Virus record (IMG/VR): IMGVR_UViG_3300037963_004084
Coordinates: 1 to 61,627 of that record
Source of the DNA: a virus
Lineage: Duplodnaviria; Caudoviricetes
Strand: one strand, 5' to 3'
Length of the DNA: 61,627 nucleotides
Translations under genes and position numbers: made by a program
Part shown: positions 1 through 61,627 of the stretch, piece by piece
How the letters are laid out: the number at the start of each line of letters is the position of its first letter
Position numbering within the stretch: the stretch's first letter is position 1
The notes under the pieces: model-generated
What the model saw: the letters and a program-made list of their open reading frames with translations, nothing else
The model's database searches: none
What the model was told of the DNA's origin: nothing

Positions 1-98
1 TTTTCAGCGGGGGTAGATTTGGGGTCCGTAACTTTCTTGAAAAGATCTGACTGTCTCTCAAAAGAATTCAATAACGGCTCGATGTCGCCCAGAGGAGT
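1..98. repeat. Terminal direct repeat / circular assembly overlap (left copy)
   Basis: Bases 1-98 are identical to 61529-61626, and a reading frame runs in phase across the join, so the unit genome is 61,528 bp. Confidence 0.95.
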
Positions 99-3000
99 AA
101 TTTGGTTGGCGTCTAGACCCCGCTGCTCAGGAATAAAGCCCGCGTCCTCTGGCTTATTGCTATCAAGAGCTTTCAATGCTCCGACAATACGTTGAACTAC
201 CTGTTGGTAGTTTGAGTTCCGCTCCCCACGGAGAGAGGGGCCTAATCTAGCTACAATCTTTGTGAGTTGTCTACTAAGCGCCGTGACGTATGGAGAACTT
301 AGACCGTCAAGGGCATCAGCAAAAACCGATTCAGTTGTAGCCCCCTTCACCACCCGCTGCACATCCATGCGGACCATCTCAGACAATGCGATTGCCATTT
401 CTTTTGGGGACCCCTCTCTAAGAGCCTGTAATTTGGGTTCGGCGTCCGCCTCCGCTTTCTCCCGCGTCTCTGGACGGAGGTAATTAAATCTATCACTTAC
501 CTGTAAGTAGTCTTTGTATGCCTCTACAAGAGCATCAATACCCACCTCTTCAAGTATCGCCTCTCTTTCAGCGTCTGTAACTACTAGTTCGTCTACTACG
601 TGGACAGTCTCTTCTAGTGTCATCAGCTCAAGCTCATTTCTAACTCGCCTCGATGCGAGTCGGAACATCTCTAGAGCTTGGGCTCCACCCTCTTCACTAG
701 CAAGATGGGCAGGGTCGACCGAGCCTACGCTAGACAGATATTGAATGTCACCTAGCAGGTCGGCCTGCGACTGCAAAGCATCGGTGTTAAAGTTAACCTG
801 TGTGATCGTTTTCTGTACCCCACCTTCTTCTATGGTAATCACCTCTTTAAAGGCGGGCGCAAACGCTTTGAAACCCAGACCCCGACTCCTTAAATCCTCT
901 GCATTAGTAAACACTACTCGCACCCCCGTAGGAACTTGCCTACTTACTTCATCTCTGAGGAGCTGCGAAAACAGAACTTGCTCTGCAAGGCTAGCCTCTT
1001 CGTCGCCAGATCGTCCTTCTTCTCTAGCTTTGACAAAATCATCAAGATACGATTTGAACAAATCAATCTCGGGTCCGTCAACGAGTCCCTGAGATAGTCG
1101 TTTATCTAGGTCCGCGCTCAGACCTCTCTTCAACCCAACAAGGTCAACCTGTTGTTGGACCCCCGCAATAATCCTAGCTCGGGTATCCTCGTAAGATTGA
1201 GTAAGATCTCGGGAGCCCCTCAGCTTCGCAAAGTTATAAATAGTATCAACTACTTCGGCTTGCTGTTTCTCAACACCCGTCCGTACACCGAACATGGTCT
1301 TGATCGCATCAATAATTCTACGGAACAGACTCCTGTCACCAACAGCTATCTTGCGGGTAGCCTCTTGGAAATCAGAAGAACTGAGCCAGCTAGTAAAGAA
1401 TTCTTCAAACCCACGGGCGGCAGGGAGAATAACATCCGACCCTGCCGTACCCTCCATCGCTGCTTGGGACGCATCGAGCGTCGTCTCATCAGCCCCTGCA
1501 TAGAATGGAAGATCTCCACTAGCGGCAATAACGCCCGAAGGGCCCACCAGTCTAGCTGTCTGTCTTCCTGTCTCGAATACATAATCGAGATTGCGGTTCG
1601 CTATACCTCTCTTCTTAGAGTTTTCCCACTGCTTGCGAGCGCGATCATAGACCACCTGCATTTGTTTTTTGGCAGCTCTCTGACCAGACGTAAGTTCTGC
1701 GTCAGGGGCGGATATAATCCTCTGGAAAACGGCATGACCTACTTCGTGCAGAATTACAGAGATGACGCCATCCCCATATCTGCCGCTCACATTCACAGTA
1801 ACTTCCCCCGTAGGGCTGAAGCTACCGGCAAAGTGATTGCCAGCCTCAATTATAACTGGAGTTAAGTTTGTTCTTATGTAGTCCTCAAATTGAAGTAGAA
1901 GATCTGCGGCCATACGGTGGTCTGGGCCAGCATTCTTGAGGACATTGATGAGGGATTCTACGTCTCTGTTTTCTAAACCAAGATCGGCGATCTCTTGGAT
2001 GTTCATCTCCTTAATTCTTTCTTGGAACTTCTTATCCAAGAAACTAGGAGCGTAGTCTGCCTCCGACCGTGACCTGTAACCGTTGACCACCTTAACAACA
2101 TCCGTCGCGTCCAATTCTATGCCCGCGCCTTGGACGATTGCGGTTGCCGCTGTCCCACCCGCGAGTCCTCCTCCCATCGCGTTGATCGAATATAAATACA
2201 AGATCGCAGCCCCCGCTCCCTTAGAAGCGCCCAACCGCGTTGAGCCGCCCATCATTGCGGAGCCCAGCGCCGTCACTGTAGACTGCATAGATTCGTTCAC
2301 AGAATCCGGTACAGTGTCGGACCACCCCTTGGGTAGCGCGCGCATAGCCTGTTCAAATCTATCTATCACCTCTAACACAGGCGTATCATTCTCGATACCG
2401 AGATTTATGATGCCCGCCCCTTCCAGAGCTTCGATGTAACTCCTGATTACCCGTGCGTCAGTAGCTAGGAAGTAATCTCCCGCCTTAGCCTGAATTTCCT
2501 TGATAAGTGGATCGACCTCTACTTCTCCAACACCCGCCAGTGTGCTAGTGTCTGGTGCGTCTTCTTTGGGGGCTTCATCTGGGGAACCCGTGTCTGATGG
2601 AGAGGCGAGCTCAGCAGGTTGGACAACCGACCCCGATTCAGCTCGGGCTTTATCAGATATCTGTTTAGTAGATGCTTTATCCAACCTATTATCGATATCC
2701 CCCTTGGCGGCATTATAATTAGGAGTGGGTTTCTCAGAGTTTGCACGGCTTCCTTCCGACGCCGCCCCCTCATGTCTTGTAAGATTTGAAATATGTTCCG
2801 CAACCGCATCAAAAATGCTCTGGCCTTCTCCAGTTGGGATACCCCTCCCCAAGAATTTGCTCAGCACAAACCCAAACAATTCGTTTGCGGTTTCAAAATC
2901 AGCTTCTGTTTTACCCGTCAGCTTAGTCAGATCAGAAAAGTCTTTCTCACCCCTATTGAAGAGAGCCATAATCGCCTCTTCGTTAGTCTGTCCTTCAGAC

Positions 3001-6000
3001 TTGTTCGTCACTGCTTGAAGTATGGCGACCTCTACGGCGAAGCGGGCTCCCTTCGCGTTCAAATCCAAAGTGAACGTATACCTCGCATCTTCTTCACTGT
3101 TAGAGAGGAGTTTCAAGTTCTTTATGCTCCTCGTACTCAGTGGGAGCGGCTGGTCGTATATGTAGACGCCTTTGTCATTGATGCTCCCACTTAGCAGCCC
3201 CTCAACATACGACAGAATTCTTTGAATTGTCTGAGCAATAGTTAGAGACTCTTCCACTCGACCAGACCCTCGGGTGGGGTCTTCCTTGTTTAGAGAAACA
3301 TCTATTCGCGCACTGGTGTTAATAAACTGCAACAGAGTATTGGTTTTTTGTGCCTCTGTAGTGGCCAATTCATCTGCGCTGCTGGTTTTCTTGTGGGTGT
3401 AGTTGCCGCTAGCCCTCACCTCGGAACCACTCCCGTCTCCTACAGGGTAGTACACAGACCTCACCTCCCCCACATCGGCTGCACTCTCCCGCCCATGTGT
3501 ATCCGCTCGGAGAGTCTGGTTGACTTTCTCTCTCGGAAAATCTTTAGGGATGGGGATCGAGTGGACGTTCACTACCTGATCGAGAGCCACCTTCATGGCT
3601 CTGGGATCGTTGTTAAACAGAATCACAATCTCGTTAGTACCACCGTTGCCTTTGCCATCATCGAAGATGCCTCCGGGGGTATCTCTAATCGTGTATATGT
3701 CTGTCTTGCTGAACTGTTGTCTGGTCTTCTGTAAGGTCGCCCATTGTTCGTCGGGAACCTTTGTTCCCATGATAGACTCTAAACTCGCCCTTACTTCCTT
3801 CTCCGTTGTCAGCGGAGAGCCGCTCTCATCAAACTGAACGAGAGGATACCTCGCGTATACGCCTTCAAACTCTCGGTCAGCCGCAGCTTTCTGATCGGTA
3901 GGGTTTACTTTGATGCTTGAGGGGAAACCAAACACGGCGGTCCCCATCCTCCTCAGCGCATTTTTAGCGCCTCCCCTACGAAGGGCACCCGCTTCTACGT
4001 CTTCTTCTACAATAGCGTCGAGTTCGTCCTTGGCCTTCTGTTTAGGGTCGATTTCCAAAAGGACACCTTTGTCCTGTTTCACGGGTCCCTTACCCGCATC
4101 CCTATCAGGCTTCTTCTCACCCTTGGTGGTGACTTTTTCTACATTGGTGGGGTTGCCCTCTTCATCTGTATCAAAGAGATAGATTGGAACTGTATCCACC
4201 AAGTCTCCCAAGTCGTCGCGGAGCTTTTGCTCAGTTGAGCGGTATTTCCTCTCAGTTCCTGTCCTAGGGTCGAGCCCTTCTAATTCTAGAGCCCTGTCGT
4301 AAAACCGATCAGCATCCCTATCTAGTATCTTGGACTCCCTCTCTAGTTCCTCTATCTTCTTTTGCTTGGCTGCAATATGCGGAAGGTCGCGCGCGTACCT
4401 AGCAAGGTATGCGATTGTCTCAGCATCTGAGCCAACCGGAACATTTAGCCTAGTATTTATAGTCAGCGGCCCCCGTCCCGAGCGTGCCAAAGTTCCCGAG
4501 ATGATCTTAAAAGCATCTCGGCCCTCAGACACATTCCCTCGGGGAGCGAATATAATAACAGCTTTTCCCTCGGGGGTTACTAGCTGCCATGTTCCGCCTT
4601 CGTTTTTCTTTACCGCTTCTTTGGAACTCGTTTCTATTTCATCTATTAGTGCCTTAATCTCATCTCTGAGCTCCCCGCTCTGCTCCATTTTTTCTGTAGC
4701 GAGTTTAGCGAGTTTACCTGACTCAGCCTCATCTACGGAAATCTTTTCATCAGCCTCGTAGATATCACGCTCGGCAAGGATCTCAACAAGCTCAGGCTGG
4801 GCCTCTTGTTTTAGTACTCCATCGTTGAAATTATATCCTTTGGTTTCTACAAACTCCCCCAACGCCGGATCAAAAACCAAGACAATGTTATTGAGAGATT
4901 GGTTCGGCTTGGTGCTATCGAGGGTTACGTTGGTTCCGGGCGCAAGGCCCGTAAGCATACTGGGTATATCTGCGGGATCGCGTACACTGTGCAGAACGTG
5001 GGGGGAATTAAAGGCTTTAGCCGTGGTTCCTGATTCCTGACCCGTGGTTCCTGATTCAGGGGCTGGAGGTGTGGGTGCGGGCAAATCCGCTTCGTCCTTC
5101 CCCGCTATATCCCAATCTCGACGATCAACCGAGGTGATCTCCTCTCCTTTGGCGAGCTTAGCTTGAATCTCCTGAACCCGCTTGGCGAAGTATGCGTCAG
5201 ACTTGGCCTGCACCTCGGGAGTGACTCCTGAAGTATCGACCTGCGGCTCCCCGGCTATCTCACGCATATAGTTCTCGATAGTAACTAGGTCTCGCTCGTT
5301 CTCGAATCGCTCACCCCTATCAAAACCTTCAGGAGGATCTTGGAGCTCTGCTCGTAGGCGTTGATGCCTATCACGGAGTTCTTCCAATCTTTCCTGAGGT
5401 CTCGGGTCACCCGCCTCCGCCGCTTCATCTGCCTTTGCTTCAGCACGGGCCTCCAAATCCCGTCGCTCTTTTGGGCTAAGGGGTGTCGGATCAACCGATT
5501 CTTCCTCGGTCTCTGGCTTTGAGACAATACTGTCAATAGCCGTTTCAGAAATGTCGCCCGAGCGTTTGCTCTTGGAGAACATAGCTAGATAGACAGCTCC
5601 TCGTCTATCGTCCTCTTTCCGTTTAAGAATTTCTATGTCCCCCTCACTCTTATAAATATCAGATCGTACAATCGTACCTTTCGGATACTTTTCTGTATCC
5701 CCGTCCACATCCTCGTCCACATCCCCGTCTACCACTGGGTCTGGCTCCAGCTCTTTCCTACGAGTATTAAGCGCCAGAAGATCTTCGAGGGTATCTTTTA
5801 ATCTCCCCAAAAGCTCCAGCTCTGCTGCACGGGTTCCTTTATCAGAGAGATCCCTTCGACGGGCCTTATAGGCAATCCTCTTGTCCAGTGCATCTATCAA
5901 ACCCTGTGTGGGTGTGTCCGTGAAATAATCCTGCCCCACTCCCCCACGGTATGCTCTCGGAGGGCCAGCTTCTGCGCGTTCCTTAAGAGCATCTAGCCCA

Positions 6001-9000
6001 TTTTTGATGCTGCTGATTGTTTGTTTCAGGACGGGCTCATCCCTTTCGATACGGGCCAAGTCCTCTGCCTCTTGTGGGTCTCGCCGAACCTGAGACATCA
6101 ACTCTTCTACCTCTGCTGTGGCATCCTCTTTTGTCATGCCCCTCCCCACAACGAGCGCGTTGATAAGCTCGCTTTTAGCGTCGGGTGTAACAGCAGTCCC
6201 GCCTGTACCCGAAGACTCTTGCGCGGAAGACGACTCTGCTTGAGCTCTGTTAGCCGCCGCGACCGCCTCACTCTGCTGTTCTGCTGTGGAGTTTTCCACA
6301 TTAGCGTCCGCATCACCCTCGGTGATCCCAGTCTGTAGCTGGTGAATAATGTAAGCTACAAGATCCTTCTGTTCTTGAGTAAGGTCTTTATCAGCCGCGA
6401 ATTCTTCAATCTGAGAAATGATCGCCTGCCTTTCAACCAACGAAAAATCATTGGGATTCAAAATGACCGGCAGCATCTCAGCCGACAAAACCTCCAGACC
6501 GATTGATTGTAGAAAGCCTAGGATTCTTTCTTCCTCCGCTAGTGCAGCTTCTTGTGTTAGCTGCGCCTCTGATTCGGCAATTTCAGGTGAAGAACGCTGT
6601 AGAGATGTCCCAAGTTGATCCGCTATTTGCTTTTCAATAGCTTCTCTTTCTTTCTTCGATTTCGCGGCGGCGAGCTTTTCTTGAAGCGGCTTTACTCTCT
6701 CTGCTGCGGCCCTCTCCCGCTGATCTTCGAGCTGTTGCTGGGCTTCGTCTGCGGCTGCTTGCGTGTCCGTGTCCGTGTCCGTAGGGGTGGATGCGTCTGC
6801 GGCTGCGGCTGCGGCTGCGGTTGTGGCTGTGGCTGTGGCTGAGGCTGTGTCTACCTCCGGTTGGGCAGACGCTTCGTCCATCGCAGCGAGAATCTCCTCA
6901 ACTGTGTTGGCAGTTTCTGTGCTTCCGGTAGCCTGTAGCTTAGCGACAGTTTGCTCCCTGATATCGCTGGCTATTTCACGACGGACTCTCGCCTCGGCCC
7001 CCTCTCCCATCGTCCCCCTGTTTGCACGGGACTCAAGAGTTCCTCTGACACCACCACCAAGAGCCCCCAGACCCGCCCCATATGCAGCACCAATGAGCCC
7101 TTCTTTTGCGCGGTCTAAAAATGGGCGATCCCAGTCATCTGCGGAAGTTCCTCTGGCCCCCCATGAGCGGGCGTACGTGTTGAGTAAAGCGTCCGACCCT
7201 TCCTGAAGGGATTCCGCAAGTACTCCGCTGCCCGTTCTCTTTAGAAAGGTATGGCTCATTTTAGCTAAACCCTTCTCTAAGACTTTACTAGTTATGTCTT
7301 TCGTAGCTTCCCCTAAAGAAGCATAGGGTTTCTGCCTTAGTTTCTCTAGTATGGCTTTAAGTCCGCGAGTAGTCCCTCCTCTAGCGGCCCACGTTTCTAA
7401 GCCACCCAATCCCAGTCTCTTCAAAGGTCCCACGCTACCAAGACTGTGGAGACCAAGTACGGTAGCTACCGTAAAAAACCCACCCAAGAAAGCCGCTCCC
7501 GTCGCCCTGTCCTCGATCTCTTCGGCGCTGAGAGGCTTGCCATCAGCGTCGGTAGCCCCCTTCAAAAGCATGTGCATGTCTCCATACGTGTGCCCCGCAG
7601 AGCGCAAAAAAGCGGGAGCCGCCATCGCGGGGAACATCACTCTTTTGGAGCGCATTCCTTTTGCCGCAGCTTCAAAAAGTTTTACCGCCGAGGTTGCCTC
7701 AGCGGTCTTTGCCACCCCCTCGCGTACGAGAGGCAGGGGTTTAACTTTGATAAGCTTCTTCTCTATTGCCTTCTTTACTGTGGCCTCCACAGATTCTTCA
7801 CCGGCTTCTTTCAGGAGTGTCCTCATTCCCCCGCCCACCAGACCAGCAGCATAAGCCTTAGCGGTGCTCCGAACACCGTACTTAGTCCCAGCCGCACTCA
7901 GGTACATAGCGCCCCCCGCGCCCCCCGTTGTCACTGTTAACCCTGTGGTGGCCGTAAGGTCTACAGCTAGCGGGGCGATAAACATCACCCCATCATCCAC
8001 GTATGACGCTTGTTGCCCAAAGATAGAGCTAAGAGCTTTATTCGCCTCACGTTCCGCCGCCCCCTGTTTAAGAATATCCCCACCTAACTTCTCCAAGAAA
8101 ACAGGGTCATCCCCAGAAGTGACTAGGTTTTGAGCCTTACCCGCAATGAGGGAAAGCGCCCCCACCAGATCTCCAGAAGCCTGTAAAATAGATCTGCCAA
8201 CTCGATTATAGAAATTTTTTCCGCTCTCTGTGTCCAGCCATTCTCCTAAAATCTCCCCCCGCGATTTGCTGGATTTAAATTTAGGATCGTATAGATCGGT
8301 CGTTTTAATGTGGTTGAGCCACGAATTTCTTAGATCTGCGGTCCCGTCGAAAATACTATCGACAATCGTTTCATATGAGTCGTCGAGTTTCTTCTTCCTA
8401 AGAGCGCGGAGACGCTCCTCTAGCGTCCTACCCTCCGAGTCTTTGGTTTCTCCCTGTAAGTTTATGAAAACCTTATCTCCATCTTCGTCTACATCTGGGA
8501 AGTAAAGGTCTTTTCGCTTCGAGAGATTATTAAAATCTTCGCTTGCCAGTAGCAACGAGGGATGAATATAAGACTGCTTAGTTACTGGGTCTTGATATAC
8601 ATTTTGCTCAACTCTCTCTAGAGATTGCTTTGCTCTGGTCTTTTTGCCAGTGAAGATAAAACTCTTTTTCTCATGGTATGTTACAGCCCCCGTTTGGACT
8701 GCGACATTCATAGCTACCGATCTAAGAGCGTGAAGTATCTCTTTATCACTTAGGTGCCCTCGTAGTGGGTAAAGTGTTCTAAAGTCTTTTAACGCTTCCC
8801 TGTAGTCTTGTGTGACTACCCTGTTGTACTTGCCAACACCAGCCTTGGTCACGCCGGTAGGAACACCATCCACTTCAATAAACTCATGTACCTCACCCCC
8901 CTGCGGTTTAACGTGAGAAGCCCCTACTTGTTTTATAAGGGCACGTAAACTATCATACAGGTAGCTGTCGGTGGGGACCGACCTGATTAACCTCTCTGCT

Positions 9001-9764
9001 TCGTCTGTATTTCGTGTCGCAGTAGAGCCCTTTGCAGGATTCTTCAGACTATCAATAACTTGCCCTTTAAGCCTTGGGTCTATTGCCCCCGCCTGAATAG
9101 ACTTTGTAACCTCCGCGTCTATATTTTCTTGAGGGATGTCCTTACTAACTATCTGCCCATTTATAATCGCTACACCAAGTCGCCCATCAGACAGCTTGGT
9201 TCTCAACCGGTCTTCTTCTGTGCCCTCTACAAGAAGTTTCAAGGGATCTTCAAACCCCTGTAAGTAGCTCAACTCCTCGTCAGTAAGAGATTCTCTTTCG
9301 CCCTCCATGTTAGGCTCAAGAATATCCGCCCCGACTTGTTTTTCTCTGAGTCGGGCGAACCTAACGGGATTAAAGCCTGACTCTTCGAGGCCATAAAAAA
9401 TATCCCCCACACTAGACCCGTCTTCATTTGTTGACGAGTAGTCTCGTCTCAAACGGAAATAGTTTTCCAGTACCTCGGACTCTTGCTCAGCATAAGGGAC
9501 CTCGGAAACTCTATCGAGAGCTTCGTTGAGTTCTTCTAGGGAGCTAAAGCCCTCAACTAGAAACCTGTCGGCTACTTCGGTCGCCCCCTTTTTTTGCAGG
9601 GGACTTTCGATCTTACTGATAAAACCTTCTATATAATTTCTGAAGGAATTACGCAGAGCAAAATCGTCTTCGGGGTCTATAGGTCTGTTCCTGTGATCAA
9701 CAGGATTAGTCTTCTTCCACTCACTAAATGAGAGTGCGTCTTTAAGCTCATTCAACGATGACAT
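1..9764 (-). CDS. Giant (~4,490 aa in total) polyvalent-like / internal virion protein, N-terminal part; continues through the origin into 57811-61528
   Basis: ATG at 9764 (MSSLNELKDALSFSEWKK...). The track calls no stop-terminated ORF in this frame, and segments translated by hand are open. The frame matches ORF 57811..61599 (61599 = position 71). It contains VILHEVGHAVF at 1734-1748. Confidence 0.85.
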   Translation of the reverse strand, partial: MSSLNELKDALSFSEWKKTNPVDHRNRPIDPEDDFALRNSFRNYIEGFISKIESPLQKKGATEVADRFLVEGFSSLEELNEALDRVSEVPYAEQESEVLENYFRLRRDYSSTNEDGSSVGDIFYGLEESGFNPVRFARLREKQVGADILEPNMEGERESLTDEELSYLQGFEDPLKLLVEGTEEDRLRTKLSDGRLGVAIINGQIVSKDIPQENIDAEVTKSIQAGAIDPRLKGQVIDSLKNPAKGSTATRNTDEAERLIRSVPTDSYLYDSLRALIKQVGASHVKPQGGEVHEFIEVDGVPTGVTKAGVGKYNRVVTQDYREALKDFRTLYPLRGHLSDKEILHALRSVAMNVAVQTGAVTYHEKKSFIFTGKKTRAKQSLERVEQNVYQDPVTKQSYIHPSLLLASEDFNNLSKRKDLYFPDVDEDGDKVFINLQGETKDSEGRTLEERLRALRKKKLDDSYETIVDSIFDGTADLRNSWLNHIKTTDLYDPKFKSSKSRGEILGEWLDTESGKNFYNRVGRSILQASGDLVGALSLIAGKAQNLVTSGDDPVFLEKLGGDILKQGAAEREANKALSSIFGQQASYVDDGVMFIAPLAVDLTATTGLTVTTGGAGGAMYLSAAGTKYGVRSTAKAYAAGLVGGGMRTLLKEAGEESVEATVKKAIEKKLIKVKPLPLVREGVAKTAEATSAVKLFEAAAKGMRSKRVMFPAMAAPAFLRSAGHTYGDMHMLLKGATDADGKPLSAEEIEDRATGAAFLGGFFTVATVLGLHSLGSVGPLKRLGLGGLETWAARGGTTRGLKAILEKLRQKPYASLGEATKDITSKVLEKGLAKMSHTFLKRTGSGVLAESLQEGSDALLNTYARSWGARGTSADDWDRPFLDRAKEGLIGAAYGAGLGALGGGVRGTLESRANRGTMGEGAEARVRREIASDIREQTVAKLQATGSTETANTVEEILAAMDEASAQPEVDTASATATATTAAAAAAADASTPTDTDTDTQAAADEAQQQLEDQRERAAAERVKPLQEKLAAAKSKKEREAIEKQIADQLGTSLQRSSPEIAESEAQLTQEAALAEEERILGFLQSIGLEVLSAEMLPVILNPNDFSLVERQAIISQIEEFAADKDLTQEQKDLVAYIIHQLQTGITEGDADANVENSTAEQQSEAVAAANRAQAESSSAQESSGTGGTAVTPDAKSELINALVVGRGMTKEDATAEVEELMSQVRRDPQEAEDLARIERDEPVLKQTISSIKNGLDALKERAEAGPPRAYRGGVGQDYFTDTPTQGLIDALDKRIAYKARRRDLSDKGTRAAELELLGRLKDTLEDLLALNTRRKELEPDPVVDGDVDEDVDGDTEKYPKGTIVRSDIYKSEGDIEILKRKEDDRRGAVYLAMFSKSKRSGDISETAIDSIVSKPETEEESVDPTPLSPKERRDLEARAEAKADEAAEAGDPRPQERLEELRDRHQRLRAELQDPPEGFDRGERFENERDLVTIENYMREIAGEPQVDTSGVTPEVQAKSDAYFAKRVQEIQAKLAKGEEITSVDRRDWDIAGKDEADLPAPTPPAPESGTTGQESGTTAKAFNSPHVLHSVRDPADIPSMLTGLAPGTNVTLDSTKPNQSLNNIVLVFDPALGEFVETKGYNFNDGVLKQEAQPELVEILAERDIYEADEKISVDEAESGKLAKLATEKMEQSGELRDEIKALIDEIETSSKEAVKKNEGGTWQLVTPEGKAVIIFAPRGNVSEGRDAFKIISGTLARSGRGPLTINTRLNVPVGSDAETIAYLARYARDLPHIAAKQKKIEELERESKILDRDADRFYDRALELEGLDPRTGTERKYRSTEQKLRDDLGDLVDTVPIYLFDTDEEGNPTNVEKVTTKGEKKPDRDAGKGPVKQDKGVLLEIDPKQKAKDELDAIVEEDVEAGALRRGGAKNALRRMGTAVFGFPSSIKVNPTDQKAAADREFEGVYARYPLVQFDESGSPLTTEKEVRASLESIMGTKVPDEQWATLQKTRQQFSKTDIYTIRDTPGGIFDDGKGNGGTNEIVILFNNDPRAMKVALDQVVNVHSIPIPKDFPREKVNQTLRADTHGRESAADVGEVRSVYYPVGDGSGSEVRASGNYTHKKTSSADELATTEAQKTNTLLQFINTSARIDVSLNKEDPTRGSGRVEESLTIAQTIQRILSYVEGLLSGSINDKGVYIYDQPLPLSTRSIKNLKLLSNSEEDARYTFTLDLNAKGARFAVEVAILQAVTNKSEGQTNEEAIMALFNRGEKDFSDLTKLTGKTEADFETANELFGFVLSKFLGRGIPTGEGQSIFDAVAEHISNLTRHEGAASEGSRANSEKPTPNYNAAKGDIDNRLDKASTKQISDKARAESGSVVQPAELASPSDTGSPDEAPKEDAPDTSTLAGVGEVEVDPLIKEIQAKAGDYFLATDARVIRSYIEALEGAGIINLGIENDTPVLEVIDRFEQAMRALPKGWSDTVPDSVNESMQSTVTALGSAMMGGSTRLGASKGAGAAILYLYSINAMGGGLAGGTAATAIVQGAGIELDATDVVKVVNGYRSRSEADYAPSFLDKKFQERIKEMNIQEIADLGLENRDVESLINVLKNAGPDHRMAADLLLQFEDYIRTNLTPVIIEAGNHFAGSFSPTGEVTVNVSGRYGDGVISVILHEVGHAVFQRIISAPDAELTSGQRAAKKQMQVVYDRARKQWENSKKRGIANRNLDYVFETGRQTARLVGPSGVIAASGDLPFYAGADETTLDASQAAMEGTAGSDVILPAARGFEEFFTSWLSSSDFQEATRKIAVGDRSLFRRIIDAIKTMFGVRTGVEKQQAEVVDTIYNFAKLRGSRDLTQSYEDTRARIIAGVQQQVDLVGLKRGLSADLDKRLSQGLVDGPEIDLFKSYLDDFVKAREEGRSGDEEASLAEQVLFSQLLRDEVSRQVPTGVRVVFTNAEDLRSRGLGFKAFAPAFKEVITIEEGGVQKTITQVNFNTDALQSQADLLGDIQYLSSVGSVDPAHLASEEGGAQALEMFRLASRRVRNELELMTLEETVHVVDELVVTDAEREAILEEVGIDALVEAYKDYLQVSDRFNYLRPETREKAEADAEPKLQALREGSPKEMAIALSEMVRMDVQRVVKGATTESVFADALDGLSSPYVTALSRQLTKIVARLGPSLRGERNSNYQQVVQRIVGALKALDSNKPEDAGFIPEQRGLDANQITPLGDIEPLLNSFERQSDLFKKVTDPKSTPAE
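6763..6850. repeat. Low-complexity hexamer repeats (GTGTCC, GCGGCT, GTGGCT) encoding a Thr/Ala/Asp linker in the giant protein
   Basis: Tandem 6-mers visible; the minus strand reads TASATATATTAAAAAAADASTPTDTDTDT. Confidence 0.8.
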
Positions 9765-9798
9765 GCTTAATGTATGTGTATGTTATTATTCTCCTACG

Positions 9799-10995
9799 TT
9801 ACTGGAATAAAGGTTTTGCTCCTCCACGCCCCTCGTCTATCTTTTCTTCGTCGGGATTGAGATCTGGATCTATGTCAACCGCTTCCCCTAAACGAGAAGC
9901 TCGTTCACTTAGACTTGTTTCGAGGTCAAGCTGCTGCTCAAATATTTTTGCAATAAGGGCTGCACCAAAATCATCGAGACTTTGTTTCGTTACATCGAAA
10001 TCTTCGCCTTCTGGATTTTGTAACTGTTTGATGATTTTTTTGGTGTTAAATTTAAAATTGCCGTCATCGTCCGTAAACAGTTTGTTTTTGTCGACAGCAG
10101 GAATCAAGTCGCTTAGCTCGTCTGATGCTGGTCTATATAATTTTTTGTAGCGTGTTAATAAACCAACCAAATAAGTTGGGGACAAACCTTCAACAACATC
10201 CTCGTCCGCATAAGGAGGGCCATCCCCCGCGCGTTTCTTTTTGAAACCCTTAGGATTTCCAGCATCTTCTAATAGTTTAGCAACTTGTGATCGTATAGAT
10301 GAGATACTCTTTATTTCAGATTTAACTCTTTTCTCCGCTAGATTAAGTGCGGAGGCCCTAGTCGAAACATCAGGGGGGAGATTGTCTGGAAAGACGAGCA
10401 GCTCTTGAAGGTCTTTAGAAAGATCATCTACAAAGTTTCCGTCTTCATCTTGTTCGATGATACTTAAAAAATTATCATACTTGATGTTCGTGGCGTCCTG
10501 TTTCTCTTGTTCCGCGATTAGGTCGTCTAATATTTTTTGCTGGTTAGTTATAACCTGATCCCGCGAATCACGGGCCTGAGCCCCCATTATTTCGTAACCA
10601 ACAAGAAACTTAGGATCATTAGCCAACCTTCGTGTCTGGGCCATGTATGCTTTCGCAGCAGCGGCCCCACCCTCATTAAACATAGCGCGCAGCTCATCCT
10701 CCCTGCGACGCAGCGAAGTCACATGCCTCGACACATTTTGGGAGGCGGCAGCAGCAGCTTGCCCTTGCTGAGTGTTTTGACGTGCGGTGGCTTCGGCTTC
10801 TCTAAGTTTTACTTGCGTGGTAAGAAGATTGGTCCTGCGCTGGGACATCGCGTCATACGTAGCCGCAATCTTGTTCAATCGGTCGGCTCGTTCAAGCGAA
10901 CGATCCGCTTCACGCTGCCTCCCCTTCGGAGAGAAGTCGGTGCGAAACTTAAACGTATCTCTAAGAGCCGCTGTTCCTAAATCTTCTTCAGCCAT
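9799..10995 (-). CDS. Probable internal virion (ejection) protein
   Basis: 398 aa, helical and Ala/Gln/charged-rich; lies directly upstream of the giant ORF, like the T7 gp14-16 order. Function inferred from context. Confidence 0.55.
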   Translation of the reverse strand: MAEEDLGTAALRDTFKFRTDFSPKGRQREADRSLERADRLNKIAATYDAMSQRRTNLLTTQVKLREAEATARQNTQQGQAAAAASQNVSRHVTSLRRREDELRAMFNEGGAAAAKAYMAQTRRLANDPKFLVGYEIMGAQARDSRDQVITNQQKILDDLIAEQEKQDATNIKYDNFLSIIEQDEDGNFVDDLSKDLQELLVFPDNLPPDVSTRASALNLAEKRVKSEIKSISSIRSQVAKLLEDAGNPKGFKKKRAGDGPPYADEDVVEGLSPTYLVGLLTRYKKLYRPASDELSDLIPAVDKNKLFTDDDGNFKFNTKKIIKQLQNPEGEDFDVTKQSLDDFGAALIAKIFEQQLDLETSLSERASRLGEAVDIDPDLNPDEEKIDEGRGGAKPLFQ

Positions 10996-10996
10996 T

Positions 10997-11671
10997 TTAA
11001 CGATCCTTGTTCTTACCCTGACCTCTTCTATTCTTCTTCTCTTCTTTTAATTTCCTCAACTCTTTCTTCAACTGCCTAGCAGTTCGTTTCGCACCTCTCT
11101 CATTTTTTCCTGCTGCGTCCTCCGCTCTCTTGGCGTCCTGCTGCTTTTGTATCCCTCTCGCACGATCTACTTGGGCATCATCTTGTGTTCGTGTGCCCCG
11201 ATCCGCCCCCGCAGCGGGGTCGCGGCGAAGAGCAGACGCCCCTGATACATCCCCCGCTCGCTCCGCTTCTCGCACTCTCCGTCGGGCCTGTGCTCCGGGT
11301 GTATCTAGAGATCTCCTATACGGATTGCCGGACTCATCTCTGAGACCAGTAATAACCAGACTTGTTCTCATGGGTTCTCTTCCAGAAACAGCGTCGGGTT
11401 CCCTCGCTTTTTGCATGGCTTCCGCTCTCTGATTACGGCGTGCCCTGTCTTGTCGTCTCAGTCTCTCTACGGGAGTCAGCCCCGGCTCCAGAGGAGTACC
11501 TAGTTTACTGAGGAACTTATTTAGATTTTCATCGGTAATCCCAAGACTGGTTGCGCTATCCTGTAGTTCTTGCGGCAAACCACCTTTCATTTTGAGGGGG
11601 TCCAAAGAACCCGCGCGGTACATATCTTTTAGCTCTTGCGCTAATCTTTTTCGAGGGTCTGACTCGGCCAT
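10997..11671 (-). CDS. Probable internal virion protein
   Basis: 224 aa, highly charged with a basic C-terminus; first of three co-oriented genes ending in the giant ORF. Confidence 0.5.
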   Translation of the reverse strand: MAESDPRKRLAQELKDMYRAGSLDPLKMKGGLPQELQDSATSLGITDENLNKFLSKLGTPLEPGLTPVERLRRQDRARRNQRAEAMQKAREPDAVSGREPMRTSLVITGLRDESGNPYRRSLDTPGAQARRRVREAERAGDVSGASALRRDPAAGADRGTRTQDDAQVDRARGIQKQQDAKRAEDAAGKNERGAKRTARQLKKELRKLKEEKKNRRGQGKNKDR

Positions 11672-11676
11672 GCTCC

Positions 11677-11704
11677 ATACTATATTTTAGGGCTTATAAG
11701 TCAA
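11677..11704 (-). promoter_or_regulatory. Sigma70-like promoter, leaderless geometry
   Basis: TTGACT-N16-TAGTAT, with the ATG of 11671 5 nt downstream of the -10. Confidence 0.5.
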
Positions 11705-13485
11705 TCCAGCAGTACAGCGTCGGGATTGTTCAACGCACCGCTTAGCTGTTTGATGGTAACAGGTGGGCGAACTGGCCCTGAACCCGACTGAGGAGGGTCA
11801 ACTGCCACAAGCCCCAACCGCTGGCGGGCGCAGTCCAAAGCTAAAAATGCTGCGTCAGCTAAGTCAGGGCTCTTTCCAAAACGCCCCTTAAATTCAGGCT
11901 TGGGCTCGATTTTTACTTTGAGCGACCCGCTCTTTACCAGCTCGTAGTTCCGCGCTGTTATTTCCTGCGCCAGATCTGCCTGCACACCAAACATCTGCTT
12001 TGTCCGCATCAATTCTTTTCCCACGAACCACATCTCGGACACCCGATTTGTGTACATTTCAGCGCCTGTCAGCTTACTGCTAAGGCTCACCCGCTTGTCG
12101 CTGGGCTTGCCTCCGAAGCTGACCCGAAGAAAAGTGCCCGCCCACTCCCCCGCCAGAACATCACAGAACGGAGCCCCCGCTCCGGTGGCGTCAACAGCTA
12201 CGTTCTCTGCGGATATGTTTCGCTTCTGGCACTCCTCCTTAATTTGCCTGACAATCTGGTAAGTCCGAGGCACCGCTTTATTTGTAGCGTCATCGTTAAG
12301 ATGTATAGCTTCCCCGAACTCTATTACGTATTGACCGGATTTATCATAGCCAACTGAAGCGGTATACAAAATCGTGCGGTCGCCCCCATTTGTGAATGCG
12401 GGGTCGCACCCTGCAATATTAGTGGGGGTGCCCGCCCATTCCACTTTGTTCATAGCCCCCGAAGTAGTCAGCTCTGATTCGCTGTAGATGCCGGTAGTCT
12501 CATCCGAGTCAAAGAATACGGCACGGACCATTCGCATATAACCCCGAGACTCGACCCCCAGTAAGGCTTTGTCTTCATCAAGTTTTTCCTGTGTGGGTAG
12601 CCACGGGTATACTGTTTCCCCCGCCACAATGTTGGGAGACCTCTCCCCATCTAAGCGTAAATAATGTCCTCCCCACTTCGTCTCCCAGTTATCGTAAGTA
12701 TTTGTATCTACGGAGTCCCACCCGTCTTTGGGCTGAGACCAGATACCAAAAGCATCGAAGCGGCTATTCGGGTTCGACATGCCGATGAGTTGGAACTCAG
12801 GGTTCTTCGACAAGTTCGTTAAACCCGCCTGAAGAATTGCCTCTGAGAGTTCAGATAGCTCATCGCCGATTAAGATCACCCGCTTCTGTTTGATACCAAT
12901 AAATTTACCAACAGCTTCTCTTGTCTTTGATTTCTCTGCTGATATGAGGCTGAGACCCGCTCGTTCGATAAGAGTCTGGTTCTCATCTACGTAAGCTGCG
13001 TTACCTATTGAGTCTCTTATTTTTATCGGAGCCCCTTCAATGACTGTCAGCAAAGACATAACAGAACCCCATATACGTTTCCTCGCTTCCCTTAATGTAG
13101 TAGAGGTCATCAACACCAGAGTATCTTTGGGCTGTGATAACCAATTAACTATTCCCCAAGCGGCCATAGTGTGCGACTTCCCCGAAGAAGCTGACCCACC
13201 AATAGCTAGGTATTTGTGTTCTATGGCAGATCTAATCATCTCCTCTGCCCAAGGATGTTTTACCATCAGCTTTTCCGGCAGATCTTCGTGATTCCACAGC
13301 TCATCACACACCCTCCAAAAGTAATATTCTTTTGCCTTGGCATGTGTGTGGTGTGCGAATCCGTAGAGTAAAGCAGTAATTAAACTTGTAGGGGGTATGA
13401 GCAACCCACCCACATCCATGCGTTTAGTTTTTGGGTCGATGCTAGGTTCTAGTATCTGCTTGTAGGTCTTCTTCTTTGAAGCCAT
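11701..13485 (-). CDS. terL: Terminase large subunit
   Basis: Walker A GSASSGKS, Walker B ILIGDE, coupling motif GMSNP, nuclease motifs GCDPAFTNGGD and SPDLADA. Confidence 0.92.
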   Translation of the reverse strand: MASKKKTYKQILEPSIDPKTKRMDVGGLLIPPTSLITALLYGFAHHTHAKAKEYYFWRVCDELWNHEDLPEKLMVKHPWAEEMIRSAIEHKYLAIGGSASSGKSHTMAAWGIVNWLSQPKDTLVLMTSTTLREARKRIWGSVMSLLTVIEGAPIKIRDSIGNAAYVDENQTLIERAGLSLISAEKSKTREAVGKFIGIKQKRVILIGDELSELSEAILQAGLTNLSKNPEFQLIGMSNPNSRFDAFGIWSQPKDGWDSVDTNTYDNWETKWGGHYLRLDGERSPNIVAGETVYPWLPTQEKLDEDKALLGVESRGYMRMVRAVFFDSDETTGIYSESELTTSGAMNKVEWAGTPTNIAGCDPAFTNGGDRTILYTASVGYDKSGQYVIEFGEAIHLNDDATNKAVPRTYQIVRQIKEECQKRNISAENVAVDATGAGAPFCDVLAGEWAGTFLRVSFGGKPSDKRVSLSSKLTGAEMYTNRVSEMWFVGKELMRTKQMFGVQADLAQEITARNYELVKSGSLKVKIEPKPEFKGRFGKSPDLADAAFLALDCARQRLGLVAVDPPQSGSGPVRPPVTIKQLSGALNNPDAVLLD

Positions 13486-13497
13486 AATTAAACCACG

Positions 13498-13526
13498 AAA
13501 GTAATTTCAGTTCTTGTGAGTGACAA
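13498..13526 (-). promoter_or_regulatory. Sigma70-like promoter for terL
   Basis: TTGTCA-N17-TACTTT, 12 nt upstream of the terL ATG. Confidence 0.5.
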
Positions 13527-14109
13527 TCCCAAAGACGAGCTAAAGAAACGAGCTCTAGAAATGCACGAAAAGAATTACAAGATGAACGTGATCGCACGGG
13601 AACTTGGAGTTCACTCAGGAACTGTGCGACGATGGTTCAAGGCTATGGGGCTCCCCCCGAGAAAAGGGGGCAATGTTCCACACGTACCCGTAGTTAGTGA
13701 TGACCCTCCTGCTGATCCATTGGGTGCTGCTATTGACGGAGAGCTGGAAAACATGACGGACGAAGCTATCCTCTGCGCTCAGCACGATGCGAGAAATGAA
13801 GAGGATCAGTCTATGATGGAGATTGCGGAGAGACAATCTACTCCTGCGGATAAGTACCAGCACTACATTGCTGCCGCAGGAATAAAGCTCCTACGAGACA
13901 GTGTGAAAAACCTTCGCGGCCCTAAAACCGTCAGGGAGCTGTCGGAACTAGACCAGCTAATACGTAGAAACTTAGGTCTGAACGCCAAAGGTGGGGGGAG
14001 CAGCTCTATGCAGATAGACATCTCTATTCTCAATAACACCAAAGCGGACAGAGGGGGAGGCGCTATCGCCCCCAAAAAGGTCATAGATATAGACCCAGAC
14101 AATGATTAA
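13516..14109 (+). CDS. N-terminal HTH protein, possible terminase small subunit or regulator
   Basis: KRALEMHEKNYKMNVIARELGVHSGTVRRWF is an HTH followed by a helical body; divergent from terL. Confidence 0.6.
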   Translation: MSDNPKDELKKRALEMHEKNYKMNVIARELGVHSGTVRRWFKAMGLPPRKGGNVPHVPVVSDDPPADPLGAAIDGELENMTDEAILCAQHDARNEEDQSMMEIAERQSTPADKYQHYIAAAGIKLLRDSVKNLRGPKTVRELSELDQLIRRNLGLNAKGGGSSSMQIDISILNNTKADRGGGAIAPKKVIDIDPDND

Positions 14110-14434
14110 CAACTTCGATGACTTCGGCTCTGGGCGTATGGATGATCTGTCTTTTGACAGGGCATCTCACATTAACTGTCCTTCGGACTCCGTTGAGGAA
14201 ACTAAACCCTTCATATTGTTAGCTGAGTTAGAGGACGCACTACTAGGTGTAATCGAAGGCGCAGACACGCACCCTCGGGCGTGTTACAGCATCAATATGG
14301 TAAAACTTATTCTTCAAGAAAAGCACGACTTAAGTGAAGCCCTCGCGCAAGAAGCTATGGATACTCTTGTGAAGACATACCTAGGCCCGTCTACACCATG
14401 CTTTCTAGACACAAGTATCCTTGCAGATGAGTGA
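14102..14434 (+). CDS. Conserved phage hypothetical protein
   Basis: 110 aa. The DALLGV...CYS...EA...YLGPSTPCFL pattern resembles a common aquatic-phage family. Overlaps its neighbours. Confidence 0.65.
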   Translation: MINNFDDFGSGRMDDLSFDRASHINCPSDSVEETKPFILLAELEDALLGVIEGADTHPRACYSINMVKLILQEKHDLSEALAQEAMDTLVKTYLGPSTPCFLDTSILADE

Positions 14435-14675
14435 GTTGTTTCCAAACAGAGTTGATGAGGCGAAGCCCGTCGCTATCATCAAAGTGGATCTCCCCGACAT
14501 CAACGACTTTAAATTCACGCGGGTAGAACTCGTTGGGGCTTTTTACAGGGTGATACCTAAAACAGGAAAAGAAGTGTATTTCCTGCGTAGTCTACAAAAG
14601 AATATGGATCTTTTCGTTCCCGAATCAGGTAATGGTCTGTTAGTCTCCTCTAAGATAATAGACCAACTTGTATGA
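14427..14675 (+). CDS. Hypothetical protein
   Basis: ORF tightly packed between its neighbours; ATG at 14427. Confidence 0.6.
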   Translation: MSELFPNRVDEAKPVAIIKVDLPDINDFKFTRVELVGAFYRVIPKTGKEVYFLRSLQKNMDLFVPESGNGLLVSSKIIDQLV

Positions 14676-15154
14676 TCGTAGGTGTAGATAACGGATTAGA
14701 CGGGGGACTCTGCGCGATATCTAAGCACGACGGTTCTATAATCGACAAGATCGCCATGCCCTGTCTGCAACGATCTAAGAAGCGGGAAGTAGATGTACGC
14801 AAAGTTCATGACTGGTTGATGGACCTGTGTACCCCCTTCACGCTGGCGATAGAAGAGCCTTTGGCCCACGCAAAAAGCTCGCAGGCCGTCCGCTCTATGG
14901 CGCTAAGCTTCGGTAAGCTTTTGGGTATGGCTGAGTCAAGGGGCTACGATGTGAATCGTATAAGTGTGCATAAATGGCAGAAGCAAATGCTGGGCAACAC
15001 TGCGAAAGGTTTTACTAAAGTTGCGGCTCTGCAAACGGTGGAGCGGCTGGCCCCCCAAGAGAACTGGCTAAAGAACAAGAGATGCCGCACCCCTCATGAC
15101 GGGATGATTGACGCTTATCTTATCGCCCGCTACCTCTTCGAGAAAATAAATTAA
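14672..15154 (+). CDS. RuvC-like Holliday junction resolvase
   Basis: MIVGVDNGLDGG, AIEEP, SFGKLLG, WQKQM, HDGMIDAYLIA match the phage RuvC pattern. Confidence 0.85.
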   Translation: MIVGVDNGLDGGLCAISKHDGSIIDKIAMPCLQRSKKREVDVRKVHDWLMDLCTPFTLAIEEPLAHAKSSQAVRSMALSFGKLLGMAESRGYDVNRISVHKWQKQMLGNTAKGFTKVAALQTVERLAPQENWLKNKRCRTPHDGMIDAYLIARYLFEKIN

Positions 15155-15197
15155 ATAATTTTCTGGTCTTGGTTTCCACCTGTGGTAAAGCACAAGT

Positions 15198-16493
15198 GTG
15201 AAATCACTCTACCCAATGCAACAAGTCGTTGCGGACTCCTTCATAGACTGCCTGTTCCGCAGGCAGAATACTCTGGATAGCTCGCACACAGGCTGCGGTA
15301 AAACTGTAGTAGCCTGTTACATCGCCAAGGTGATGAAATACCCTGTGGCAGTCATTTGCCCCAAAGCGGTAATAACAAGCTGGAAACGAGAGCTAGCGGA
15401 GTTCGGGATTGAGCCTGTCTTTGTTCTTAACTATGAAAAGATACGGACGGGGAACACGAAGTTCATGAGCCGTAAAGGTAAGAAGATCTTCAAGTGGAAA
15501 TTGCCTCGGAACACGATGGTTTTCATGGATGAAATCCATAAAGCCAAGGGACCATTTACTCTTAACGCACAACTACTTATATCCCTAGTTCTACAGAAAT
15601 TTAGAGTTCATGGGATGTCGGCCACCGCGAGCGAAAGCCCCGTAGAAATGCGGGCGTTGGGGTTCTGTCTGGGGCTGCACTCTTTGAACAAAGATGTGTA
15701 TCCTTTGAAAAACTGGTTTCGTTGGATGACAAAGAACGGATGCCGAAAAGATCAGTGGAATAACTGGAGGCTTATGAACCGATCCTGTCTCAGGGGTCTG
15801 CATGGGGAAATGTATGGGGATTACGCTCACCGACTCTCGGTAAAAGACTTCCCCGATTCGTTTAGAGATAACATGGTTTTTGTGGAGCCTGTTGATTTTA
15901 AGGACTCTAAGAAAATAATGGATGCTTACGACGGGCTGGGAATAACGCCCGACATCATCTGCGACTACATAGAGAACGGGACAGTAGCTGACAGTGAGCA
16001 CCTGATTGTCAACCTTGGAAGGGCTAGGCAACTGGCTGAGTCTCTTAAAGTCGTTGAGATGGTAGAGATAGCCAACGATCTCATCCACGAAGGAAAAAGT
16101 GTGGTCCTGTTTGTAAATTACAAAGCAACCGTAGACTCATTGTGTGGGCTACTTAAAGCAGGTCGAATAGAAGGAGGACAATCGGAAGAAGCGCGCCAAA
16201 AAGTTATCGACGACTTCCAAGCAGACAAGACACACTGTGTCGTAGCAAACATAGCCGCAGGGGGGACTGGTATTTCTCTACACGACACGCACGGCAACCG
16301 ACCCCGTGTCTCCTTGATAAGCCCCACATTCGATGCCAAAAGCTACATCCAAACATTGGGGCGCATACATAGAAACGGAGCCAAGAGTGACTCCATCCAA
16401 AAAATCTTAGTCGCTGCGAACACCATCGAAGAATCTGTTATTGCTTCGGTGCAACGCAAAGCAAAGAACATCCAAGAACTACACGGAGAATGA
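15198..16493 (+). CDS. Superfamily 2 (SNF2/DEAH-like) helicase
   Basis: HTGCGKT, DEIH, SAT, GGTGISL, QTLGRIHR. Confidence 0.9.
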   Translation: MKSLYPMQQVVADSFIDCLFRRQNTLDSSHTGCGKTVVACYIAKVMKYPVAVICPKAVITSWKRELAEFGIEPVFVLNYEKIRTGNTKFMSRKGKKIFKWKLPRNTMVFMDEIHKAKGPFTLNAQLLISLVLQKFRVHGMSATASESPVEMRALGFCLGLHSLNKDVYPLKNWFRWMTKNGCRKDQWNNWRLMNRSCLRGLHGEMYGDYAHRLSVKDFPDSFRDNMVFVEPVDFKDSKKIMDAYDGLGITPDIICDYIENGTVADSEHLIVNLGRARQLAESLKVVEMVEIANDLIHEGKSVVLFVNYKATVDSLCGLLKAGRIEGGQSEEARQKVIDDFQADKTHCVVANIAAGGTGISLHDTHGNRPRVSLISPTFDAKSYIQTLGRIHRNGAKSDSIQKILVAANTIEESVIASVQRKAKNIQELHGE

Positions 16494-17602
16494 ATACACC
16501 AGACCACGGCTCACGCGGACACGCGGAGTTCAGCCCATCCAGCCTTAAGTATGTGGCGGGGTGTGCGGGATACCACGGAAGAGACGGCACTAATGCCGCC
16601 GCCGAAATGGGAACCCGCATCCACGAAGCCTTGGAAGTCCACGATCCTTCTGCCCTCCACAATGAGCAAGAGCTACAGATCTACGATCAGATCGTGGAGA
16701 TGGAGGAGGCGTTCATGGGTAACTTCTCTGGGATACAAGAGGAGCACAATGAGATACAGGTAGACGTAGAATTGGATGGGACAGGCACATGGGGAACCTG
16801 TGACCGATTCCTGATTCTTGATTCCGGCACCAAGGCCGTGATGGCTGATTACAAAACAGGGATCAGTATCATTGACCCACCAGAAAAGAACTGGCAAGCC
16901 AAAGCCTACACAGTGGGGGCCTTCCAAAAATTCCCAGATATCGAAGAGATTGTCTTCGTGTTCTACGTCCCACAACACAACGCCAGCCTCCACCATACGT
17001 TTGAGCGTAGTGACGTAGATGGCATTGTCTCAGAGCTTAGTTCCGTAATCAAGAAAGCGGAGAAGATACGCCCCAAGTGGGATCAAGGGACTCCTGCGCT
17101 CGACGACCTTACGCCGAATGTGAACTGTAGGTTCTGTCGCCACGAAGATTCCTGCCCCGCTCTTGGTGGACTCGTCATCGAAGTAGCAAAGAAGATCAAC
17201 CCACAGCTACCCGACGTAGACATCGAAGAAACAGAAGACCCGGAGATTGTAGAGCAGTTGTGGGCTATTGCTAAGATCGTTTCTAACTGGGCTGACCGAT
17301 TTAAAAAGAAAGCCGTGGCCCTCGCCAAAGACGGTACCGAGTATCCTTCCCTCAAACTGAGGAGTATGGGGTCCTCTCGAAAGATAACAGACAACGAAAG
17401 TCTACTGGAAGTTGCGTCTGAGTTCGGGGTAAGTGCCGAAGAGGTGCTCCAACACGCAAATATTCCGCTGGCGAAACTCGCTAAGGCTATAGGAGATACA
17501 GCCGAAAAAGGAGGTAAGAGAAAATTATCTGAAAATTTCGTTGACGCCTGCCAAGATGCGGGCATTATCGAGACATCAGACACACGATACACTTTATCGT
17601 GA
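16490..17602 (+). CDS. Cas4-like PD-(D/E)xK nuclease (DUF2800-like)
   Basis: FSPSS..C, GTRIHEALE, GTCD, ADYKTG, NWQAKAY and the CRFC..C cysteine cluster. Confidence 0.85.
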   Translation: MNTPDHGSRGHAEFSPSSLKYVAGCAGYHGRDGTNAAAEMGTRIHEALEVHDPSALHNEQELQIYDQIVEMEEAFMGNFSGIQEEHNEIQVDVELDGTGTWGTCDRFLILDSGTKAVMADYKTGISIIDPPEKNWQAKAYTVGAFQKFPDIEEIVFVFYVPQHNASLHHTFERSDVDGIVSELSSVIKKAEKIRPKWDQGTPALDDLTPNVNCRFCRHEDSCPALGGLVIEVAKKINPQLPDVDIEETEDPEIVEQLWAIAKIVSNWADRFKKKAVALAKDGTEYPSLKLRSMGSSRKITDNESLLEVASEFGVSAEEVLQHANIPLAKLAKAIGDTAEKGGKRKLSENFVDACQDAGIIETSDTRYTLS

Positions 17603-18282
17603 GTCGTAACCGGAAACAAGAAACACGAAACATGAGTGATGACACCACGGCTCTCGCAGCCGCACCTAACGCAGGGATAATCCCTAACGAAGCTGGCTTC
17701 ATTATTGACGCCTCGGATATTGATATCCCCCGTTTGAACATCGTCCAAAAGACGAGTGATATTGACGCCCCCTTTGGGAGTGTCGTTCTAGATAAGAAGC
17801 ACATCGTTGCTGAGCCAGAGGTCTCGACAGAAGTATCTGTTCTGTCGGCTACCAAAGGATGGCGAGAGGATGTGCCTTTCGACGACGATGTGATGCCGCA
17901 GATCGCCTACACAGAGGCTGATCGGGCGCGCATCGCAGAATCTTCGGAATACAATCTGTTGGAGTTCGCAGAGATTACTCTGCTTTTCCAACAGCCCGAG
18001 GACAATAATAATGACAGTGCCTACCCGTTCACCATCGGGGATCACAGTTATGCCCTCGGCAAAATCAACGTCGCAAAGGATGCCTACAGGCAGACCTTCA
18101 AGCGTCTCGCAACTTACGCAGCATTTAACCGAGACAAGAATCTCGGGGAGATCCTGTGGAACTTCGAGTCGTGCCCCATCACAAGGGGTAAATATAGTTG
18201 GTTTGCTCCTATGCTTACCGTATCTCAAAACGCGCCCGCCGAGGCCGTTTCAAAGTGGATATCAGACTTCAACGGTAAGTAA
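17599..18282 (+). CDS. Probable single-stranded DNA-binding protein (ATG at 17632 is a plausible start)
   Basis: DIDIPRLNIVQKTS N-terminus and KYSWF near the end; lies between the nuclease and the polymerase. Confidence 0.55.
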   Translation: MSRNRKQETRNMSDDTTALAAAPNAGIIPNEAGFIIDASDIDIPRLNIVQKTSDIDAPFGSVVLDKKHIVAEPEVSTEVSVLSATKGWREDVPFDDDVMPQIAYTEADRARIAESSEYNLLEFAEITLLFQQPEDNNNDSAYPFTIGDHSYALGKINVAKDAYRQTFKRLATYAAFNRDKNLGEILWNFESCPITRGKYSWFAPMLTVSQNAPAEAVSKWISDFNGK

Positions 18283-18283
18283 G

Positions 18284-18532
18284 ATGCCCGACGCACAAAT
18301 AACTACCGAAATCCTCACTAACGAGGCAAGAATGCTCCAGCAAATGATTATTAAGCTGGATGAGCAACTCGAAGAAATTCAAATGAGTAGGCTCAAGTTA
18401 GTGACGGTCCAAGGTTGTCTTCTAGAAAAGCTCGGCTTAAATGCTGAGCAGCTAGAGCTACCATTCAAAGAATGCGTAGAGGCAGCGAAGGGTCCACTGC
18501 CCGATCAAATCGCGCAGGAGGGGGCTAACTAA
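18284..18532 (+). CDS. Small coiled-coil protein
   Basis: ATG immediately after the upstream stop; 82 aa with a heptad pattern. Confidence 0.6.
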   Translation: MPDAQITTEILTNEARMLQQMIIKLDEQLEEIQMSRLKLVTVQGCLLEKLGLNAEQLELPFKECVEAAKGPLPDQIAQEGAN

Positions 18533-18628
18533 AAATCTGGGTGGATAGGAATTGCGGCGGGGTTGTAAGCTCTGGTTAGTGATTCATCTCCTGTTCAGTA
18601 ATCGCATAAAACTGAACCCGCCCATACT

Positions 18629-18672
18629 GGCCCCCACTGGTTTTCGTTCAGTTCCAGTGGGGGCCTTTCTTT
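18629..18672 (+). terminator. Intrinsic terminator-like hairpin upstream of polA
   Basis: GGCCCCCACTGG-N13-CCAGTGGGGGCC followed by TTTCTTT. Confidence 0.75.
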
Positions 18673-18677
18673 GAATT

Positions 18678-20450
18678 ATGGAAACCTATGCCCTCGATTA
18701 CGAGACATACTACGATAAAGCCTGTAGTATCAGGACGCTAGGCCCTCTCGGATATTTTTCTCACCCCGACTTCGATGCTTACATGGTGTCCGTGGTTGGC
18801 ACGGATGGCACCTCATTCGTAGGTCACCCCAGAGACTTTCAATGGGACCTCTTAACTGATAACGTAGTAATAAGCCACAACGCATCTTTTGATGAAACCC
18901 TATATCTATATGGAGTTACCCAGTCGTGGTGGCCCGAAGTCAAACCAGCCGAGTGGCATTGTACCGCAGATATGGCGGCGTATATGCACATGCCTCGCGC
19001 CCTTAAAGGTGCTGCGAAATTTGCTCTGGGGATAGAGGTTGATAAAAGCACCCGCGATAATATGAGCGGGAAGAGATGGGAGAAGATGACGGACGAGTTC
19101 CGTAAAGAGGTTAGTGACTACGCGCTAGTAGACTCTCAACTTTGCCTAGATCTTTGGAAAGAGCATGGATGGGCATGGCCGGATAAAGAAAGACAGATAA
19201 GTCGTTTGAACAGAGAGATAGTTCAACGAGGGCTCCCCATCGACGCGGACCTGCTGAGGGCTCAGCTAGAAACAATAAAAGGTAAACTGTTTGAGGCCGA
19301 AGAGAGTATACCGTGGCTTGGGGATAAGCCTCTCCTGAGCCGCGTGGCTTTTGACGACCAGTGTAGGACTGAAGGAATTGAACCGCCCGGTAGTCTAGCT
19401 GCTACAGATGAAGAGGCACAAAAATGGATAGACTACTACGGTAAGAAACACGCATGGATAGATGCCGTTCGTAGCTGGCGTCGTATAAACTCTCTCAAGA
19501 AAAAGCTGGAGAGCTTTGACCACGCGACGATGCCGGATAGCCGATACTACGGTGGCCTCATGTATTATGGGGCTCATACAGGACGCTTCAGTGGGAGTGG
19601 GGGTAATCTGAATCTTCAGAACCTCCCGAGAGAAGAGATGTTCGGAGTAAACTTGAGGAATCTCATCGCTGCCAAACCCGGTAAGAAACTAATCGTGGCC
19701 GACCTTAGTCAAATTGAGGTAAGAACACTTTGCTGGCTGGCTGAGGACAAGAAGATGCTCAAAGAAATTGAGCAGTCGGAAGATATCTACGAAGCGTTCG
19801 CTATCCGGTTCGGTCAATGGGACACCGAAAAAGGATCTCTTAAACAAGACCCTAAACTTCGGCACAAAATAAAAGCGATGGTTCTGGGCTGTGGTTACGG
19901 CGCAGGTAAGAAAAGATTCTCGCAGATGGCGGGGATGACTCAGAAAGAAGCGAACAGTGCTGTGGATCTTTATAGAAACTCAATGCGGAGTATCACCCGA
20001 CTCTGGAGTGACTATAGCTCAGGGATATCTTGCGCCTACAACTTAACAGTGAACGGGGCTGAGACTCCGTTCATAGTAGATCTCCCCAGCGGTAGGCATC
20101 TGAACTACGGTTTTATACGGTCAGACGGGAAGAGTGAGGACAGGCACTATTACGCATATTTAATGCGGCATGGTAAAAATGTAGCCGTCAAGATGTGGGG
20201 TGGGTTCGTGGCAGAGAACGCTTCCCAAGCCTTAGCCCGAGACATTTTCAGTGATATGCTTGTCAGGATAGACGAGGCGGGCTACAAGATCGTGCTTCAT
20301 GTGCATGACGAGGTAGTGATCGAAGCTGATGCAGATAAAGCTGAGGAGTCCTTGGAGCATATTCTGAAAATAATGTCGGAGCCTCCTGATTGGATTCCCG
20401 ATATCCCGTTAGCTGCCGAAGGATCAATCTTATCACGATACACCAAATGA
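18678..20450 (+). CDS. polA: Family A DNA polymerase with 3'-5' exonuclease
   Basis: ExoI LDYET, ExoII HNASFD, HTGRFSG, NLQNLPR, motif A ADLSQIEVR, motif B RHKIKAMVLGCGYG, motif C HVHDEV. Confidence 0.95.
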   Translation: METYALDYETYYDKACSIRTLGPLGYFSHPDFDAYMVSVVGTDGTSFVGHPRDFQWDLLTDNVVISHNASFDETLYLYGVTQSWWPEVKPAEWHCTADMAAYMHMPRALKGAAKFALGIEVDKSTRDNMSGKRWEKMTDEFRKEVSDYALVDSQLCLDLWKEHGWAWPDKERQISRLNREIVQRGLPIDADLLRAQLETIKGKLFEAEESIPWLGDKPLLSRVAFDDQCRTEGIEPPGSLAATDEEAQKWIDYYGKKHAWIDAVRSWRRINSLKKKLESFDHATMPDSRYYGGLMYYGAHTGRFSGSGGNLNLQNLPREEMFGVNLRNLIAAKPGKKLIVADLSQIEVRTLCWLAEDKKMLKEIEQSEDIYEAFAIRFGQWDTEKGSLKQDPKLRHKIKAMVLGCGYGAGKKRFSQMAGMTQKEANSAVDLYRNSMRSITRLWSDYSSGISCAYNLTVNGAETPFIVDLPSGRHLNYGFIRSDGKSEDRHYYAYLMRHGKNVAVKMWGGFVAENASQALARDIFSDMLVRIDEAGYKIVLHVHDEVVIEADADKAEESLEHILKIMSEPPDWIPDIPLAAEGSILSRYTK

Positions 20451-22597
20451 ATTACCGTTACATAAAGAACCTAAGAGACACGAAATGCTATAAAACACAG
20501 GACCTATCCACGCTAAACAAATCAAAACCTAAGTTCCCCAATAAGGCCGACTTCAGGTCGTGGTGCGCCGACGCAAAAACTGACCATGTTTTTTACAGCC
20601 TAGTCGAAGGGAGTGCCCCCTCTAAACGAATCTCCACGGACAACCCACCCAATTTGATTCATGGTATCGTTGCCGACTACGACGCGCCCGTGAACTGGGC
20701 CGAGGTAGATGCTATAATCTCTGCAAAATGCTCCAACCATCCCCCCACATGGAGATCTAAAACGCAGTCTGGTTACATACGGCTTGTGTGGGAGTTTGAG
20801 AAGAGCCTACCAATCGCTCCCGAGATGTTTGACACCTTCATCAAATGTCTCAAGAACATAGTAAAGGTAGACCGAGTGTTTGCGGGTTTTGATTCATCCT
20901 CTCTGAGAGCATCTCAATATTTCGAGTTGGGCGAAGACTGGGTAAACATGGGTGGGGTTGTGTCTAACGCAACTATACAAACAGCCCTCACGAAGGCTGC
21001 GAGTATAAAGCCCCCCACGACCAATGACACAGCGATTCCAATCGAAGTGGTCGCCGAAGAGATTGATAAACAGTTCCCTAATCGGTGGATAGGGGATGTA
21101 GAGATAGGTGCCCGAGGTCCTTTGTTTTGGATAGACGATGGTATCCACCGAGAGGGTTGTCAGGTAGCTGAGGATGGGATGATTTGTTATTCAGATCGGG
21201 CTGGTAAGGGCTTCATGAGTTGGCGTGAAATATTTGGTGCTAAGTTTGTAGCCGATTATGAAGAGACCAAGATGGGTAATCTTCTGGATGAGTACTGGTT
21301 CAACGGTAGAAATTTCTTCAAGTTGTTGTACAGCTCTGCGGTAACAATCCCGAAAGAGCAGCTCATACTAGAGCTTAGACAGACAGGATTCTCTATGAAA
21401 CCCAAGAAGGGTCAGGCACTAACTGAGGTGGAGGCGGCTCTTTTAACGATAAGCAACCACAATCGCATAGACGAGATCGCACCAGTCATATTCTCCAAGG
21501 ATCGTGTGGTGTCATACAACAGTCAGAGAATACTGAATAACGCTAACATCACCCCCGTGGAACCCGAAACAGACGGCGACCCCACCAACTGGCCGTTTAT
21601 TCATGACTGGCTGGGGCAGCTTTTCAAGAACTCTACCCCCGTTATCACGGTCAACTACTTCTATGCTTGGCTCAAAAGGTTTTATGAGGCTGTCACTGAG
21701 CGTAAAATGTCGCAGGGGCAGGCGCTCATATTGGTGGGGGCCACCAGCAAGGGTAAGAGTCTCCTATCCAATAGAGTTATTTCAGGACTGGTGGGTGGTT
21801 ATGCTGATGCTAGTGACTACCTATCGGGGCAAACTAAATTCAACAAGGATTTGGGTAGGGTTGCTGCATGGGTGATCGACGACACCACATCAGCCGCCAG
21901 CTTCCAAGACCAACGAAAAGCTACAGAGCTTATCAAGAGGTCCGTGGCCAACCCGCGTGTAGAGTATCAAGCCAAGTATGCGGACGCGTTATCGGTCCCA
22001 TGGGCGGGTAGGGTGATATTATCTTTGAACATGGACGCGAATAGTCTTTCGGTTATACCGGCTCTAGACAGTAGTAATCGAGATAAGCTGATGGCTCTTC
22101 GCGTTCGGGACGACGCTAGGAGTAAGTTTCCGGCGAACAGTGTAGTAGAATCCACCATTAAAAAAGAACTGCCTTATTTAGGTCGGTGGTTATTAGACTG
22201 GGACCCTCCTGAAGAGATAATGGTCGGGGGTAGGTTCGGTGTTGCCAGTTTCATCGACGAATCGGTAGCGTCTGCCGCCTATGATAACTCCAGCAGGTCG
22301 TCTATAGCGGAGCTAGTCGAGTTCTTCTGTAAGAGGTGTCGTGAACAAAACGACACCCTACCAGAATGGCGGGGTACTCTCACAGAATTTCAAGTCCTAC
22401 TCCATGAGTTTAACAATGGTAGGAGTGTTGGTATGAGTCATAACCTAGAGTTTGTGCGGCGAGGCATGGCCTCTCTAGAAGAAGCCGGTAAAAACAACAC
22501 CCATGTTCGCCCGGTAATATCTAAAGGAAAAGGTGGCGGGAAGATGTGGACGATTAACTTAGCGAAAACTTTTGACATCTCCGAAGCCCCGCTTTAA
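20447..22597 (+). CDS. Primase-helicase (AEP-like N-terminus, SF3-like C-terminal NTPase)
   Basis: VADYD...SKTQSGYIRLVW N-terminus, Walker A GATSKGKS, Walker B WVIDD, LSLN; ATGA overlap with polA. Confidence 0.8.
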   Translation: MNYRYIKNLRDTKCYKTQDLSTLNKSKPKFPNKADFRSWCADAKTDHVFYSLVEGSAPSKRISTDNPPNLIHGIVADYDAPVNWAEVDAIISAKCSNHPPTWRSKTQSGYIRLVWEFEKSLPIAPEMFDTFIKCLKNIVKVDRVFAGFDSSSLRASQYFELGEDWVNMGGVVSNATIQTALTKAASIKPPTTNDTAIPIEVVAEEIDKQFPNRWIGDVEIGARGPLFWIDDGIHREGCQVAEDGMICYSDRAGKGFMSWREIFGAKFVADYEETKMGNLLDEYWFNGRNFFKLLYSSAVTIPKEQLILELRQTGFSMKPKKGQALTEVEAALLTISNHNRIDEIAPVIFSKDRVVSYNSQRILNNANITPVEPETDGDPTNWPFIHDWLGQLFKNSTPVITVNYFYAWLKRFYEAVTERKMSQGQALILVGATSKGKSLLSNRVISGLVGGYADASDYLSGQTKFNKDLGRVAAWVIDDTTSAASFQDQRKATELIKRSVANPRVEYQAKYADALSVPWAGRVILSLNMDANSLSVIPALDSSNRDKLMALRVRDDARSKFPANSVVESTIKKELPYLGRWLLDWDPPEEIMVGGRFGVASFIDESVASAAYDNSSRSSIAELVEFFCKRCREQNDTLPEWRGTLTEFQVLLHEFNNGRSVGMSHNLEFVRRGMASLEEAGKNNTHVRPVISKGKGGGKMWTINLAKTFDISEAPL

Positions 22598-22605
22598 CCA
22601 GAGAT

Positions 22606-22818
22606 ATGCCCGACAGAGAAACGTACGACTACCTTGATGAGTTTTCAGATCTGGAGCAGGTTGAGACCCGAATCCAGTTGCTGCGAGAAGACTACAGGGC
22701 TCTAACGAACCGCCTTGAGCACTACTCTAATGCGCGTAGCAAATTAGAAAGTGATATCAGAAAACTAAAGGGTATCGCCGCTAGAATCAAAGAGAGACGG
22801 GAGAGCGAAGACATTTGA
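22606..22818 (+). CDS. Small coiled-coil protein
   Basis: 70-aa heptad ORF closing the plus-strand block. Confidence 0.55.
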   Translation: MPDRETYDYLDEFSDLEQVETRIQLLREDYRALTNRLEHYSNARSKLESDIRKLKGIAARIKERRESEDI

Positions 22819-23323
22819 TAGGGACATGGTAGCCACTTACTTTGTAAGAAAAACCGTCTTTGTCTTTCTCCCCCCGTTTTTTATAGCACCCCTTGCTAAT
22901 CAACTGACTTGTCGGTAGCCAACCGAGAAGCCATACCTTGCTGAGGTCTTTACGAACTCGAACAAAATAATAAAACTCCGCAGCAGGTTCTTTGCTGGCG
23001 GGGCAGTTTACAGAAGCCGTAAAATGGGGTTGGGGTCGGCTGCTACAGGTTTTTGATTTTATATCTATTTTCTTTTCACTGAGACAATAGTCATGTGTAA
23101 AACTACGCCCACCCACATAACGGGCTTCGGGGTAAAGAAGCCCAAAGGCTACCTCCCCCAAGAAACCCGTCATTCGACCCAACCCTCTAGTAAAGGAACT
23201 AGGCGTGATACCCAACGCTTGGCTCCGTTCAAAAGCTTGTTTTACATTCTCTGAAGACGGGGTGAACACAATGTAACGGCACCCCCGTTTCTTAGAGAAC
23301 TGGCGGGGGAGTTTTCGGCTCAT
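22787..23323 (-). CDS. PD-(D/E)xK-like endonuclease
   Basis: GFLGEVAF...HDY...IDIKSK...YYFVRV...WLLGW. Confidence 0.65.
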   Translation of the reverse strand: MSRKLPRQFSKKRGCRYIVFTPSSENVKQAFERSQALGITPSSFTRGLGRMTGFLGEVAFGLLYPEARYVGGRSFTHDYCLSEKKIDIKSKTCSSRPQPHFTASVNCPASKEPAAEFYYFVRVRKDLSKVWLLGWLPTSQLISKGCYKKRGEKDKDGFSYKVSGYHVPIKCLRSPVSL

Positions 23324-23616
23324 TACCAGAGATGCTTACATGCCCAATACCTAGCTGTAGTTTTGTCTTTAGCGGTAGCGCAGTTATGGCGAGCACGGAA
23401 GTTGGCTCTTCTTTTGGGATCTTTGTGTTTAGTGAAATCGCTATAGTCCCTATGGCCGTAAGATACTTTCTTCACCTTGTTTCCTTGTTTGGCTAAGACT
23501 ACGAACTTCTTCTTAGATCCTTTGGGGGCTCGTTTAGGTTTATTGATACCCGGAAAAGTCTCACCCATGTAAGATATTCTACCAGATGGTAAGCGTTTGA
23601 ATCGTTGCCGCGTCAT
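23323..23616 (-). CDS. Small basic conserved viral protein (DUF5754-like)
   Basis: KKFVVL...VSYGHRDYSDFTKHKDPKRRANFRARH...ARYWACKHLW. Confidence 0.7.
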   Translation of the reverse strand: MTRQRFKRLPSGRISYMGETFPGINKPKRAPKGSKKKFVVLAKQGNKVKKVSYGHRDYSDFTKHKDPKRRANFRARHNCATAKDKTTARYWACKHLW

Positions 23617-23891
23617 GCCATTCTTTTCTTTTGTTTGTTCTTTCTCTTCTTCTCTACAAATCCGTGGGCGCGCCTTTCAGCGTCGGTGTACTTGGCGGTT
23701 TGTTTACCCCTAGCTGTGGCTGCTCGTTTGGCTGCATTTGCAGCCGCCTTTTCGGAAGACGTTAATTTATTCCTGACCGCCTTGGGGCCGTATCTCCCCC
23801 GCTCGGAACGGGGTTTCTTTTCATCTTCCTTGTTATAGTACCCCCATTCATCCTCAGCCCACTGTTTAATGGATAATTGTGGCGCTTTCAT
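23613..23891 (-). CDS. Small basic protein (DUF5872-like, C-terminal half)
   Basis: QLSIKQWAEDEW...GRYGPKA...LTSSEKAAANAAKR...GKQ. Confidence 0.65.
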   Translation of the reverse strand: MKAPQLSIKQWAEDEWGYYNKEDEKKPRSERGRYGPKAVRNKLTSSEKAAANAAKRAATARGKQTAKYTDAERRAHGFVEKKRKNKQKKRMA

Positions 23892-23894
23892 AGT

Positions 23895-24077
23895 CTAAGA
23901 GGTGTAACCTCCTCCTCTTTTCTTATATTCCATAGCTAAGAACTGCGCTTTCCGCGCCGACCACTGTCCGGGTTTACCGCCCTTGGACCCAGCCATGATC
24001 TTTTTGAAGAGGCGCTTACGCATTCCCGGCTTGGTGTAATTACCAGCTTTGTTGACTGTAGATTTTTTCTTAGCCAT
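23895..24077 (-). CDS. Small basic protein (DUF5872-like, N-terminal half)
   Basis: ATG at 24077; NYTKPGMRKRLFKKIMAGSKGGKPGQWSARKAQFLAMEYKKRGGGY. Confidence 0.7.
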   Translation of the reverse strand: MAKKKSTVNKAGNYTKPGMRKRLFKKIMAGSKGGKPGQWSARKAQFLAMEYKKRGGGYTS

Positions 24078-24369
24078 AGTTATTACCCCCACCCATTCTT
24101 TTTGCCACAGCTTGCAAGAAATCCATTTTCTTCTCCTTCTTGGTCGTTTTCTTAGCGGCTTTCTTTGCAGCTTTCTTCGCAGCTTTTTTGGAAGCTCCTT
24201 TGGACTCCTTGGCTTTTTTCTTAGCTGAATCACTCAGCTCTTCAAAATGAAAGAGCTTCTGACTTTTATCGCTGTGTGTCTTACCCGTGTGGACTTCTCC
24301 ATTGGGCATTTTATGTGACCCTCCTTTGTGGATGGTCCCGTCTTTTAAGTAGTGTGGTACACCTTTCAT
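24070..24369 (-). CDS. His-rich basic protein with histone-H1-like AAKK repeats
   Basis: HKGGSHKMPNGEVHTGKTH followed by KKAAKKAAKKAAKK. Confidence 0.7.
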   Translation of the reverse strand: MKGVPHYLKDGTIHKGGSHKMPNGEVHTGKTHSDKSQKLFHFEELSDSAKKKAKESKGASKKAAKKAAKKAAKKTTKKEKKMDFLQAVAKRMGGGNNYG

Positions 24370-24665
24370 TTTTTAGTTAGTCGTTTTGAGGTTCTTTCCC
24401 AAGCGGGGAAGAAAATTTCGTCCATACAGCGCACTATCGCTTCTTCTTCGTACCGCTCACAGTATGCCAAACCAGATATAGCGAACGCTGCGTGTATCAT
24501 TTCATGCCTTAGTGTTTCGTATAGGTCTTTCCCCTTGAGGTTTTTATCTATGGTTATTAGTTTTCTGCGGTGTGAATAAAGACCGTAACAGTCTTCATCC
24601 CCCAAATCTCTGAACTGTATCCGAACTCGGACTCCAGCCATAATTATGCTTTTGGGGGCAGTCAT
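24366..24665 (-). CDS. Small zincin-like metallopeptidase (ImmA/IrrE-like)
   Basis: YGLY...ITIDKNL...ETLRHEMIHAAF...EEAIV. Confidence 0.7.
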   Translation of the reverse strand: MTAPKSIIMAGVRVRIQFRDLGDEDCYGLYSHRRKLITIDKNLKGKDLYETLRHEMIHAAFAISGLAYCERYEEEAIVRCMDEIFFPAWERTSKRLTKK

Positions 24666-25219
24666 CCGTCGGCATATTTATTGATGGCTCTTGCGTAAAC
24701 TCCAGCAAGCTTACCGCGATTGTTGTTAATCATTTGCCACTCTTCGCAGTTGCTACCAAAAAAAGGTTCTGCGATAACAGCAACGCATGGAGTTTTCTTT
24801 AGAAAATAACTACCCCTCTGTCGGGACGCTCGGGGCTTCGCCCCCCTAGACTTCATGTCAGGGTAAGCTTCATCCATCTCGTTCTTAAGCACATAAGCAA
24901 GTTCGCTCCCACCCTTACTTGTATGCCAGTATAGCCACTCATGTCCACTGGCAGTGGGGCTGGCAGAGTTGAAATGAAACTCTATAACGGCGTCTACTTT
25001 GTCCTCCCTTAATTTTCTCGCTAGGTAGTCTATGGCCCCGACATAAGTGGGGTCTTTATAATCATCGTAAATTACATAGTCCACTGACAGTCCTTTAATT
25101 ACGCGCCTAACCAAATCAGAATTAAACATATACTCAGATATGCTATACCCCGACTCGCGTGAAGTCATGGCCCCTTCGTCTCCTTTCCTAGAGTGCCCTA
25201 CTGCTAAACCAATCTTCAT
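24662..25219 (-). CDS. Endolysin, N-acetylmuramoyl-L-alanine amidase (Amidase_3)
   Basis: LAVGHS...DEGA, SEYMFN, IEFHFNS, ASGHE, AVIAEPFFGSN. Confidence 0.9.
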   Translation of the reverse strand: MKIGLAVGHSRKGDEGAMTSRESGYSISEYMFNSDLVRRVIKGLSVDYVIYDDYKDPTYVGAIDYLARKLREDKVDAVIEFHFNSASPTASGHEWLYWHTSKGGSELAYVLKNEMDEAYPDMKSRGAKPRASRQRGSYFLKKTPCVAVIAEPFFGSNCEEWQMINNNRGKLAGVYARAINKYADG

Positions 25220-25380
25220 TTTTTAAGAATGCGGTAAAGGGATGCTAAACCTACAGCAATACCCACAACAAGAGATCCAACCCGCAGCCAGTATTCAAAT
25301 TGCTCCTGCATACTGGTGATCAGTCCGATGACGGGTGCCGCCATTCCGATCAGGGAATCGAATATTCGGGTGTTGATCAT
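25216..25380 (-). CDS. Small membrane protein, holin-like (54 aa, not in track)
   Basis: MINTRIFDSLIGMAAPVIGLITSMQEQFEYWLRVGSLVVGIAVGLASLYRILKK; two hydrophobic segments; ATGA overlaps on both sides. Confidence 0.65.
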   Translation of the reverse strand: MINTRIFDSLIGMAAPVIGLITSMQEQFEYWLRVGSLVVGIAVGLASLYRILKK

Positions 25381-25679
25381 TCGCCTATGTTGCTTAGAGG
25401 ATCACGGTTGTAGAGCTTGGCCATAATCTGGTCTACTTGTTGCTCCAGCTCTCCGATTTTAAGGTTCTGCCTCACATCGTCTGGCAAAGATCCACTCCCC
25501 CACTTTCCAGCGGGCCAATCACGAACAAAGATCGCGTGCTTTTCAACATCCTTAGCGATCATTTGGATCTGGAAGTCGTTGTGCTGGACCTCACTCTGGA
25601 GCTTGCTAGCCCACCAGACGATGCCCGCCGCTTGAACAGCAAGGCCGACACCGAGAGAAACTAGAAACTTTGTGTCCAT
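25377..25679 (-). CDS. Membrane-anchored coiled-coil protein in the lysis cassette
   Basis: N-terminal hydrophobic helix followed by a coiled coil. Confidence 0.6.
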   Translation of the reverse strand: MDTKFLVSLGVGLAVQAAGIVWWASKLQSEVQHNDFQIQMIAKDVEKHAIFVRDWPAGKWGSGSLPDDVRQNLKIGELEQQVDQIMAKLYNRDPLSNIGE

Positions 25680-25901
25680 TTACTTCTCCCCAATGATCAC
25701 TGCACGACGATAACTGTAGTCGCTGTGGAATTTATGGTCTTTACGCCCAACAAGAACGCCTTCCTTGAACTGGTAAGACTGCCCTTCAATCAGCGTCACT
25801 GTTGGCGGATCGTATAATGCGCTCGCGTTCGCGCTTGATGCGCTTTGCGACCCGCTCCATGAGCAGCTTACTATGAGGGTCACCAATGGAAGCAAGGCCA
25901 T
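25680..25901 (-). CDS. Lipoprotein, o-spanin-like
   Basis: MALLPLVTLIVSC lipobox; the start is embedded in the upstream gene in another frame (Rz/Rz1-like). Confidence 0.5.
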   Translation of the reverse strand: MALLPLVTLIVSCSWSGSQSASSANASALYDPPTVTLIEGQSYQFKEGVLVGRKDHKFHSDYSYRRAVIIGEK

Positions 25902-26004
25902 CAAGCCGATCTTCGAGAGCGTCGAGATGTCTGTCTCGTTGCAGTCGCACATATTCAACATAGGCTTGAAGGGCAGCAGTTATCAGTTGGAAAAATGTCT
26001 TCAC
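25786..26004 (-). CDS. Small helical protein, possible i-spanin-like partner
   Basis: Moderately hydrophobic N-terminus and charged helix; overlaps the lipoprotein gene. Confidence 0.45.
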   Translation of the reverse strand: MKTFFQLITAALQAYVEYVRLQRDRHLDALEDRLDGLASIGDPHSKLLMERVAKRIKRERERIIRSANSDAD

Positions 26005-26180
26005 TTAGACTTAGCCTTACCCACGTTGAGGGCGAGCCAGCTAATGACGCCTGAAATGCGCTGAACCCATTTGTTGTCCGATTCGTTCGGAGTCATGGTT
26101 GCGACAAGCGAGGCCACCGCGATAACGCTGGCTGCAATTTGCAGAAGTTGCTCTGCGTTTTCGGTAATGTATTGGATCAT
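26001..26180 (-). CDS. Holin-like protein (59 aa, not in track)
   Basis: MIQYITENAEQLLQIAASVIAVASLVATMTPNESDNKWVQRISGVISWLALNVGKAKSK. Confidence 0.65.
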   Translation of the reverse strand: MIQYITENAEQLLQIAASVIAVASLVATMTPNESDNKWVQRISGVISWLALNVGKAKSK

Positions 26181-26191
26181 TGTTTTGGGGG

Positions 26192-27193
26192 TTACATCAT
26201 GTTGGGAGTATTGCTTCGATCTGCGGCAAAATAAACCGTGGGTTTAGCTGCACCACGGTGGGCGTCTAGCTGTGAATCAAGAACTTGTTGGCAAACGGCC
26301 CAGTGATAGTTAGCTCTTTCTAAGTCCGCGTTAGTTTCGGCGATAGAGCCGAGTAAGGCGTGTTTAATTGCGTTAAGGCTGGACAGATACACAGTATCTG
26401 TGGACGCTAAAAACTGCTTGAACTTACGTTTGAGCAGTAGCCTAATTTGAATGGTCTTGTTATCTTCGTTGGAAATTCTATAGCGTCGGTAGCGGGTTAC
26501 TTGGTTAGCTTGTTGGAGATCATTGGCCGCTACGAGCGAAGTTGAGGAACCTTCTTCTTCCCAAGTGATCTTGACAGGAGCAGACAGTTCAGTCGTTCCA
26601 ACGCGGATCTCACTGATGCTGGTGATGCTCGTAGTGGTGGTTGTAAGGCTGGCCTGTCCTCCACAAGTAAACTGACCCCCCATAGATACTGTATGATCTG
26701 CGGTTGGTGAGGAAATGCCCGTCCCATCAGAAAAAGTTACATGAACTTTTCCTGATGCGGGGATCGTTGTGGCGGGGCTGATTGGTTGCAGCTTCAAGGA
26801 ATAAGTCTTCCCCGCTACAGGCTCTTCGACGGTGGCTGAGTAGCCGTCGTCCACGATCCCATATATAGCTAGCGTATCCCCGTCATCGTCCCTGCCAGAC
26901 AATCTGTAGTCATGAAATTGAGCCCTAATCGGTTGGGGTGTAGAATAATCCACCGAACTAGAATCGTAATCAACGATAGCGTTGATTATGGACTCCGCAG
27001 AATCGGGGATAGTGAAAGTACTTCCTGTAGTGGTTACTACATGCTCATAAAGCAAATCCCGCCACATCCCCATATTGTAAAGGCGGGGGAGGGCCATGTT
27101 AAGTTCTTTTCGGAACTCATCGGGTGTGGCCGCTGGAGATCCAGCGATGCCGATAAGCGCATCTTGCACCCCTTGGACAGTCAATGTGGCCAT
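26192..27193 (-). CDS. Probable tail adaptor / tail tubular protein
   Basis: Helical N- and C-termini (ELNMALPRL; AIKHALLG...ANYHW) around a beta-rich core; ATG at 27193 follows a promoter. Confidence 0.55.
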   Translation of the reverse strand: MATLTVQGVQDALIGIAGSPAATPDEFRKELNMALPRLYNMGMWRDLLYEHVVTTTGSTFTIPDSAESIINAIVDYDSSSVDYSTPQPIRAQFHDYRLSGRDDDGDTLAIYGIVDDGYSATVEEPVAGKTYSLKLQPISPATTIPASGKVHVTFSDGTGISSPTADHTVSMGGQFTCGGQASLTTTTTSITSISEIRVGTTELSAPVKITWEEEGSSTSLVAANDLQQANQVTRYRRYRISNEDNKTIQIRLLLKRKFKQFLASTDTVYLSSLNAIKHALLGSIAETNADLERANYHWAVCQQVLDSQLDAHRGAAKPTVYFAADRSNTPNMM

Positions 27194-27198
27194 ACCCC

Positions 27199-27227
27199 AC
27201 ATTAACAATATTCGTGTTAAGGGTCAA
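27199..27227 (-). promoter_or_regulatory. Sigma70-like promoter, leaderless geometry
   Basis: TTGACC-N17-TAATGT with an extended TG; ATG 5 nt downstream. Confidence 0.6.
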
Positions 27228-27633
27228 GGGTCAGGGGGTTGGGCAGGGGTATCGTGAAGTCAGGGTCTTTGGTAATGGTAGGGTGGGCATATATTTTTTG
27301 AGGCCATTCTTGTTTAACCCCTTTCCTACTCCCCATCAAAAAAATTACGGGCATATTCTCGTGCCCCGCTAACTCTAAAACCCTCCCCCTATGGCGTCCA
27401 TCGGCCCAACACACAACCGCATCCCCAGAAGAATTAGTGTGAATTACAATAAAAGGTAGCCTAGAAAAGGGTGTCCCTGCGTCAAATAATTCTTGGGCGG
27501 TAGCCCTGTAATACATGTCGACACTAATCGTCCCGACTAAAGAAAAGAATACAGACAAAGGGAGATCTGCTATAAGCCAATTTCTACCCGCAGCTATGCT
27601 CGCGGCATCAGTAAACGCACGCTTAGAAAACAC
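27217..27633 (-). CDS. ParB/Srx-like domain protein
   Basis: PFIVI...VCWADGRHRGRVLELAGHENMPV matches the DGxHR motif. Confidence 0.55.
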   Translation of the reverse strand: MFSKRAFTDAASIAAGRNWLIADLPLSVFFSLVGTISVDMYYRATAQELFDAGTPFSRLPFIVIHTNSSGDAVVCWADGRHRGRVLELAGHENMPVIFLMGSRKGVKQEWPQKIYAHPTITKDPDFTIPLPNPLTLDP

Positions 27634-28438
27634 GGGCCGTATTATATTCCCGCTCCATTATCGTAATAAACCACGGAACGTCACTAGAAATAAGCTGGGT
27701 GACCTCCTCGTCTTCGTTAACAGTTCCTAGCTTAACCTTGTATATACCTGCGTTTCCCCCCTCGGGAGTTCCGGTCCCATCATGCCCCCCGTTCATGGGG
27801 TAGACCGCCGCATCAGAAGTTCTCCTCTTTGTAGACCAATCTCCCGCTGGGTAATGGGAAGGAGGTGGGTCGGGAAAGACCGAAGAGCCGGTTTCGGGCA
27901 TACCGCCACCCGTCTTGATTCTCCCTATATTTCCAACGCTTATGGGGGAGGCGGGGTCTTCTACTTGGACCCAGCATTTTGTAATCTCGCTTTTGTCTTC
28001 GTTATTAGGATCATAGGCGTCGATCTCACCCCCTACCTCTTTCGCGGAGTGTTCTAAATTAACTTTCCAAACCAAATATACATCTCCATACGCGCCTAAT
28101 TCGTGGTATTTTGTTTCGTTGATACCCGCGTCCATCGCCTCCCCATTTTCAGTCTTGAGTTTGGGGATGCGGGAATTTGTCACCGTTATAGACTCTTGGG
28201 ACGAAAAAGAGATGTAGTCGGTTGAGCCTTCCCAAACTAAAGAAAAACAATCAATCCTCCAAAGCAACTGCCCGAAAGCAACCTTCGCCCCACCCTCGCC
28301 ATGCATCAATGCGAAGGCGTGAGGTCTATGTAGAAGTTCTTCTTCTTCCGGTAAAGCAGCTTTCGCGGAAACGTCGCCGTTTCCGTGGTTTGTATCGGGG
28401 AAATTTACATCCCCCGCTCGCTGTAATTCTACGGGCAT
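27623..28438 (-). CDS. Probable tail protein
   Basis: 271 aa, beta-rich, inside the structural operon. Confidence 0.5.
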   Translation of the reverse strand: MPVELQRAGDVNFPDTNHGNGDVSAKAALPEEEELLHRPHAFALMHGEGGAKVAFGQLLWRIDCFSLVWEGSTDYISFSSQESITVTNSRIPKLKTENGEAMDAGINETKYHELGAYGDVYLVWKVNLEHSAKEVGGEIDAYDPNNEDKSEITKCWVQVEDPASPISVGNIGRIKTGGGMPETGSSVFPDPPPSHYPAGDWSTKRRTSDAAVYPMNGGHDGTGTPEGGNAGIYKVKLGTVNEDEEVTQLISSDVPWFITIMEREYNTARVF

Positions 28439-28442
28439 ACAA

Positions 28443-29720
28443 TTAAGGAATCGTTCCAGTTACGGTCTCAACCAAAAACCCTCCCCGAAACTGACGAGAG
28501 GATGCAGCTACTTTTACCGTTGAACCCGACGCAGGTTGCGCGGTGGGGGTGCTACCCTGCTCAAAGAAATTTACCGCATAGGCTCCCGGCTTATACGTGG
28601 GGTGTCCTGTTCCTACAGTATCAATCAAAGTAAACGGTTTGGTAAGGACGTTTGAATAACTAAGACTAAACTGCGCCCCGGAATAACTACCACTCCTAGG
28701 CTTGTAAGTATCCGGCAAAGCCGCTGATACAACAGAATTTGCAGCCCCGGCCGTCTCGTACCACTGTCTAGTTACAGACATCGAAATAGGTCCTGAAAAA
28801 GAATCTTTCTCTAATGCAGTAACGGAATTGTCTGTTGACCCATCTTTACGAGCTATTGATGTAAACCTAAAGCCTATTAGCTCCGCAGGGTATGAATAAT
28901 TTTGTGCTGTCGTATAAGACACCCCATTTAAAAGATTTGATCCCACAATCTGCTGCTCGGTTATTTTCCACCAGTCCGTGGACAAACGCTCAACTTCGTA
29001 ATTATAAACCCCGTCATTGGTTGTGCCGGTGAGGTCGAAAACTTTTATGCCCCAATTATCTCTGGTCGCGGAAGAATCCGCAGCCCATGTTATGTCCCCC
29101 GCTTTGGTGGGCACGTTTGTTTTTCCAACATAGGCGAGAACCTCTGTAGTCTTGAGCTCGTCGTTAAACTCAAGGTCAGTGCTGAAAGTAACTTTGTCCT
29201 CGTATCTTATGTAGATTCTCTGCTCAACCACGAACAAACCATCTAAGGTTTCATCTCCAATCCGTTTTTGTTGCCGCCCCATCAATATATACGAACCAGA
29301 AAAGAACGTGGTGTCGTCAGTTCGTAACGCCGTATTGGGCATAGCGTCCCCCGCTTCATGGGTCGCGGCATCGTCGTCGAAATCCTCGCGCTTTATGACG
29401 TATGTGCGGACAACGGTATCGTATTCGTTACCCCCTAAATCCGCTTGGCTAAACTCAAAGTTGTAGTCGTCCTGAGAGTCCCTATCCGCCGCATAGTAAT
29501 ATAGATAAAACAACCCATTATCATCGGCCTGCTTTACATGGCAGAGTTTATGATTTGGGAAGTTGGTTACGTCGGGATGGGCAGTACCATAAGTGGGGGG
29601 AGTTTTGCCCACTCTCTGGGCGTCTACCGTCTCGAAGAACAGCAGGTCGGCTACCTTCGGGGAAACGAAGGAGAGGACGGACTGCCTCTGGGGGCTGGGC
29701 TGGTTCCTAGATACAGGCAC
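28443..29720 (-). CDS. Probable tail structural protein
   Basis: 425 aa, Thr/Ser/aromatic beta-rich; YGTAHPD..FPNHKL N-terminus; structural context. Confidence 0.55.
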   Translation of the reverse strand: MPVSRNQPSPQRQSVLSFVSPKVADLLFFETVDAQRVGKTPPTYGTAHPDVTNFPNHKLCHVKQADDNGLFYLYYYAADRDSQDDYNFEFSQADLGGNEYDTVVRTYVIKREDFDDDAATHEAGDAMPNTALRTDDTTFFSGSYILMGRQQKRIGDETLDGLFVVEQRIYIRYEDKVTFSTDLEFNDELKTTEVLAYVGKTNVPTKAGDITWAADSSATRDNWGIKVFDLTGTTNDGVYNYEVERLSTDWWKITEQQIVGSNLLNGVSYTTAQNYSYPAELIGFRFTSIARKDGSTDNSVTALEKDSFSGPISMSVTRQWYETAGAANSVVSAALPDTYKPRSGSYSGAQFSLSYSNVLTKPFTLIDTVGTGHPTYKPGAYAVNFFEQGSTPTAQPASGSTVKVAASSRQFRGGFLVETVTGTIP

Positions 29721-29733
29721 CTGTCGAGTATAT

Positions 29734-30420
29734 TCAAACGAAGCTGGATTTCAAGTGGTTAACCTTGATCCGGGGGACTACTTGTGGGCGTATCCCAGTG
29801 GCCTTGTAGCAGTTTTGGCAAAAGCTGATATCCTCAAAAATAAGGTCTTTTGCGCTGAACTCCCCGTGCTTGTGCCGGTATGAGGTCTCACCAATATCAA
29901 AGCTATTCAGAGTGAAATACGGGTAGTCCATCTGCTCATATACAGAACGGTGAACTTTGGTGAACCCAAAACCACACCAATCCACAGGCAGAACCTTATT
30001 GGGGTCGGTGTTGGCTAATTTAGTAAGCCCCTTAGCGGACAGAAAAGGCATGTGGTGATGTCTGCGGAAATAATCCTCGTTCCAATCACCAACCATAGCG
30101 AAATCATTATCTGAGGCCCGATACCAACCTGTGACAAACTTCTTTTCGGGATCAATGTTAAGTAGATCCTCTACTTGCCTAATCGTGAATTGTATATCCG
30201 AGTCGATCCAGAATAACCACTCCGCTTCCGGTGGCGTAGGTTCCGCGAAGCCACCACCGCCAGAAGCAAGATGGTTACGGGCAAAATTAAGGAACATCCC
30301 ATCAACCGACAGGATCGCAGAGTCGTTCGCATCACACCACTGCTGCAATCGCAGCCATTGATGGAACAACTTGCCCTGAATCCCGCGATGATCTATCGGG
30401 GTCAGGAAGACGCACCTCAT
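29734..30420 (-). CDS. GT-A fold glycosyltransferase
   Basis: ARNHL, WLFWIDSDI (DxD), WCGFGFTKVHRSVYE, FEDISFC, VNHLK. Confidence 0.8.
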   Translation of the reverse strand: MRCVFLTPIDHRGIQGKLFHQWLRLQQWCDANDSAILSVDGMFLNFARNHLASGGGGFAEPTPPEAEWLFWIDSDIQFTIRQVEDLLNIDPEKKFVTGWYRASDNDFAMVGDWNEDYFRRHHHMPFLSAKGLTKLANTDPNKVLPVDWCGFGFTKVHRSVYEQMDYPYFTLNSFDIGETSYRHKHGEFSAKDLIFEDISFCQNCYKATGIRPQVVPRIKVNHLKSSFV

Positions 30421-30605
30421 TCCGCATATTCTGTTTCTTGCTCTTCGGAATCCCCACCCTCTTCCGGTTGTGGTTCGTCGACAGCAAACTTAGCGGCCAG
30501 ATGCGCTGCTGCGCCTGCTACATTAAGTCCACCAGATTTAACTGCGATATCAATGAGCTGCACCAACGCGCGGCGTTCGTTGTCGGATACTTCGATGTTA
30601 GCCAT
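30417..30605 (-). CDS. Small protein, possible fibre assembly factor
   Basis: 62 aa, ALVQLIDIAVKSGGL; has its own promoter-like element. Confidence 0.6.
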   Translation of the reverse strand: MANIEVSDNERRALVQLIDIAVKSGGLNVAGAAAHLAAKFAVDEPQPEEGGDSEEQETEYAE

Positions 30606-30614
30606 ACGCGAGGC

Positions 30615-30643
30615 AACGTAAGGGGTGGGGTGTTCAGATTCAA
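30615..30643 (-). promoter_or_regulatory. Sigma70-like promoter
   Basis: TTGAAT-N17-TACGTT, ATG 9 nt downstream. Confidence 0.5.
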
Positions 30644-30927
30644 CTATTTTCTTCTAAATCGGACGCGTATTCAACAGGCTGGTGGGTCTGCCGCCACTGC
30701 TGAAAGGAGTCTTCGTTCTCTAACTCGTCGGTCTCAGTGCTGGTGAGTAGTGTGCCCCCATCATGGATGATAAGATAGGAACCCCCGTCGTCGCTTTCAG
30801 CGACCTCCCAAGAATACATGAACTCGGTTGCATCTTCTGGTTTCTTTGGTCGCCCTAAATGGCTTCTCCAAAGCTCTCTGCTCCGCTGTTCGGCACCCCC
30901 AGAACTTTCAAATTTTAAATAGCGCAT
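30640..30927 (-). CDS. Hypothetical protein (tail module)
   Basis: 95 aa, coupled to the upstream lectin-like gene. Confidence 0.6.
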   Translation of the reverse strand: MRYLKFESSGGAEQRSRELWRSHLGRPKKPEDATEFMYSWEVAESDDGGSYLIIHDGGTLLTSTETDELENEDSFQQWRQTHQPVEYASDLEENS

Positions 30928-31895
30928 TACAAATCAGCTTCGTTATAGATTGCCATGTTTCTTTCTAGAGAAACTTGCAGTGCGGCGGAAAGTTGGCTTT
31001 CCCAAACAATAACCTCTCTAATAGTTCCATCAAAGGGGCTATTAGTTGCTTTCCTTATGCCAATCCTGAACCTGTCGGATGCGCCAATGTGTTTATCCTC
31101 GTCCGTGTCCTTGGTGCTTTGAGTCCCGTTGATTCTAATTATTTGTGAATTACCATCCCCACCTTGACCACTCGCTCTGGTGCGGTCATATGATGCAAGA
31201 ACCACAATCCTGTCTTCTGGGTCAGAGGACACAGAACCGCTGGTGTCTAAGTCGTGGGAGTCTACAGAAAATCTAAACCCATCAGGTTCTAAAAAGATCA
31301 ACTCTACACCATCGTTGAAATTATCTACATTGCTAACCATCCCCATATGGTTGTCGAAGTTCTGGAACTCCCCTGCCCACGCAAAGGTAAAAGCGTCACC
31401 GGTATTAGCGTTTGGTAGCCTGTAATCATCTACTATTAAAAAATCCCCATGTGTGCTGAAGCCTCCAGAGGTCTCAAATTTTAAAGCGAGCTTCGTTTTG
31501 GTGCCGGATACAACTAAAACAGGCTGTTTGCTAGATGTGCTTTGAACAGCATCTGGGTCGGTGTCAAACCCCGTCCAAGAACCCCCACCTGCCTGTGTGC
31601 TGCTATTGCCGCTCTGGTTATACCACTTGGAAACTGTAACATTACCTCCTCCTGCGAAGGCTCTAAGAGTTGTGCCCCCGCTTGTAAGGCTTTCGTTAGT
31701 TACTTCTTTGCCGTTAGTGAATCCAACATCGACTTCATTTCCACTTGAGTCCCTAGCTCTCAGCGCGTAGCCGGTGTAGCCTGCGCGTAGTTTTCTTAAA
31801 CCAAACGCAAGCCGCGCTTGGGGCATACCGCTTATGTCCAGAGGAGGGGTGACATTTTTTTGAGATAGCCCCCCGAGTGATGGCCTGATTATCAT
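30927..31895 (-). CDS. LamG/concanavalin-A-like virion protein
   Basis: AFGLRKLRAGYTGYALRAR...VSKWYNQSGN...AVQ...QP...FDGTIREVIVW. Confidence 0.7.
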   Translation of the reverse strand: MIIRPSLGGLSQKNVTPPLDISGMPQARLAFGLRKLRAGYTGYALRARDSSGNEVDVGFTNGKEVTNESLTSGGTTLRAFAGGGNVTVSKWYNQSGNSSTQAGGGSWTGFDTDPDAVQSTSSKQPVLVVSGTKTKLALKFETSGGFSTHGDFLIVDDYRLPNANTGDAFTFAWAGEFQNFDNHMGMVSNVDNFNDGVELIFLEPDGFRFSVDSHDLDTSGSVSSDPEDRIVVLASYDRTRASGQGGDGNSQIIRINGTQSTKDTDEDKHIGASDRFRIGIRKATNSPFDGTIREVIVWESQLSAALQVSLERNMAIYNEADL

Positions 31896-34800
31896 AGCAG
31901 GTTGCCAAATACAGCGTAGGTGTTGGCTGCGATACGTATGATCGTGGCGGGCTGGTAACCTTGAGCAAGTGTAACTGTCCCGTTGGTTGTGCCATTGATT
32001 ACCATGCTATTAGAAGCCGTGATATCAAGATCGGCATTAGGGTTCATTACGGTAACATTAAACCCTGCTCCGAGATCCCCCGTAATTGAAAGGTCATCAA
32101 AGTTAGCGTGAGTCCCGCTGATAAATGTTCCATTATCTGCGGCGACCAGAGTATAATCCGCAGTTTTTTCTGACACGCTAACCCCACCTTTAATCTCCCC
32201 ACTAACGGTTAGCGGCTTAGAGAAGACAACCTCCTCCGCACTACCGTCGAGGGTTATGTAGGGCGTAACCCCACCGCTACCGTCATCCGTCTGGAAGATG
32301 ATGTCCTTGTCGTCAGTGAAATTGGTAACATATATGTGGCCCGTGCTGTTCTCTATCTTAGAATCAAGAGCGTCGTGGAAGATCTGGAAGTCATCGCTAC
32401 TCCCAAGTGCCAGCCGTTTATTGTCAGGGAACTGAGTGTATCCGGTGCTCCCGTCTAGGAAGAAGTAAGTCTCTACGCCACCGCTGCCATCGTCACACCG
32501 GAAAATCATGTCCCCGTCGTCGGTGTTATTGGTGAACTGAAGATCCCCCGTGTAATTCGCAAACGTCGTGTTGGTCCCGTTATGGGCCATAATGAAGTCG
32601 CCCGTGCCATTGCTACCCAGTCCGATGTAGCTGCTGTCTGGGAAGATTGTGAACAGGTTTCCAGAACCGGCTGCTGACCCGTCTAAACGGAAGTATTCAG
32701 CCGTGCCACCGCTGCCGTCGTCCGTTTTAAAGATTATGTCTTCATCATTAGCGTAATTAACGATTTCTATGTCTCCAGTATAGTTCCCTAAGTTCGTGTT
32801 AGAACCATTATGGTTGAGGATAAAATCCCTACCGCTACCAAAAGCTAACAGAGAGTTATCGGGGAAGACCGTGAAAGGGTTCCCGCTAGAAGCGGAACCA
32901 TCTAAAAAGAAGTAAGTCTCAACCCCACCGCTGCCATCGTCACATTTGAATATTAAGTCTTTATCGTTCGTGTGCTGGGTGATGATAAAATCACCACCAT
33001 TGTTCTGGATAATGCTATCGGTCCCGTCGTGCCTTATAAGCAAGTCTTGCGAGTCACCAAACGCTAATTGAGACAGGTCGGGAAATTGTGTCAACGGATT
33101 CCCGCTAGAAGCGGAGCCGTCTAAGAAAAAGTAGGTCTCAAGGCCACCACTACCGTCGTCGCACCGGAAAAGGATGTCCTTGTCGTCGGCGTAGTTTTCG
33201 ATGTGCAAATCCCCCACAAAGTTTTGCACGTAACTGTTTGTCGCGTTATGCCAAATTAACAGATCCTTACTGTCCCCGATAGCAAGGATTGAGTTGTCTG
33301 GGAATATTGTGTAAGGGTTGGACCCTCCGTTAGCGGACCCGTCTAGGAAGAAGTAAGTCTCAGTTCCGCCACTGCCGTCGTCGGATTGGAAGATGATATC
33401 TTTGTCGTCCCCCTCATTTGAAATAGTAAGGTCACCAACTTTGTTCGTTATAAAGCTGTTGGTGGCGTTGTGGTATATCTCAAGATCATCGCCGTCCCCG
33501 CAGAAAAACTTGTGCCCATCCAAGACGCGCACGTCCCCGTCCACATCAAGAGTCTTTGCTGGTGCCGTAGTGCCGATGCCGACGCGGCCCGAGGTATCGA
33601 TCCGCATTGCCTCGCCATTGTTAGAATAGAATGTCGGAAAATAGCTTGAGCTGTTGTAGTGGCGAAATTCCCCGCTGCTCTGGTTGAGTTTGGCGGAGCT
33701 TACTACGGTGCCGTCATAGGTGGCAAATTCTATTCCGTTGAATACACTTCCCGCAACTGACTGTTGAATCCTTATGTTGTTTTCGTCGCCTTTTAGATGA
33801 ATGCCTGCGGCTGGACTCGTCGTCCCGATCCCGACGTTTCCGCTGGAATCAATCCGCAGTCTCTCAGTGTTATTTGTTGCGAATCGTGTGGCGGTATTTT
33901 CGTAGTTCCATATCGTCGCCAAACCTCCGCTATTGATACCAAATAGCAAGCCAGTGCTACCACCCACTCCAGTGGAGTCGTTGGTTAAGTTAAGATATAC
34001 TGCGCCGGAATCGTGAACTGTGAGCCGTCGTGCCGGTGACGCAGTTCCGACGCCGACGTTGCCGGAGGAGTCGATAGCGAGCATCTCCGCACTCCCCGGA
34101 TTTGATCCAGTGTTAATCTTGAACTTATCGCCGTCGCCATTGTCGATTCCCGCCGACCATGATTGACCCGAAACCTGAAATTTCAGAGAGGCGTCTCCAC
34201 CCCCCGCAGATTCAATCTCCATCTTGGCCGCTGACGCTCCGTAAAGGTGAAGCTGTTCCTGTGGCGTGGCGGTCCCGATGCCGACGTTGCCGCTGGGTAT
34301 AACGGTCATGGCTTCCGTAGAACCGTCTACTCTAAATTTCAGATCCCCAGTGGACGACCTGTTGATAAGGTAAAAGTCGTCGCCCGACATCGCTACATCC
34401 GTATTGTAGCTAGCATCTGAAGAATCGGATAAACGAACATTTGCCTGTGTCGCGTGGGATATTTGCAACCCTCCTCCTGACGTAAAGCTGGGGGCTGAAG
34501 TTCCGATACCAACGTCTCCGTCAGAAGAAATTTCCCCTGTAACGCTAAGGTTTCCAGATTCATCAACAGAAGCAACAGTAGTAGCGGAAGCTGCGCTACT
34601 AGTGTGGGTTTTAAAATTAACAGCTTTACCTCCCGCACTCCCTAGCGTGACAAGATTTATTTGGCCACTGTTGTCACTAACAACAAGTTCAAGGTTTGCA
34701 TCTGTTCTCCTCTGGAGACCTGAACTACCCGTCCCAAGTTTAATCTGGTGAGACCCATCTATAGATAGGTCGCCATCAATGTCCACATTGCCCACAATGT

Positions 34801-36316
34801 TTCCACCAGACAACGCAAGGAACCGCGAATCTAAGTTTACCGAACCGATGCCTGTAACGTGGCCATAAGTGTCAACCGTGAGATCTTGAATTACGATCCC
34901 ATCACTAAGGTCAGCGGAACTCACAGACGAAGTATCGTTATGTGCGAAATCTAAAGTGTTATCACTGTCATCATACGTGACGGTAATACCAGACTCAGTA
35001 TTACCACTCACCATCGCACCAACCGTATCTGCGATGGTTTCGGATAGTGTGACTCCATCGACAGTAATCGCGTCCGCTTCTAGTGTGCCGTCGATATCAG
35101 CGTCTCCTGATATGTCGAGAGATGTGGCTTCTACCTCCCCAAAAATTACTTTACCGGCGGACCCACTAAATACTTCACTACTATTACTAGCATCGGGGAT
35201 GAACGTAAAGGCCGACGCGCTGTCATCGTAACCAAAAAACCCTACTTTGGCGGAAGACCCCGTGTGATAACGAAACTCGATCCCCCGATCTTTGTTGTCA
35301 TCAACACCGGGTGCCGTGTCTCCACCCAGTGTGAATATAGGATCGTCTACGGTAACGGTCGTGCTATTTACGGTGACAGTAGAACCGTTAACCACAAGAT
35401 TACCCCCGACTGAAACATCTCCAGTAGACGTTACCGAATCTACGTAAGCGTCTTTCCAACGAACACTTGAAGACCCCAAATCTACATCACTGTCGGACTG
35501 AGGGCCAAAAATGTTATCTGCAAGATACACTTGCTCTACATTAGCGGCGTAAAAGTGAATCTCGTCCGCAGTTTCAAAGTCGATCTTTGTCTCGTCGTCT
35601 TCCCCAATTTTAATATCGGTAGCTAGTAAGGAAGTGATTCCTGTCTGAGCAGCGTCGATAGCAAAGTCGATATTGTCATTAGAAGTGTCGTAAGTAACTG
35701 TAATGCCCGACTCGGTATTACCCGAAAGCATGTTAGTTCCTACAGTGTCTCTAACGAAAGTTGCGAGAGCCACCCCCTCGACAGTAATCGCATCTGCTTC
35801 TAGTGTGCCATCTACGTCTACATCGCCTGAGATATCGAGGGAAGTAGCTTCTATCTCTCCACTTGCCTTAAAGAATATGCTCTCTGTTCCCGCGACTTCA
35901 AAACTTATTTGGTTATCGACTGCAAAGTTTATAAAGTCATCACTGTCTCTCCCGACTGTCAGGCCCGTATTAAGAATAGAGGTAATACTTGTTTGTGAGG
36001 CGGCTAGCTCAAAATCTAAAGTGTTGTCGCTGTCGTCATAAGACACTGCAATACCTGTTTCGGTATTGCTACCCACCATCGCGCCAACCGTATCTGCGAT
36101 GGTTTCGGATAGTGTGACCCCATTGATGGTTAGCGCATCGGTCTCAAGAGTGCCGTCTACATCTACGTTGTTTGTTACGTTGAGGTCCCCCGTAACAGTT
36201 CCACCAGAAGTGAGGCTGGGTAAAGACGCGCTTGAAACAGTTACAGAATCTACATCTTGAGTGGCGGTAACAGTCGCGTTAACCGACTGTGTTACTGTTA
36301 CGGATTCATTAGCCAT
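31892..36316 (-). CDS. Long tail fibre / adhesin (1,474 aa)
   Basis: Three DGTLE.DAIT..GV.L..NTE.GI.V.YD repeats, five G.VG[IV]GT repeats, six ~60-aa DDGSGG..YF.LDGS repeats, and a C-terminal KTADYTLVAADNG domain. Confidence 0.85.
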   Translation of the reverse strand: MANESVTVTQSVNATVTATQDVDSVTVSSASLPSLTSGGTVTGDLNVTNNVDVDGTLETDALTINGVTLSETIADTVGAMVGSNTETGIAVSYDDSDNTLDFELAASQTSITSILNTGLTVGRDSDDFINFAVDNQISFEVAGTESIFFKASGEIEATSLDISGDVDVDGTLEADAITVEGVALATFVRDTVGTNMLSGNTESGITVTYDTSNDNIDFAIDAAQTGITSLLATDIKIGEDDETKIDFETADEIHFYAANVEQVYLADNIFGPQSDSDVDLGSSSVRWKDAYVDSVTSTGDVSVGGNLVVNGSTVTVNSTTVTVDDPIFTLGGDTAPGVDDNKDRGIEFRYHTGSSAKVGFFGYDDSASAFTFIPDASNSSEVFSGSAGKVIFGEVEATSLDISGDADIDGTLEADAITVDGVTLSETIADTVGAMVSGNTESGITVTYDDSDNTLDFAHNDTSSVSSADLSDGIVIQDLTVDTYGHVTGIGSVNLDSRFLALSGGNIVGNVDIDGDLSIDGSHQIKLGTGSSGLQRRTDANLELVVSDNSGQINLVTLGSAGGKAVNFKTHTSSAASATTVASVDESGNLSVTGEISSDGDVGIGTSAPSFTSGGGLQISHATQANVRLSDSSDASYNTDVAMSGDDFYLINRSSTGDLKFRVDGSTEAMTVIPSGNVGIGTATPQEQLHLYGASAAKMEIESAGGGDASLKFQVSGQSWSAGIDNGDGDKFKINTGSNPGSAEMLAIDSSGNVGVGTASPARRLTVHDSGAVYLNLTNDSTGVGGSTGLLFGINSGGLATIWNYENTATRFATNNTERLRIDSSGNVGIGTTSPAAGIHLKGDENNIRIQQSVAGSVFNGIEFATYDGTVVSSAKLNQSSGEFRHYNSSSYFPTFYSNNGEAMRIDTSGRVGIGTTAPAKTLDVDGDVRVLDGHKFFCGDGDDLEIYHNATNSFITNKVGDLTISNEGDDKDIIFQSDDGSGGTETYFFLDGSANGGSNPYTIFPDNSILAIGDSKDLLIWHNATNSYVQNFVGDLHIENYADDKDILFRCDDGSGGLETYFFLDGSASSGNPLTQFPDLSQLAFGDSQDLLIRHDGTDSIIQNNGGDFIITQHTNDKDLIFKCDDGSGGVETYFFLDGSASSGNPFTVFPDNSLLAFGSGRDFILNHNGSNTNLGNYTGDIEIVNYANDEDIIFKTDDGSGGTAEYFRLDGSAAGSGNLFTIFPDSSYIGLGSNGTGDFIMAHNGTNTTFANYTGDLQFTNNTDDGDMIFRCDDGSGGVETYFFLDGSTGYTQFPDNKRLALGSSDDFQIFHDALDSKIENSTGHIYVTNFTDDKDIIFQTDDGSGGVTPYITLDGSAEEVVFSKPLTVSGEIKGGVSVSEKTADYTLVAADNGTFISGTHANFDDLSITGDLGAGFNVTVMNPNADLDITASNSMVINGTTNGTVTLAQGYQPATIIRIAANTYAVFGNLL

Positions 36317-36741
36317 TACTCCACAATTTCTTCAAGTAAGTCAAAAGACAGGCGGATATGATACAACACTTCCCCACTTGCGAACGTGGAATTATTTGAA
36401 ATCTTCAAATCGCCGTGCACAGTCACGGTCTCGTTAGGTAACTCTTTTGACTGAGCAGTGCTCCATGTGATATTTATGTTCGGGTCGGTAGCACTGGGGT
36501 TGCCCCCTAGAATAATCCGCCCCGAAGCTGATCCTGAAGCAATCGTGCCCGTGAGAGTGTCTATAATCTCGCCTTTAAAACTATCCCCTACTTTTTTTCG
36601 GATGACGAGTTGAGCTGAGTAGTTGCCTGTCCCACCCCCTCCATTCGATGTAACAAAGTTAAGAGCGTTAGTTTGGTCCGCCAACTTGAACGTAACGTCA
36701 ACCTGTTGCTGCTGCCCGCGCTGAAGTTGGATGTTAGCCAT
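36316..36741 (-). CDS. Probable fibre-attachment structural protein
   Basis: 141 aa, beta-rich, coupled to the fibre gene. Confidence 0.55.
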   Translation of the reverse strand: MANIQLQRGQQQQVDVTFKLADQTNALNFVTSNGGGGTGNYSAQLVIRKKVGDSFKGEIIDTLTGTIASGSASGRIILGGNPSATDPNINITWSTAQSKELPNETVTVHGDLKISNNSTFASGEVLYHIRLSFDLLEEIVE

Positions 36742-36747
36742 GGCTCT

Positions 36748-36777
36748 TTATACTCCTAATCCTAGTCCTAAACCCAT
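36748..36777 (-). CDS. Micro-ORF MGLGLGLGV (vestigial or peptide gene)
   Basis: ATG GGT TTA GGA CTA GGA TTA GGA GTA TAA almost exactly fills the gap between two structural genes. Confidence 0.4.
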   Translation of the reverse strand: MGLGLGLGV

Positions 36778-36781
36778 GGCG

Positions 36782-37096
36782 TTATGCTGCGTAATATGCG
36801 AGGACTGCCCCGCTGTGGAGTTTAAACTTAGAGATCTGCCCGTAAATAGTAACCCCTGCTGGGACTGTTTGTGGGTCCGTCGTTCCAGTATCTGTTTCAG
36901 CAGCGAGTTTTCTGTCAGCGTGTGCGGCAGACCCTGACTGGGCGATGTCAGTTAGTTCGTCCCACTCAAGGGTGTGAAATTGTGCGTCTGCGATGATGGT
37001 TATCGCACAAAAATCTCCTGATCTTTCTGCGGTCCCGTTTTCAAACTGCGCCCCCGCCTGACCGAAGGATTGTTTTTCAATGTTATTGGTTGCCAT
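36782..37096 (-). CDS. Small virion structural protein
   Basis: SFGQAGA...DFCAIT...VPAGVTIYG.....LHSGAVLAY, a pattern common in aquatic phage structural regions. Confidence 0.65.
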   Translation of the reverse strand: MATNNIEKQSFGQAGAQFENGTAERSGDFCAITIIADAQFHTLEWDELTDIAQSGSAAHADRKLAAETDTGTTDPQTVPAGVTIYGQISKFKLHSGAVLAYYAA

Positions 37097-37113
37097 GATT
37101 GTCGATTGTTAAA

Positions 37114-37515
37114 TTATGCGTCGATTTGCACCGCCATGTAGGAAAACAAAGCTGTCCCCCCGCTAGATACTATCTTAACATTTTCGAGGTTTGTTATAGT
37201 CAGAAGATTTATTTGCTGCGGTTTTAAGGATAACAAATACTGAGTGTTTGCCTCTAAAGATACTAGTAGGTCTGCGCCCCCAGCATCTGTTTCGTTCTTT
37301 AGAAGCAGCATGACTTTGCCGCCAGACATTTTTACGTCTCCTATAGTTCCGGCAGAGGAGGTCGACCCAGACAAAAATTCCGGCGTCAACCCCACACTCC
37401 CATCTCCCAACGAAAAATTGGTGGGGTTCGCGGCGGATGTTTGAGTATCGCTTAGGGCTAGGGCCACATCCCCTAAAGATAGCGATACTGCGTGAGTTAC
37501 GGATTTAGCGGCCAT
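37114..37515 (-). CDS. Small virion structural protein
   Basis: 133 aa, beta-rich, downstream of the capsid genes. Confidence 0.6.
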   Translation of the reverse strand: MAAKSVTHAVSLSLGDVALALSDTQTSAANPTNFSLGDGSVGLTPEFLSGSTSSAGTIGDVKMSGGKVMLLLKNETDAGGADLLVSLEANTQYLLSLKPQQINLLTITNLENVKIVSSGGTALFSYMAVQIDA

Positions 37516-37520
37516 GTCCT

Positions 37521-37549
37521 ACTCTAGTAAAAATGTAGGTGTTCTACAA
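37521..37549 (-). promoter_or_regulatory. Sigma70-like promoter, leaderless geometry
   Basis: TTGTAG-N17-TAGAGT, ATG 5 nt downstream. Confidence 0.5.
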
Positions 37550-37567
37550 GGCGGTAAGTTCCTCCTA

Positions 37568-37611
37568 TAGAAAATCCCGAACCCCGAAAGGTTCTTCAGG
37601 GCTCGGGATTT
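37568..37611 (-). terminator. Intrinsic terminator after the capsid genes
   Basis: Minus strand AAATCCCGAGCCCTGAA...TTCGGGGTTCGGGATTTTCT. Confidence 0.65.
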
Positions 37612-37633
37612 ATGGTTAGGGATTAGGGTGTGT

Positions 37634-37843
37634 TTAAGCAGTCCCTGAAGTCACATTAACAGCCGTGTCATTAACACTCTCCATCAGTTCTTTGACGGAA
37701 ATAGTCTTAACTTTCTGTTGGGACATATCGAAAACAAAAATCAAATCCTGCGAAGCAAGTGTGGTTGTAGTTCCAGCATTCGCTGAATCAAGTTCTTGCG
37801 AAAGGAGAGCTTCGAGAGTTGGGGCGTCATCAAGAGTAGGCAT
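37634..37843 (-). CDS. Small protein after the major capsid gene (decoration-like)
   Basis: MPTLDDAPTLEALL...; ATG at 37843 follows the hairpin at 37860-37894. Confidence 0.55.
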   Translation of the reverse strand: MPTLDDAPTLEALLSQELDSANAGTTTTLASQDLIFVFDMSQQKVKTISVKELMESVNDTAVNVTSGTA

Positions 37844-37907
37844 GATATAAAGTGGTTTAGCGCGGGGCGGCAGTATTAAGCTACCGCCCCGCACAAGTTA
37901 TGATACC

Positions 37908-39281
37908 TTACGCAGCAGGTGTGGTGCTGTCGCGCTTGAAGAGGATGACGTAACCGCAGTCAGTCTTGATAGGCTTGGAAGCACTAGCAAGAATTCCACG
38001 GAAGTATCCGAGCGTCCCGTCTGGATTGGATACGTTGTCCTTGTTGTTGGTCCACGAAAATTTTCCGCGATAATTAACAGGATCGAACGTAACTCCGCTT
38101 GCGCCAGTGAAGGGGTTAGGAATCTGAGACTCCATGACCTCTGGGTGGAGGACGTAGGCAGCTTCGTAACTAGCAGAGTCGTAAGACGCATTGATAGTAG
38201 TCAACTGACTGCCGGAAACAACGTACGGCATAACACGGGTAGCAAGACCTGAGTCTGCAATAGTGAACCGTGGGGCGAGGTCGTCGATCAAGTGGTAGAA
38301 ACCACGGAAGGACTTCTCAACTCCAAGAGGAGCGATCAGGTCAGACACACGGGCGTTGTTGTAACGCACATCGTCGCGGAATCCTGCTTCAGTCTGAAGC
38401 TGGTAGGATGCCTCGGAAGACATAACCGCAGCAAATACTGGCCGACCGTTCTCACGACCGTAAGCATTGTTACCAGCACCTTTGCGAACAAGATTGAAGT
38501 AAATCTTATCCATGATGGCGTTGGAGATGTTAGCCATTGACTCGCTGACGTTGGTGCTCTCGGAAGCGTTTGTCGTGTTCTCCACGTTCAAACCTGCGGT
38601 ACCGGAACCTGCGATGCTGATTCCCTCAAAACTATCGTTTTCGGTGGTGTTGCCCGTATCGGCATCGTCGACGGTATCCTTGATAGTAGTGCCGGTCGTT
38701 TCGCAAAGAACGAGGTTTCCAGCAAGCCGCTCGAACTCGTCACGATAACGGTTTTCCCAAGTGTAGCGGGTAGCCTCGGTCATGCGATCCATGATCGCCC
38801 GAAGCTGCTCGGTACGATGGGCAGCAAAACGGAGGTCTTCCGTTGACAGTTTTGGGGACTCAATGATGGTCCGCTGAATGCTGTACTGCTTGAGCTGCTT
38901 AGCAAATGCGACGTTAGCCCGCTCGTCGGTGGATGCGTGCGTGCCTTGAGCACCACCTACGTTCTCGGCGGAATCCTTGAGGCTCTGTCCGAGAGTGTTG
39001 GTGAATGCGTTGGCACCCAGTTCATTACCCATGTCGCTCCAAGTAACCCCCTCAGCATCGGCTGCGGTGTGGGGAATGGCGCGGTCATAGATAAGGGTAG
39101 TCTGTGTGTAACCCATACCGTCTGCAAAAGCGGTTTGCTTGATGAGGTCCATCCAAGGAGACGTATGGAGGGTGCGAGAGTAGATGTCCTGACCGATGCG
39201 ATTTGCCTCCTCGGTAAGAACCGTATTGATTAGGTCGGTGCCGTCAACGGTACCAGACGAAGTGTTGTTAATGAGAGCCAT
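37908..39281 (-). CDS. Major capsid protein (alternative start 39311)
   Basis: About 457 aa directly after the scaffold gene, with strong codon bias, a long 5' leader and a 3' GC hairpin. Confidence 0.8.
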   Translation of the reverse strand: MALINNTSSGTVDGTDLINTVLTEEANRIGQDIYSRTLHTSPWMDLIKQTAFADGMGYTQTTLIYDRAIPHTAADAEGVTWSDMGNELGANAFTNTLGQSLKDSAENVGGAQGTHASTDERANVAFAKQLKQYSIQRTIIESPKLSTEDLRFAAHRTEQLRAIMDRMTEATRYTWENRYRDEFERLAGNLVLCETTGTTIKDTVDDADTGNTTENDSFEGISIAGSGTAGLNVENTTNASESTNVSESMANISNAIMDKIYFNLVRKGAGNNAYGRENGRPVFAAVMSSEASYQLQTEAGFRDDVRYNNARVSDLIAPLGVEKSFRGFYHLIDDLAPRFTIADSGLATRVMPYVVSGSQLTTINASYDSASYEAAYVLHPEVMESQIPNPFTGASGVTFDPVNYRGKFSWTNNKDNVSNPDGTLGYFRGILASASKPIKTDCGYVILFKRDSTTPAA

Positions 39282-39344
39282 CGTAAAATGAGAGTTGTGC
39301 CCCCACGACATGTGGGTGCGGAATTAAAAAAGAGTTTCGGGCGA

Positions 39345-39460
39345 AGACCGGGTAGAACTATTTATGGCAGAGCAGCCGGGGCCTATCTATGTGGGTGAGA
39401 CAACGCTCGTTTAACCCCGCAGCTTGTAGAACTATTTATGGCTAGAGCAACCAGCTACGA
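39345..39460 (-). promoter_or_regulatory. Tandem repeated motif in the capsid 5' leader
   Basis: 17-bp GTAGAACTATTTATGGC at 39352-39368 and 39426-39442, each followed by (T)AGAGCA. Confidence 0.6.
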
Positions 39461-39507
39461 AGTGTGCCTATATAAACTTATAGGCGCACATATGTCAACA
39501 CCCAAGT

Positions 39508-40752
39508 TTAACCAGCGAACGCGGCGTTCACAGCTTCCTCAAAACTCATCTTCCTGTCCTTGTTCGCAGCAGCTCCTTGAGAGGTGAGACTTTCTCCGGT
39601 GGCTGTGGAGTTGGGTTCGGCTTGCTCATACTCGGCCAGACGATCAGTCACAGTGTCCAACTCCTTTCGTAAGGACGCATACTCTTTGACGACGGTGGGT
39701 AGAATCTGAGAAGCTATCGAGTTGTAGGCGTGGTCTACCGGGTGGAGGGTCGTGGGGTCGGACTCAGCCGCCTTCTCTTTTACGGGTTCCATGTCAAAAC
39801 CTTCGATCCCACTTAAGAATGGTAGTTTCTCACTCACCCGAGTGGCGACATCGGCTACCGCGTCTTGTCTTTCTTTGACTCGTTCAGCAATACTCTGGGC
39901 TTCCGCTTTTCTGTCTGCCTCTTGCGCTTCAGCTATTGCCTGTTCTACATTCTCGTACATGTCTTGGCGGGCCTGCATGATTGGCTCTGTAGCCTCAATA
40001 ACACGGAAAATACGTGATTTATCCCTGTCGGAAGCCAAGCTCAGTAGATCTTCTAGCACTTTATCCTGCTCCGTCTCGTCCTCCATCGCTACCGCGTCGA
40101 TGAGAGCTTCCGTGTCTATTCCGTATTTTTCAGCGATCTGCTCTGTTTGATCGAGCAAATCCTTGAGAGGTTCGGTAACGGCTTGTTTATAAGCTTCGGT
40201 CTCCTCAAGGTTATTAAATTTTTGTTCCTGCTCAAACTGCTCTAATTTTTCTTTTAGGGCTGCGGGGTCTTCTGCCTCGTTCATGGCAGTGAGTTCTTTG
40301 ATCTTAGACTCATACTCCTCAGTTTTTTGTCTGAGGGTTTCGATTTCGGATGTAGAACTCTTTAGCTCATCCTTGAGCTGTTTAAATCTTTTTGCCGCCT
40401 TGGGGGTCCAATCATCTCCCACATCTTCGGAGAGTTCGTCTAGGGGCGTTTTCGTGGTGTCGTCCTCTTTTTCTTCTACTTCCTCAGATTCTTCCGTCTC
40501 CTTGGTCTCTTCGGGCTGCTCTTCTGCCTCTTCTGCCTCTTCTGCCTCTTCTGCCTCTTCTGCCTTCTGCGCTGGGGGTTCTTCTTTCTCTTCTTTTTCT
40601 GGCTCCTCAATAGTCTCTGCGGCCTCCCCTACTTGGGCTAAGGCTTGTTCGAGCGCATCAGTGAAGCTGAGTTCTTGTGATGGTTCGGGTAGAGCCTCTA
40701 CTGTATCATTTACGGCTTCTGCTTCGGGGGCGGCTACGGCTTCTTCGCTCAT
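39508..40752 (-). CDS. Capsid scaffolding protein
   Basis: Very acidic coiled coil with EEA repeats, between portal and major capsid; MSEEAVAAPE start. Confidence 0.75.
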   Translation of the reverse strand: MSEEAVAAPEAEAVNDTVEALPEPSQELSFTDALEQALAQVGEAAETIEEPEKEEKEEPPAQKAEEAEEAEEAEEAEEQPEETKETEESEEVEEKEDDTTKTPLDELSEDVGDDWTPKAAKRFKQLKDELKSSTSEIETLRQKTEEYESKIKELTAMNEAEDPAALKEKLEQFEQEQKFNNLEETEAYKQAVTEPLKDLLDQTEQIAEKYGIDTEALIDAVAMEDETEQDKVLEDLLSLASDRDKSRIFRVIEATEPIMQARQDMYENVEQAIAEAQEADRKAEAQSIAERVKERQDAVADVATRVSEKLPFLSGIEGFDMEPVKEKAAESDPTTLHPVDHAYNSIASQILPTVVKEYASLRKELDTVTDRLAEYEQAEPNSTATGESLTSQGAAANKDRKMSFEEAVNAAFAG

Positions 40753-41045
40753 TTCTCGATGTGGGTCCACTCATCAGAGTGGGGGTTGGTAGACTTCGTT
40801 GTCTGTAGTTTTGATAACTTGTGTAAGTCATTGAAGGCGTCTCGATACCCGGCGTACCACGCGTGTCTCACACTATTACTATGCTCATCCTGCAAAGTAT
40901 TGAAAGAAGGTCCAGCTATTTCTTTGAGAACCGCCACTGCTTTTTGAAAGCTTGGAGACTTTAGTATTTCTCCCAGCTCGTCTACGGCTGCTTTGTCCCC
41001 ATACCAATGATCTAGGGGGATGGGGGGTATAATTTTTTTAGGCAT
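40749..41045 (-). CDS. Conserved small protein downstream of portal
   Basis: 98 aa, helical, overlapping its neighbours. Confidence 0.6.
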   Translation of the reverse strand: MPKKIIPPIPLDHWYGDKAAVDELGEILKSPSFQKAVAVLKEIAGPSFNTLQDEHSNSVRHAWYAGYRDAFNDLHKLSKLQTTKSTNPHSDEWTHIEK

Positions 41046-41373
41046 CTTTTGAGTTTTCCTCGCGCTCTTCTAGGAGCATCGCTTTCGCCAGAATTGCGTA
41101 GTTTATTATGTCGTGGCAGGCGTCTTCTACACTCTCATCGGGGACCTGTAACTCTTTATCATTAACAAATGATCGGATTCTCTGGATTTTATCCAGAACC
41201 CTCATAAGTAGTCCGTGTACAGGGTGTACTCCTATTACAACACTACTCTTAAAATTGGCGAAAGGATCGGTTGCTCCGCGCCCTCCCGTATAATCGGAAT
41301 TTTTTGTACGCATGATGTCCTTGCACATAGCGCAAGTGTCATCATGGAGCTTAAGAAGTTCTTCAGCGGTCAC
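41038..41373 (-). CDS. DUF1599 / nucleotide-modification-associated (MazG-like all-alpha) protein
   Basis: KNSDY...DPFANF...RVLDKIQRI...ESVEDACHDIINYAIL. Confidence 0.75.
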   Translation of the reverse strand: MTAEELLKLHDDTCAMCKDIMRTKNSDYTGGRGATDPFANFKSSVVIGVHPVHGLLMRVLDKIQRIRSFVNDKELQVPDESVEDACHDIINYAILAKAMLLEEREENSKDA

Positions 41374-43573
41374 TATTTTCGCGGAACTCTAGAGCGGCCT
41401 TTGCGTCCCGCAAAGCCATTTCTTGCTCATGTTTCCGCTGTTTGATGGCCATATCAAGCTCTGCTTTCTCTTGAGCGATCTGCATCTTAACTTGATGCTC
41501 CATCATTTTAGCATCTGGTTGTTCAGGCTGTCCCTCGGGGGCACCTTCCTGAGCTTGGTCTCTCTGAATCTTTTGTAGAGCCTTGGATGTATTGTTGATG
41601 GCTTCTTCTGCGAACTGAAGGATTTGTTTTGTCTGTCCGACGATTCCTTCGAGTGCGGGGTCTCCTGCGGCGAGTTGTACCGTCTGGCTGATATGCTCAT
41701 AGAAAGCTTGGAGAACCGGGAAGCTCTGCATGGGGTCGGCTTCCCCGACATTGATTTGCTCAATCAACTGCGACAAGACCGGGACATGAATTTCAAGGTG
41801 GGTACCGTGGAGCTCATTCCCAACGACAGGGACGGACTGACCCTCCATCAACTGCTGATTCTCAAAGTACGCAATCTTAAGATCAACGGTCGGACGCTTC
41901 TCGATATCTGCTGGAACATATCTGTCGGCAAGATCGTGGCCCACTCTGGTAGACACGATGTCGCGTGTCAGGTTTCGTCGGCCCACATCATCAAACTGCC
42001 CGCTGATTGCTTGGAGCTCGCGCAACGCCACCATGCGATTGGCATGGCTCCCGTTCCCGATAGACCGCACAGCTTTGGTTCTATCTACATCTAGAGTTTT
42101 AATAAACTCAGCGGGTACTCCTCTGTCTTCGCACCGTCGATAGAAGTCCATGACGGCGGGGTCTGGTTTTTTAGTGGTTACGACGCGCCGTACAATCTCC
42201 CGAAGGAGCCTGTTCCATGATGCGTAGAACAGGTTCAGGGACGCGCCGGATAGTCTGGTAGTGACATCCATGTCGGCCACCACCTGCATCTGGTTCCTGT
42301 ACGGTGAACTTTGATTCGGTCCATACGTGGATATGGTATCAGTGTTCAACGACAACTGTTGGGTGAGGTCCTGCAAAGCAGGCTGAACAGCAGTGCCAAG
42401 ATTCGGGATCGCTTTCTCAACGATATTTACATTCGGACTAAGTACGGCGTAAGCGCCATAGTAGGTGAATTGCAATTCGTCCAGAGACCTTTGAGTTTCG
42501 GGTTGGATCATCACCGCGGACGCGAGCATAGCTCCATCAATCTGCTGGCAACGCAGTCGGTTACTGGTCTGGACATGGGCGAAGATGCGTTGGCCTAGGC
42601 CACGAATCGAATGGTATGTACCGTTGCTGCCGACACCATAGGTGAACATCACGTAGGCTTGCTCGGCCTTTGCGTAACGAGAAACTTTCTTATATAGGAA
42701 ATCTTTAGGGCTGTTCTCTGCGGCGATGTAATGGCTGATGCTACAGTCCATCTCTTTGACCCAGAAATGCAGGACCCGCACCGAAGGGTTTTGGATACCG
42801 GTGTACAGGTCATTGTTCTTCATCTCGGCCTGCATCTGCTCGTAGTCATAGCTACCGTAGTCTCGACCGTTGGTGGTGGCGTTTTTGGCGATGACGCGCT
42901 TTACCTCTTCCACATTCCAACCCACAGCTTCTGCTGCCTCTGGGTTTTTGATATACGAATAAAGTTCGTGCAGAAGATAGTTCCGCCGCCCTACCGCAAT
43001 GTCCACGGCATCTTCGTTCGCTGAGGTTTGTCTCGGGATCAGAATATCCGTGAACCCGCCCACACGAAACTTCCAATCATCAGGGGAGTCAAAGTAAGCA
43101 ACCGCCACCCCATGTTTAATAAACATGGTGCACAGGCGTAGGTAGGCGCTGTGGAACTCAGGCCAGTTCCGCATGAGGTGGGTCAGTTCTTCCGCGACGA
43201 TTTCTTCCGCCGGTTTGATTTCGCTGGCTTCCCCCTGCGTACCTCGTACCTCGACAAATCTTTCCAGAGAAGAATAAAGGTCAACGTAAGCAGACAGAGC
43301 CACATCCAAGAGTCGTTGGGCATCGCCAAAATTTAGGTTTGTTTTGAGCTGCTGACCGCTCGCGGCAAGCCCCGCGCTACTGTATGGGGCCGCGCCATCA
43401 AACATGGCGTCCACCCTAGCTCGGTTTACCGCAGACCTCTCATCAGCTCTGAGCAAAGTATTGAAGATACCTACCGCGCTTTTGACATCCTTGAGTCTGC
43501 TAGCCACAGGTTTTCCCTCATCCGTAAGGGCACCCAAATCCAACCCATCAATGTCCAGCGGGTATTCGCTCAT
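41363..43573 (-). CDS. Portal protein
   Basis: 736 aa, first gene of the head operon, podoviral size, with a Gln-rich helical C-terminus. Confidence 0.8.
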   Translation of the reverse strand: MSEYPLDIDGLDLGALTDEGKPVASRLKDVKSAVGIFNTLLRADERSAVNRARVDAMFDGAAPYSSAGLAASGQQLKTNLNFGDAQRLLDVALSAYVDLYSSLERFVEVRGTQGEASEIKPAEEIVAEELTHLMRNWPEFHSAYLRLCTMFIKHGVAVAYFDSPDDWKFRVGGFTDILIPRQTSANEDAVDIAVGRRNYLLHELYSYIKNPEAAEAVGWNVEEVKRVIAKNATTNGRDYGSYDYEQMQAEMKNNDLYTGIQNPSVRVLHFWVKEMDCSISHYIAAENSPKDFLYKKVSRYAKAEQAYVMFTYGVGSNGTYHSIRGLGQRIFAHVQTSNRLRCQQIDGAMLASAVMIQPETQRSLDELQFTYYGAYAVLSPNVNIVEKAIPNLGTAVQPALQDLTQQLSLNTDTISTYGPNQSSPYRNQMQVVADMDVTTRLSGASLNLFYASWNRLLREIVRRVVTTKKPDPAVMDFYRRCEDRGVPAEFIKTLDVDRTKAVRSIGNGSHANRMVALRELQAISGQFDDVGRRNLTRDIVSTRVGHDLADRYVPADIEKRPTVDLKIAYFENQQLMEGQSVPVVGNELHGTHLEIHVPVLSQLIEQINVGEADPMQSFPVLQAFYEHISQTVQLAAGDPALEGIVGQTKQILQFAEEAINNTSKALQKIQRDQAQEGAPEGQPEQPDAKMMEHQVKMQIAQEKAELDMAIKQRKHEQEMALRDAKAALEFRENSDR

Positions 43574-43580
43574 TGTTTAA

Positions 43581-43609
43581 GTGATATCCTTTTGAAACTT
43601 AATAGTCAA
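43581..43609 (-). promoter_or_regulatory. Sigma70-like promoter for portal, leaderless geometry
   Basis: TTGACT-N17-TATCAC, ATG 7 nt downstream. Confidence 0.5.
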
Positions 43610-43660
43610 TTATGTAAATTTCACTGGACAGGGTAGGAGGGCGTTAATACAAGGGGGGCT

Positions 43661-43876
43661 ATGAAATGGAACCTCATTGCAGCAAGTGCATCATGCATCC
43701 TGTTTGGTGTATCATGCTCCACGGCTGATCTGGGTGGGCAAGTGCCCCTCCCATTTACGTCGCCATCAACGTCGGCAAAGCTGGACCTCGAACTCCGGCC
43801 TATGCCACCAAAATTCTGTATCGGGCTCGATCTGGTACCGACTGAGCCCGAAGCAGGGACTACAGCAGACAAGTAG
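43661..43876 (+). CDS. Small lipoprotein
   Basis: MKWNLIAASASCILFGVSC signal and lipobox; upstream TGGACA-N17-TACAAG. Confidence 0.6.
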   Translation: MKWNLIAASASCILFGVSCSTADLGGQVPLPFTSPSTSAKLDLELRPMPPKFCIGLDLVPTEPEAGTTADK

Positions 43877-43950
43877 GGACCGATTGTGTGGGGGTGGTCC
43901 CGACTTTAACCAACTGGCAGGCAGTCCAGTTACCCCCACACAGATGATTT

Positions 43951-44010
43951 ATGGCAAACAAACCAAAACCAAAGGGCACTAAGCCGAAGCCGAAGCCGAA
44001 GCCCTACTAA
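43951..44010 (+). CDS. 19-aa Lys-Pro micropeptide
   Basis: MANKPKPKGTKPKPKPKPY-stop, directly followed by a terminator. Confidence 0.45.
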   Translation: MANKPKPKGTKPKPKPKPY

Positions 44011-44015
44011 GATCA

Positions 44016-44050
44016 AGCCCGCCTTGGAGTAGCTGCCGAGGCGGGCTTTG
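44016..44050 (+). terminator. Intrinsic terminator-like hairpin
   Basis: AAGCCCGCCTTGG...CCGAGGCGGGCTTTG. Confidence 0.65.
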
Positions 44051-44216
44051 TGTCGATTTCATCGACATGTTCTGAAAACGTGTCGATTGCCGTGACTCAA
44101 GGATTTCACGGGGGTGGGTTGGGGGAACCTTTTACGGTTTATATAAACCGGAGAAGTGCCTGATTTTTGGGTGTACACCGGCTTACTACCGCAGGTTAAG
44201 GGGGATATACACAATC

Positions 44217-44663
44217 CTACCCCCACACACTCTTGAGGAGCTTGTCCACGGGTACCTGCTTCCTGATTCCTGATTCGTGTTTCAGGGATACGTATCGTGT
44301 ATTGCCGCGCATAAACTCTGAGACCATGGATACACGGCCCGCGGTGCGGCCTCGGGATTCGGGTTTCACGCAGTAAACACAGCCATAGGGGGTGATTGCG
44401 AACCGTGGAAACTCGGGGATCACCTGAGCCCCCTCGAAATCAAAGATATGGGACAAGGATAACTCCGGTGTGGGGGCATCTATGGAATCGTGGGCGAAGT
44501 GGACGCGCTTCCCATCGTCGTTAGTCAGGAGGGTCTTCCAGCGGTCGCCGTTCCACCATCGGCGAAGCCGCTTACAGGTCTTCGTGTTAAATACAAACCC
44601 CGAGGGCAGTAGCACATAATCGCGGGCGTTGGGGATCGGTTGGGTCTGTGGGAGCGTGTCCAT
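44217..44663 (-). CDS. Tandem NUMOD4-like DNA-binding protein without HNH domain
   Basis: Two units: IPNARDYVLLPSGFVFNTKT and IPEFPRFAITPYGCVYC...RYVSL..SGIRKQVPVDKLL. Confidence 0.55.
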   Translation of the reverse strand: MDTLPQTQPIPNARDYVLLPSGFVFNTKTCKRLRRWWNGDRWKTLLTNDDGKRVHFAHDSIDAPTPELSLSHIFDFEGAQVIPEFPRFAITPYGCVYCVKPESRGRTAGRVSMVSEFMRGNTRYVSLKHESGIRKQVPVDKLLKSVWG

Positions 44664-44678
44664 TCAAATGTTTTCGTT

Positions 44679-44774
44679 ACCCCCTATATAAAAAGTTTCT
44701 TCTAGATTTAGTCAAACTTAATTTCTAGAAATTTTGTTGGAGTCCCTCTAGAAGAGACTTTATAGGTGGGGGGT
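44679..44774. repeat. AT-rich imperfect inverted repeat with a central palindrome
   Basis: AAGTTTCTTCTAGA ... AATTTCTAGAAATT ... TCTAGAAGAGACTT. Confidence 0.7.
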
Positions 44775-45062
44775 CTACTCTGAAATAAAGTTTGACCCCT
44801 CCCTCTTCTCCGCTTTCGCCTTACGAAGCTCTTTGAGCCGTGCACGGTTTTTTAAATAATATGCGCGGTTGTATGCACGCTTTTTTTCGGCCAGCTCGGG
44901 GTCTGCCAATAGGTCTAACGCCCTTTGTTTCAGTATCTTAGCCTTGTTCGCAGCGTAGTACTTCCGTTGGTAAGCCTTTCGTGCTTCGTGGTTCTTTAGA
45001 TAGTATTCGTGCTTCTTCTGGTCACGCATACTGCGTTTTATCGTGCATTTGGGGGTAGTCAA
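44775..45062 (-). CDS. Small basic helical protein (YY.KN repeats)
   Basis: EYYLKNHE, KYYAANKA, AYYLKNRA; start uncertain (ATG at 45029 possible). Confidence 0.6.
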   Translation of the reverse strand: MTTPKCTIKRSMRDQKKHEYYLKNHEARKAYQRKYYAANKAKILKQRALDLLADPELAEKKRAYNRAYYLKNRARLKELRKAKAEKREGSNFISE

Positions 45063-45194
45063 ATTTTTTCACACAACATACACACACAACACATAGTTGT
45101 GAAAAAAATGAGGCAGGGTGGGGGTGGCGTGGTTCGTGATTCATGGTGCAGGATTCGGGCGCGGGATTCGCGGATTTGGGTCTGGACCCATTGT

Positions 45195-45770
45195 GGGGTG
45201 ATAGGAGCTTCCCCGAGGTTCAAGTCCTCCCTCTCCCTAGCTGACCAGATGCTGTGTTCTGGTGATCCCCGCCCGGGATCTCAAAGTGCGGGTGTCGTCA
45301 ATAGACGGCTTGTCCATGCGACGAATAGCATGGGGGCTCTACCGGATGGAATCTGCCTGAGTCCTGAGCGCCTGCCATGTAGCGCAATACAAGTAGCATG
45401 TGCTAGCCTGAGAAGTAACAAGCCTTTGCGCTACCGTAGCGCAATAATGCTTCGTCGGATAGGCCGGGATTGACGAAGGTAGCAATACCCCTTGCAAATA
45501 GTGAGGTTCATTCTCAATGTGACTGGATGATTGGTAGACCATTCTCACGCCACCTTGTGGCGTGTATCGTGTGAGAGTAACCCGTGCTAGGACCACGGGG
45601 GAGGAGCAGGCGTGTGGGCTACCGTGGCCAACAGGGGCGCGATTAGATGCGCGTAAAGATTAGACCCCGACAAACCTTGAGTACAAGGTGACGCCCAATA
45701 GCTTATGATGAAATTGGGGTGTTCATATTTCACCACCGTGAATGACTCACGATGGTGATTCGTGAACATC
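45195..45770 (+). ncRNA. Candidate large structured RNA (~580 nt)
   Basis: No credible ORF; more than 12 consecutive hairpins with G-U pairs, GCAA/AGUA/AAUA loops and a T-loop-like GAGG-UUCAAGU-CCUC. Confidence 0.55.
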
Positions 45771-45798
45771 ACAATAACATCACAAATATCCAAGCAAT

Positions 45799-46242
45799 AT
45801 GACCGTCAAAGAACTGAAAGCCAAATTGACTGCCCTTGACCTGCCAACCAGCGGAAACAAGGAAGCGCTCAAAGCTAGGCTCGCCTCGGCGAACAAGCCT
45901 AAGCCTACCAAGAAGTCGAAGGGTGACCCCGCCGCCGCCGCCGCTGTGGCGAATGTCCGGCAAGGCGTGGAACTCCTTCACTCGGAGTTTGGGGAGGACG
46001 AACTGAAGGGGATTCTCCACTTCAAGCCCTTCTCCAATAACCCGAAGAGCTTCGTGCTGAGGCTTCCCAACATGAAGGAAGCCGCTGCCGCGTTGCCCTT
46101 CACAAACGAGGCGAAGGAGGCGATTGCCCTCCTCCGCAAGTTGCGCGGGTCCGTCGCAGCCGCATTCGGAGATGCGAACCAGTGCTGGGTCCTCCACGCT
46201 AGTGGGGGTGCCGCAGTCTTCTCGCAGCTCCATCTCAAGTAA
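45799..46242 (+). CDS. SAP-domain protein
   Basis: MTVKELKAKLTALDLPTSGNKEALKARL matches the SAP consensus; A-rich leader; UUCG hairpin after the stop. Confidence 0.8.
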   Translation: MTVKELKAKLTALDLPTSGNKEALKARLASANKPKPTKKSKGDPAAAAAVANVRQGVELLHSEFGEDELKGILHFKPFSNNPKSFVLRLPNMKEAAAALPFTNEAKEAIALLRKLRGSVAAAFGDANQCWVLHASGGAAVFSQLHLK

Positions 46243-46446
46243 CCCCCACATTCATCCCCGCTCTTCGGAGCGGCGGGTGACATGGTTCATGGAACCTGTG
46301 TCCATGAACCCTGTCACCTGATTCCTGATTCCCGATTCATCATACGTGATCCACGGAATCCGGTGAGGTATCACGCTCCCCGATACTCAGGTATTGAGTT
46401 ACCTAGACCAGTTAAGGCACTGGCTGTGAACACAGCTAGGGAGTTT

Positions 46447-47137
46447 CTCCTAGGCATGAGGCTAAACTGCCTACGACTTTATGTGGACTGATATATTAAC
46501 CTTAACCAAGGAGGGTTCTACCATGAACTAAACACAGCCCACTGCGGGAAGCAGACGACCCTGCACCCACCCGTTCCGCGCCCACACCTGTGGGACTGCC
46601 CTTGCGGCGAGAACGTGGGGTGTAGGATAGTCATATACCCAACCACCCGAGTTCTGGAGCGGTGGTTGGGGTGTATGCACCCACACTTTCACTTTATCAC
46701 TCTGTTTGCCTGACGAGCGGTAGGGCAAACCAACATGATAAGGCCGCGACCCCTCCTAGGCATGAGGCTAAACTGCCTACCAACCCTAACCTTCTCCTCT
46801 AGCACTCTGGCATTGGAGTCGTATACCACATGAGTCTTCCCGCGGTGGGAGAATGACAAATCCGCAACGGTTGTGGACCGCCGAATTGGTCCTAGGCTCG
46901 CCTCTCCGTGCCTCTCATAATACAGAAAACGGAGACACGCTGGGTGTCGTGTGAACCACGCCCGCTCCTAGGCATGAGGCTAAACTGCCTACGACTCTGT
47001 TTGCCTGACGAGCGGTAGGGCAAACACAATAGCACCGCTAAGGGTTGTCCCTTCCGCAGCCCATTAAACAGGAAGGCCGAGCGGTCGCACTTAGAAAGGC
47101 TCAGCGACTCCCTCCTAGGCATGAGGTTAAACTGCCT
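46447..47137 (+). repeat. Repeat A x4: CTCCTAGGCATGAGGYTAAACTGCCT
   Basis: Copies at 46447-46472, 46753-46778, 46965-46990 and 47112-47137 (the last has one substitution). Confidence 0.95.
46699..47025 (+). repeat. Repeat B x2: ACTCTGTTTGCCTGACGAGCGGTAGGGCAAAC
   Basis: Identical 32-mers at 46699-46730 and 46994-47025. Confidence 0.95.
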
Positions 47138-47306
47138 GTGTCTGATCAGCCACCTGTCAGACCACTAGCGGTATACCGCACCAAGACGCTGAAGCGATAA
47201 GTCCTACGGACGCGCAGGCCCGCCGAGTCTAGGGTGGTTCTCTTTCCAAGGGTAAACCCGAACCCTTTTCAATCGGGCAAGTAGTATAACTAACCAAACC
47301 AAAACA

Positions 47307-47555
47307 ATGGCTACATACAGAGTAGTACCCACCCACCGCATCATGGCGGACCCTGTGCGTCGCAGACGCGCACACCTACCCAAACTATCGGAGGAATCCC
47401 TCCGGTGTAACACGCTGGTCAAGTTCGCTGACCAGACAACGGCGGGCCTCAGTGCCCAATCAGACCCCCGCGCTGGGGTCGTGTCAGTAGACCACGCACT
47501 CGGACAGAATGTCTGGGAAGAGGTGGTTCAAAAGATTGCCCGTAGAAACAAGTAG
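47307..47555 (+). CDS. Early hypothetical protein
   Basis: A-rich leader AACTAACCAAACCAAAACAATG. Confidence 0.6.
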   Translation: MATYRVVPTHRIMADPVRRRRAHLPKLSEESLRCNTLVKFADQTTAGLSAQSDPRAGVVSVDHALGQNVWEEVVQKIARRNK

Positions 47556-47557
47556 AT

Positions 47558-47860
47558 ATGAAGTATGCAATCCCAATCGGACTCGCCCTCGGCGGTGTCC
47601 TGTCCATGCTGTGCGGAACTTACTGCATAGCCGCAGACCTTGAGCTTCAACAGCTCGGGGTAGACGTTGACTCAACGTGGAGTTACCTCTACACATGGGT
47701 CAGTTGTAGTATGGCCCTTACCGCCATTGTCACCCTTGAAGTAGTCCACCAGCGGGAGTGCCGCAGGTGGGATGAAGAGATGAGCAGACTGCAATCATGC
47801 AGTGAGCGAATACTGATTCCTGAACCCTTTACCCGGAATTATTATGAGAAAAGAAATTGA
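47558..47860 (+). CDS. Early membrane protein (2 TM)
   Basis: Two hydrophobic segments. Confidence 0.6.
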   Translation: MKYAIPIGLALGGVLSMLCGTYCIAADLELQQLGVDVDSTWSYLYTWVSCSMALTAIVTLEVVHQRECRRWDEEMSRLQSCSERILIPEPFTRNYYEKRN

Positions 47861-48032
47861 ATCCCTAATTGACAAGCACGATGAATCGTGCGAGAAACGG
47901 GGCATCGACCCCAAGACTGGGGAGCCTAAGCCCACACCCCAAGACCTTCTGGAGCAGGAGGCGTTTGGTTACCCGATATCCCTTGGTCGGCCCGTCCTCC
48001 CTGCTAACTTCCCAACCCCACGAACCCCATGA
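47844..48032 (+). CDS. Early hypothetical protein
   Basis: Overlaps both neighbours. Confidence 0.5.
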   Translation: MRKEIESLIDKHDESCEKRGIDPKTGEPKPTPQDLLEQEAFGYPISLGRPVLPANFPTPRTP

Positions 48033-48421
48033 GTGAGAGACTATATATAACCTACTTCGATGCTGCCACATCACGGGATGTAGGGCATGTCACCCTCATG
48101 TCTCCCTTTGATGGGGATAATGCACCCATGCCTGACAGGGTAGCCCGAGATAACATGCCCGACCATGTGGCTGTCCTGATGGACAGCACCACCATACACT
48201 GGGACCTGCGGGTCAAGAGTGTGCGGGATGCCAACCGTGAGCTACTCTGTAGTGGAGTTCGTCGGGGGTGGATATCCCCCGAGACGGGGGAGTGGTTGGA
48301 GCTAGGGGCGAAACACCCATTCCGCCCCCGAAACCGCCGCAAGCGTACCCGACTCAGGAAAACCCTGACAGGTGTAGCTGTAGCTGGAGCAGTGATAGGA
48401 ATCCTGATCCTAATCTTTTAA
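48029..48421 (+). CDS. Early protein with C-terminal membrane anchor
   Basis: Basic patch followed by GVAVAGAVIGILILIF. Confidence 0.6.
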   Translation: MSERLYITYFDAATSRDVGHVTLMSPFDGDNAPMPDRVARDNMPDHVAVLMDSTTIHWDLRVKSVRDANRELLCSGVRRGWISPETGEWLELGAKHPFRPRNRRKRTRLRKTLTGVAVAGAVIGILILIF

Positions 48422-48446
48422 CCAATTTCGGGGTAGCTCCCCGAAC

Positions 48447-48598
48447 GTGAGTGACTGAATAATCTTTCTACAACAGAGATAAGGTATCTGTATCTTGAGC
48501 AGGGGTCAACCGACTGAGCAGAGAGAGCGGAGTGCGAGTAGGCAAACGATGCTATGTTGGAGCCGAAAGTTGAGGGTAAAAAATAAATCCCTCCTCAC
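48447..48598 (+). ncRNA. manA-like structured RNA
   Basis: Closing stem GUGAG/CUCAC, 5' UGACUGAAUAAUCUUUC, internal UAAGG and 3' hairpin GAGGG-UA...AAU-CCCUC; resembles my recollection of the manA motif. Confidence 0.55.
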
Positions 48599-48632
48599 AT
48601 CTTATATTTATTATGACACCATATGTAAAATT

Positions 48633-49067
48633 ATGACACCATATGTAAACACCCATGCCGTCTCACGGCACAACTCCGAGGCGAAGACCCTCGACACAAC
48701 CACTTACCGGATCGGTAAGTGGAGAATAAACCTTGAGGGGTTTATTGATTACTACGGAACCTACAACTACAGGTTTGGAGTTAATGGAGGCACCCCGACC
48801 TACAGTGGAGAGATCTACTGGAGCGCGGACACCAATGGGGTGGGTTACAGGAATCACCTGAAGAAAGCCGACGCTTTCCTCGATAAGATGAGGACTGAGC
48901 ACCCCCTCCACGGCCCCCCGAACATCAACCCCTTCGGGTACCTCATCCCCTTGGATGGACAACCCAAGGGCTGCATTGGGACTCATGTCTCCGATCCGGG
49001 GGAATTCGCAATGAACCGCGAAATCGCAGAGGAGAATCCCGATTACCCCGCGTGGATCTTTGAGTGA
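48633..49067 (+). CDS. Early hypothetical protein
   Basis: MTPYVNTHAVS...; the track's upstream extension overlaps the RNA candidate. Confidence 0.6.
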   Translation: MTPYVNTHAVSRHNSEAKTLDTTTYRIGKWRINLEGFIDYYGTYNYRFGVNGGTPTYSGEIYWSADTNGVGYRNHLKKADAFLDKMRTEHPLHGPPNINPFGYLIPLDGQPKGCIGTHVSDPGEFAMNREIAEENPDYPAWIFE

Positions 49068-49074
49068 ACCCACT

Positions 49075-49249
49075 TTCTGGCCCCTCGCCACGCAAGTCGC
49101 TTGGGGCCTATAGTAGGCCGAACGGCATGGGTAAAGTGGCCCATGTCATCCCCCATAATGGCCCGTTGTTGGAGGGGGAACCCAGTCGGGGGATAATACC
49201 GACACTGGTTGATGTAGCTCAGGCCAGAATAAAGAACCGTGCTGCGAGG
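49075..49249 (+). ncRNA. Candidate multibranch/pseudoknotted RNA
   Basis: TTCTGGCC/GGCCAGAA closes four hairpins; CCTCGC (49083) is complementary to GCGAGG (49244). Confidence 0.4.
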
Positions 49250-49286
49250 AGATGCCCCCGCCTCTCCCATGTAGGATAAACCCCGC

Positions 49287-49721
49287 ATGTATAACCAACC
49301 CGGAAAAAAGGGGGGCAAATTACTTTGCGAATCCATGATACAACATCACATTGACAAAGACGGGGAGTGGGGGCTGTACCCCGACGCCCCCTTGAGTAGG
49401 CTGCTTAAGCGGAGCTTTAGGGATGTCTCCATCATAAGACTGCCTACAGTTTGGCTGTCACCTGTAGGGTATGGTAAACCTGTTACCGACGGAGTGCACG
49501 TTAAGATCCCTCCTCCACCGCCACCCCCTCCCATGACAGAGTTTGAAAAGTCTCTGGCATGGATGAAAGAGTTCATCGACGATGTTGAGGACGAGGCTCA
49601 GTCAGTCTGTGAGGACGAGTCAGAGCATTGGCTCGGGGCGTGGGGTAACCCCACTAAGGAAGACTTCCTCAAGCACCTTGCCGTTGTGAGCAAGGGCGAA
49701 TCATCTCCCGACGTCGGCTGA
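49287..49721 (+). CDS. Early hypothetical protein with poly-Pro linker
   Basis: 144 aa containing a run of eight prolines; start may be 49336. Confidence 0.55.
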   Translation: MYNQPGKKGGKLLCESMIQHHIDKDGEWGLYPDAPLSRLLKRSFRDVSIIRLPTVWLSPVGYGKPVTDGVHVKIPPPPPPPPMTEFEKSLAWMKEFIDDVEDEAQSVCEDESEHWLGAWGNPTKEDFLKHLAVVSKGESSPDVG

Positions 49722-49810
49722 CGTCACAATGCAACCCAACCCTGCATCCTGTATCCTGATTCCTGTAGGTTGTAGGGTTAACCACAAATAAGGAATCAAA
49801 GTATAAGCAA

Positions 49811-50734
49811 ATGAGTAGTAAATCCCCCTCCACTAGCGAGGGAATCAAAGTAAGGCTGACTGTATGCCACTTCAACCCACAGGTTCAAGACAAGCAAGCA
49901 GCAGCAGAGCAGGCTAAAAAGAAAGATGCCAATGCGAAACAGCACAAGCATCAGATTCACTTAGTCGATGCCGATGACATCAAGGCACTGAAAGAGGTTG
50001 AGGACGATGGGCGAGCCGCATTCCATCGGTTGGTATCCGCACCGTGGCTTGACTACAAGCCCGACCCCGACGAGCAGGTCAAGCTGTCCACCAAGGGATG
50101 CTGGTACTTCCTGTCCACTGAATACCTGTCTGAGTATCTGGATACAATGTCCAAGTACAGGCAGCGGTTTGAGATGGCCAAGCAGGACTTCATCCGACGG
50201 TACCCTGACCTTCTCCGTAAGGCCGCGACTAGCCGAGGTATCGGGAACGACTTCATCAGGTTCAGACACCGGTTCCCTTCCCAAGATGCAGTTGGGGATC
50301 GTATCTCCTTCACTACGTTTGAGGACCCGATTGTCACCAGCTTCATGCCGGATGTATTCGACGAGCGGCTCCGTCATGAGATGGAGAAACTCGACGAGCG
50401 TAAGAAGGAACAGGTGGAGTATGGACTTCAGGCTGTAACCCTCGACGTCACGAAGGAAGTGATTAAGTCCGCAGCCCATGTGGGCCAGCAGTGCGAGGCT
50501 AAGAACAAGTCCAGCCGCAGCCCTATCACGGAGTCTGTAGTAGAGCGACTCGTAGAGAAGCTGGAGATGGCGGAACGCAAGGCCCCCCGACCCAGCACTG
50601 ATCTGGACGAAGCTATCCTTATCGGCAAGAGCCTCCTTGAGGATCTCGATGCTGACATTTTGAAAGCCAATGAACACTCCCGCAACAAGGTCATTGCAGG
50701 AGCTAACCGAATGAAAGACCTGATCCAACTGTAA
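49811..50734 (+). CDS. DUF3150-like helical protein
   Basis: WYFL.TEYL.EY..TM..YR..FE.AK.DF...YP.L...FPS pattern; directly upstream of the AAA/vWA pair. Confidence 0.55.
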   Translation: MSSKSPSTSEGIKVRLTVCHFNPQVQDKQAAAEQAKKKDANAKQHKHQIHLVDADDIKALKEVEDDGRAAFHRLVSAPWLDYKPDPDEQVKLSTKGCWYFLSTEYLSEYLDTMSKYRQRFEMAKQDFIRRYPDLLRKAATSRGIGNDFIRFRHRFPSQDAVGDRISFTTFEDPIVTSFMPDVFDERLRHEMEKLDERKKEQVEYGLQAVTLDVTKEVIKSAAHVGQQCEAKNKSSRSPITESVVERLVEKLEMAERKAPRPSTDLDEAILIGKSLLEDLDADILKANEHSRNKVIAGANRMKDLIQL

Positions 50735-50745
50735 AACATACACAT

Positions 50746-51888
50746 ATGAGTACAAACAATGAAGAGGTAGTCCCTCTTACGCCCATCTATCCCACCGATA
50801 TCACCCCTATCCTCCACCGGGTCCGTAAAGCGGACAACCCCACAGAGGATAATGCTGGGGAGTTCAAGGTCCCACTGTTTCTGGGGATGCCCGGTCTTGG
50901 TAAGACCGAGATCATGAAGGCATTCGCTAAAGCGATGGGGATGATATACATCGACTTCAGGCTCGCCTACCGCACATTCAATGATGTGCGGGGCTACGCC
51001 ATTCCTGACAAGGTGGAGGAGATTATGAAGTGGTTCAAGGACCAAGCCCTACCTCCATCCGACTGTGACAAGCATTACTTGTTTCACTGGGAGGAGCTGC
51101 TCAACGCCAACCCCAATGTTCTCAAGGTAGCACAAGAAGCCATCTTGGATCGACGGATTGGTGACTACGAGTTCCCCCGCAACTGTATGATGGTAGCCTC
51201 AGCCAACGGTCTGAAGCACCACTGTCAGGCAGCGAGGACCACGGCGTCCATCATGGACCGCTTCCAAGTGTTCGATGTAGCGCCGTCTATCAGCGGCACC
51301 AACAAGTGGTTGATGGAGAACGCAAAGACTGAGTATGTCCTTGGGTTTCTCAGGGCACACAACGAAGCACTGTATTGTGACAACATGGCTCTGTGGGATG
51401 GTGAGCAACCGATCTCCTCTTCCCGATCCTATGCCAAGTTAGACAGGTATCTAACCACCTACAAGGACCCGCTTGAGATGACCTCTCCCGAGAACCTGCG
51501 GATCTTCAAGGCTGAGGTGGGTGGATGTGTTGGCGGCAAAGCCGCTCAGATGTTCACCACATTCATTCAGCTTTACGCCACCTGTGGAAGCGTGGAGAAG
51601 ATGTTGGAAGATGCCCGTCATTGTGACTTGAGCCGAGTCAAGACTAAGCCCGACATGAAGTACATCATCGCCAGCAAGCTCGTCACTCTGGCTGAGAAAG
51701 ACAACGTGGCAGATGTTCTTCTGCTAGCTCGTCGCCTCACCGACCCTGACCTGACCAGCAACCCCGATGTTCTTCAGTCAATGGAGTCCATGGTGGGCAA
51801 CCGTTTGCGTCGAACCCGTGCGGAGCTGGTGAACACCCCACCTATGATCAAGTGGTGTCTGAAGAATAAAGATGAGCTCCTCGCCTAG
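50746..51888 (+). CDS. MoxR-like AAA+ ATPase
   Basis: LGMPGLGKT, IDFRL, LFHWEEL, VASAN, IMDRF, SSRSY. Confidence 0.85.
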   Translation: MSTNNEEVVPLTPIYPTDITPILHRVRKADNPTEDNAGEFKVPLFLGMPGLGKTEIMKAFAKAMGMIYIDFRLAYRTFNDVRGYAIPDKVEEIMKWFKDQALPPSDCDKHYLFHWEELLNANPNVLKVAQEAILDRRIGDYEFPRNCMMVASANGLKHHCQAARTTASIMDRFQVFDVAPSISGTNKWLMENAKTEYVLGFLRAHNEALYCDNMALWDGEQPISSSRSYAKLDRYLTTYKDPLEMTSPENLRIFKAEVGGCVGGKAAQMFTTFIQLYATCGSVEKMLEDARHCDLSRVKTKPDMKYIIASKLVTLAEKDNVADVLLLARRLTDPDLTSNPDVLQSMESMVGNRLRRTRAELVNTPPMIKWCLKNKDELLA

Positions 51889-52177
51889 TCTTGAACTGAT
51901 AGCAGAGATACTCAAAGACGACTGCGCGTTCGCAGACTACCCAGTAGTACCCGCTTGCCATGGAGAACCAGACGAGTCTTCGGTCTTGTTCTGGTTCGGT
52001 AAGTGGCTGGGGTCCCAAGATCGTTCGGGCCACCTGTGGTGGGAAGGCAAGGCAGCAGGCACGGTTTACTTGTCTCGCCCTGCTTTCCGTCTTTGGGAAA
52101 ACCATAGAGAAGAATTAACAGCGTTAGCTATGTTACATAAAGAGAATCATTATCATGAGCACGGAATTAAAAGATAA
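51872..52177 (+). CDS. Hypothetical protein
   Basis: Overlaps both neighbours. Confidence 0.55.
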   Translation: MSSSPSLELIAEILKDDCAFADYPVVPACHGEPDESSVLFWFGKWLGSQDRSGHLWWEGKAAGTVYLSRPAFRLWENHREELTALAMLHKENHYHEHGIKR

Positions 52178-53513
52178 GAAGGAGCTGGGGAGAATCCAGC
52201 TTGTGAAGAACAAGATCATGAAAGATCACCCGTTCTTCGCACCCGGATTGGAGGCACTACCCATCATCATTGATCGTCGGGTACCCACTGCTTGCACGGA
52301 TGGGAACGTCATACGAATCAACCCTGATTACACCGAGACCCAGAACATGTACGAACTGGAGGGCCTCCTGATCCATGAGGTATGCCACCCCCTGTTCGGA
52401 CACTTCGTTCGGTTCTTCGAGCCAATGCAGAATGGTGAGGGGGCGCTCGTCAATAAAGCCACCGATGTGGAGATCAACAATCTTCTCACCGAGTACAGCT
52501 CCGAAGCTGCCCGACCTATTGTCCTGCCATCTGGTGGGTATGTAGATCTGGACAGGTTCGGGACAGAAGCTGCCGAGCATGTGCTCAAGGTTCTGCGGGA
52601 GGAAGAGCAGGAATCCCCTGATACACCCCCCGACAATCCCGGCGATGACGAAGGCGAAAGCGGAGGTGATAGCACTGGCGACAGTGAGGGCGATGGTTCC
52701 AGTGAACCCGAGGACCAAGATGGTGAGCAGGGTGAATCCGAGTCAACGTCTGGTTCCTCACCCGGTGATGGTCAAAGTGAAGGTACGGGTGGAGGTGCGG
52801 GGCAAGAACCCGTCTCCCCCGGTGAGTTCGAGCTACCTCAAGGGGCAACCCAAGAGGAGCTACGGGATCAGGAAGAGAAGTGGAAAGACATCCTATCTAC
52901 GTCCATCCATGCTTCCAAGTTGCGTGGTGATACACCCGGCAAGTTCTTGGAGAGATTGGAGAAGTTACAGAAGTCCCCCCTCCGTATGCAGGATCTTCTT
53001 CAGAAGTATGCGGACGAGTTCTGCATGGATGAAGGCTCGACCCGATTTGATCGCCGATACATGGCCGATTGGGGAGTGGGTATCGTTGGCATGGAGGATG
53101 AGAGGATAGGCTCCTTGGTGTTCGTCGTGGATTCCAGTGGTTCTATCCCATCACGTATCGCTGAAGTTGCTTGTGCCGTAGTGCAGGAAGCAGTCAACAC
53201 TCTGAACGCTGAGCGTATCATCCACTTGGATGTAGATTGCAGAGTATGCAAGGTCCGTGAGTATCAGCCCTACGAGACTGTAGACACACAGATCCACGGT
53301 CGAGGTGGTACGGACTTCGTACCCGCCTTCGACTGGGTGCGAGACAATGCAGAAGATGCGCGTGTCATCGTGTATCTGACCGATGGGTGGGGTTACTTCC
53401 CCGAACAAGAGCCACGTACCCCCGTGCTGTGGTTGTCTTGGGACGCAGACTCCCGCCACTACCCCTTTGGAGATGTAGTACCTCTCCAAAACTTAGATCA
53501 TATGACAACCTAA
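52155..53513 (+). CDS. Metallopeptidase-vWA protein (DUF2201-like)
   Basis: TACTDG, LIHEVCH..GH..R, acidic linker, MIDAS VDSSGS, GRGGTDF, YLTDG. Confidence 0.88.
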   Translation: MSTELKDKKELGRIQLVKNKIMKDHPFFAPGLEALPIIIDRRVPTACTDGNVIRINPDYTETQNMYELEGLLIHEVCHPLFGHFVRFFEPMQNGEGALVNKATDVEINNLLTEYSSEAARPIVLPSGGYVDLDRFGTEAAEHVLKVLREEEQESPDTPPDNPGDDEGESGGDSTGDSEGDGSSEPEDQDGEQGESESTSGSSPGDGQSEGTGGGAGQEPVSPGEFELPQGATQEELRDQEEKWKDILSTSIHASKLRGDTPGKFLERLEKLQKSPLRMQDLLQKYADEFCMDEGSTRFDRRYMADWGVGIVGMEDERIGSLVFVVDSSGSIPSRIAEVACAVVQEAVNTLNAERIIHLDVDCRVCKVREYQPYETVDTQIHGRGGTDFVPAFDWVRDNAEDARVIVYLTDGWGYFPEQEPRTPVLWLSWDADSRHYPFGDVVPLQNLDHMTT

Positions 53514-53515
53514 TT

Positions 53516-53812
53516 ATGAGAATATACCACCTAACCTTCCAAGAAAAGGCGGGCCAAGAAGTCCGGTCTGTTTGGTTTCCTACAAAGAAAGCAGCACAAA
53601 CATTCCACGACGATTTAGTAAATCATGTCGTGGATATAACGTGGGAATCAGTGGACATCCCCACATACAACCGGATAACCATGACCAACTTCTTGAACCA
53701 GCAGTTCAACTCCCACCGTTCTCCTCGTCTTGCATTGGACGATTGGAGATTAGAGGCACACATAAATGCAAAGACGGTTCACTTGTTGCCCGTCAACCCT
53801 AGCAGCGAGTAA
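53516..53812 (+). CDS. Hypothetical protein (paralogue of 55636..56043)
   Basis: ATG at 53516; MRIY...WF.TKKAAQ...FLN. Confidence 0.6.
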   Translation: MRIYHLTFQEKAGQEVRSVWFPTKKAAQTFHDDLVNHVVDITWESVDIPTYNRITMTNFLNQQFNSHRSPRLALDDWRLEAHINAKTVHLLPVNPSSE

Positions 53813-53822
53813 GCATACAGAT

Positions 53823-55166
53823 ATGAAAACACAAGAGATACTAGATCAATTCCGCTTGGACCCCTTCAATACGAAGGCGCAGACCACACTCGTCAGAGCT
53901 CAGGGGGGTGTGCTGATGGCACGACAGAGAGAGTGTGCCGGGGCATCCATCTACCCGAAGAATGAAACGGGTGCCCCAGACACAGGTAGAGCTGCGTGGG
54001 CAAAAAATAAAGCTCAATACAAGGAGGACTTACAAAGAGAAGACGGTACCGAGGCAAGACTCCGTGACCCAGCTACTTTCTTTTGCGACCCCGACCTAAC
54101 CCGCAACGACTGGGTTCCCTTGGTGGTGGCCCTAGACACTGGCGTGGTGGGAGAGCACACCGACGGCTACGGTAATCCCGTAAAGCATATCTTTATGGGG
54201 TGCCGCCAACCCGGATACCGAGGGGGAATCTTTGACTCCAAGCGTTTGTTTGGACGAAGGGCCGCATCTTGGGCGTATGACCAGATAGAGCGTCAATTTA
54301 CTTTTATGCTCTCCGATGCTGTAATGCACGGCATCCGTATTCCCAGCCGCTCTCGAATAGTTGACTCCAACAACATTGCCATGAGGGCTTTGCAAAAGTC
54401 TTTTGCACTTCCTCACGGTGGGGTGGGAGAGAAGGCTGACTTCTATTGGCAGCTCGCTTGGTCTGTGTATCTGTCCAGTAATCTGGAATACGAACACAAA
54501 CTCAACAACACCTTCGGTGTGGGCGCTACTAAGTATCTACAGAACCAGTTTGTCACACGCCTAGTTGAGCATATCAAAGAACTCAAAGAGGATGTCGTGG
54601 AGAAACAACCACGGCAGTATCTTGATAAGTACCGCGCTTTCCAAGAGCTAATGTATACAGCCTACAATGGGGAGAATGTAAGCACCCAGTTTTCAGGGAG
54701 TGGGATGAAATATGTAATGGGTCACCTGAGTGATGATCAGATACCGTTGCGTGAGGATTCAGGTTGGAGGAATATTAACCACACTATTTTTAGAATCGTG
54801 GATGGCTATGGTAAATCAATCTGTCCTTTCGTGAACGATAGTAACGCAACTAAAATGTGGGAGGATAGATGGAATACCTTGCGAAAAGATCCCAACTCTG
54901 CCACTAGTCCCGCCGCCCTTGATTACGTTGGCTTGGCTGTCATGGATTTTGACATACTGCGAGACAACTGGCAGTCACTGGTTGAGTTCTTCAGTGGGTG
55001 TGGGTTTCCTGAACCCAAGCCCTTTGGCTTCGCCTTCAACAAGGAGAACGAGTCTTCCATCGCAGTACTGGCTGATACAGCTTGGTCTAATTTCCTGAAC
55101 CCCTCGGCCCTTCTTAGTCAAGAGTCCGAGGAAACAATAAAGAATACTACAATACTACTTGGATAA
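53823..55166 (+). CDS. Large hypothetical protein
   Basis: 447 aa from the ATG at 53823; no motif recognised. Confidence 0.7.
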   Translation: MKTQEILDQFRLDPFNTKAQTTLVRAQGGVLMARQRECAGASIYPKNETGAPDTGRAAWAKNKAQYKEDLQREDGTEARLRDPATFFCDPDLTRNDWVPLVVALDTGVVGEHTDGYGNPVKHIFMGCRQPGYRGGIFDSKRLFGRRAASWAYDQIERQFTFMLSDAVMHGIRIPSRSRIVDSNNIAMRALQKSFALPHGGVGEKADFYWQLAWSVYLSSNLEYEHKLNNTFGVGATKYLQNQFVTRLVEHIKELKEDVVEKQPRQYLDKYRAFQELMYTAYNGENVSTQFSGSGMKYVMGHLSDDQIPLREDSGWRNINHTIFRIVDGYGKSICPFVNDSNATKMWEDRWNTLRKDPNSATSPAALDYVGLAVMDFDILRDNWQSLVEFFSGCGFPEPKPFGFAFNKENESSIAVLADTAWSNFLNPSALLSQESEETIKNTTILLG

Positions 55167-55168
55167 TT

Positions 55169-55633
55169 ATGATAGCGCCAACCGTGTTAAAGAATCCCGT
55201 GGTAGCTGAGCTACCCTTTGAAAAGCAATCCGTGCTTTCCCTCAACATAAGTAATCGGGCTAGACGAGCACTGAATTATGCGGGCATAAAAACTGTAGGG
55301 GATATCCTCGGCAAGTCCGCATCCGAGATCATGCGGGTGAGGGGCGTGGGGAATTCAGCCCTACTAGACATCCTCCACTGCATGATCGACAGAGCAGTGG
55401 TCTTGCCGGATGACTTGGATCAGGAGCTCACTCCTTGCGTGGACTGGTACCCTGAAACCCAACGCCTTCTTTGGTCTCAAAAGAATGCGGTGGGTGGTTA
55501 CTGGTCACGCCCCAGACCTAACTACTTCTTCACCGCAGAGGTGGAGCATAGCTTAGATCTATACGAATACAGGCGTGAGGTAGCTGCGGTATACGCGGGC
55601 CGTCATTTTATGAAACACCTAGTTAATAAATAA
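55169..55633 (+). CDS. RNA polymerase alpha-CTD-like domain protein
   Basis: SVLSLNISNRARRALNYAGIKTVGDILGKSASEIMRVRGVGNSALLDI aligns with alpha-CTD ([47 protein letters not shown]). Confidence 0.8.
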   Translation: MIAPTVLKNPVVAELPFEKQSVLSLNISNRARRALNYAGIKTVGDILGKSASEIMRVRGVGNSALLDILHCMIDRAVVLPDDLDQELTPCVDWYPETQRLLWSQKNAVGGYWSRPRPNYFFTAEVEHSLDLYEYRREVAAVYAGRHFMKHLVNK

Positions 55634-55635
55634 AC

Positions 55636-56043
55636 ATGAAGATATACGAAGTTACAGACGATGGGAACCGCCAATGGTTCGATAAGAAAGCAGAGGCGCA
55701 AGCCGCGTCCAAGAAAGCGAAGTCCCCTATGGTTACCTACGAGGTGGGCAGCACCCGCGCTGGATATGTTGAGTTCCTCAATGAAGTAGCCAACACACCC
55801 CCCACTGTATCCCGTACCGTGGTTCGTGTAACCGCAAGCAAGCCCCCGGTATCAGACCACACGAATGAGTCGGGTGCGTTAATGAACTATATGTTTGATT
55901 GCGCGGCGTCCATCGAGTCGAAGAAATCTTTCGGGGACATAACAGTCCCTGAGTTTTGCGCGGCAATGCGCTTACGGTTAGACCGCGTTGAACAATCCGA
56001 TGAGATCGAATCCTTTGGGTTCTGTGATGAATACGAAGTCTGA
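55636..56043 (+). CDS. Hypothetical protein
   Basis: 135 aa, tightly packed. Confidence 0.65.
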   Translation: MKIYEVTDDGNRQWFDKKAEAQAASKKAKSPMVTYEVGSTRAGYVEFLNEVANTPPTVSRTVVRVTASKPPVSDHTNESGALMNYMFDCAASIESKKSFGDITVPEFCAAMRLRLDRVEQSDEIESFGFCDEYEV

Positions 56044-56053
56044 ATCCTGACGC

Positions 56054-56527
56054 ATGAATATATTTGTCGTAGATAAAGATCCGACCACCGCAGCACAACA
56101 ACTGTGTGACAAGCATGTGGTCAAGATGATCCTTGAGTCAGCGCAGATGTTGTGTGCGGCCTACCCCAAGGGTGATGCCCCATACAAGCGCGCCTTCTAC
56201 AATCACCCATGCACCATCTGGGCTAGGGAATCGAAGGACAACTATGATTGGCTACTCACCCACGCCGATGAGATGTGCCGCGAGTACACCTACCGTTATG
56301 GCAAGACGCACAAGTCAACTGATGTCATACACTGGTGTGCAGCTAACTACTCAAAGCTAGGCTTGAGCAAGCAGGGTCTCACCCCCTTCGCTCAGGCCAT
56401 GCCGGAAGAATACAAACGAGTATTCGCAGTGACTGCTTACCGTGCCTACTACAACGGTGAGAAGAGTTACTTCGCCAAGTGGTCGGGGCGTGATACCCCT
56501 GACTGGTTCCTGAATCCCGATTCCTGA
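56054..56527 (+). CDS. Pyrimidine-dimer DNA glycosylase-like protein (DenV/Pyr_excise family)
   Basis: MNIF..D.DP...AQ.LCDKHVVKMILESAQML, NHPCTIWAR, EYTYRYGKTH, AQAMP, AYRAYY. Confidence 0.8.
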   Translation: MNIFVVDKDPTTAAQQLCDKHVVKMILESAQMLCAAYPKGDAPYKRAFYNHPCTIWARESKDNYDWLLTHADEMCREYTYRYGKTHKSTDVIHWCAANYSKLGLSKQGLTPFAQAMPEEYKRVFAVTAYRAYYNGEKSYFAKWSGRDTPDWFLNPDS

Positions 56528-56530
56528 ATC

Positions 56531-56695
56531 ATGAGTCACCCATACATACCCTACGTCACGTTAGATGGAGAGGATATCCGTCTGGATAATGTCGAGTTCC
56601 TTAACATAGAGGAAGACTTTTACGGACGAGATCTCGTTACGTTTAACTACGAAGGCGAAAGACACCAATCATATATCATCCACAAACCATACTGA
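56531..56695 (+). CDS. Small hypothetical protein (54 aa, not in track)
   Basis: MSHPYIPYVTLDGEDIRLDNVEFLNIEEDFYGRDLVTFNYEGERHQSYIIHKPY. Confidence 0.6.
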   Translation: MSHPYIPYVTLDGEDIRLDNVEFLNIEEDFYGRDLVTFNYEGERHQSYIIHKPY

Positions 56696-56789
56696 ATAAC
56701 CATGAATGAACTATTGTTCCCAACCCTCGTTGCCCTAATCTTGCTTCTCGTTCTGCGGCGCAAGCGTGTACCCAACGAAGACCATAGAC

Positions 56790-57023
56790 ATGAGTAAAAT
56801 TATAGACGTACGAAAATGGATGCCCGCCATACGGCAACTAGCTAAGAGAAAGTTGCCCATGATTGAGTTGCGGGATCAGCTTCGCAGGGAGCGGGAACGT
56901 ACCTCCCAACTCATAGACAAACTTAAGGCGGTAAAAAACACAACAGTGCAAAAACTAATAAAGGAATATGAAAACAAAGAAACCAAACCCCTTCTCGGGG
57001 AAAGCGGCGACCACAGTAATTGA
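56790..57023 (+). CDS. Small coiled-coil protein
   Basis: MSKIIDVRKW... from the ATG at 56790. Confidence 0.5.
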   Translation: MSKIIDVRKWMPAIRQLAKRKLPMIELRDQLRRERERTSQLIDKLKAVKNTTVQKLIKEYENKETKPLLGESGDHSN

Positions 57024-57288
57024 TCTCTCTGATAAGACGGGTCTCAAAACTGCCGTCCGCTATCACGACACAAACGTGGTGGAGTTCACCCCCAACTCCG
57101 TCACCTTGAACTCTGGTGGGTGGCGCACCCCCACCACAAAGCGTAGAATGAATGAGGTCTCTGACCACTATGGTTTGAACTTCCATGTCTATCAGGAAGA
57201 CCATGAGTGGTGGGTCGTCCTAAACACCCCTCAATATGTAAGTAAAACTATGCCCTTCAGTGAAGGCATGAAATTCCCAAGAACATGA
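56968..57288 (+). CDS. Conserved phage early protein
   Basis: VRYHDT.VV....VTLNSGGWRTPTTKRRMN...VYQ.D.EW, a widespread phage pattern. Confidence 0.7.
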   Translation: MKTKKPNPFSGKAATTVIDLSDKTGLKTAVRYHDTNVVEFTPNSVTLNSGGWRTPTTKRRMNEVSDHYGLNFHVYQEDHEWWVVLNTPQYVSKTMPFSEGMKFPRT

Positions 57289-57584
57289 AACCAAAAATAA
57301 ATACAGAGGTGGTCGAAGTAAATGAAGTCACCGTCAAACTACAGTCGAAGCCCGACAACGAAGCCGTCAACGGGTGGTCCGTAATCGCCTACCTACCCGA
57401 CGTCTCGATAAGATCCAAGGCTCTGCACAACGGAGTAAAGCTGGACAGATTTATGATGGCGATAGCTATATCTGCGGGCTATCACGTTCATGAGTTGGCA
57501 GATGATGGTCGGGTTGCTGCGCAAGCGGAGCGGGATGGCGATGAACTGTATGCCGCGTGTAAAAGATTGATGCCCACACTATGA
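57285..57584 (+). CDS. Hypothetical protein
   Basis: ATGA-coupled. Confidence 0.6.
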   Translation: MKPKINTEVVEVNEVTVKLQSKPDNEAVNGWSVIAYLPDVSIRSKALHNGVKLDRFMMAIAISAGYHVHELADDGRVAAQAERDGDELYAACKRLMPTL

Positions 57585-57814
57585 TCCATATAGTTCGTGA
57601 GTTCTTGCCCAACGGTATTCCCATCATGATCGACGGGGTATTAGACGGGGAACGTGTGGCCCCCGCTTCTACCCGCATCTTCCCCCTTAGTGTGGGGGAA
57701 GATGCGCCGTCTGTGATTGGCACTCCCTACTATTGCCACCACGACCCCGACGGCCTTGGTAAGAAGATAGCCACCCGCCTCACCAAGGTTTATGTAGACT
57801 CAATCCCCGACTAA
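57581..57814 (+). CDS. Hypothetical protein
   Basis: ATGA-coupled; converges on the giant ORF. Confidence 0.55.
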   Translation: MIHIVREFLPNGIPIMIDGVLDGERVAPASTRIFPLSVGEDAPSVIGTPYYCHHDPDGLGKKIATRLTKVYVDSIPD

Positions 57815-60800
57815 GGGGTGTCGGACCCTTGACCCGTGTAGACATCCTCGTATTGTTTCTCTTGAGAGATTCTTCTTACCGCCGCGTCATAAATACGGGC
57901 TCGTTTGTCGGGCCATTCACCGTCGGGGTCGGCTTTCAAGAGATCTATATACCAAGCCTTTGAAGGGAGGTAACGCTCGGTCTTACTTCTCATTACCGCC
58001 TTAGCTCGGTTCTTCCCAACACCCGCTTTGGTAAGCGCGTTGTATATCTGCTCATCCGTGAGCCGAAGTGCGGGCTCTTCAAAGTTTCTCGATGTTTCAA
58101 TCATGGAGATCAGTTTCCGATCAGTTTCCACCGTGTTCTTAACGGCTCTTCTTGCTAGGTCTTCGATCTCTTTGTCGGTGTACGACACACTACCGTCCTT
58201 GAGTTTATCTTTAATAAGGGTTCTTACCCCCTCCCTTTCTCGGTTTATCTCATAAGCTACTGTCCGCATACCTTGAGATGGATCTACCACCCTCACTTTG
58301 AGTGGTGCCATAACGGAGGAGAGAGTTTGCTCCGCTCTTTTCTGAACGTCTGGATCGTCGGCGTCTCTTTCCTTGTAGTACCTCTTAAGCTTCTCAAGAT
58401 TAGAAGGCAGCACAGTATCCAGCACAACCCTGTCAAAGACAGCCGAAAGCCTTTCGGTATTGTCCATCCCTTCTTTCAAGAGAGGTCTACCATCTGGGTC
58501 TTCACCTTTAATAAAGAGCTTCGCCAGTGTATCTGGTACTTGGCCGAAAGGAATCGCGTCAACTGGGTCGAATTCTAGTTTACCCGTTGTACGGTTGGTC
58601 GAAAATGTCTGCCCCAAGAATCTCTCAAGGTACGTCATGTACATTGTAGCGGCAGCTTCCTTGAACCCTGTACCTGCTTCCCCTTCCTTCATCCCTGCGA
58701 GGGCTTTTATGAGAGCTTGTTGTGATCCATCAAGCACGGGAGACATCCCGTTGATGTAAGTGATATCAACCGAGTAAAGCTTGTTCGGATCAATCTCAGA
58801 GGGTAGCCCCGAGAACATATCAATAATCTGGGGCACGGAGGTCAGCCCCAAGTCAATCAGGGTTTCACCCTTAACGTGAAAGTATGAGTTGTTCCGTGCG
58901 TAAGATGGTCTATTCGCTTCCAACAATTCTTCTTCCTCTCTATCAAGTATGACCTTGAGAGCAAGGAACGTGGAGCCCGTGACAACTCCAGCAAAAGAAC
59001 CATGTGTCAGCATGGACCCCAGCCGCCGCTTCCTTCCATTACTCTCAATGATGGGATTCCTGTCCTTGGTCTCTCGATGAGAAGTACCCGTCAATATTTG
59101 GTTGTAGAAAATCCTAAATTGATCCACAAAGAAACCACTGAATGCATCGAAGAAAAATGGGTTTATTCTCCTAATAACCCTCTGCAACAGCGTATGTTCA
59201 GAGTACGTGGGGGCAACTGACACAGTTTTCTGGGCCGCAAGTTGTTGTTGCGCCTCTTCAGACATGTTCAGGTAACCCAAGTCTACCCCGTTATCTTTCT
59301 CGTACTTCTGCGCTTTGTTGAGGACGCGCATTTCTTTTTTGTATATAGCAACTTTGGTAGCCGTATCAATGGCTTGAGCTATAGATGCTACGATATCATA
59401 AGATATTTTGAATGGGGCTTTAGCTACGTCTTTTACTTTACCCAGTCTGGATTTCTTTGATGCCTCAAAGACATCCCCCAAAGACTCGAAGAAAAGTTCA
59501 CTTATGTCCCCCGACCTTCCTCCCGCAAGTTGTTGGTTAATCAAGGTTAGTTCTAAGGTCCTCTGATCAATACCAAGCATCCTGTATTCTGTGGCGCTTA
59601 GCTCCGTTTCACTACCGGGCCTACGTTCGGGAGATATTACAGACCCAGCTCTGAAAGGTTGGCGCAATCTGGATAAAAACAGGATAGCCAATTCTTTCGC
59701 AACATGGTGGGGACCCACCCCATTAGCAGACCCGTATGTAGTCACTGCTGTAATCATATTACGCAGCGGGTAAGCGGGGATATTGTAAGCAGTCTTAGCC
59801 ATGAGGAATATACCATTCACAATCTCGGTAGATCTAAATAGCATTCTCGTCGCTGCTTTTACCGGCTCTCTATCTTTGATAAGCCGAAGCACTGTCCGAC
59901 CCTCGAACATAGATGTACCTTTAGTGGTGCGGCTCACCTTTTGGTAATCACGAAGTGCTTTAAACCCTTCGGTAGGGATAAACATATCGTAAGTGAAATC
60001 GAACACCTCCCGACCCCTCTTTACAGTTTGGGATTCGTCTTCATCTGTAGTTACCCTGTCCTTGGAGTCTATGTAATCAGATAGCAACCTTCCGGTGCGT
60101 ACATTGGTGTATTCATTACCATCTAGGCCAGCGTCTATCGCTTCCTGTAGGGTGAACACGAAAGCCTTTTCAAAGTCACCATCTACCACACCACCGATAC
60201 GTTTAAGCTGACTAAAGAAGGACGACTGCTCTACCATTCTGGTCAAGGCATTGAAGGTTTGCTCGAACGCGATTAAACCTTTCTCTTCAAACGTCCCATC
60301 TTCATTGAATTCCAAACCGTATTGACCCAAAAGATACCTCACCCTTGGATCAAGATCCGTTTTCTTCTTGAGAGCGTCTGTATCTAGCTTTAGTAGCCGC
60401 CTAAGTTGTGGATGCTTCTTACTCAAGATGCTCGCCACATTTTGCGCCTCAACATCTCCGCGAGCCCTCTCCTCAATCGCCTTGAGTAGAGTGTTCATTT
60501 CCGCAATAGTTTCATTGCGCGAATCTTTAACCCTTAATTCAGCTCTTATCTTGGCTTCCTCAGCCATCTCGGTTTTGGAAAGCGCGGTTACCCGCTTCGC
60601 CTCCGCTTCTTCTTCAGGGGTTTTGAATTCTACTTCCTGCCCTAGTTTAGCTCGCAGCCCCTGCATCCTAGCTAATTCTTCTTTTATCTCTACATCTACC
60701 CGCAGCTCTTCAAAGTAACTCACGGCCACATCCCTGCGCGCTGCGAACTTTCCATTGGGTTTTTGAATTTCCTCTAAGTATGCAAAATCATCGTAACCTT

Positions 60801-61626
60801 TGTATCTACGAGTGAGATACACACCGCTCTGCCTGTCGATAACCATGTTGAGCCTACCTCCCCGAACTTCGCCCAATCCGTAATTCTTGGAGACTATCTT
60901 GCTCATGGCATCCAAAGAAGCTCTGATGGACTTCATCTTGAGGACAATCTCTGGGCCTAGCTTCGTGTCGTCATTGATGGTTTGATACGCAATCTTTTGT
61001 TTCTCTTTGTATGCTTTGACTCTCTCAACGCGAGCGTCCTCCAGAGGAATTCTAACCAATACACGCTTTATACTTGCAAGGGCCTCGGGTTCAGCATCTG
61101 TATCGGGGCGCTTACCGGCCTTTACTTCTTTCTTAATCCGCTTCTTTACCGCTCTGTAGGTTGCCTTCAAATTTTCTTTAAACTCTGGTTCTACGTCTAG
61201 GTTATCAGTTGTCCCCGCCGCCGTGTTCAAAGCTACCAGTATGTCATTAGGAATATCGTTCTTGTAGGCCCTCTTCAATAGCTTGATAAGAACTGTAAAG
61301 TCGGAAGTCTTCTGGCCTTCCATTGCTGTCGCCCACAACTGTAGCTTCTTTATAATCTCTTGCACCCGTGGGTCCTGATCCCCGATCTTAAGCTGTTGGG
61401 TAATCTTCTTGATGCCCTTTAACGAACTAGCCCCAGACCATTTTCCATTATTAAGTTCCAGCACTAGTTCCGGCTGCAATTCCGACTGAGCTACTTGCCT
61501 CTCCCTCACGGCTTTTATAGCTTCTAATTTTTCAGCGGGGGTAGATTTGGGGTCCGTAACTTTCTTGAAAAGATCTGACTGTCTCTCAAAAGAATTCAAT
61601 AACGGCTCGATGTCGCCCAGAGGAGT
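57811..61626 (-). CDS. Giant polyvalent-like / internal virion protein, C-terminal part
   Basis: The 1,262-aa track ORF is open to the window end and in frame with 9764->1; helical, containing PAYPLRN and a hydrophobic segment. Confidence 0.85.
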   Translation of the reverse strand, partial: TPLGDIEPLLNSFERQSDLFKKVTDPKSTPAEKLEAIKAVRERQVAQSELQPELVLELNNGKWSGASSLKGIKKITQQLKIGDQDPRVQEIIKKLQLWATAMEGQKTSDFTVLIKLLKRAYKNDIPNDILVALNTAAGTTDNLDVEPEFKENLKATYRAVKKRIKKEVKAGKRPDTDAEPEALASIKRVLVRIPLEDARVERVKAYKEKQKIAYQTINDDTKLGPEIVLKMKSIRASLDAMSKIVSKNYGLGEVRGGRLNMVIDRQSGVYLTRRYKGYDDFAYLEEIQKPNGKFAARRDVAVSYFEELRVDVEIKEELARMQGLRAKLGQEVEFKTPEEEAEAKRVTALSKTEMAEEAKIRAELRVKDSRNETIAEMNTLLKAIEERARGDVEAQNVASILSKKHPQLRRLLKLDTDALKKKTDLDPRVRYLLGQYGLEFNEDGTFEEKGLIAFEQTFNALTRMVEQSSFFSQLKRIGGVVDGDFEKAFVFTLQEAIDAGLDGNEYTNVRTGRLLSDYIDSKDRVTTDEDESQTVKRGREVFDFTYDMFIPTEGFKALRDYQKVSRTTKGTSMFEGRTVLRLIKDREPVKAATRMLFRSTEIVNGIFLMAKTAYNIPAYPLRNMITAVTTYGSANGVGPHHVAKELAILFLSRLRQPFRAGSVISPERRPGSETELSATEYRMLGIDQRTLELTLINQQLAGGRSGDISELFFESLGDVFEASKKSRLGKVKDVAKAPFKISYDIVASIAQAIDTATKVAIYKKEMRVLNKAQKYEKDNGVDLGYLNMSEEAQQQLAAQKTVSVAPTYSEHTLLQRVIRRINPFFFDAFSGFFVDQFRIFYNQILTGTSHRETKDRNPIIESNGRKRRLGSMLTHGSFAGVVTGSTFLALKVILDREEEELLEANRPSYARNNSYFHVKGETLIDLGLTSVPQIIDMFSGLPSEIDPNKLYSVDITYINGMSPVLDGSQQALIKALAGMKEGEAGTGFKEAAATMYMTYLERFLGQTFSTNRTTGKLEFDPVDAIPFGQVPDTLAKLFIKGEDPDGRPLLKEGMDNTERLSAVFDRVVLDTVLPSNLEKLKRYYKERDADDPDVQKRAEQTLSSVMAPLKVRVVDPSQGMRTVAYEINREREGVRTLIKDKLKDGSVSYTDKEIEDLARRAVKNTVETDRKLISMIETSRNFEEPALRLTDEQIYNALTKAGVGKNRAKAVMRSKTERYLPSKAWYIDLLKADPDGEWPDKRARIYDAAVRRISQEKQYEDVYTGQGSDTP
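61529..61626. repeat. Terminal direct repeat / circular assembly overlap (right copy)
   Basis: Identical to 1-98. Confidence 0.95.
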
Positions 61627-61627
61627 G

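Follow-up and report, generated by a model that had tools for sequence, protein, structure and literature searches.

A cysteine-free protein of 4,493 residues encoded across the contig ends of a 61.5-kb phage genome is a likely ejection protein

Do the reading frames that run off both ends of this phage contig form a single gene, and what might so long a product do? In the ORF list of the window, by which we mean the whole stretch of 61,627 nucleotides analysed, a minus-strand frame at 3..9764 (3,254 aa, ATG at 9764) is open at its 3′ end and a second at 57811..61626 (1,271 aa) is open at its 5′ end. A sequence-only reading of this DNA had joined the two as one gene covering 22% of the genome and had proposed that it encodes a co-injected, multi-domain protein acting in host takeover or anti-defence. 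The gene is real, one unbroken frame across the contig ends. Collapse of the terminal overlap yields a circle of 61,528 bp whose rotated sequence translates without an internal stop on the minus strand from 9764 to 1 and on from 61528 to 57811, a total of 13,482 nt (4,493 codons plus one terminal stop codon), or 21.9% of the genome (13,482/61,528). The 5′ part (1..9764) encodes residues 1–3254 and two bases of codon 3255, the 3′ part (57811..61528) supplying the last base of that codon, residues 3256–4493 and the stop at 57813–57811; in-frame stops are located 7–8 codons 5′ of the ATG. The two other frames of the same stretch contain 269 and 367 stops, indicating that the frame is open far beyond chance. 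As the earlier reading had also stated, linear gene calling recovers only the C-terminal 1,262 aa, as a TTG-started piece at 57811..61599.

The record is classed as linear in IMG/VR, with a CheckV completeness of 99%. Bases 1–98 are repeated exactly at 61529–61626, so that 98 of the 99 positions of the terminal overlap (61529..61627, no strand) match, and an exact-repeat test fails because of the last base only, a G at 61627 against an A at base 99. The join is crossed by a 7,356-nt Logan contig from run X1, the product of another assembler from what is possibly the source sample itself, which covers 60900–61626 and continues for 30 letters identical to window positions 99–128. In relatives, the gene lies uninterrupted within contigs, encoding 4,568 aa in L003, 3,948 aa in L004, 4,042 aa in L005 and an open frame of 4,258 codons in L010, and every relative aligns collinearly through the join. 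The protein database also lists the same protein, at 4,491 aa and with the identical start MSSLNELK, as a single gene of a contig of 61,648 nt. That two unrelated open frames were falsely joined as a circle, for which the linear listing, the mismatched final base and the indel site at the contig end could be cited, is scarcely credible against the contiguous gene at four other loci, the single-gene call on another contig, the run contig that crosses the join and the collinearity of the relatives.

The contig end is a site of strain variation. L003 carries a 255-aa insertion between residues 3222 and 3223, corresponding to window nt 99|98, and the odd last base, G at 61627, is that of the insertion path of L003; contigs from three other runs (X5, X7 and X8) show no difference from this G. 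Two forms, with and without the insertion, probably coexist in nature, and the branch between them at 3222|3223 would account for the break in the assembly. A further variable cassette comprises residues 1417–1789 (4398..5516, minus strand), 373 residues which in L003, a relative of ~92–96% identity, are swapped for an unrelated stretch of 163 aa and which are largely missing from L004, L005 and P0009. No Pfam match above noise was obtained with the variable cassettes. The L003 insertion bears a 'HGS ... GxGIYFT' pattern, as known from PARP-like ADP-ribosyltransferases. Assignment of the insertion to this enzyme class obtained no support from Pfam at E ≤ 10, from phmmer against the PDB or from the HMM of ART-PolyVal.

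Profile work places the giant protein in a superfamily of phage proteins of 2,300–5,200 aa, so far without a name, which share a collinear scaffold of block A, a variable middle, block B and blocks C, D and E. Residues 2020–3194, used as a profile in an exhaustive search, returned 40 proteins at E ≤ 0.001, 30 of them at least 2,000 aa long, an HExxH region being common to almost all. Outside the close family, local jackhmmer returned 42 rows, 26 of which keep the order A, B, D, while 7 more have B, D and E. All blocks are encoded here on the minus strand. Block A (residues ~440–1010; 6735..8447) is Gly/Ala-rich, hydrophobic and conserved across the superfamily, with candidate membrane-spanning stretches at residues 592–612 (nt 7929–7991) and 754–781 (nt 7422–7505). 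It is followed by the middle domain M2 (residues ~1900–2340; 2745..4067), which is conserved and specific to the close family and P0012, by the zincin-like metallopeptidase domain of block B (residues ~2500–2880; 1125..2267) and by block C (residues ~3030–3240; 45..677), a conserved helical block with the L003 insertion site just after it. Block D (residues ~3290–4153; 58834..61425) includes a strongly hydrophobic helix at residues 4098–4117 (nt 58942–59001), and block E (residues ~4254–4475; 57868..58533) is a terminal module which occurs with block D in the same proteins. The phage was found in marine runs of 7 studies, the dated runs extending from 2014 to 2025.

Block B connects the giant protein with the virion RNA polymerases (vRNAPs) of N4-like phages. 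It carries the signature of the MPTase hub, an HExxH helix plus a downstream Glu helix, represented by HEVGH at residues 2673–2677 (nt 1734–1748) and the conserved Glu2788-Phe2789 (nt 1398–1403); in 43 domain sequences, H2673, E2674 and H2677 are 90–100% and E2788 95% conserved. Comparison by hhalign with a profile of 7 N4-like vRNAPs gave a Prob of 96.2% (E 2.6e-9) and, in a second run, 95.6% (E 1.2e-8), aligning residues 2669–2848 with N4 2224–2369, HEVGH at 2673 with N4 HELVH at 2228, and the conserved Glu-Phe with N4 'NEF'. phrog_2206, 'virion RNA polymerase', is matched in the block B region by 2 of the 14 superfamily members scanned, the giant protein itself giving no phrog_2206 match. 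These alignments indicate homology of block B to the metallopeptidase domain of N4 vRNAP. In the sections of Iyer et al. (2017, PMC5512222) drawn on here, this N4 region is described as a zincin-like MPTase within a portion of the protein required for encapsidation. None of the 7 vRNAPs was reached by jackhmmer, phmmer with N4 gp50 gave no match, the MPTase-PolyVal HMM (PF18818) matched nothing in the window and, beyond block B, hhalign against the 7 vRNAPs gave a Prob of at most 45%, a weak match of block A to N4 vRNAP 323–441 (E 2e-4).

Blocks D and E lead to proteins of isolated phages. In hmmsearch, the D and E profiles, built from the giant protein's own jackhmmer alignment, match the ART-PolyVal protein of vB_Pun_Y3 (4e-60 and 3.5e-20, respectively), phi18:3 gp123 (3e-41 and 2.5e-17) and phi13:2 gp127 (7.7e-41 and 3.6e-16), both blocks being matched in order at the C-terminus of gp123-type proteins; tblastn had supplied the seeding matches. 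The GenBank note on gp123 reads 'structural protein, annotation based on experimental MS/MS proteomics analysis'. Direct BLASTP of the giant protein against gp123 gives only E 0.016; the link to the MS-verified proteins is transitive. By profile comparison, blocks D and E are homologous to a virion protein annotated by MS/MS.

The giant protein contains no cysteine in 4,493 residues, whereas the 38 other ORFs of the window contain 125 in 12,465 (1.0%), a rate at which the chance of zero is 2e-20. Cysteine is likewise absent from 41 of the 44 family and superfamily proteins of at least 2,000 aa, which have 6 in 164,785 aa in total, from 7/7 N4-like vRNAPs, and from T7 gp15, T7 gp16, N4 gp51 and N4 gp52; N4 DNA polymerase has 12. 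In the sections of PMC11445570 used here, cysteine suppression figures as a trait conserved in the ejection operon of Schitoviridae. The giant gene belongs to a minus-strand block, pointing away from the replication genes, whose first gene encodes the large terminase subunit (TerL; 11701..13485; phrog_2 E 6.8e-17; 78% identical to the TerL of L015); it adjoins TerL, and the main structural block at ~26–44 kb is separate. Two minus-strand genes precede it, encoding 224 aa (10997..11671; Arg/Lys-rich) and 398 aa (9799..10995; charged, no family match), which by position only are candidates for a small ejection or internal protein and a middle ejection protein, respectively. Cysteine is absent from all three products, and their order, 224, 398 and 4,493 aa, parallels in size T7 gp14-15-16, N4 gp52-51-50 and phi18:3 gp120-121-(122)-123. 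A distant relative, L015, keeps this order, with TerL followed by cysteine-free proteins of 561, 327 and 3,352 aa. The two upstream proteins have no detectable homology to their T7, N4, phi18:3 or L015 counterparts and no hydrophobic segment, in which they differ from the small ejection protein of DEV, a membrane pore.

The proposal that the protein combines many enzymatic domains is not supported, the HExxH zincin being the one recognisable enzyme-type domain and no second distinct effector or enzymatic domain being found with Pfam or PHROGs. Pfam returned no family for residues 1–3254 and one noise match for the rest (no match at E ≤ 0.1–1), and PHROGs no match for either half. No match was obtained by tblastn of both halves, TerL and a 736-aa structural gene (portal candidate) against 50,697 phage records, or with the whole-family profile against PDB sequences at E ≤ 10. 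Nor is an anti-defence activity, and with it the proposed host-takeover role, readable from the sequence. The suggested kinship with polyvalent proteins stands at the superfamily level only, other members bearing MutS_I, LPD23, LPD37 and weak ART-PolyVal domains; a Pfam scan of 26 further family and superfamily proteins yielded only DUF7178, MutS_I, LPD23, LPD37, LPD38 and sub-threshold ART-PolyVal, none of them in the close family. An ESM Atlas feature search listed LPD38 in 10 of 30 matches and LPD22 in 1 match (12% of members). LPD38 (PF18857) was rejected as a candidate: its HMM is silent in the window at E ≤ 10, a result to be read with its control, which also matched nowhere, and in hhalign none of blocks C, D and E exceeded a Prob of 0.8% with the part of P0057 that bears LPD38. 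AlphaFold2 models of residues 1995–3194 and 3294–4493, from 9-row alignments, were poor (mean pLDDT of 50.2 and 48.4) and give no fold evidence; against the PDB, Foldseek gave nothing at E ≤ 0.001, the top rows being generic helical repeats, and neither result is usable either way.

We consider it likely that the giant protein is the largest ejection (internal virion) protein of the phage, with an N4 gp50-like build lacking the RNA polymerase core and with strain-variable cassettes. This reading rests on a real and conserved gene, the shared scaffold, the homology of block B to the N4 MPTase and of blocks D and E to an MS/MS-annotated virion protein, the absence of cysteine, the final place in a small-medium-giant gene order and the hydrophobic stretches, and the earlier proposal that the protein is internal to a podovirus-type phage and co-injected is thereby indirectly supported. 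Against it count the transitive nature of the link to MS-verified proteins, the failure of jackhmmer and phmmer to reach the N4-like vRNAPs, the two upstream proteins with neither detectable homology to known counterparts nor a hydrophobic segment, the absence of a peptidoglycan hydrolase domain such as that of T7 gp16, and the distance of the gene from the main structural block. Podovirus morphology is assumed, solely from the absence of sheath, tube and tape-measure matches. We infer that the protein is packaged, ejected and inserted into the membrane, that the zincin possibly cleaves it, and whatever part the cargo plays, as follows. The polypeptide of ~490 kDa would be packed in the capsid, would cross the portal and tail in an unfolded state at infection, and would then aid DNA transport across the cell envelope. 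The N-terminal, hydrophobic block A may enter the inner membrane, the zincin-like HExxH domain of block B may cleave the protein itself, and the long helical C-terminal part (blocks C–E) may dock in the virion; the variable central region would constitute 'cargo', the RNA polymerase core being replaced by domains without assigned function and a strain-variable cassette.

In a protein otherwise ~92–96% identical, the cassette swaps point to positions at which an exchange of injected functions may take place. A tentative extension, which we put forward with some doubt, is that the superfamily is a modular delivery chassis in which block A, the zincin and blocks C–E are fixed and would serve membrane entry, self-release and capsid docking, respectively, cargo being swapped at ~1417–1789 and 3222|3223 and N4 vRNAP representing one cargo version. 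If so, marine phages would inject strain-specific effectors, akin to the variable tips of polymorphic toxins, and examples of such cargo would be the L003 insertion of 255 aa and, in other members, domains of the MutS_I, LPD and ART-like types.

Other readings of the giant protein are improbable to differing degrees. The first is an early polyprotein that is never packaged, a replication or host-takeover factory cut by its own zincin. An HExxH domain midway in a very long multi-block protein and the lack of any structural domain recognised by Pfam are compatible with this, but the relationship of blocks D and E to an MS/MS-annotated virion protein, a total absence of cysteine common to proteins known to be ejected, and a place in the strand block of TerL, facing away from the replication genes, render it unlikely. 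Still less likely is an external part of the virion, for example a giant fibre, an adhesin or a protein that decorates the particle, or else a ruler of the tape-measure kind. Low-confidence models predict a protein that is largely alpha-helical and has hydrophobic stretches; the neighbours and ORFs scanned gave no match to a sheath, tube, baseplate or tape measure; the recognised fibre-like gene lies elsewhere (31892..36316) and encodes 4 Cys; and the zincin domain is also present in an internal protein, N4 vRNAP. In favour of this reading, many very long proteins of phages are fibres or tape measures, and the MS/MS label, 'structural protein', is silent on location within the particle.

We give slightly less credence again to a true N4-type vRNAP, its core diverged beyond recognition within the ~1,500 residues between blocks A and B, which would act in early-gene transcription and in drawing in the genome. 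The layout matches that of N4 gp50 and DEV gp71 (hydrophobic N-terminal part, long middle, Zn-motif domain and conserved C-terminal part), and no other phage RNA polymerase was recognised in the 38 ORFs scanned. Structures of N4 mini-vRNAP are in the PDB, yet no chain there is matched by the family profile at E ≤ 10, and a T7-like single-subunit RNA polymerase core (~1,000 aa) was not found in the giant protein with the PDB profile, hhalign, phmmer or PHROGs. Residues 1010–1340 and 1900–2500 give an hhalign Prob ≤ 0.8% against the 7 vRNAPs, and 373 of the middle residues give way to unrelated sequence in a close relative and are missing in others. The sole DxDGD-like motif, at residue 426, was rejected as a polymerase site, as it is not conserved in P0009.

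As an ejection protein, the product would tie uncharacterised phage proteins of 2,300–5,200 aa to the N4 gp50 / T7 gp16 class, and would indicate that a giant ejection-protein class exists without a polymerase, which bears on the role of this class beyond transcription. Linear calling shows just the C-terminal 1,262 residues of a gene that makes up 22% of the genome, so that the largest protein of this phage group is missing from catalogues, and occurrence in marine runs of 7 studies makes the biology of the phage relevant in the field.

Among known systems, the phage-type polyvalent proteins of Iyer, Burroughs, Anand, de Souza and Aravind (2017, PMC5512222, in the sections drawn on here) are similarly very large, virion-linked and provided with a zincin-like MPTase hub; superfamily members share MutS_I, LPD23, LPD37 and weak ART-PolyVal domains with them, and in phage vB_Pun_Y3 the D/E module and ART-PolyVal form one fusion protein. 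The giant protein differs in having no second recognisable effector domain, in that the MPTase-PolyVal and LPD38 HMMs match nothing in the window, and in its conserved A-B-C-D-E scaffold, which is not seen in those sections of PMC5512222. T7 gp16 (internal virion protein D) is likewise cysteine-free and the largest of three ejection proteins in small-medium-large order. The giant protein is 3.4 times longer and, in a comparison made through Pfam only, lacks the lytic transglycosylase / peptidoglycan hydrolase domain of gp16.

Phi18:3 gp123 and phi13:2 gp127 (1,935 and 1,990 aa), virion structural proteins of Cellulophaga phages (Pachyviridae), are without cysteine and homologous to blocks D and E over their C-terminal ~800 aa. 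Three cysteine-free proteins precede them, with lengths of 227, 499 and, for an unlabelled one, 103 aa, and in phi18:3 the 227-aa and 499-aa proteins and gp123 are MS/MS-annotated structural proteins. In contrast to the giant protein, they are half its size and lack blocks A, B and C; the host is a member of the Bacteroidota, and the homology is visible only with the superfamily profile. The closest build is that of the Schitoviridae vRNAPs N4 gp50 and DEV gp71. The giant protein is ~1,000 aa longer, has no recognisable RNA polymerase core and shows no detectable similarity of blocks C–E to the C-terminal part of N4, and it is encoded by a genome of ~61.5 kb whose TerL and 736-aa structural gene have no detectable similarity to any isolate. 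It is nevertheless like these vRNAPs in being giant (3,342–3,598 aa in the 7 fetched) and devoid of cysteine, in the hydrophobic stretches of its N-terminal part (transmembrane helices are predicted at 572–820 of DEV gp71 in the sections of PMC11445570 used here), in an HExxH zincin domain, homologous between them and placed C-terminal to the middle, in one strongly hydrophobic helix 255–395 aa before the C-terminus, and in being encoded by the final gene of a small-medium-giant set.

A single minus-strand frame, running from 9764 to 1 and continuing from 61528 to 57811, comprises 13,482 nt, or 4,493 codons and one stop, and occupies 21.9% of the genome, confirming the sequence-only reading that a gene of ~4,490 aa lies hidden across the assembly origin. 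The other two frames of this stretch contain 269 and 367 stops. The 61,627-nt record is classed by IMG/VR as linear and 99% complete (CheckV), and in this form the gene is divided into an ATG-started minus-strand ORF of 3,254 aa (3..9764), which runs to the contig end without a stop, and a minus-strand frame of 1,271 aa with an open 5′ end (57811..61626), of which a linear gene caller would report only the longest start-codon version, a TTG-started piece of 1,262 aa. Bases 1-98 are identical to 61529-61626, with a mismatch at the 99th pair only, and collapsing this terminal overlap yields a circle of 61,528 bp. The circular join is backed by three observations. In a protein collection, one gene of 4,491 aa from a contig of 61,648 nt encodes the same giant protein, two residues shorter in a low-complexity run; the gene is uninterrupted in the related loci L003 (4,568 aa, within a 56,359-nt contig), L004 (3,948 aa), L005 (4,042 aa) and L010 (about 4,234 aa); and a 7,356-nt Logan contig from public run X1, which may be the source sample of the window, covers 60900-61626 and then reads letters identical to window 99-128.

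The position of the contig ends corresponds to a site of variation between relatives. L003, which is ~92-96% identical, and a second relative, L012, carry 255 extra residues (L003:9236-10000) between residues 3222 and 3223 of the giant protein, equivalent to window nt 99|98, exactly where the terminal overlap (1-99 / 61529-61627) has its inner edge. The last base of the window, G at 61627, is the base of the insertion-bearing path, and contigs from runs X5, X7 and X8 do not differ from G at this position. Two forms of the site therefore seem to circulate, the assembler having halted at the branch. The stretch 60900-61627 was found in 20 runs in total from 7 coded studies, the dated runs spanning 2014-2025; 19 marine DNA runs carry it at at least half of the sampled words and one metatranscriptome carries a small share. 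The L003 insertion contains an 'HGS ... GxGIYFT' pattern, as in PARP-like ADP-ribosyltransferases; such an assignment was unsupported by the ART-PolyVal HMM, Pfam (E ≤ 10) or phmmer against PDB. The database protein P0023 also has this module, at residues 2469-2673, with 40% identity to the L003 insertion. Elsewhere in L003, a 163-aa stretch (L003:4391-4879) that substitutes for a cassette of the window protein gave sub-threshold zincin-type matches (SprT-like, E 0.008; Peptidase_M91, E 0.02), possibly indicating a second metallopeptidase-like motif.

Searches of Pfam, PHROGs and PDB sequences with the giant protein returned no match, and a word-indexed search of 5.8 billion proteins detected only a close family of 7-9 members, all marine, and the distant P0010 and P0011. 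Within the close family, residues 1-1350 and 1900-4493 are conserved and ~1350-1900 are variable. An exhaustive profile search with residues 2020-3194 against 1.84 billion representatives retrieved 40 proteins at E ≤ 0.001, 30 of them 2,300-4,800 aa in length, in which the common part is almost always the HExxH region. Local jackhmmer over this superfamily resolved a collinear scaffold of five blocks, A (residues ~440-1010), B (~2500-2880, the zincin domain with HEVGH at 2673-2677), C (~3030-3240), D (~3290-4153) and E (~4254-4475). Outside the close family, 26 of 42 rows contain A, B and D in order and seven shorter rows contain B, D and E; a further word-indexed search with a broad alignment extended the size of members to 5,197 aa. 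The A-to-B interval differs between clades. In P0051, a 4,993-aa protein on a 62,721-nt contig, MutS_I (residues 1691-1789, E 8e-27) follows block A and precedes the zincin domain, and in or near the same interval are LPD37 in P0054, LPD23 in P0055, DUF7178 in P0028 and weak ART-PolyVal matches in P0056 and P0051. P0057, which carries LPD38, has only block B in common with the scaffold.

The giant protein contains no cysteine in 4,493 residues, whereas 125 of 12,465 residues (1.0%) are cysteine in 38 other ORFs of the window; with that background, such an absence has a chance of 2e-20. Cysteine is also absent from the two proteins encoded upstream (224 and 398 aa), from 41 of 44 family and superfamily proteins of at least 2,000 aa (6 cysteines in 164,785 aa) and from 33 of the 39 representatives P0012-P0050. 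The same holds for all seven full-length N4-like virion RNA polymerases (vRNAPs), N4 gp51 and gp52, and T7 gp15 and gp16, with a single cysteine in T7 gp14; the N4 DNA polymerase, primase-like gp43 and helicase contain 12, 8 and 6, respectively. Among 191 Schitoviridae, Lokareddy et al. (2024; PMC11445570) report 0.00075% cysteine in gp71 homologues versus 0.865% in proteomes, and link this suppression to the route that the proteins take across the periplasm.

The window as a whole is the genome of a tailed phage. TerL (11701..13485) is the first gene of a minus-strand block and is followed by the 224-aa gene, the 398-aa gene and, last, the giant gene. Plus-strand genes at 14.6-22.6 kb encode a RuvC-like resolvase, helicase, exonuclease, family A DNA polymerase and primase, and an endolysin and a fibre-like structural protein of 1,474 aa are recognised. 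Neither TerL nor a 736-aa structural gene matched an isolate phage at E ≤ 1e-5. At 50746-53513, a MoxR-like ATPase (phrog_1297) adjoins its DUF2201 partner, a single DUF2201_N metallopeptidase plus VWA-like DUF2201 protein that carries the label 'HNH endonuclease' in PHROGs. A 154-aa protein (55169-55633) has a PF03118 match (E 5e-9), the C-terminal domain of the alpha subunit of bacterial RNA polymerase, making a decoy or adaptor for host polymerase possible. The region immediately downstream of the giant gene contains a pyrimidine-dimer DNA glycosylase-like gene (56054-56527; Pyr_excise, E 3.5e-11) and a member of the Kyano_Gp96 family (56968-57288). The distantly related locus L015 retains the order, TerL being followed by genes of 561, 327 and 3,352 aa and then by the same convergent ATPase/DUF2201 pair. 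TerL is 78% identical between the window (11701-13485) and L015 (2697-4487), the giant proteins are only ~23% identical and the two proteins between them have no similarity. Evolutionary rates are thus very uneven across the block, the presumed ejection-side genes evolving far faster than the packaging enzyme.

Among isolates, tblastn with two shorter superfamily members detected Cellulophaga phages phi13:2, phi19:3 and phi18:3, all Pachyviridae, and Pseudoalteromonas phage vB_Pun_Y3. Block D and E profiles matched phi18:3 gp123 (3e-41 and 2.5e-17), phi13:2 gp127 (7.7e-41 and 3.6e-16) and a 1,027-aa vB_Pun_Y3 protein with an ART-PolyVal-like N-terminus (4e-60 and 3.5e-20). In the phi18:3 record, structural-protein annotations 'based on experimental MS/MS proteomics analysis' are attached to gp120, gp121 and gp123, and podoviral morphology is reported for Gundel, a Pachyviridae member (PMC8776804). 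In vB_Pun_Y3 (L026:1-11337), two cysteine-free giant genes adjoin, the first encoding a 3,421-aa 'DdrB-like ParB' protein (cysteines counted over 2,741 aa) and the second the 1,027-aa ART-PolyVal protein, with blocks D/E at its end.

The best-supported reading assigns the protein to the ejection proteins of the phage, as the giant one among them. On this reading it would be packed into the head and leave the particle when the host is infected; block A would go into the inner membrane, blocks C-E would serve to hold the protein in the particle, and the zincin would be either a structural zinc site or a self-processing protease. Against this, homology to the MS-verified proteins is transitive only, the two upstream proteins have neither similarity to known counterparts nor a hydrophobic segment, a cell-wall hydrolase domain was not found in the giant protein and its structure models are poor. 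The idea of a polyvalent, cargo-bearing protein gains some footing, since modules are swapped or inserted at two points in close relatives and effector-type domains occur in other superfamily members; the giant protein itself, whose middle comprises residues 1010-1340, the cassette at 1417-1789 and a conserved domain at 1900-2340, offers no nameable activity. As sequence the ORF is not new, since public collections list it as a predicted hypothetical protein, and prior publications describe polyvalent proteins, the N4 MPTase and the suppression of cysteine; a limited literature search found no description of an RNAP-less, gp50-like superfamily with an A-B-C-D-E scaffold and swappable cassettes.

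As a candidate ejection protein, the giant protein would resemble N4 gp50 in mode of action. A match to phrog_2206 'virion RNA polymerase', over profile positions ~1,890-2,240, was obtained for two of the 14 superfamily members scanned. Against a profile built from seven full-length N4-like vRNAPs, N4 gp50 among them, the HExxH domain alignment (43 sequences) scored Prob 96.2%, E 2.6e-9, and the jackhmmer-derived block B scored Prob 95.6%, E 1.2e-8. The latter match pairs residues 2669-2848 with N4 2224-2369, with the HExxH helices and a conserved Glu-Phe (E2788, 95% conserved) aligned. N4 aa 2130-2448 form a zincin-like MPTase, a region required for encapsidation, yet N4 vRNAP is packaged unprocessed (Iyer et al. 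2017, PMC5512222). The best match of any other block was weak, block A on N4 323-441 (Prob 45%). Comparison with PDB sequences and N4-like vRNAPs revealed nothing similar to the polymerase core in the giant protein, and because this defining core was tested for and not found, the protein lies outside the N4 gp50 family. A likeness missed by sequence profiles is a strongly hydrophobic helix 255-395 aa before the C-terminus, at residues 4098-4117 (58942-59001) in the giant protein, present in 8/8 superfamily proteins checked (the giant protein, six other superfamily giants and phi18:3 gp123) and in 4/4 N4-like vRNAPs checked. In phage DEV, a single operon encodes gp73, gp72 and the vRNAP gp71, the counterparts of T7 gp14, gp15 and gp16, and gp71-C binds gp72 (PMC11445570). 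In DEV gp71, transmembrane helices are predicted at 572-820 and a zinc motif lies at 2100-2150 (PMC11445570); in the giant protein, the hydrophobic stretches are at 592-612 and 754-781 and the zinc motif is at 2673.

Follow-up and report, generated by a model that had tools for sequence, protein, structure and literature searches.

In the pL N-leader of phage lambda and the A1-to-R0.3 leader of T7, the first early gene is preceded by a hairpin sensitive to RNase III. Few large and intricately folded RNAs exist, and most of those known are machines or assemblies, as exemplified by the ribosome, RNase P, introns and the ROOL and GOLLD cages. The T-loop motif is a part of the tRNA T-arm and recurs in riboswitches, tmRNA and the RNA of RNase P. 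According to PMC12286853, which deals with their cryo-EM structures, GOLLD and ROOL are usually encoded close to tRNA islands of phages or prophages, and the 3′ part of GOLLD is conserved better than its 5′ part. Here we describe a locus from an uncultured marine phage, in which a non-coding RNA region of ~600 nt heads the early genes, occupying approximately positions 45187–45784 (plus strand) of the window, i.e. the whole 61,627-nt stretch of DNA analysed, and sitting at a divergent junction between leftward and rightward genes. The original prediction, made from the DNA letters, was of a candidate large structured RNA of ~580 nt with which the early region opens and which its author could assign to no family; our size estimate is close to the one claimed, and the interpretation is supported by the results presented here. 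That the locus encodes a real structured RNA representing an uncatalogued family is, in our opinion, highly probable.

The stem-rich character noted for positions 45195–45770 indeed exceeds chance expectation when the folding is compared with that of shuffled sequences. The plus strand of this stretch reaches −231.9 kcal/mol, as opposed to −196.4 ± 6.7 kcal/mol for 100 dinucleotide shuffles (z = −5.31), none of which (0/100) folded as well, and the copy of the RNA on the contig L090 has a z-score of −4.68. The minus strand of the same stretch scored −3.15, and two coding segments of 576 nt, taken as controls from elsewhere in this genome, scored −1.73 and −1.42. Alignment folding yielded −191 kcal/mol and 182 pairs for the plus strand versus −166 kcal/mol and 158 pairs for the minus strand. 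The proposal that G-U pairs favour the plus strand agrees with the comparison of the window with the contig L002, where all single-sided changes (13/13) stay paired via G-U. These changes are kept only as plus-strand G-U pairs, a pattern not expected of hairpins at the level of DNA (cruciforms).

The region is non-coding. Base changes sorted by position modulo three number 10/12/15 (p = 0.6) and are thus devoid of a codon rhythm, as contrasted with 4/54/3 in the neighbouring gene, and the lengths of indels between RNA copies are not multiples of three. Two ORFs overlap the region, one of 154 codons (45009–45473) and one of 14 codons located behind a GGAGG motif. The frame of the former is disrupted in L090 by a 58-nt insertion and other indels, and the changes seen in the alignment of the latter mostly alter amino acids, two of them constituting both halves of a single stem swap. 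Immediately upstream of the RNA lies a block of heptamer repeats (table 1) that is present also in relatives lacking the RNA: the sequences L013 and L003 match the window there and diverge at around position 45200 (alignment A3), and the nhmmer matches of L013, L003 and L023 are confined to this block. Only weak sites, located further to the left than the block, were found by a sigma-70 scan. Scans of the segment between the RNA and the gene that follows it, encoding a SAP-domain protein, found no terminator-like site and no convincing internal promoter. The same early region also contains a manA RNA at 48427–48603, recognised by Rfam, and a structured stretch at 46500–47300 (z = −3.16).

Table 1. 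Features of the RNA locus, with positions counted from the first letter of the window.
Feature	Position	Strand	Basis or remarks
Upstream block, GGATTCG-like repeats with a 7-bp period	45117–45186	+	Alignment A3; presumed promoter-proximal
Small 5′ hairpin CCCA-UUG-UGGG	45187–45197	+	Fold of the L090 copy, alignment A3
T-loop hairpin, 4-bp stem and 7-nt loop UUCAAGU	45215–45229	+	Three-lineage comparison
Three-way junction	45235–45292	+	17 pairs: 5 double and 3 single changes, 0 broken
Junction closing helix	45235–45237/45290–45292 and 45240–45242/45285–45287	+	
Junction hairpins ACCAGA/UCUGGU and GAUCC/GGAUC	45244–45263 and 45264–45280	+	
Hairpins GUCGUC-AAUA-GACGGC (45294–45309) and CCAUGC-loop-GCAUGG (45314–45333)	45294–45333	+	12 pairs: 5 double and 1 single change, 0 broken
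Middle domain	45335–45458	+	RNAalifold, three lineages, per-helix table; 3 double-change pairs, 4 single, 3 broken cells
Middle-domain hairpin (inner stem 45343–45355)	45335–45363	+	
Middle-domain helix	45364–45375/45396–45406	+	
Middle-domain helix around hairpin 45426–45444	45407–45417/45448–45458	+	
Conserved core domain, GGCC/GGCC-closed	45462–45629	+	Alignment A9, model R1
GGGG/CCCC helix around CGCG-loop-CGCG hairpin, then ACCUUG-AGUA-CAAGGU hairpin	45634–45689	+	Helix table
Long terminal hairpin, ~29 bp with internal loops	45706–45782	+	Helix table, lineage comparison
SAP-domain gene, 147-aa protein	45799–46242	+	Pfam SAP (PF02037)

The RNA is represented on five contigs, which fall into three lineages (the window and L085; L002; L090 and L092). 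Their comparison indicates that the fold is preserved by compensating changes on the plus strand, with helices maintained in both L002 and L090/L092. In the 5′ domain, 33 pairs distributed over seven helices exhibit 11 double and four single changes across the three lineages, with no broken cells (0/99). The window and L002 differ at 11 of their 208 predicted pairs by double and at 13 by single changes, all cells (416/416) remaining paired; when the partners were slid by 1–3 columns as a control, 0–1 double changes were obtained. For the MFE structure of the window alone, six double changes were counted, compared with a null mean of 0.7, and this number was reached in none of 2000 permutations. 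Population variants from four marine runs (DNA contigs) repeat or split the helix swaps; no RNA data set figured among the 23 runs listed for the locus. Many helices are invariant, and the lineages number only three and are ~90% alike in the core. As 19 changed pairs are broken on the single-sequence MFE structure, the global fold is uncertain.

Two of the 12 pairings specified in the original prediction fail in the light of this comparison. One is CTTCGTC/GACGAAG, whose 5′ strand reads CCCCGTA in L002 while the opposite strand is unchanged, so that three of the seven pairs are lost; its CTTC part pairs instead with GAAG at 45412–45417, the AA>GG change there being compensated by TT>CC. The other is the long-range pairing CCTCTCCC/GGGGGAGG: the 5′ strand reads TCGCTCGC in L090, yet GGGGGAGG is invariant, and the CCC within CCTCTCCC pairs with GGG at 45290–45292, a C-G pair there being swapped to G-C in L090. 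Double changes in other lineages preserve GAGG/CCTC, ACCAGA/TCTGGT, GATCCC/GGGATC, GTCGTC/GACGGC, CCATGC/GCATGG and CACGCCAC/GTGGCGTG; TTGCGCT/AGCGCAA is backed by one double and one single change, and ACCTTG/CAAGGT is maintained through two single changes of the G-U type. The pairing TCACCA/TGGTGA proved to be a piece of the long 3′ hairpin, which has the same shape and another sequence in L090/L092. No variation across lineages was found in GGTA-GCAA-TACC, which RNAalifold chose once, an alternative being preferred in two other runs.

The hairpin at the very beginning of the RNA, replaced by CCC-AUA-GGG in relatives with a different downstream module, is possibly the 5′-terminal hairpin of the early transcript. 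In the T-loop hairpin, the second pair of the stem is A-U, U-A or C-G across the three lineages. The loop itself reads UUCAAGU or UUCAAUC in the lineages and UUCGAGU in a marine sequencing run (X10), its variation being limited to positions 4, 6 and 7, such that the UUCRA signature is kept; at the sequence level, a T-loop motif (a U-U-C-R-A loop closed by a helix) is thus present. An intermediate form of the three-way junction, with one A-U pair swapped to G-C, was encountered in another run (X7), and the 58-nt insertion of L090 falls into this junction, where it folds as two extra hairpins. The 5′ domain is variable and the 3′ core conserved (~90% nucleotide identity between lineages). The core includes an invariant 46-nt stretch around GACGAAGGUAGCAAUACC and the invariant GGGGGAGG, along with the hairpins CACGCCAC/GUGGCGUG and CCCGUG/CACGGG, and five pairs with double changes occur in its helices at 45532–45612. 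Behind the core, L090 has GCGUG/GCACG as opposed to GCGCG/GCGCG in its near twin L092, which amounts to a double change. The terminal hairpin is not followed by a U-tract and, going by the coordinates, stops 17 nt short of the SAP gene's start codon, this spacing being 15–28 nt across the window and L090/L092. In L090/L092 the hairpin differs in sequence and retains its shape (−39.6 versus −27.4 kcal/mol). We regard it as a candidate processing or translation-control element.

Searches with cmscan against Rfam 15 (4227 models), with membership defined by a score at or above the gathering threshold, assigned the RNA to no family, either at that threshold or at E ≤ 10. At the gathering threshold the manA RNA mentioned above was the sole match in the whole window; at E ≤ 10 six weak matches were recorded within 44900–46000 (the best at 25.9 bits, compared with a threshold of 84 bits) and one weak match in the L090 copy. 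Ten related loci yielded no match. Neither the GOLLD and ROOL models (window region and L090 copy) nor those of RNase P RNA matched at E ≤ 10. ARAGORN detected no tRNA or tmRNA in the 61.6-kb record or in the loci L002, L090, L085 and L092, and the ACCA that follows the T hairpin is located inside a covarying stem. Full-text literature searches brought up neither this RNA nor any leader RNA of a SAP gene. PMC10690425 presents a catalogue of candidate structured RNAs from IMG/VR, for entry into which a sequence had to match three or more IMG/VR regions; this locus could be among the entries of its supplementary tables.

The RNA module is rare among related virus records. The model of the RNA core (R1) matched one of 49 whole records (L018 not being among those searched), which is also one of the two records possessing a member of the SAP protein family (2/49). 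No match to the RNA was found by blastn among 50,697 phage records, and blastn together with nhmmer against 79 related IMG/VR loci located the RNA body only on the contig of L002, the same contig that alone was returned by exact-pattern, protein and profile (A7) scans of IMG/VR. Scans of genome contigs gave no pattern matches, and none of the 22 pattern matches from the protein scan (A8) was confirmed. Three of the nine loci from a metagenome scan are real, the other six representing chance 18-mer matches. When run over 87 sources (1.05 Mb), model R1 retrieved the window and a weak match in L054, and a comparison of 10-mer words across all loci produced noise. The leader of a distant homologue of the protein (G046, locus L098) showed no likeness to the RNA (alignment score of 27, the null being 26.7) and folded with z = −1.82. 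The idea that structured leaders occupy the same place in all relatives was not borne out: the leader of L078 has z = −1.01, L013 has a short leader followed by ORFs, and the z-score of −12.4 in L042 reflects a few long perfect hairpins.

The protein encoded behind the RNA comprises an N-terminal SAP domain (Pfam E = 7e-10; 38.7 bits against a cutoff of 23.9 bits), a Lys-rich linker and a C-terminal domain without a fold match. Its AlphaFold model has a mean pLDDT of 77, and residues 1–39 of the model superimpose on the SAP domain 1zrj with Z = 5.8 and an rmsd of 2.0 over 38 residues. SAP domains are DNA binders, and no recognised RNA-binding domain was found in the protein. For the C-terminal domain, Foldseek retrieved no PDB match at E ≤ 0.001, the best Z in a wide VIA-align search was 5.6 (inside the stated noise of the tool), the best E in a PDB profile search was 0.61 and all ESM Atlas scores were below 0.9. 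PHROGs gave no match, and single-protein homologue scans returned nothing useful, one of them matching SAP domains only. The Pfam family Rpp14/Pop5 matched it below the threshold (E = 0.0037; 17.8 versus 23 bits), as it did in three of 23 members of the protein family (best E = 0.0002); Pop5 is absent among the structure and profile matches listed for the protein. A homologous SAP gene follows the RNA on all five contigs, and conservation is far higher in the RNA than in this gene: for the same lineage pairs, the RNA core is 90% and the SAP gene 61–65% identical at the nucleotide level, the break coinciding with the start codon.

The reading we favour, if only tentatively, is that the RNA may serve as a structured leader and work jointly with the SAP gene. 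Rightward (early) transcription would begin, presumably in the divergent promoter region, with a first transcript whose 5′ portion is this RNA, and it would continue into the SAP gene, with no terminator in between. The T-loop hairpin, the three-way junction and the conserved core might form a binding or sensing platform, the ligand of which would most simply be the SAP-domain protein itself, or perhaps a host factor. The terminal hairpin, preceding a start codon devoid of an SD sequence, may provide for an RNase III-type cut and/or for control of ribosome access. Against this reading, the SAP protein has no recognised RNA-binding domain and a C-terminal domain that matches nothing, and its gene could adjoin the RNA simply because the two are linked in a single mosaic module.

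The main rival, which we consider somewhat less likely, would make the RNA a free-standing trans-acting molecule similar to ROOL or GOLLD and the SAP gene its neighbour only; made early and freed by a cut in the terminal hairpin, it might serve as a decoy or sponge, as an anti-defence RNA or in an RNA-only assembly. The size, the many-domain fold, the long invariant stretches and the T-loop motif are all consistent with such a role, and a multi-domain fold of ~520 nt with a T-loop exceeds what known processing or translation operators need, which favours this explanation. So do the further RNA elements nearby (the manA RNA and the structured stretch behind the SAP gene), the much better conservation of the RNA than of the gene behind it and the combination of a variable 5′ domain with a conserved 3′ core, a pattern that PMC12286853 gives for GOLLD. 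However, there is no terminator behind the RNA and no sign of a 3′ end of its own, the SAP gene accompanies it on all five contigs, the Rfam models of ROOL and GOLLD do not match it, tRNA genes are absent from its surroundings, and covarying palindromic loops, a sign of self-assembly, were not seen in the few sequences compared.

The junction position brings to mind also a replication primer or origin transcript, given that RNA II of ColE1 plasmids and the origin transcripts of T4 and T7 prime DNA synthesis; an R-loop would then form at the strand switch and the origin would be bound by the SAP protein, a role compatible with DNA binding by SAP domains in general and with the SAP fold match obtained here. 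We consider this improbable despite a length like that of RNA II and the invariant G-rich run GGGGGAGG, since 47–48 of the 49 related records, equipped with the same replication genes, are without both the RNA and the protein, meaning that this is not the origin of the family; moreover, no GC-skew turning point occurs here and nothing ties the locus to the replication module at 15–22 kb. Still less probable is that the RNA belongs, in degenerate or diverged form, to a known class such as the tRNA-like RNAs and two-piece tmRNAs, the RNase P RNAs or the group I/II introns. The T-loop hairpin, a weak match to tRNA-Sec (18.4 bits at 45157–45237) and the sub-threshold matches of the SAP protein to an RNase P subunit family could be taken as hints of it, but neither tRNA nor tmRNA was called by ARAGORN in the window and four homologous loci, the tRNA-Sec match, the only one for these classes at E = 10, covers mainly sequence upstream of the RNA and does not recur in L090, no interrupted gene is found at the flanks, and Pop5 does not figure among the listed matches. 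It is hardly credible that no RNA element exists at all and that the locus instead harbours DNA-level signals (operator or promoter arrays, cruciforms) or small protein genes. The heptamer repeats and the conserved block just upstream, as well as the two ORFs, might be read in this way, but single-sided changes preserve the pairs only as plus-strand G-U, codon periodicity is absent, indels in L090 break the 154-codon frame, and the changes in the 14-codon ORF are mostly amino-acid altering, with two forming a stem swap.

A further reading is that the RNA and the SAP protein are two parts of a phage ribonucleoprotein of a new type, the first product made after infection, which we regard as unlikely. 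If it were nevertheless true, working or targeting would fall to the conserved RNA, with the T-loop mimicking tRNA or another host RNA, and the fast-evolving protein would be the part engaged in an arms race against the host, the complex for instance countering RNA- or tRNA-directed defence or redirecting host gene expression. The locus presents a compact case, in which a T-loop, a fixed protein-gene partner and the contrast between a slowly evolving RNA and a fast-evolving gene meet at the head of an early operon, and it is tractable in vitro even without a cultured phage. It is also a further indication that RNA elements with unassigned roles in host takeover abound in the early regions of marine phages.

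The T-loop hairpin resembles the tRNA T-arm in its 7-nt loop with the U-U-C-R-A signature carried by a covarying stem, but it differs in that the stem has four base pairs rather than five and that acceptor, D and anticodon arms are absent, and it is called neither by ARAGORN nor by the models of the Rfam tRNA clan. Like ROOL and GOLLD, the RNA as a whole is phage-encoded, ~600 nt long, non-coding and composed of many helices, and its 5′ part is less conserved than the 3′ part, as described for GOLLD. Unlike them, it shows no likeness to their Rfam models, has no tRNA genes around it in 61.6 kb, stands before an early protein gene and is narrowly distributed, being found in one of 49 related records. 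Compared with the early leaders of lambda and T7, it is two to three times longer and has a conserved multi-domain fold with a T-loop, and the protein encoded downstream is a SAP-domain protein rather than an N-type antiterminator. What it has in common with both is its position, behind the early promoter region and ahead of the earliest gene, and a long imperfect hairpin placed directly before the start codon.

A conserved non-coding fold on the plus strand heads the early region of this phage and is inherited together with the gene of a SAP-domain protein. The stem-rich stretch at 45195-45770, which the original prediction had proposed as a candidate structured RNA of about 580 nt, is indeed real: its folding far beats dinucleotide shuffles on the plus strand (z -5.31; -3.15 on the minus strand), with two coding stretches of equal length giving z -1.73 and -1.42 as a control. 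The source is an uncultured marine phage, whose IMG/VR record of 61,627 bases was judged 99% complete; compared with deposited phages, its DNA polymerase stays below 30% identity and its 736-aa structural protein is without a match, and the stretch is present in whole or in part in runs from nine marine-metagenome studies. The RNA lies between two genes, one leftward of 95 codons and one rightward of 147 codons, at a divergence point from which structural genes run leftward and early genes rightward.

Searching 79 related loci, fetched via the 736-aa protein, we found the RNA in only one contig (L002, identical with L081; 91% identity). A metagenome pattern scan yielded three further copies: L085, nearly identical to the window and perhaps from the same source; L090, a divergent copy; and L092, close to L090 and comprising the 3' half. 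Together the copies make up three lineages (window/L085, L002 and L090/L092). Contigs from four more marine runs are mixtures of the same variants, including an intermediate whose ACCAGA/UCUGGU stem has one A-U pair turned into G-C, and another variant with the T-loop UUCGAGU. A model of the conserved core found the RNA in one of 49 related virus records. A short match to the invariant GACGAAGGUA-NCAA-UACCCCUU hairpin region occurs in L054, a relative without the RNA, inside an early gap of about 1 kb poor in ORFs (blastn, 28 nt at 93%; 28/30 positions by eye; core model E 0.049 over 87 sources and 0.00066 on L054 alone), and may represent a small module common to both. In the relative L042 the early gap is another sort of element at the corresponding site (z -12.4, from several very long near-perfect hairpins).

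The RNAalifold structure of the window and L002 comprises 208 pairs, with 11 double changes, 13 single changes and none broken, and sliding the partners by 1-3 columns left 0-1 double changes. Because the two sequences scored were also those from which this structure had been predicted, we also scored the window's own MFE structure, which has six double changes against 0.7 expected, a value reached in 0 of 2000 permutations; the 19 changed pairs broken in it show that this global MFE is imperfect. In the 5' domain, where seven helices were set by coordinates since MAFFT misaligns L090 there, 33 pairs show 11 double and 4 single changes, with 0/99 cells broken. In the T hairpin each of the three lineages has its own second pair (A-U, U-A or C-G), and L090 differs from its near twin L092 by one extra double change (GCGUG/GCACG versus GCGCG/GCGCG). 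Folding of the plus strand, as predicted, is supported by the single changes between the window and L002, all of which pass via G-U, and by alignment folding (-191 kcal/mol versus -166 on the minus strand). Two proposed pairings did not withstand the comparison, the long-range CCTCTCCC/GGGGGAGG pair being contradicted by L090 and the CTTCGTC/GACGAAG stem by L002.

Two related loci, L013 and L003, diverge completely from the window after ~45200, which places the start of the RNA module at this point, near the predicted 45195. Its body runs, 5' to 3', through a T-loop hairpin, a three-way junction, two hairpins, a middle domain, the core, two hairpins and a terminal hairpin, after which no U-tract or terminator-like site was found. 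Read off the sequences, the outer end of this hairpin lies 28 nt before the start codon in the window and 15 nt in L090/L092, and none of these sequences has a Shine-Dalgarno before the SAP start codon.

Features of the RNA and its surroundings (window coordinates unless another locus is named)
Feature	Position	Strand	Remarks
Arrays of 7-bp period, type CCTGATTC / GGATTCG	5025-5060, 44262-44290, 45128-45178, 46313-46340, 49745-49766, 56505-56535		possible operators or promoter elements; exact GGATTCG no commoner in the window than expected (8 against 8.4)
95-codon gene	44775-45062	-	
Perfect 10-nt inverted repeat TTTTTTCACA / TGTGAAAAAA	45064-45107		around CA-rich spacer between the divergent genes; left part kept in all four relatives aligned
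Upstream block	5' of the RNA		heptamer-like repeats; common to relatives without the RNA
Small hairpin	45187-45197		also common to relatives without the RNA
Three-way junction			site of the 58-nt, two-hairpin insertion in L090
Highly conserved core	45462-45629	+	46-nt invariant stretch and invariant GGGGGAGG
Long terminal hairpin	45706-45782	+	same shape, different sequence in L090/L092
SAP gene (147 codons)	45799-46242	+	
Second long hairpin at a start codon in the SAP operon	46276-46318		18 bp, 94% complementary; encloses start codon (46282) of 69-codon gene behind the SAP gene
ORF-poor region after SAP and 69-codon genes	46500-47300	+	z -3.16 (20 shuffles); repeated segments, also in L002
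130-codon gene	48029-48421		
manA RNA (Rfam)	48427-48603	+	58.8 bits, threshold 55.2; directly 3' of 130-codon gene, same early region as the RNA
L054 match	L054 2174-2201	-	
L042 early gap	L042 3850-4648	-	
Leader in G046	L098 925-1545 = G046 8929-9549		

The inverted repeat is possibly a common control site of the divergent promoters. As to the manA match, RNAs of this family have been described in marine metagenomes, in T4-like cyanophages and in a few gamma-proteobacteria (PMC2864571); the carrier here is an unrelated ~62-kb phage.

All five contigs carry, behind the RNA, the gene of a 142-147-aa protein with an N-terminal SAP domain. Seven close clusters (57-95% identity) were present in the protein database, and a profile search added some 20 more distant ones, whose common part is the C-terminal domain alone, mostly behind Ala/Pro/Lys-rich tails. 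This domain matched no family or fold; the matches of the protein to Rpp14/Pop5 are sub-threshold and had no backing among the structural matches listed. Identity of the window to the L002/L090 type is 90% (nt) in the RNA core, 61-65% (nt) and 61% (aa) in the SAP gene, and 98-99% (protein) in the left flanking genes, the drop beginning at the SAP start codon. The protein family occurs in 2 of 49 related virus records. The second is the distant relative G046, where a homologue of the C-terminal domain (E 1e-22) sits at a divergent junction behind an ORF-poor leader of ~620 nt, with no detectable sequence likeness to the RNA and a weak fold (z -1.82).

A coding region or DNA-level signals are unlikely to account for the stretch. 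The RNA region is non-coding: substitutions between lineages are spread evenly over codon positions (10/12/15 and 15/11/13, against 4/54/3 in the neighbouring gene), and indels, among them a 58-nt insertion in L090, are not multiples of three. A degenerate member of a known RNA class is likewise improbable. Rfam 15 holds no family for the window or L090 copy, and neither Rfam 15 nor a full-text literature search gave a description of the RNA; ARAGORN found no tRNA or tmRNA in the window or four homologous loci, and a tRNA-Sec match (18.4 bits) was dismissed as weak, mostly upstream of the RNA and absent in L090. The IMG/VR catalogue of candidate structured RNAs required at least three IMG/VR regions (PMC10690425); this RNA has two.

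The chief alternative is an independent RNA that acts in trans, of the ROOL/GOLLD sort. In its favour, the fold is large and complex and evolves much more slowly than the SAP gene; the lack of a terminator of its own and the constant adjacency of that gene speak against it, and we consider it possible but doubtful. A primer or origin RNA is unlikely. Our tentative preference is for a structured leader working with the SAP gene, which would serve the SAP protein or a host factor as a platform, its terminal hairpin perhaps acting as a point of processing or translation control. We rate the RNA as a new family of an established kind, the large structured RNAs and leaders of phages, distinguished by its T-loop module and fixed SAP partner. 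The nearest precedents for a leader of this architecture are the lambda N-leader and the T7 R0.3 leader.

Follow-up and report, generated by a model that had tools for sequence, protein, structure and literature searches.

About half of a 4-kb stretch at 45195-49249 of the window (the whole 61,627-nt stretch of DNA analyzed here) is structured non-coding sequence. We lean toward reading this stretch as a hypervariable accessory region that heads a rightward gene block, a mosaic of independently inherited cassettes that are mostly RNA genes or leaders. The phage that carries it is uncultured and marine; its 61.6-kb genome encodes a family A DNA polymerase and includes a giant gene of about 4,500 aa. 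The labels "early" and "first-expressed", which an earlier note attached to the region, reflect gene order only, from which early expression is presumed.

Our gene calls combine the ORF list with a comparison of o82 with its relatives and a mended start for the ORF at 49287 (ATG 49335). On this basis, 2,278 of the 4,272 nt over 45063-49334 are non-coding and fall in four ORF-free stretches (45063-45798, 736 nt; 46243-47306, 1,064 nt; 48422-48632, 211 nt; and 49068-49334, 267 nt). Inside 45195-49249 the figure is about 2,061 of 4,055 nt, slightly above the 1.8 kb of the earlier note, whose picture of a non-coding-rich stretch in an otherwise tightly packed genome is confirmed by a mechanical control: bases outside ORFs of at least 80 codons number 1,438/4,273 in the island and 2,025/57,354 in the rest of the genome. 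The 80-codon criterion wrongly scored an o95-like small gene as uncovered in relatives, and phage early regions are rich in tiny genes; both points would favor taking the ORF-free stretches for decayed or very small protein genes, or for genes in another genetic code. We consider this most improbable. No long + strand frame opens when any one stop codon is read as sense (the longest, both with TGA, are 225 codons at 46243-46920 and 268 codons at 45647-46453, the latter merely extending the SAP gene), and the one - strand frame that opens with TAG, 276 codons at 46697-47527, overlaps the real gene o82. The genome outside the island reads in the standard code, the 243-nt element described below carries 1-nt indels, and substitutions in the gap A RNA are compensatory, not periodic.

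The left part of the stretch holds a control region, the gap A RNA, and a SAP-domain gene with its tail:

45063-45170, no strand: conserved intergenic control region, from which the o95/o148/portal genes diverge leftward and the other block rightward
45163-45770, + strand: gap A RNA, about 600 nt with 27 predicted helices, covariation alignment A5
45799-46242, + strand: SAP-domain gene, 147 aa, Pfam SAP E 7.2e-10
46243-46364, + strand: SAP cassette tail, two hairpins and then a GATTC cluster

The gap A RNA is a large structured + strand RNA that matches no Rfam family at E<=5. A long-range closing helix (45191-45200 paired with 45692-45701) encloses its body, and a terminal hairpin (45718-45770) lies 28 nt 5' of the SAP start codon. 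In alignment A5, which consists of four sequences (the window, L004, L088, and L089), 98.8% of cells are paired across 167 predicted pairs, and 33 pairs have changed on both sides; the controls gave 0-2 with partners slid by 1-3 columns and 0 of 500 shuffles. The fold is better than shuffles on both strands (z -4.50 for + and -3.54 for -), the alifold energy is -187.5 (+) versus -147.9 (-), and the 95 G-U cells out of 656 favor the + strand. When pairs were taken from a single-sequence MFE structure, 12 were kept and 21 broken, overall no better than chance, and compensatory pairs (6 versus 0.94 expected) were the sole count to stand out. We infer that the gap A RNA may be functional in its own right, as a phage-borne large RNA of the ROOL/GOLLD kind, and that it is probably co-transcribed with the SAP gene.

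By its coordinates the SAP gene lies between the two largest non-coding blocks, as had been claimed. Its product starts with a SAP motif, which is followed by a basic linker and, at the C-terminal end, an alpha/beta domain of about 100 aa. The SAP assignment is secure in sequence (residues 1-30, 38.7 bits versus a Pfam cut-off of 23.9) and in the AF2 model (pLDDT 87.5), whose N-terminus matches solved SAP domains on superposition (Z 5.7, rmsd 1.7 A, 38 residues), while the C-terminal domain has no known family and no convincing fold match, so that the earlier description of a SAP domain fused to an unassigned domain is borne out. Rpp14/Pop5 was considered for the protein and rejected, at 17.8 bits against a 23-bit Pfam cut-off. 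The protein has seven close homologues, and the C-terminal domain about 20 distant ones. Among 10 of the latter scanned with Pfam, a SAP domain is present in P0008 only; the others have Pro/Ala/Lys-rich N-termini where SAP would align.

The gap A core lies 5' of the SAP gene in five of the six SAP loci with a complete upstream gap (the window, L086, L004, L088, and L089) and was found nowhere else. L087 retains the ends of gap A, with both closing-helix strands and the pre-start hairpin, around a different interior, and L090 has the 3' part only, at a contig end. Gap-A-like sequence is present in all of the 6 metagenome loci retrieved with a SAP profile that have enough upstream DNA. A covariance model of the core matched 4 of 86 sources (1.42 Mb), all SAP loci, and the exact core pattern was found in IMG/VR only in a close relative. 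This linkage would be expected if the gap A RNA and SAP formed a dedicated ribonucleoprotein, or if the RNA were a leader autoregulated by its own protein, with the SAP motif or basic linker as the binder and the other RNA blocks as unrelated neighbors. The RNA and the gene are always adjacent, with no terminator-like site between the last gap A hairpin and the SAP start. The preserved ends in L087 also fit this reading, as does L005, where the layout recurs with an ORF-free leader of about 830 nt and a 138-aa gene, both unrelated to those of the window, and with different repeats. The basic N-termini of the C-domain homologues are typical of nucleic-acid binders, and structure entry titles record a solved SAP-containing exonuclease bound to an RNA stem-loop.

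We nevertheless regard a dedicated ribonucleoprotein or autoregulated leader as rather unlikely. All six pairwise comparisons of the RNA body give 79-90% identity and the window SAP allele shares only 59-61% protein identity with other alleles, so the two do not co-diverge and the RNA is the better conserved; the RNA is 86-90% identical even beside two SAP alleles whose proteins are only about 60% identical. No RNA-binding family or fold matches the C-terminal domain (Rpp14/Pop5 falls short, and the best VIA Z is 6.2). All gap A and SAP loci come from one phage lineage, and the linkage may therefore be shared descent only. Under the mosaic reading, SAP would be the protein cargo of the gap A cassette alone and not the organizer of the island.

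The control region contains a weak promoter-like match (45068-45097), an A/T-flanked inverted repeat, and a cluster of three GATTC (45138-45165). It is the only part of gap A to which L005, L015, and L025 align (73-86% identity), and all units may be transcribed rightward from it. A second three-GATTC cluster lies at 46320-46334 in the SAP cassette tail, whose hairpins are one with a UUCG loop and one formed by a long inverted repeat (46276-46318). L088-L091 retain the tail alongside the SAP gene as far as about 46329-46364. The whole genome has three such triplets, with a shuffled expectation of 0.05, and two of the three frame the gap A-SAP unit exactly. In L088-L091, SAP has similar repeats on its flanks, and in L005 the different gene is flanked by CCUGUAUC repeats. 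This arrangement would fit another role for SAP, as a DNA-binding early protein acting on the clusters that flank its own cassette (a regulator, partition-like factor, or recombination accessory), with much of the "non-coding" DNA working as DNA in the form of promoters, operators, an origin, or recombination sites. SAP is termed a DNA-binding motif in the title of entry 1h1j. In another, distant sub-clade, this position holds ORF-poor DNA that is AT-rich, iteron-like, and poorly paired, with many direct repeats, which suggests that part of the non-coding DNA here may also act as DNA. We judge a DNA-binding role of this kind improbable as the explanation of the stretch, as it leaves unexplained the 33 compensatory pairs, 95 G-U cells, and strand asymmetry of gap A as well as the covariation of both pseudoknot stems described below; even if true of SAP, it does not remove the RNAs.

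To the right of the SAP cassette, four cassettes form an array in gap B; each opens with a 28-nt H-type pseudoknot, and some are closed by a second hairpin:

46446-46473, + strand: H1 pseudoknot, 28 nt, S1 UCUC/GAGG, S2 UAGGCA/UGCCUA, A-rich loop 3
46474-46698, + strand: cargo 1, from a map of the window against L004
46699-46730, + strand: T1 hairpin, 32 nt, closing cassette 1 (UUUGCC, 13-nt loop, GGCAAA)
46752-46779, + strand: H2 pseudoknot
46780-46963, + strand: cargo 2, from sequence comparison with L005
46964-46991, + strand: H3 pseudoknot, S1 with 3 pairs only
46994-47025, + strand: T2 hairpin, directly 3' of H3
47026-47110, + strand: cargo 3, a short module conserved in L004
47111-47138, + strand: H4 pseudoknot
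47139-47277, + strand: cargo 4, also in L088 behind a variant pseudoknot

Both stems of the pseudoknot covary (S1 as CCUC/GAGG, CCUG/CAGG, and UCUC/GAGA; S2 as UAGGCA/UGCCUA, UGGGCA/UGCCCA, and UGGGAG/CUCCCG), which points to a function at the RNA level. A search of 1.43 Mb with a strict pattern yielded 13 matches versus 0-2 in shuffles; of the 13, 12 fall on this clade's early-gene strand and one lies elsewhere, in L053. Five Chloroflexi/Dehalococcoidia genomes have a conserved leader that is closed by the same 28-nt motif. The pseudoknot matched no Rfam family, and no promoter-like match was found at the motif. T2, a 100% identical second copy of T1, directly follows H3, so that the window has an "empty" cassette here; in IMG/VR, T1 was found only in the close relative.

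Close relatives differ by replacement, insertion, or deletion of entire cargos. In L004, on a backbone 93% identical to the window, the interior of cargo 1 (46502-46699) is replaced by an unrelated 255-nt stretch, a 200-nt insertion is present, and the 243-nt element is lost. L004 also carries a 147-nt tRNA cassette inserted between H3 and T2, whose tRNA has a 66-nt insert in the anticodon loop, scores 45.7 bits with the Rfam tRNA model, and goes undetected by standard ARAGORN; no tRNA occurs in the window. The unit at 46746-46996 is 91.7% identical to L005, while alignable coding DNA of L005 is 68-77% identical. These end points suggest that cassette units are exchanged by recombination at conserved boundary motifs, much like the gene shuffling by PeSL (promoter-early stem-loop) cassettes in T4-like phages. 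Compensatory pairs are sparse in the cargos (1/68 and 4/51, two of the four in a pseudoknot stem, with 2 within cargo 4), as expected from copies that are too alike, and the same applies to the 243-nt element.

The right part of the stretch mixes small genes with two further elements:

47307-47555, + strand: o82, a real small gene by its codon-position substitution pattern, the 3' limit of gap B
47558-48421, + strand: o100, o62, and o130, three small genes from the ORF list
48427-48603, + strand: manA RNA (RF01745), in the 5' leader, 30 nt upstream of o144a
48633-49067, + strand: o144a, the gene downstream of manA, from the ORF list
49073-49315, + strand: 243-nt conserved element (gap D), sharply bounded, with a 92-nt nearly invariant core

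Across four relatives, o82 shows 21-30 substitutions at the third codon position, where positions 1 and 2 show 10-15, and a 3-nt indel that keeps the frame. The genes o100, o62, and o130, the last with a hydrophobic segment at its C-terminal end, have no Pfam or PHROG family and are partly conserved in L004, L015, L090, and L091. The manA RNA matches the full model (1-192) at 58.8 bits versus a gathering score of 55.2 (E 1.9e-12), with a poor alignment in the middle of the model, and comparison with L004 shows three compensatory changes on the + strand only (null 0.55, p 0.02). A manA-like RNA is present in 3 of 39 records, two of which lack SAP (G004 and G007); o144a is kept 3' of it in L004 and L091 and has no mannose, nucleotide, or photosynthesis annotation.

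L002/L005, L083, and L084 also carry the 243-nt element, and their sequences diverge abruptly on either side of it. It has 66 predicted pairs, 5 of them compensatory, and the fold energy of 49068-49290 is no different from shuffles (z -1.25). A 71-aa ORF overlapping the element was ruled out by two 1-nt indels. The earlier description of the non-coding blocks as densely structured thus holds for gap A, manA, and the pseudoknot stems but is weaker for the gap B modules and 49073-49315.

The same note saw the whole island as a single early RNA-protein system, with SAP chaperoning or assembling all modules as anti-defense decoys or scaffolds. The elements do all share one strand and sit within 4.3 kb where the rightward block begins, and several distinct structured RNAs are packed together. 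Co-occurrence with SAP, however, extends to gap A in all SAP loci with enough upstream DNA and fails for the other blocks. SAP itself is present in 1 of 41 related virus records and, by tblastn, 1 of 79 portal loci, while manA, pseudoknot cassettes (L005 and L015), and the 243-nt element (L005, L083, and L084, the last from a 100%-complete record) all occur without it. Conversely, some SAP-bearing relatives lack blocks: L004 has no 243-nt element, and L089-L091 have one pseudoknot, not four. Pfam and PHROGs scans showed no defense or anti-defense family. A single unit built around SAP is contradicted by this distribution, and we consider the whole-island system very unlikely.

The elements of the mosaic can be compared with known systems. 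Phage tRNA islands are likewise clusters of small structured RNA genes, and the L004 array holds a bona fide tRNA-like gene, but the window has none and the other cargos are not tRNA-like. The array shares with PeSL cassettes a short conserved motif repeated between variable units in a hyperplastic region, with insertion, deletion, and replacement end points at or beside the motif in close relatives. PeSL cassettes of T4-type phages are reportedly the subject of Comeau et al. 2014 (PMC4122927). They are described as sigma-70 promoters and terminator stem-loops flanking protein ORFs (Arbiol et al. 2010, PMC2839356), whereas the motif here is a covarying pseudoknot with no promoter-like match and the cargos are for the most part non-coding.

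ROOL and GOLLD are carried by phages and prophages, in many cases close to tRNA islands (10.1101/2024.12.08.627333). The gap A RNA is similarly phage-encoded, about 600 nt long, multi-helix, and covarying, and the region of a close relative holds a tRNA. It differs in that neither Rfam model matches it at E<=5, and in that it comes so far from one narrow lineage and lies immediately 5' of a protein gene. The manA motif is described as almost exclusive to marine metagenomes, T4-like cyanophages, and two gamma-proteobacteria, and as common in 5' UTRs (Weinberg et al. 2010, PMC2864571). The window element, which fits the whole model above the cut-off, likewise lies in a potential 5' UTR of a marine phage, but its carrier is no T4-like cyanophage and has a family A DNA polymerase, a 61.6-kb genome, and the gene of about 4,500 aa. 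A 2026 preprint (10.64898/2026.07.01.735769) reports self-assembly of manA RNAs into 8-, 10-, and 60-mers, and it is therefore no longer certain that they act solely as cis regulators.

The window SAP protein shares the N-terminal helix-extended loop-helix motif of PF02037 proteins, by sequence and by model, and differs from them in its fusion to a domain of about 100 aa without a family, most relatives of which carry a basic low-complexity N-terminus in place of SAP. Compact H-type pseudoknots with an A-rich third loop include the preQ1-I and SAM-II riboswitches and luteovirus frameshift signals. The window pseudoknot has the same topology, with a 4-bp stem 1, 1-nt loop 1, 6-bp stem 2, and 6-nt A-rich loop 3, but it occurs four times in tandem at the heads of cassettes and not once before a gene.

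The earlier note described 45195-49249 as an early non-coding RNA island built around a SAP-domain gene and as a candidate undescribed RNA-protein system. Its description of a large structured non-coding share with a SAP-domain gene is correct: curated gene calls leave 2,278 of 4,272 nt ORF-free (45063-45798, 46243-47306, 48422-48632, and 49068-49334), and Pfam and the predicted structure both confirm the SAP domain. Bases under no ORF of at least 80 codons make up 34% of the island versus 3.5% elsewhere in the genome. The small gene o82 (47307-47555) is genuine: a comparison of four relatives shows an excess of substitutions at third codon positions and an indel that keeps the frame. For the ORF given as beginning at 49287, the true start is 49335, the same as in L004, a 93%-identical relative that also carries SAP; we moved this start because the first 48 nt fall in a conserved non-coding element.

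The IMG/VR virus record has a completeness of 99% and is circularly permuted, as seen from a giant minus-strand frame that runs off both record ends (1-9782 and 57811-61626). This frame spans about 4,500 aa across the ends (3,260 + 1,271 codons), and Pfam and PHROG searches matched neither part. The standard genetic code fits the window, which rules out an alternative code. Gene products include the portal, large terminase, family A DNA polymerase, helicase, a MoxR-like ATPase, a VWA/DUF2201 protein, and an RNA polymerase alpha-CTD-like protein. The last of these, a 154-aa protein at 55169-55633 (+) in which Pfam recognises an RNA polymerase alpha-subunit C-terminal domain (E 5e-9), is found in a phage without a recognisable RNA polymerase of its own. 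Searches for cultured relatives with the island (blastn) and the portal (tblastn) gave no match among 50,697 deposited phage records, and a portal search of IMG/VR recovered 79 related loci, mostly on contigs of about 60 kb. The island lies at the junction of leftward structural genes (portal, o148, o95) with a rightward block headed by the SAP gene. The small gene o95 (44775-45062, minus strand), beside the control region, encodes repeats of a Y-Y-x-K-N/R-type motif and is kept across sub-clades; its homologues in relatives fall below the 80-codon threshold and so mimic non-coding DNA.

A profile of SAP homologues recovered six metagenome loci, four of which carry DNA 68-74% identical to gap A, the region 5' of the SAP gene, plus SAP itself. 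Gap A was aligned across the window, L004, and two of these metagenome loci, L088 and L089, and it is a large structured RNA with the following features:

About 45163-45770, plus strand: gap A RNA, from the consensus structure
45191-45200 with 45692-45701, plus strand: long-range closing helix of the gap A RNA, from RNAalifold
45718-45770, plus strand: terminal hairpin of the gap A RNA, ending 28 nt 5' of the SAP ATG

The consensus contains 167 pairs in 27 helices; 98.8% of cells are paired, and at 33 of the pairs both partners have changed. None of 500 shuffles reached this covariation, and sliding the partners by 1-3 columns left 0-2 such pairs and about 40% pairing. The strand is indicated by 95 G-U cells, which become mismatches if read on the other strand, and by a consensus energy of -187.5 on the plus strand versus -147.9 on the minus strand. 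The long-range pair proposed in the earlier note, CCUCUCCC with GGGGGAGG, is lost in L089; the closing helix chosen by RNAalifold is 45191-45200/45692-45701, which is conserved without any compensatory change. Apart from manA, cmscan of 43400-50000 with a cut-off of E<=5 reported four matches, all at chance level, leaving gap A without an Rfam family and with no covariance-model match to ROOL, GOLLD, or other large Rfam RNAs. A tRNA or tmRNA reading was rejected: ARAGORN reported 0 genes at default settings, its tmRNA mode stayed empty with thresholds lowered as far as 90%, and at 70-80% there were only implausible calls, on either strand. The stem of a T-loop-like hairpin at 45214-45228 covaries but its loop sequence differs in L088 and L089, and since the loop is not conserved, both ideas fall.

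The gap A RNA and the SAP gene are found together. A covariance model of the gap A core (45286-45466), searched against 86 sources totaling 1.42 Mb, matched four of them, each a SAP locus, and the only IMG/VR match to the exact core pattern was a close relative. Among the SAP loci, the window, L086 (99.8% identical to it), L004, L088, and L089 contain the complete upstream gap together with this RNA. Of the other SAP loci, L090 retains only the 3' part of gap A, the rest being cut by the contig end, and the structured leader of L087, about 540 nt long (z -3.58), keeps both closing-helix strands and the pre-start hairpin but differs in its interior. We therefore conclude that the RNA and the gene travel together. 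The main rival to the reading we favor below is that the gap A RNA and SAP form a specific ribonucleoprotein or an autoregulated leader. We regard it as rather unlikely. The gap A RNA and SAP do not co-diverge: identity between RNA bodies is 79-90% for each of the six pairs compared, and the window SAP shares just 59-61% protein identity with the other three SAP proteins.

The other blocks of the island are distributed differently. SAP itself is present in 1 of 41 related virus records and 1 of 79 portal loci, and without it we found manA-like RNAs (G004 and G007), pseudoknot cassettes (L005 and L015), and the 243-nt element (L005 and L084, the latter a 100%-complete record). In the co-occurrence test called for in the earlier note, SAP and gap A thus go together, and manA, the pseudoknots, and the 243-nt element occur also without SAP, which means that the island is not built around SAP and that gap A alone is tied to it. 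That the whole island is one integrated SAP-centered RNA-protein system is, given the SAP-free occurrences, very improbable in our view. We lean modestly towards a hypervariable accessory region of independent RNA cassettes, one of which would be an RNA-plus-SAP unit. At the position of this unit, the SAP-free relative L005 carries an unrelated ORF-free leader of about 830 nt (7567-8400, minus strand), then an unrelated 138-aa gene (7150-7566, minus strand), with a hairpin and direct repeats of CCTGTATC after it; the parts and short repeats differ from those of the window, in an arrangement that is the same. In the window, GATTC triplets (three within 60 nt) occur only at 45138-45165, 46320-46334, and 16806-16820 in the genome (shuffled expectation 0.05), and the first two clusters flank the gap A-SAP unit on either side. 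It is unlikely, though the flanking position would fit, that SAP instead, or also, binds these repeats as DNA.

The SAP domain (PF02037) of the 147-aa protein scores 38.7 bits against a Pfam gathering score of 23.9, and its predicted structure superposes on experimentally solved SAP domains (Z 5.7, rmsd 1.7 A over 38 residues, 32% identity). For the C-terminal domain (about 100 residues), a search of 1.84 billion representatives yielded about 20 distant homologues, and all cluster members are metagenome proteins. Pfam scans of 10 of these homologues showed a SAP domain in one; the aligned N-termini of the others are basic and rich in Pro, Ala, and Lys. The C-terminal domain has no Pfam, PHROG, PDB-sequence, or fold match, the best fold-search results being E 0.39 (Foldseek against the PDB), E 0.11 (BFVD), and Z 5.5 and 6.2 (VIA), and the best ESM Atlas score (0.85) was below the lead level. 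Membership in the Rpp14/Pop5 RNase P family (PF01900) was rejected, the score of 17.8 bits (E 0.0037) being below the gathering score of 23; a PDB profile search returned no Pop5 chain, and one RNase MRP chain scored Z 4.6, inside the noise. Scans of viral contigs with the C-terminal domain alignment or P0125 returned the known relative only, or nothing. A literature search combining SAP domain, bacteriophage, and RNA-binding found no phage SAP-RNA system.

Downstream of o82 there are two further elements:

48427-48603, plus strand: manA RNA (RF01745), 58.8 bits against a gathering score of 55.2, model positions 1-192 of 192, E 1.9e-12
49073-49315, plus strand: 243-nt element with a nearly invariant 92-nt core and sharp borders

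By Rfam's own threshold 48427-48603 is a manA RNA. Its 3' end lies 30 nt before the ATG at 48633, an arrangement alike in L004 and another compared locus, L091. Against L004, the sole comparison sequence, it has 3 compensatory pairs on the plus strand (null 0.55, p 0.02) and 0 on the minus strand. Among 39 related records, 3 have manA-like matches that score below the cut-off, as does L091. According to the original description (PMC2864571), manA RNAs come from marine metagenomes and cyanophages and are likely 5' UTR elements, and the window's RNA is alike in its potential 5' UTR and its marine or phage setting. A 2026 preprint (10.64898/2026.07.01.735769) describes manA RNAs assembling into 8-, 10-, and 60-mers, as self-assembling cages. 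Between the manA RNA and the next gene's start there is a perfect 20-nt tandem duplication (48610-48649); the ATG of copy 1 meets a stop after 7 codons, and copy 2 opens a 144-aa ORF. The 243-nt element is found in L005, L083, and L084 and is missing in L004. Two 1-nt indels exclude an overlapping ORF, 5 of its 66 predicted pairs are compensatory, and its fold energy is unremarkable.

Across 52 loci, the 3.5 kb beyond the o148 gene is uncovered at a median of 29.5% versus 8.1% elsewhere, with an uncovered run of at least 500 nt in 32, figures in which the 80-codon criterion scores small genes as uncovered (one o95-like gene was miscounted in this way). In a more distant sub-clade, the equivalent position (L080:7504-9450, L082, L054, L040, and L064) is AT-rich with dense short direct repeats (TTAACAAC and ATTATCAATTATC). 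In the one such sub-clade examined, the DNA at the island position is poorly paired with many broken pairs, and it resembles iteron or operator DNA more than a structured RNA. In seven distant loci nothing reached an Rfam gathering score. Because the 80-codon criterion miscounts small genes and the distant sub-clade resembles repeat DNA, we claim no family-wide RNA island.

Gap B (46243-47306) contains four copies (H1-H4) of a 28-nt repeat, an H-type pseudoknot in which a 4-nt upstream stretch pairs with GAGG in the otherwise A-rich loop of a 6-bp hairpin. Both stems covary in relatives, stem 1 as CCUC/GAGG, CCUG/CAGG, and UCUC/GAGA, and stem 2 as UAGGCA/UGCCUA, UGGGCA/UGCCCA, and UGGGAG/CUCCCG. 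The strict pattern occurs at 13 sites in 1.43 Mb (the window plus loci), with 0-2 in block shuffles; 12 are in the window's clade, all on the early-gene strand, and one is elsewhere (L053). A T hairpin, in two identical copies (T1 and T2), forms the 3' closure of some units; a hammerhead reading of its loop, CUGACGAG, was rejected, there being no Rfam hammerhead match. Comparison with L004 shows changes of whole units. The interior of unit 1 is swapped for other sequence in L004, which also has a 200-nt unit inserted 5' of o82 and, between H3 and T2 (adjacent in the window), a tRNA that is absent in the window:

L004:6389-6525, minus strand: tRNA with a 66-nt insert, Rfam tRNA 45.7 bits against a cut-off of 29

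Its seven-pair acceptor stem, D arm, and T arm are clean, and the insertion, of two hairpins, lies in the anticodon loop. Standard ARAGORN missed it and called it only once introns were permitted, placing the 66-nt insert at position 32; its decoding function is doubtful. L089-L091 have a single pseudoknot, 30 nt 5' of o82. Unit 2 (46746-46996) is 91.7% identical to L005, against 68-77% for the alignable coding DNA of L005. The copies of the cargos are so similar that they show little covariation.

Outside the phages, a scan of genome contigs for exact matches to one degenerate 23-nt pattern of the repeat, made with CRISPR repeats and RNA anti-CRISPRs (solitary repeat units) in mind, gave 7 single-copy matches and 0 arrays, about 2 of the 7 being expected by chance. 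The pseudoknot with its stem-1 partner is present in five Chloroflexi/Dehalococcoidia genomes (L093:1357-1379, L094:1871-1893, L096, L098, and L099), where it closes, at the 3' end, a conserved non-coding leader (about 260 nt, no Rfam family) that precedes a conserved, hydrophobic 32-aa peptide whose C-terminus is basic. The two Spirosomataceae matches lack the stem-1 partner. Of 201 sampled genomes of the Dehalococcoidia/Chloroflexi order, one had the pseudoknot, the query genome itself (0 of 200 others). We claim no host for the phage.

A more specific proposal, which we put forward as speculative and consider doubtful, is that the head of the early block is an RNA cassette array, or "RNA integron". 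The covarying 28-nt pseudoknot would be the start mark of every exchangeable RNA cargo. The first slot would hold a matched RNA-protein pair, the gap A RNA and SAP in the window and another large leader with another small protein in L005, and these slot-one pairs would act jointly as ribonucleoproteins early in infection. If this is true, the pseudoknot in the Chloroflexi leader would point to a common host factor, possibly to the host itself.

The accessory regions of phages are commonly interpreted as sets of small protein genes; here about half is RNA. Beside manA, the region has at least three structured elements without an Rfam 15 match (the 600-nt RNA, the repeated pseudoknot, and the 243-nt element). 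Provided that the cassettes are transcribed, the lineage would be a compact natural set of candidate phage RNAs, and the gap A RNA and SAP protein a clear pair for asking about the role of large phage RNAs. The swap pattern is suggestive of a shuffling of RNA genes between phages that follows the same modular logic as for protein ORFans.

A parallel to our favored reading of independent cassettes is the PeSL of T4-type phages (PMC2839356). The PeSL motif is a promoter-terminator, whereas the gap B motif is an RNA pseudoknot without a promoter match: none of 7 promoter-like or 13 terminator-like sites falls on the four pseudoknot copies, and the repeated motif does not combine a sigma-70-like promoter with a terminator. 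The two are alike in that indels and replacements between close relatives are bounded by a repeated motif, the end points of the changes between the window and L004 adjoining H1/T1, H3/T2, and the leader repeat. In this respect the pattern in gap B resembles PeSL-mediated shuffling.
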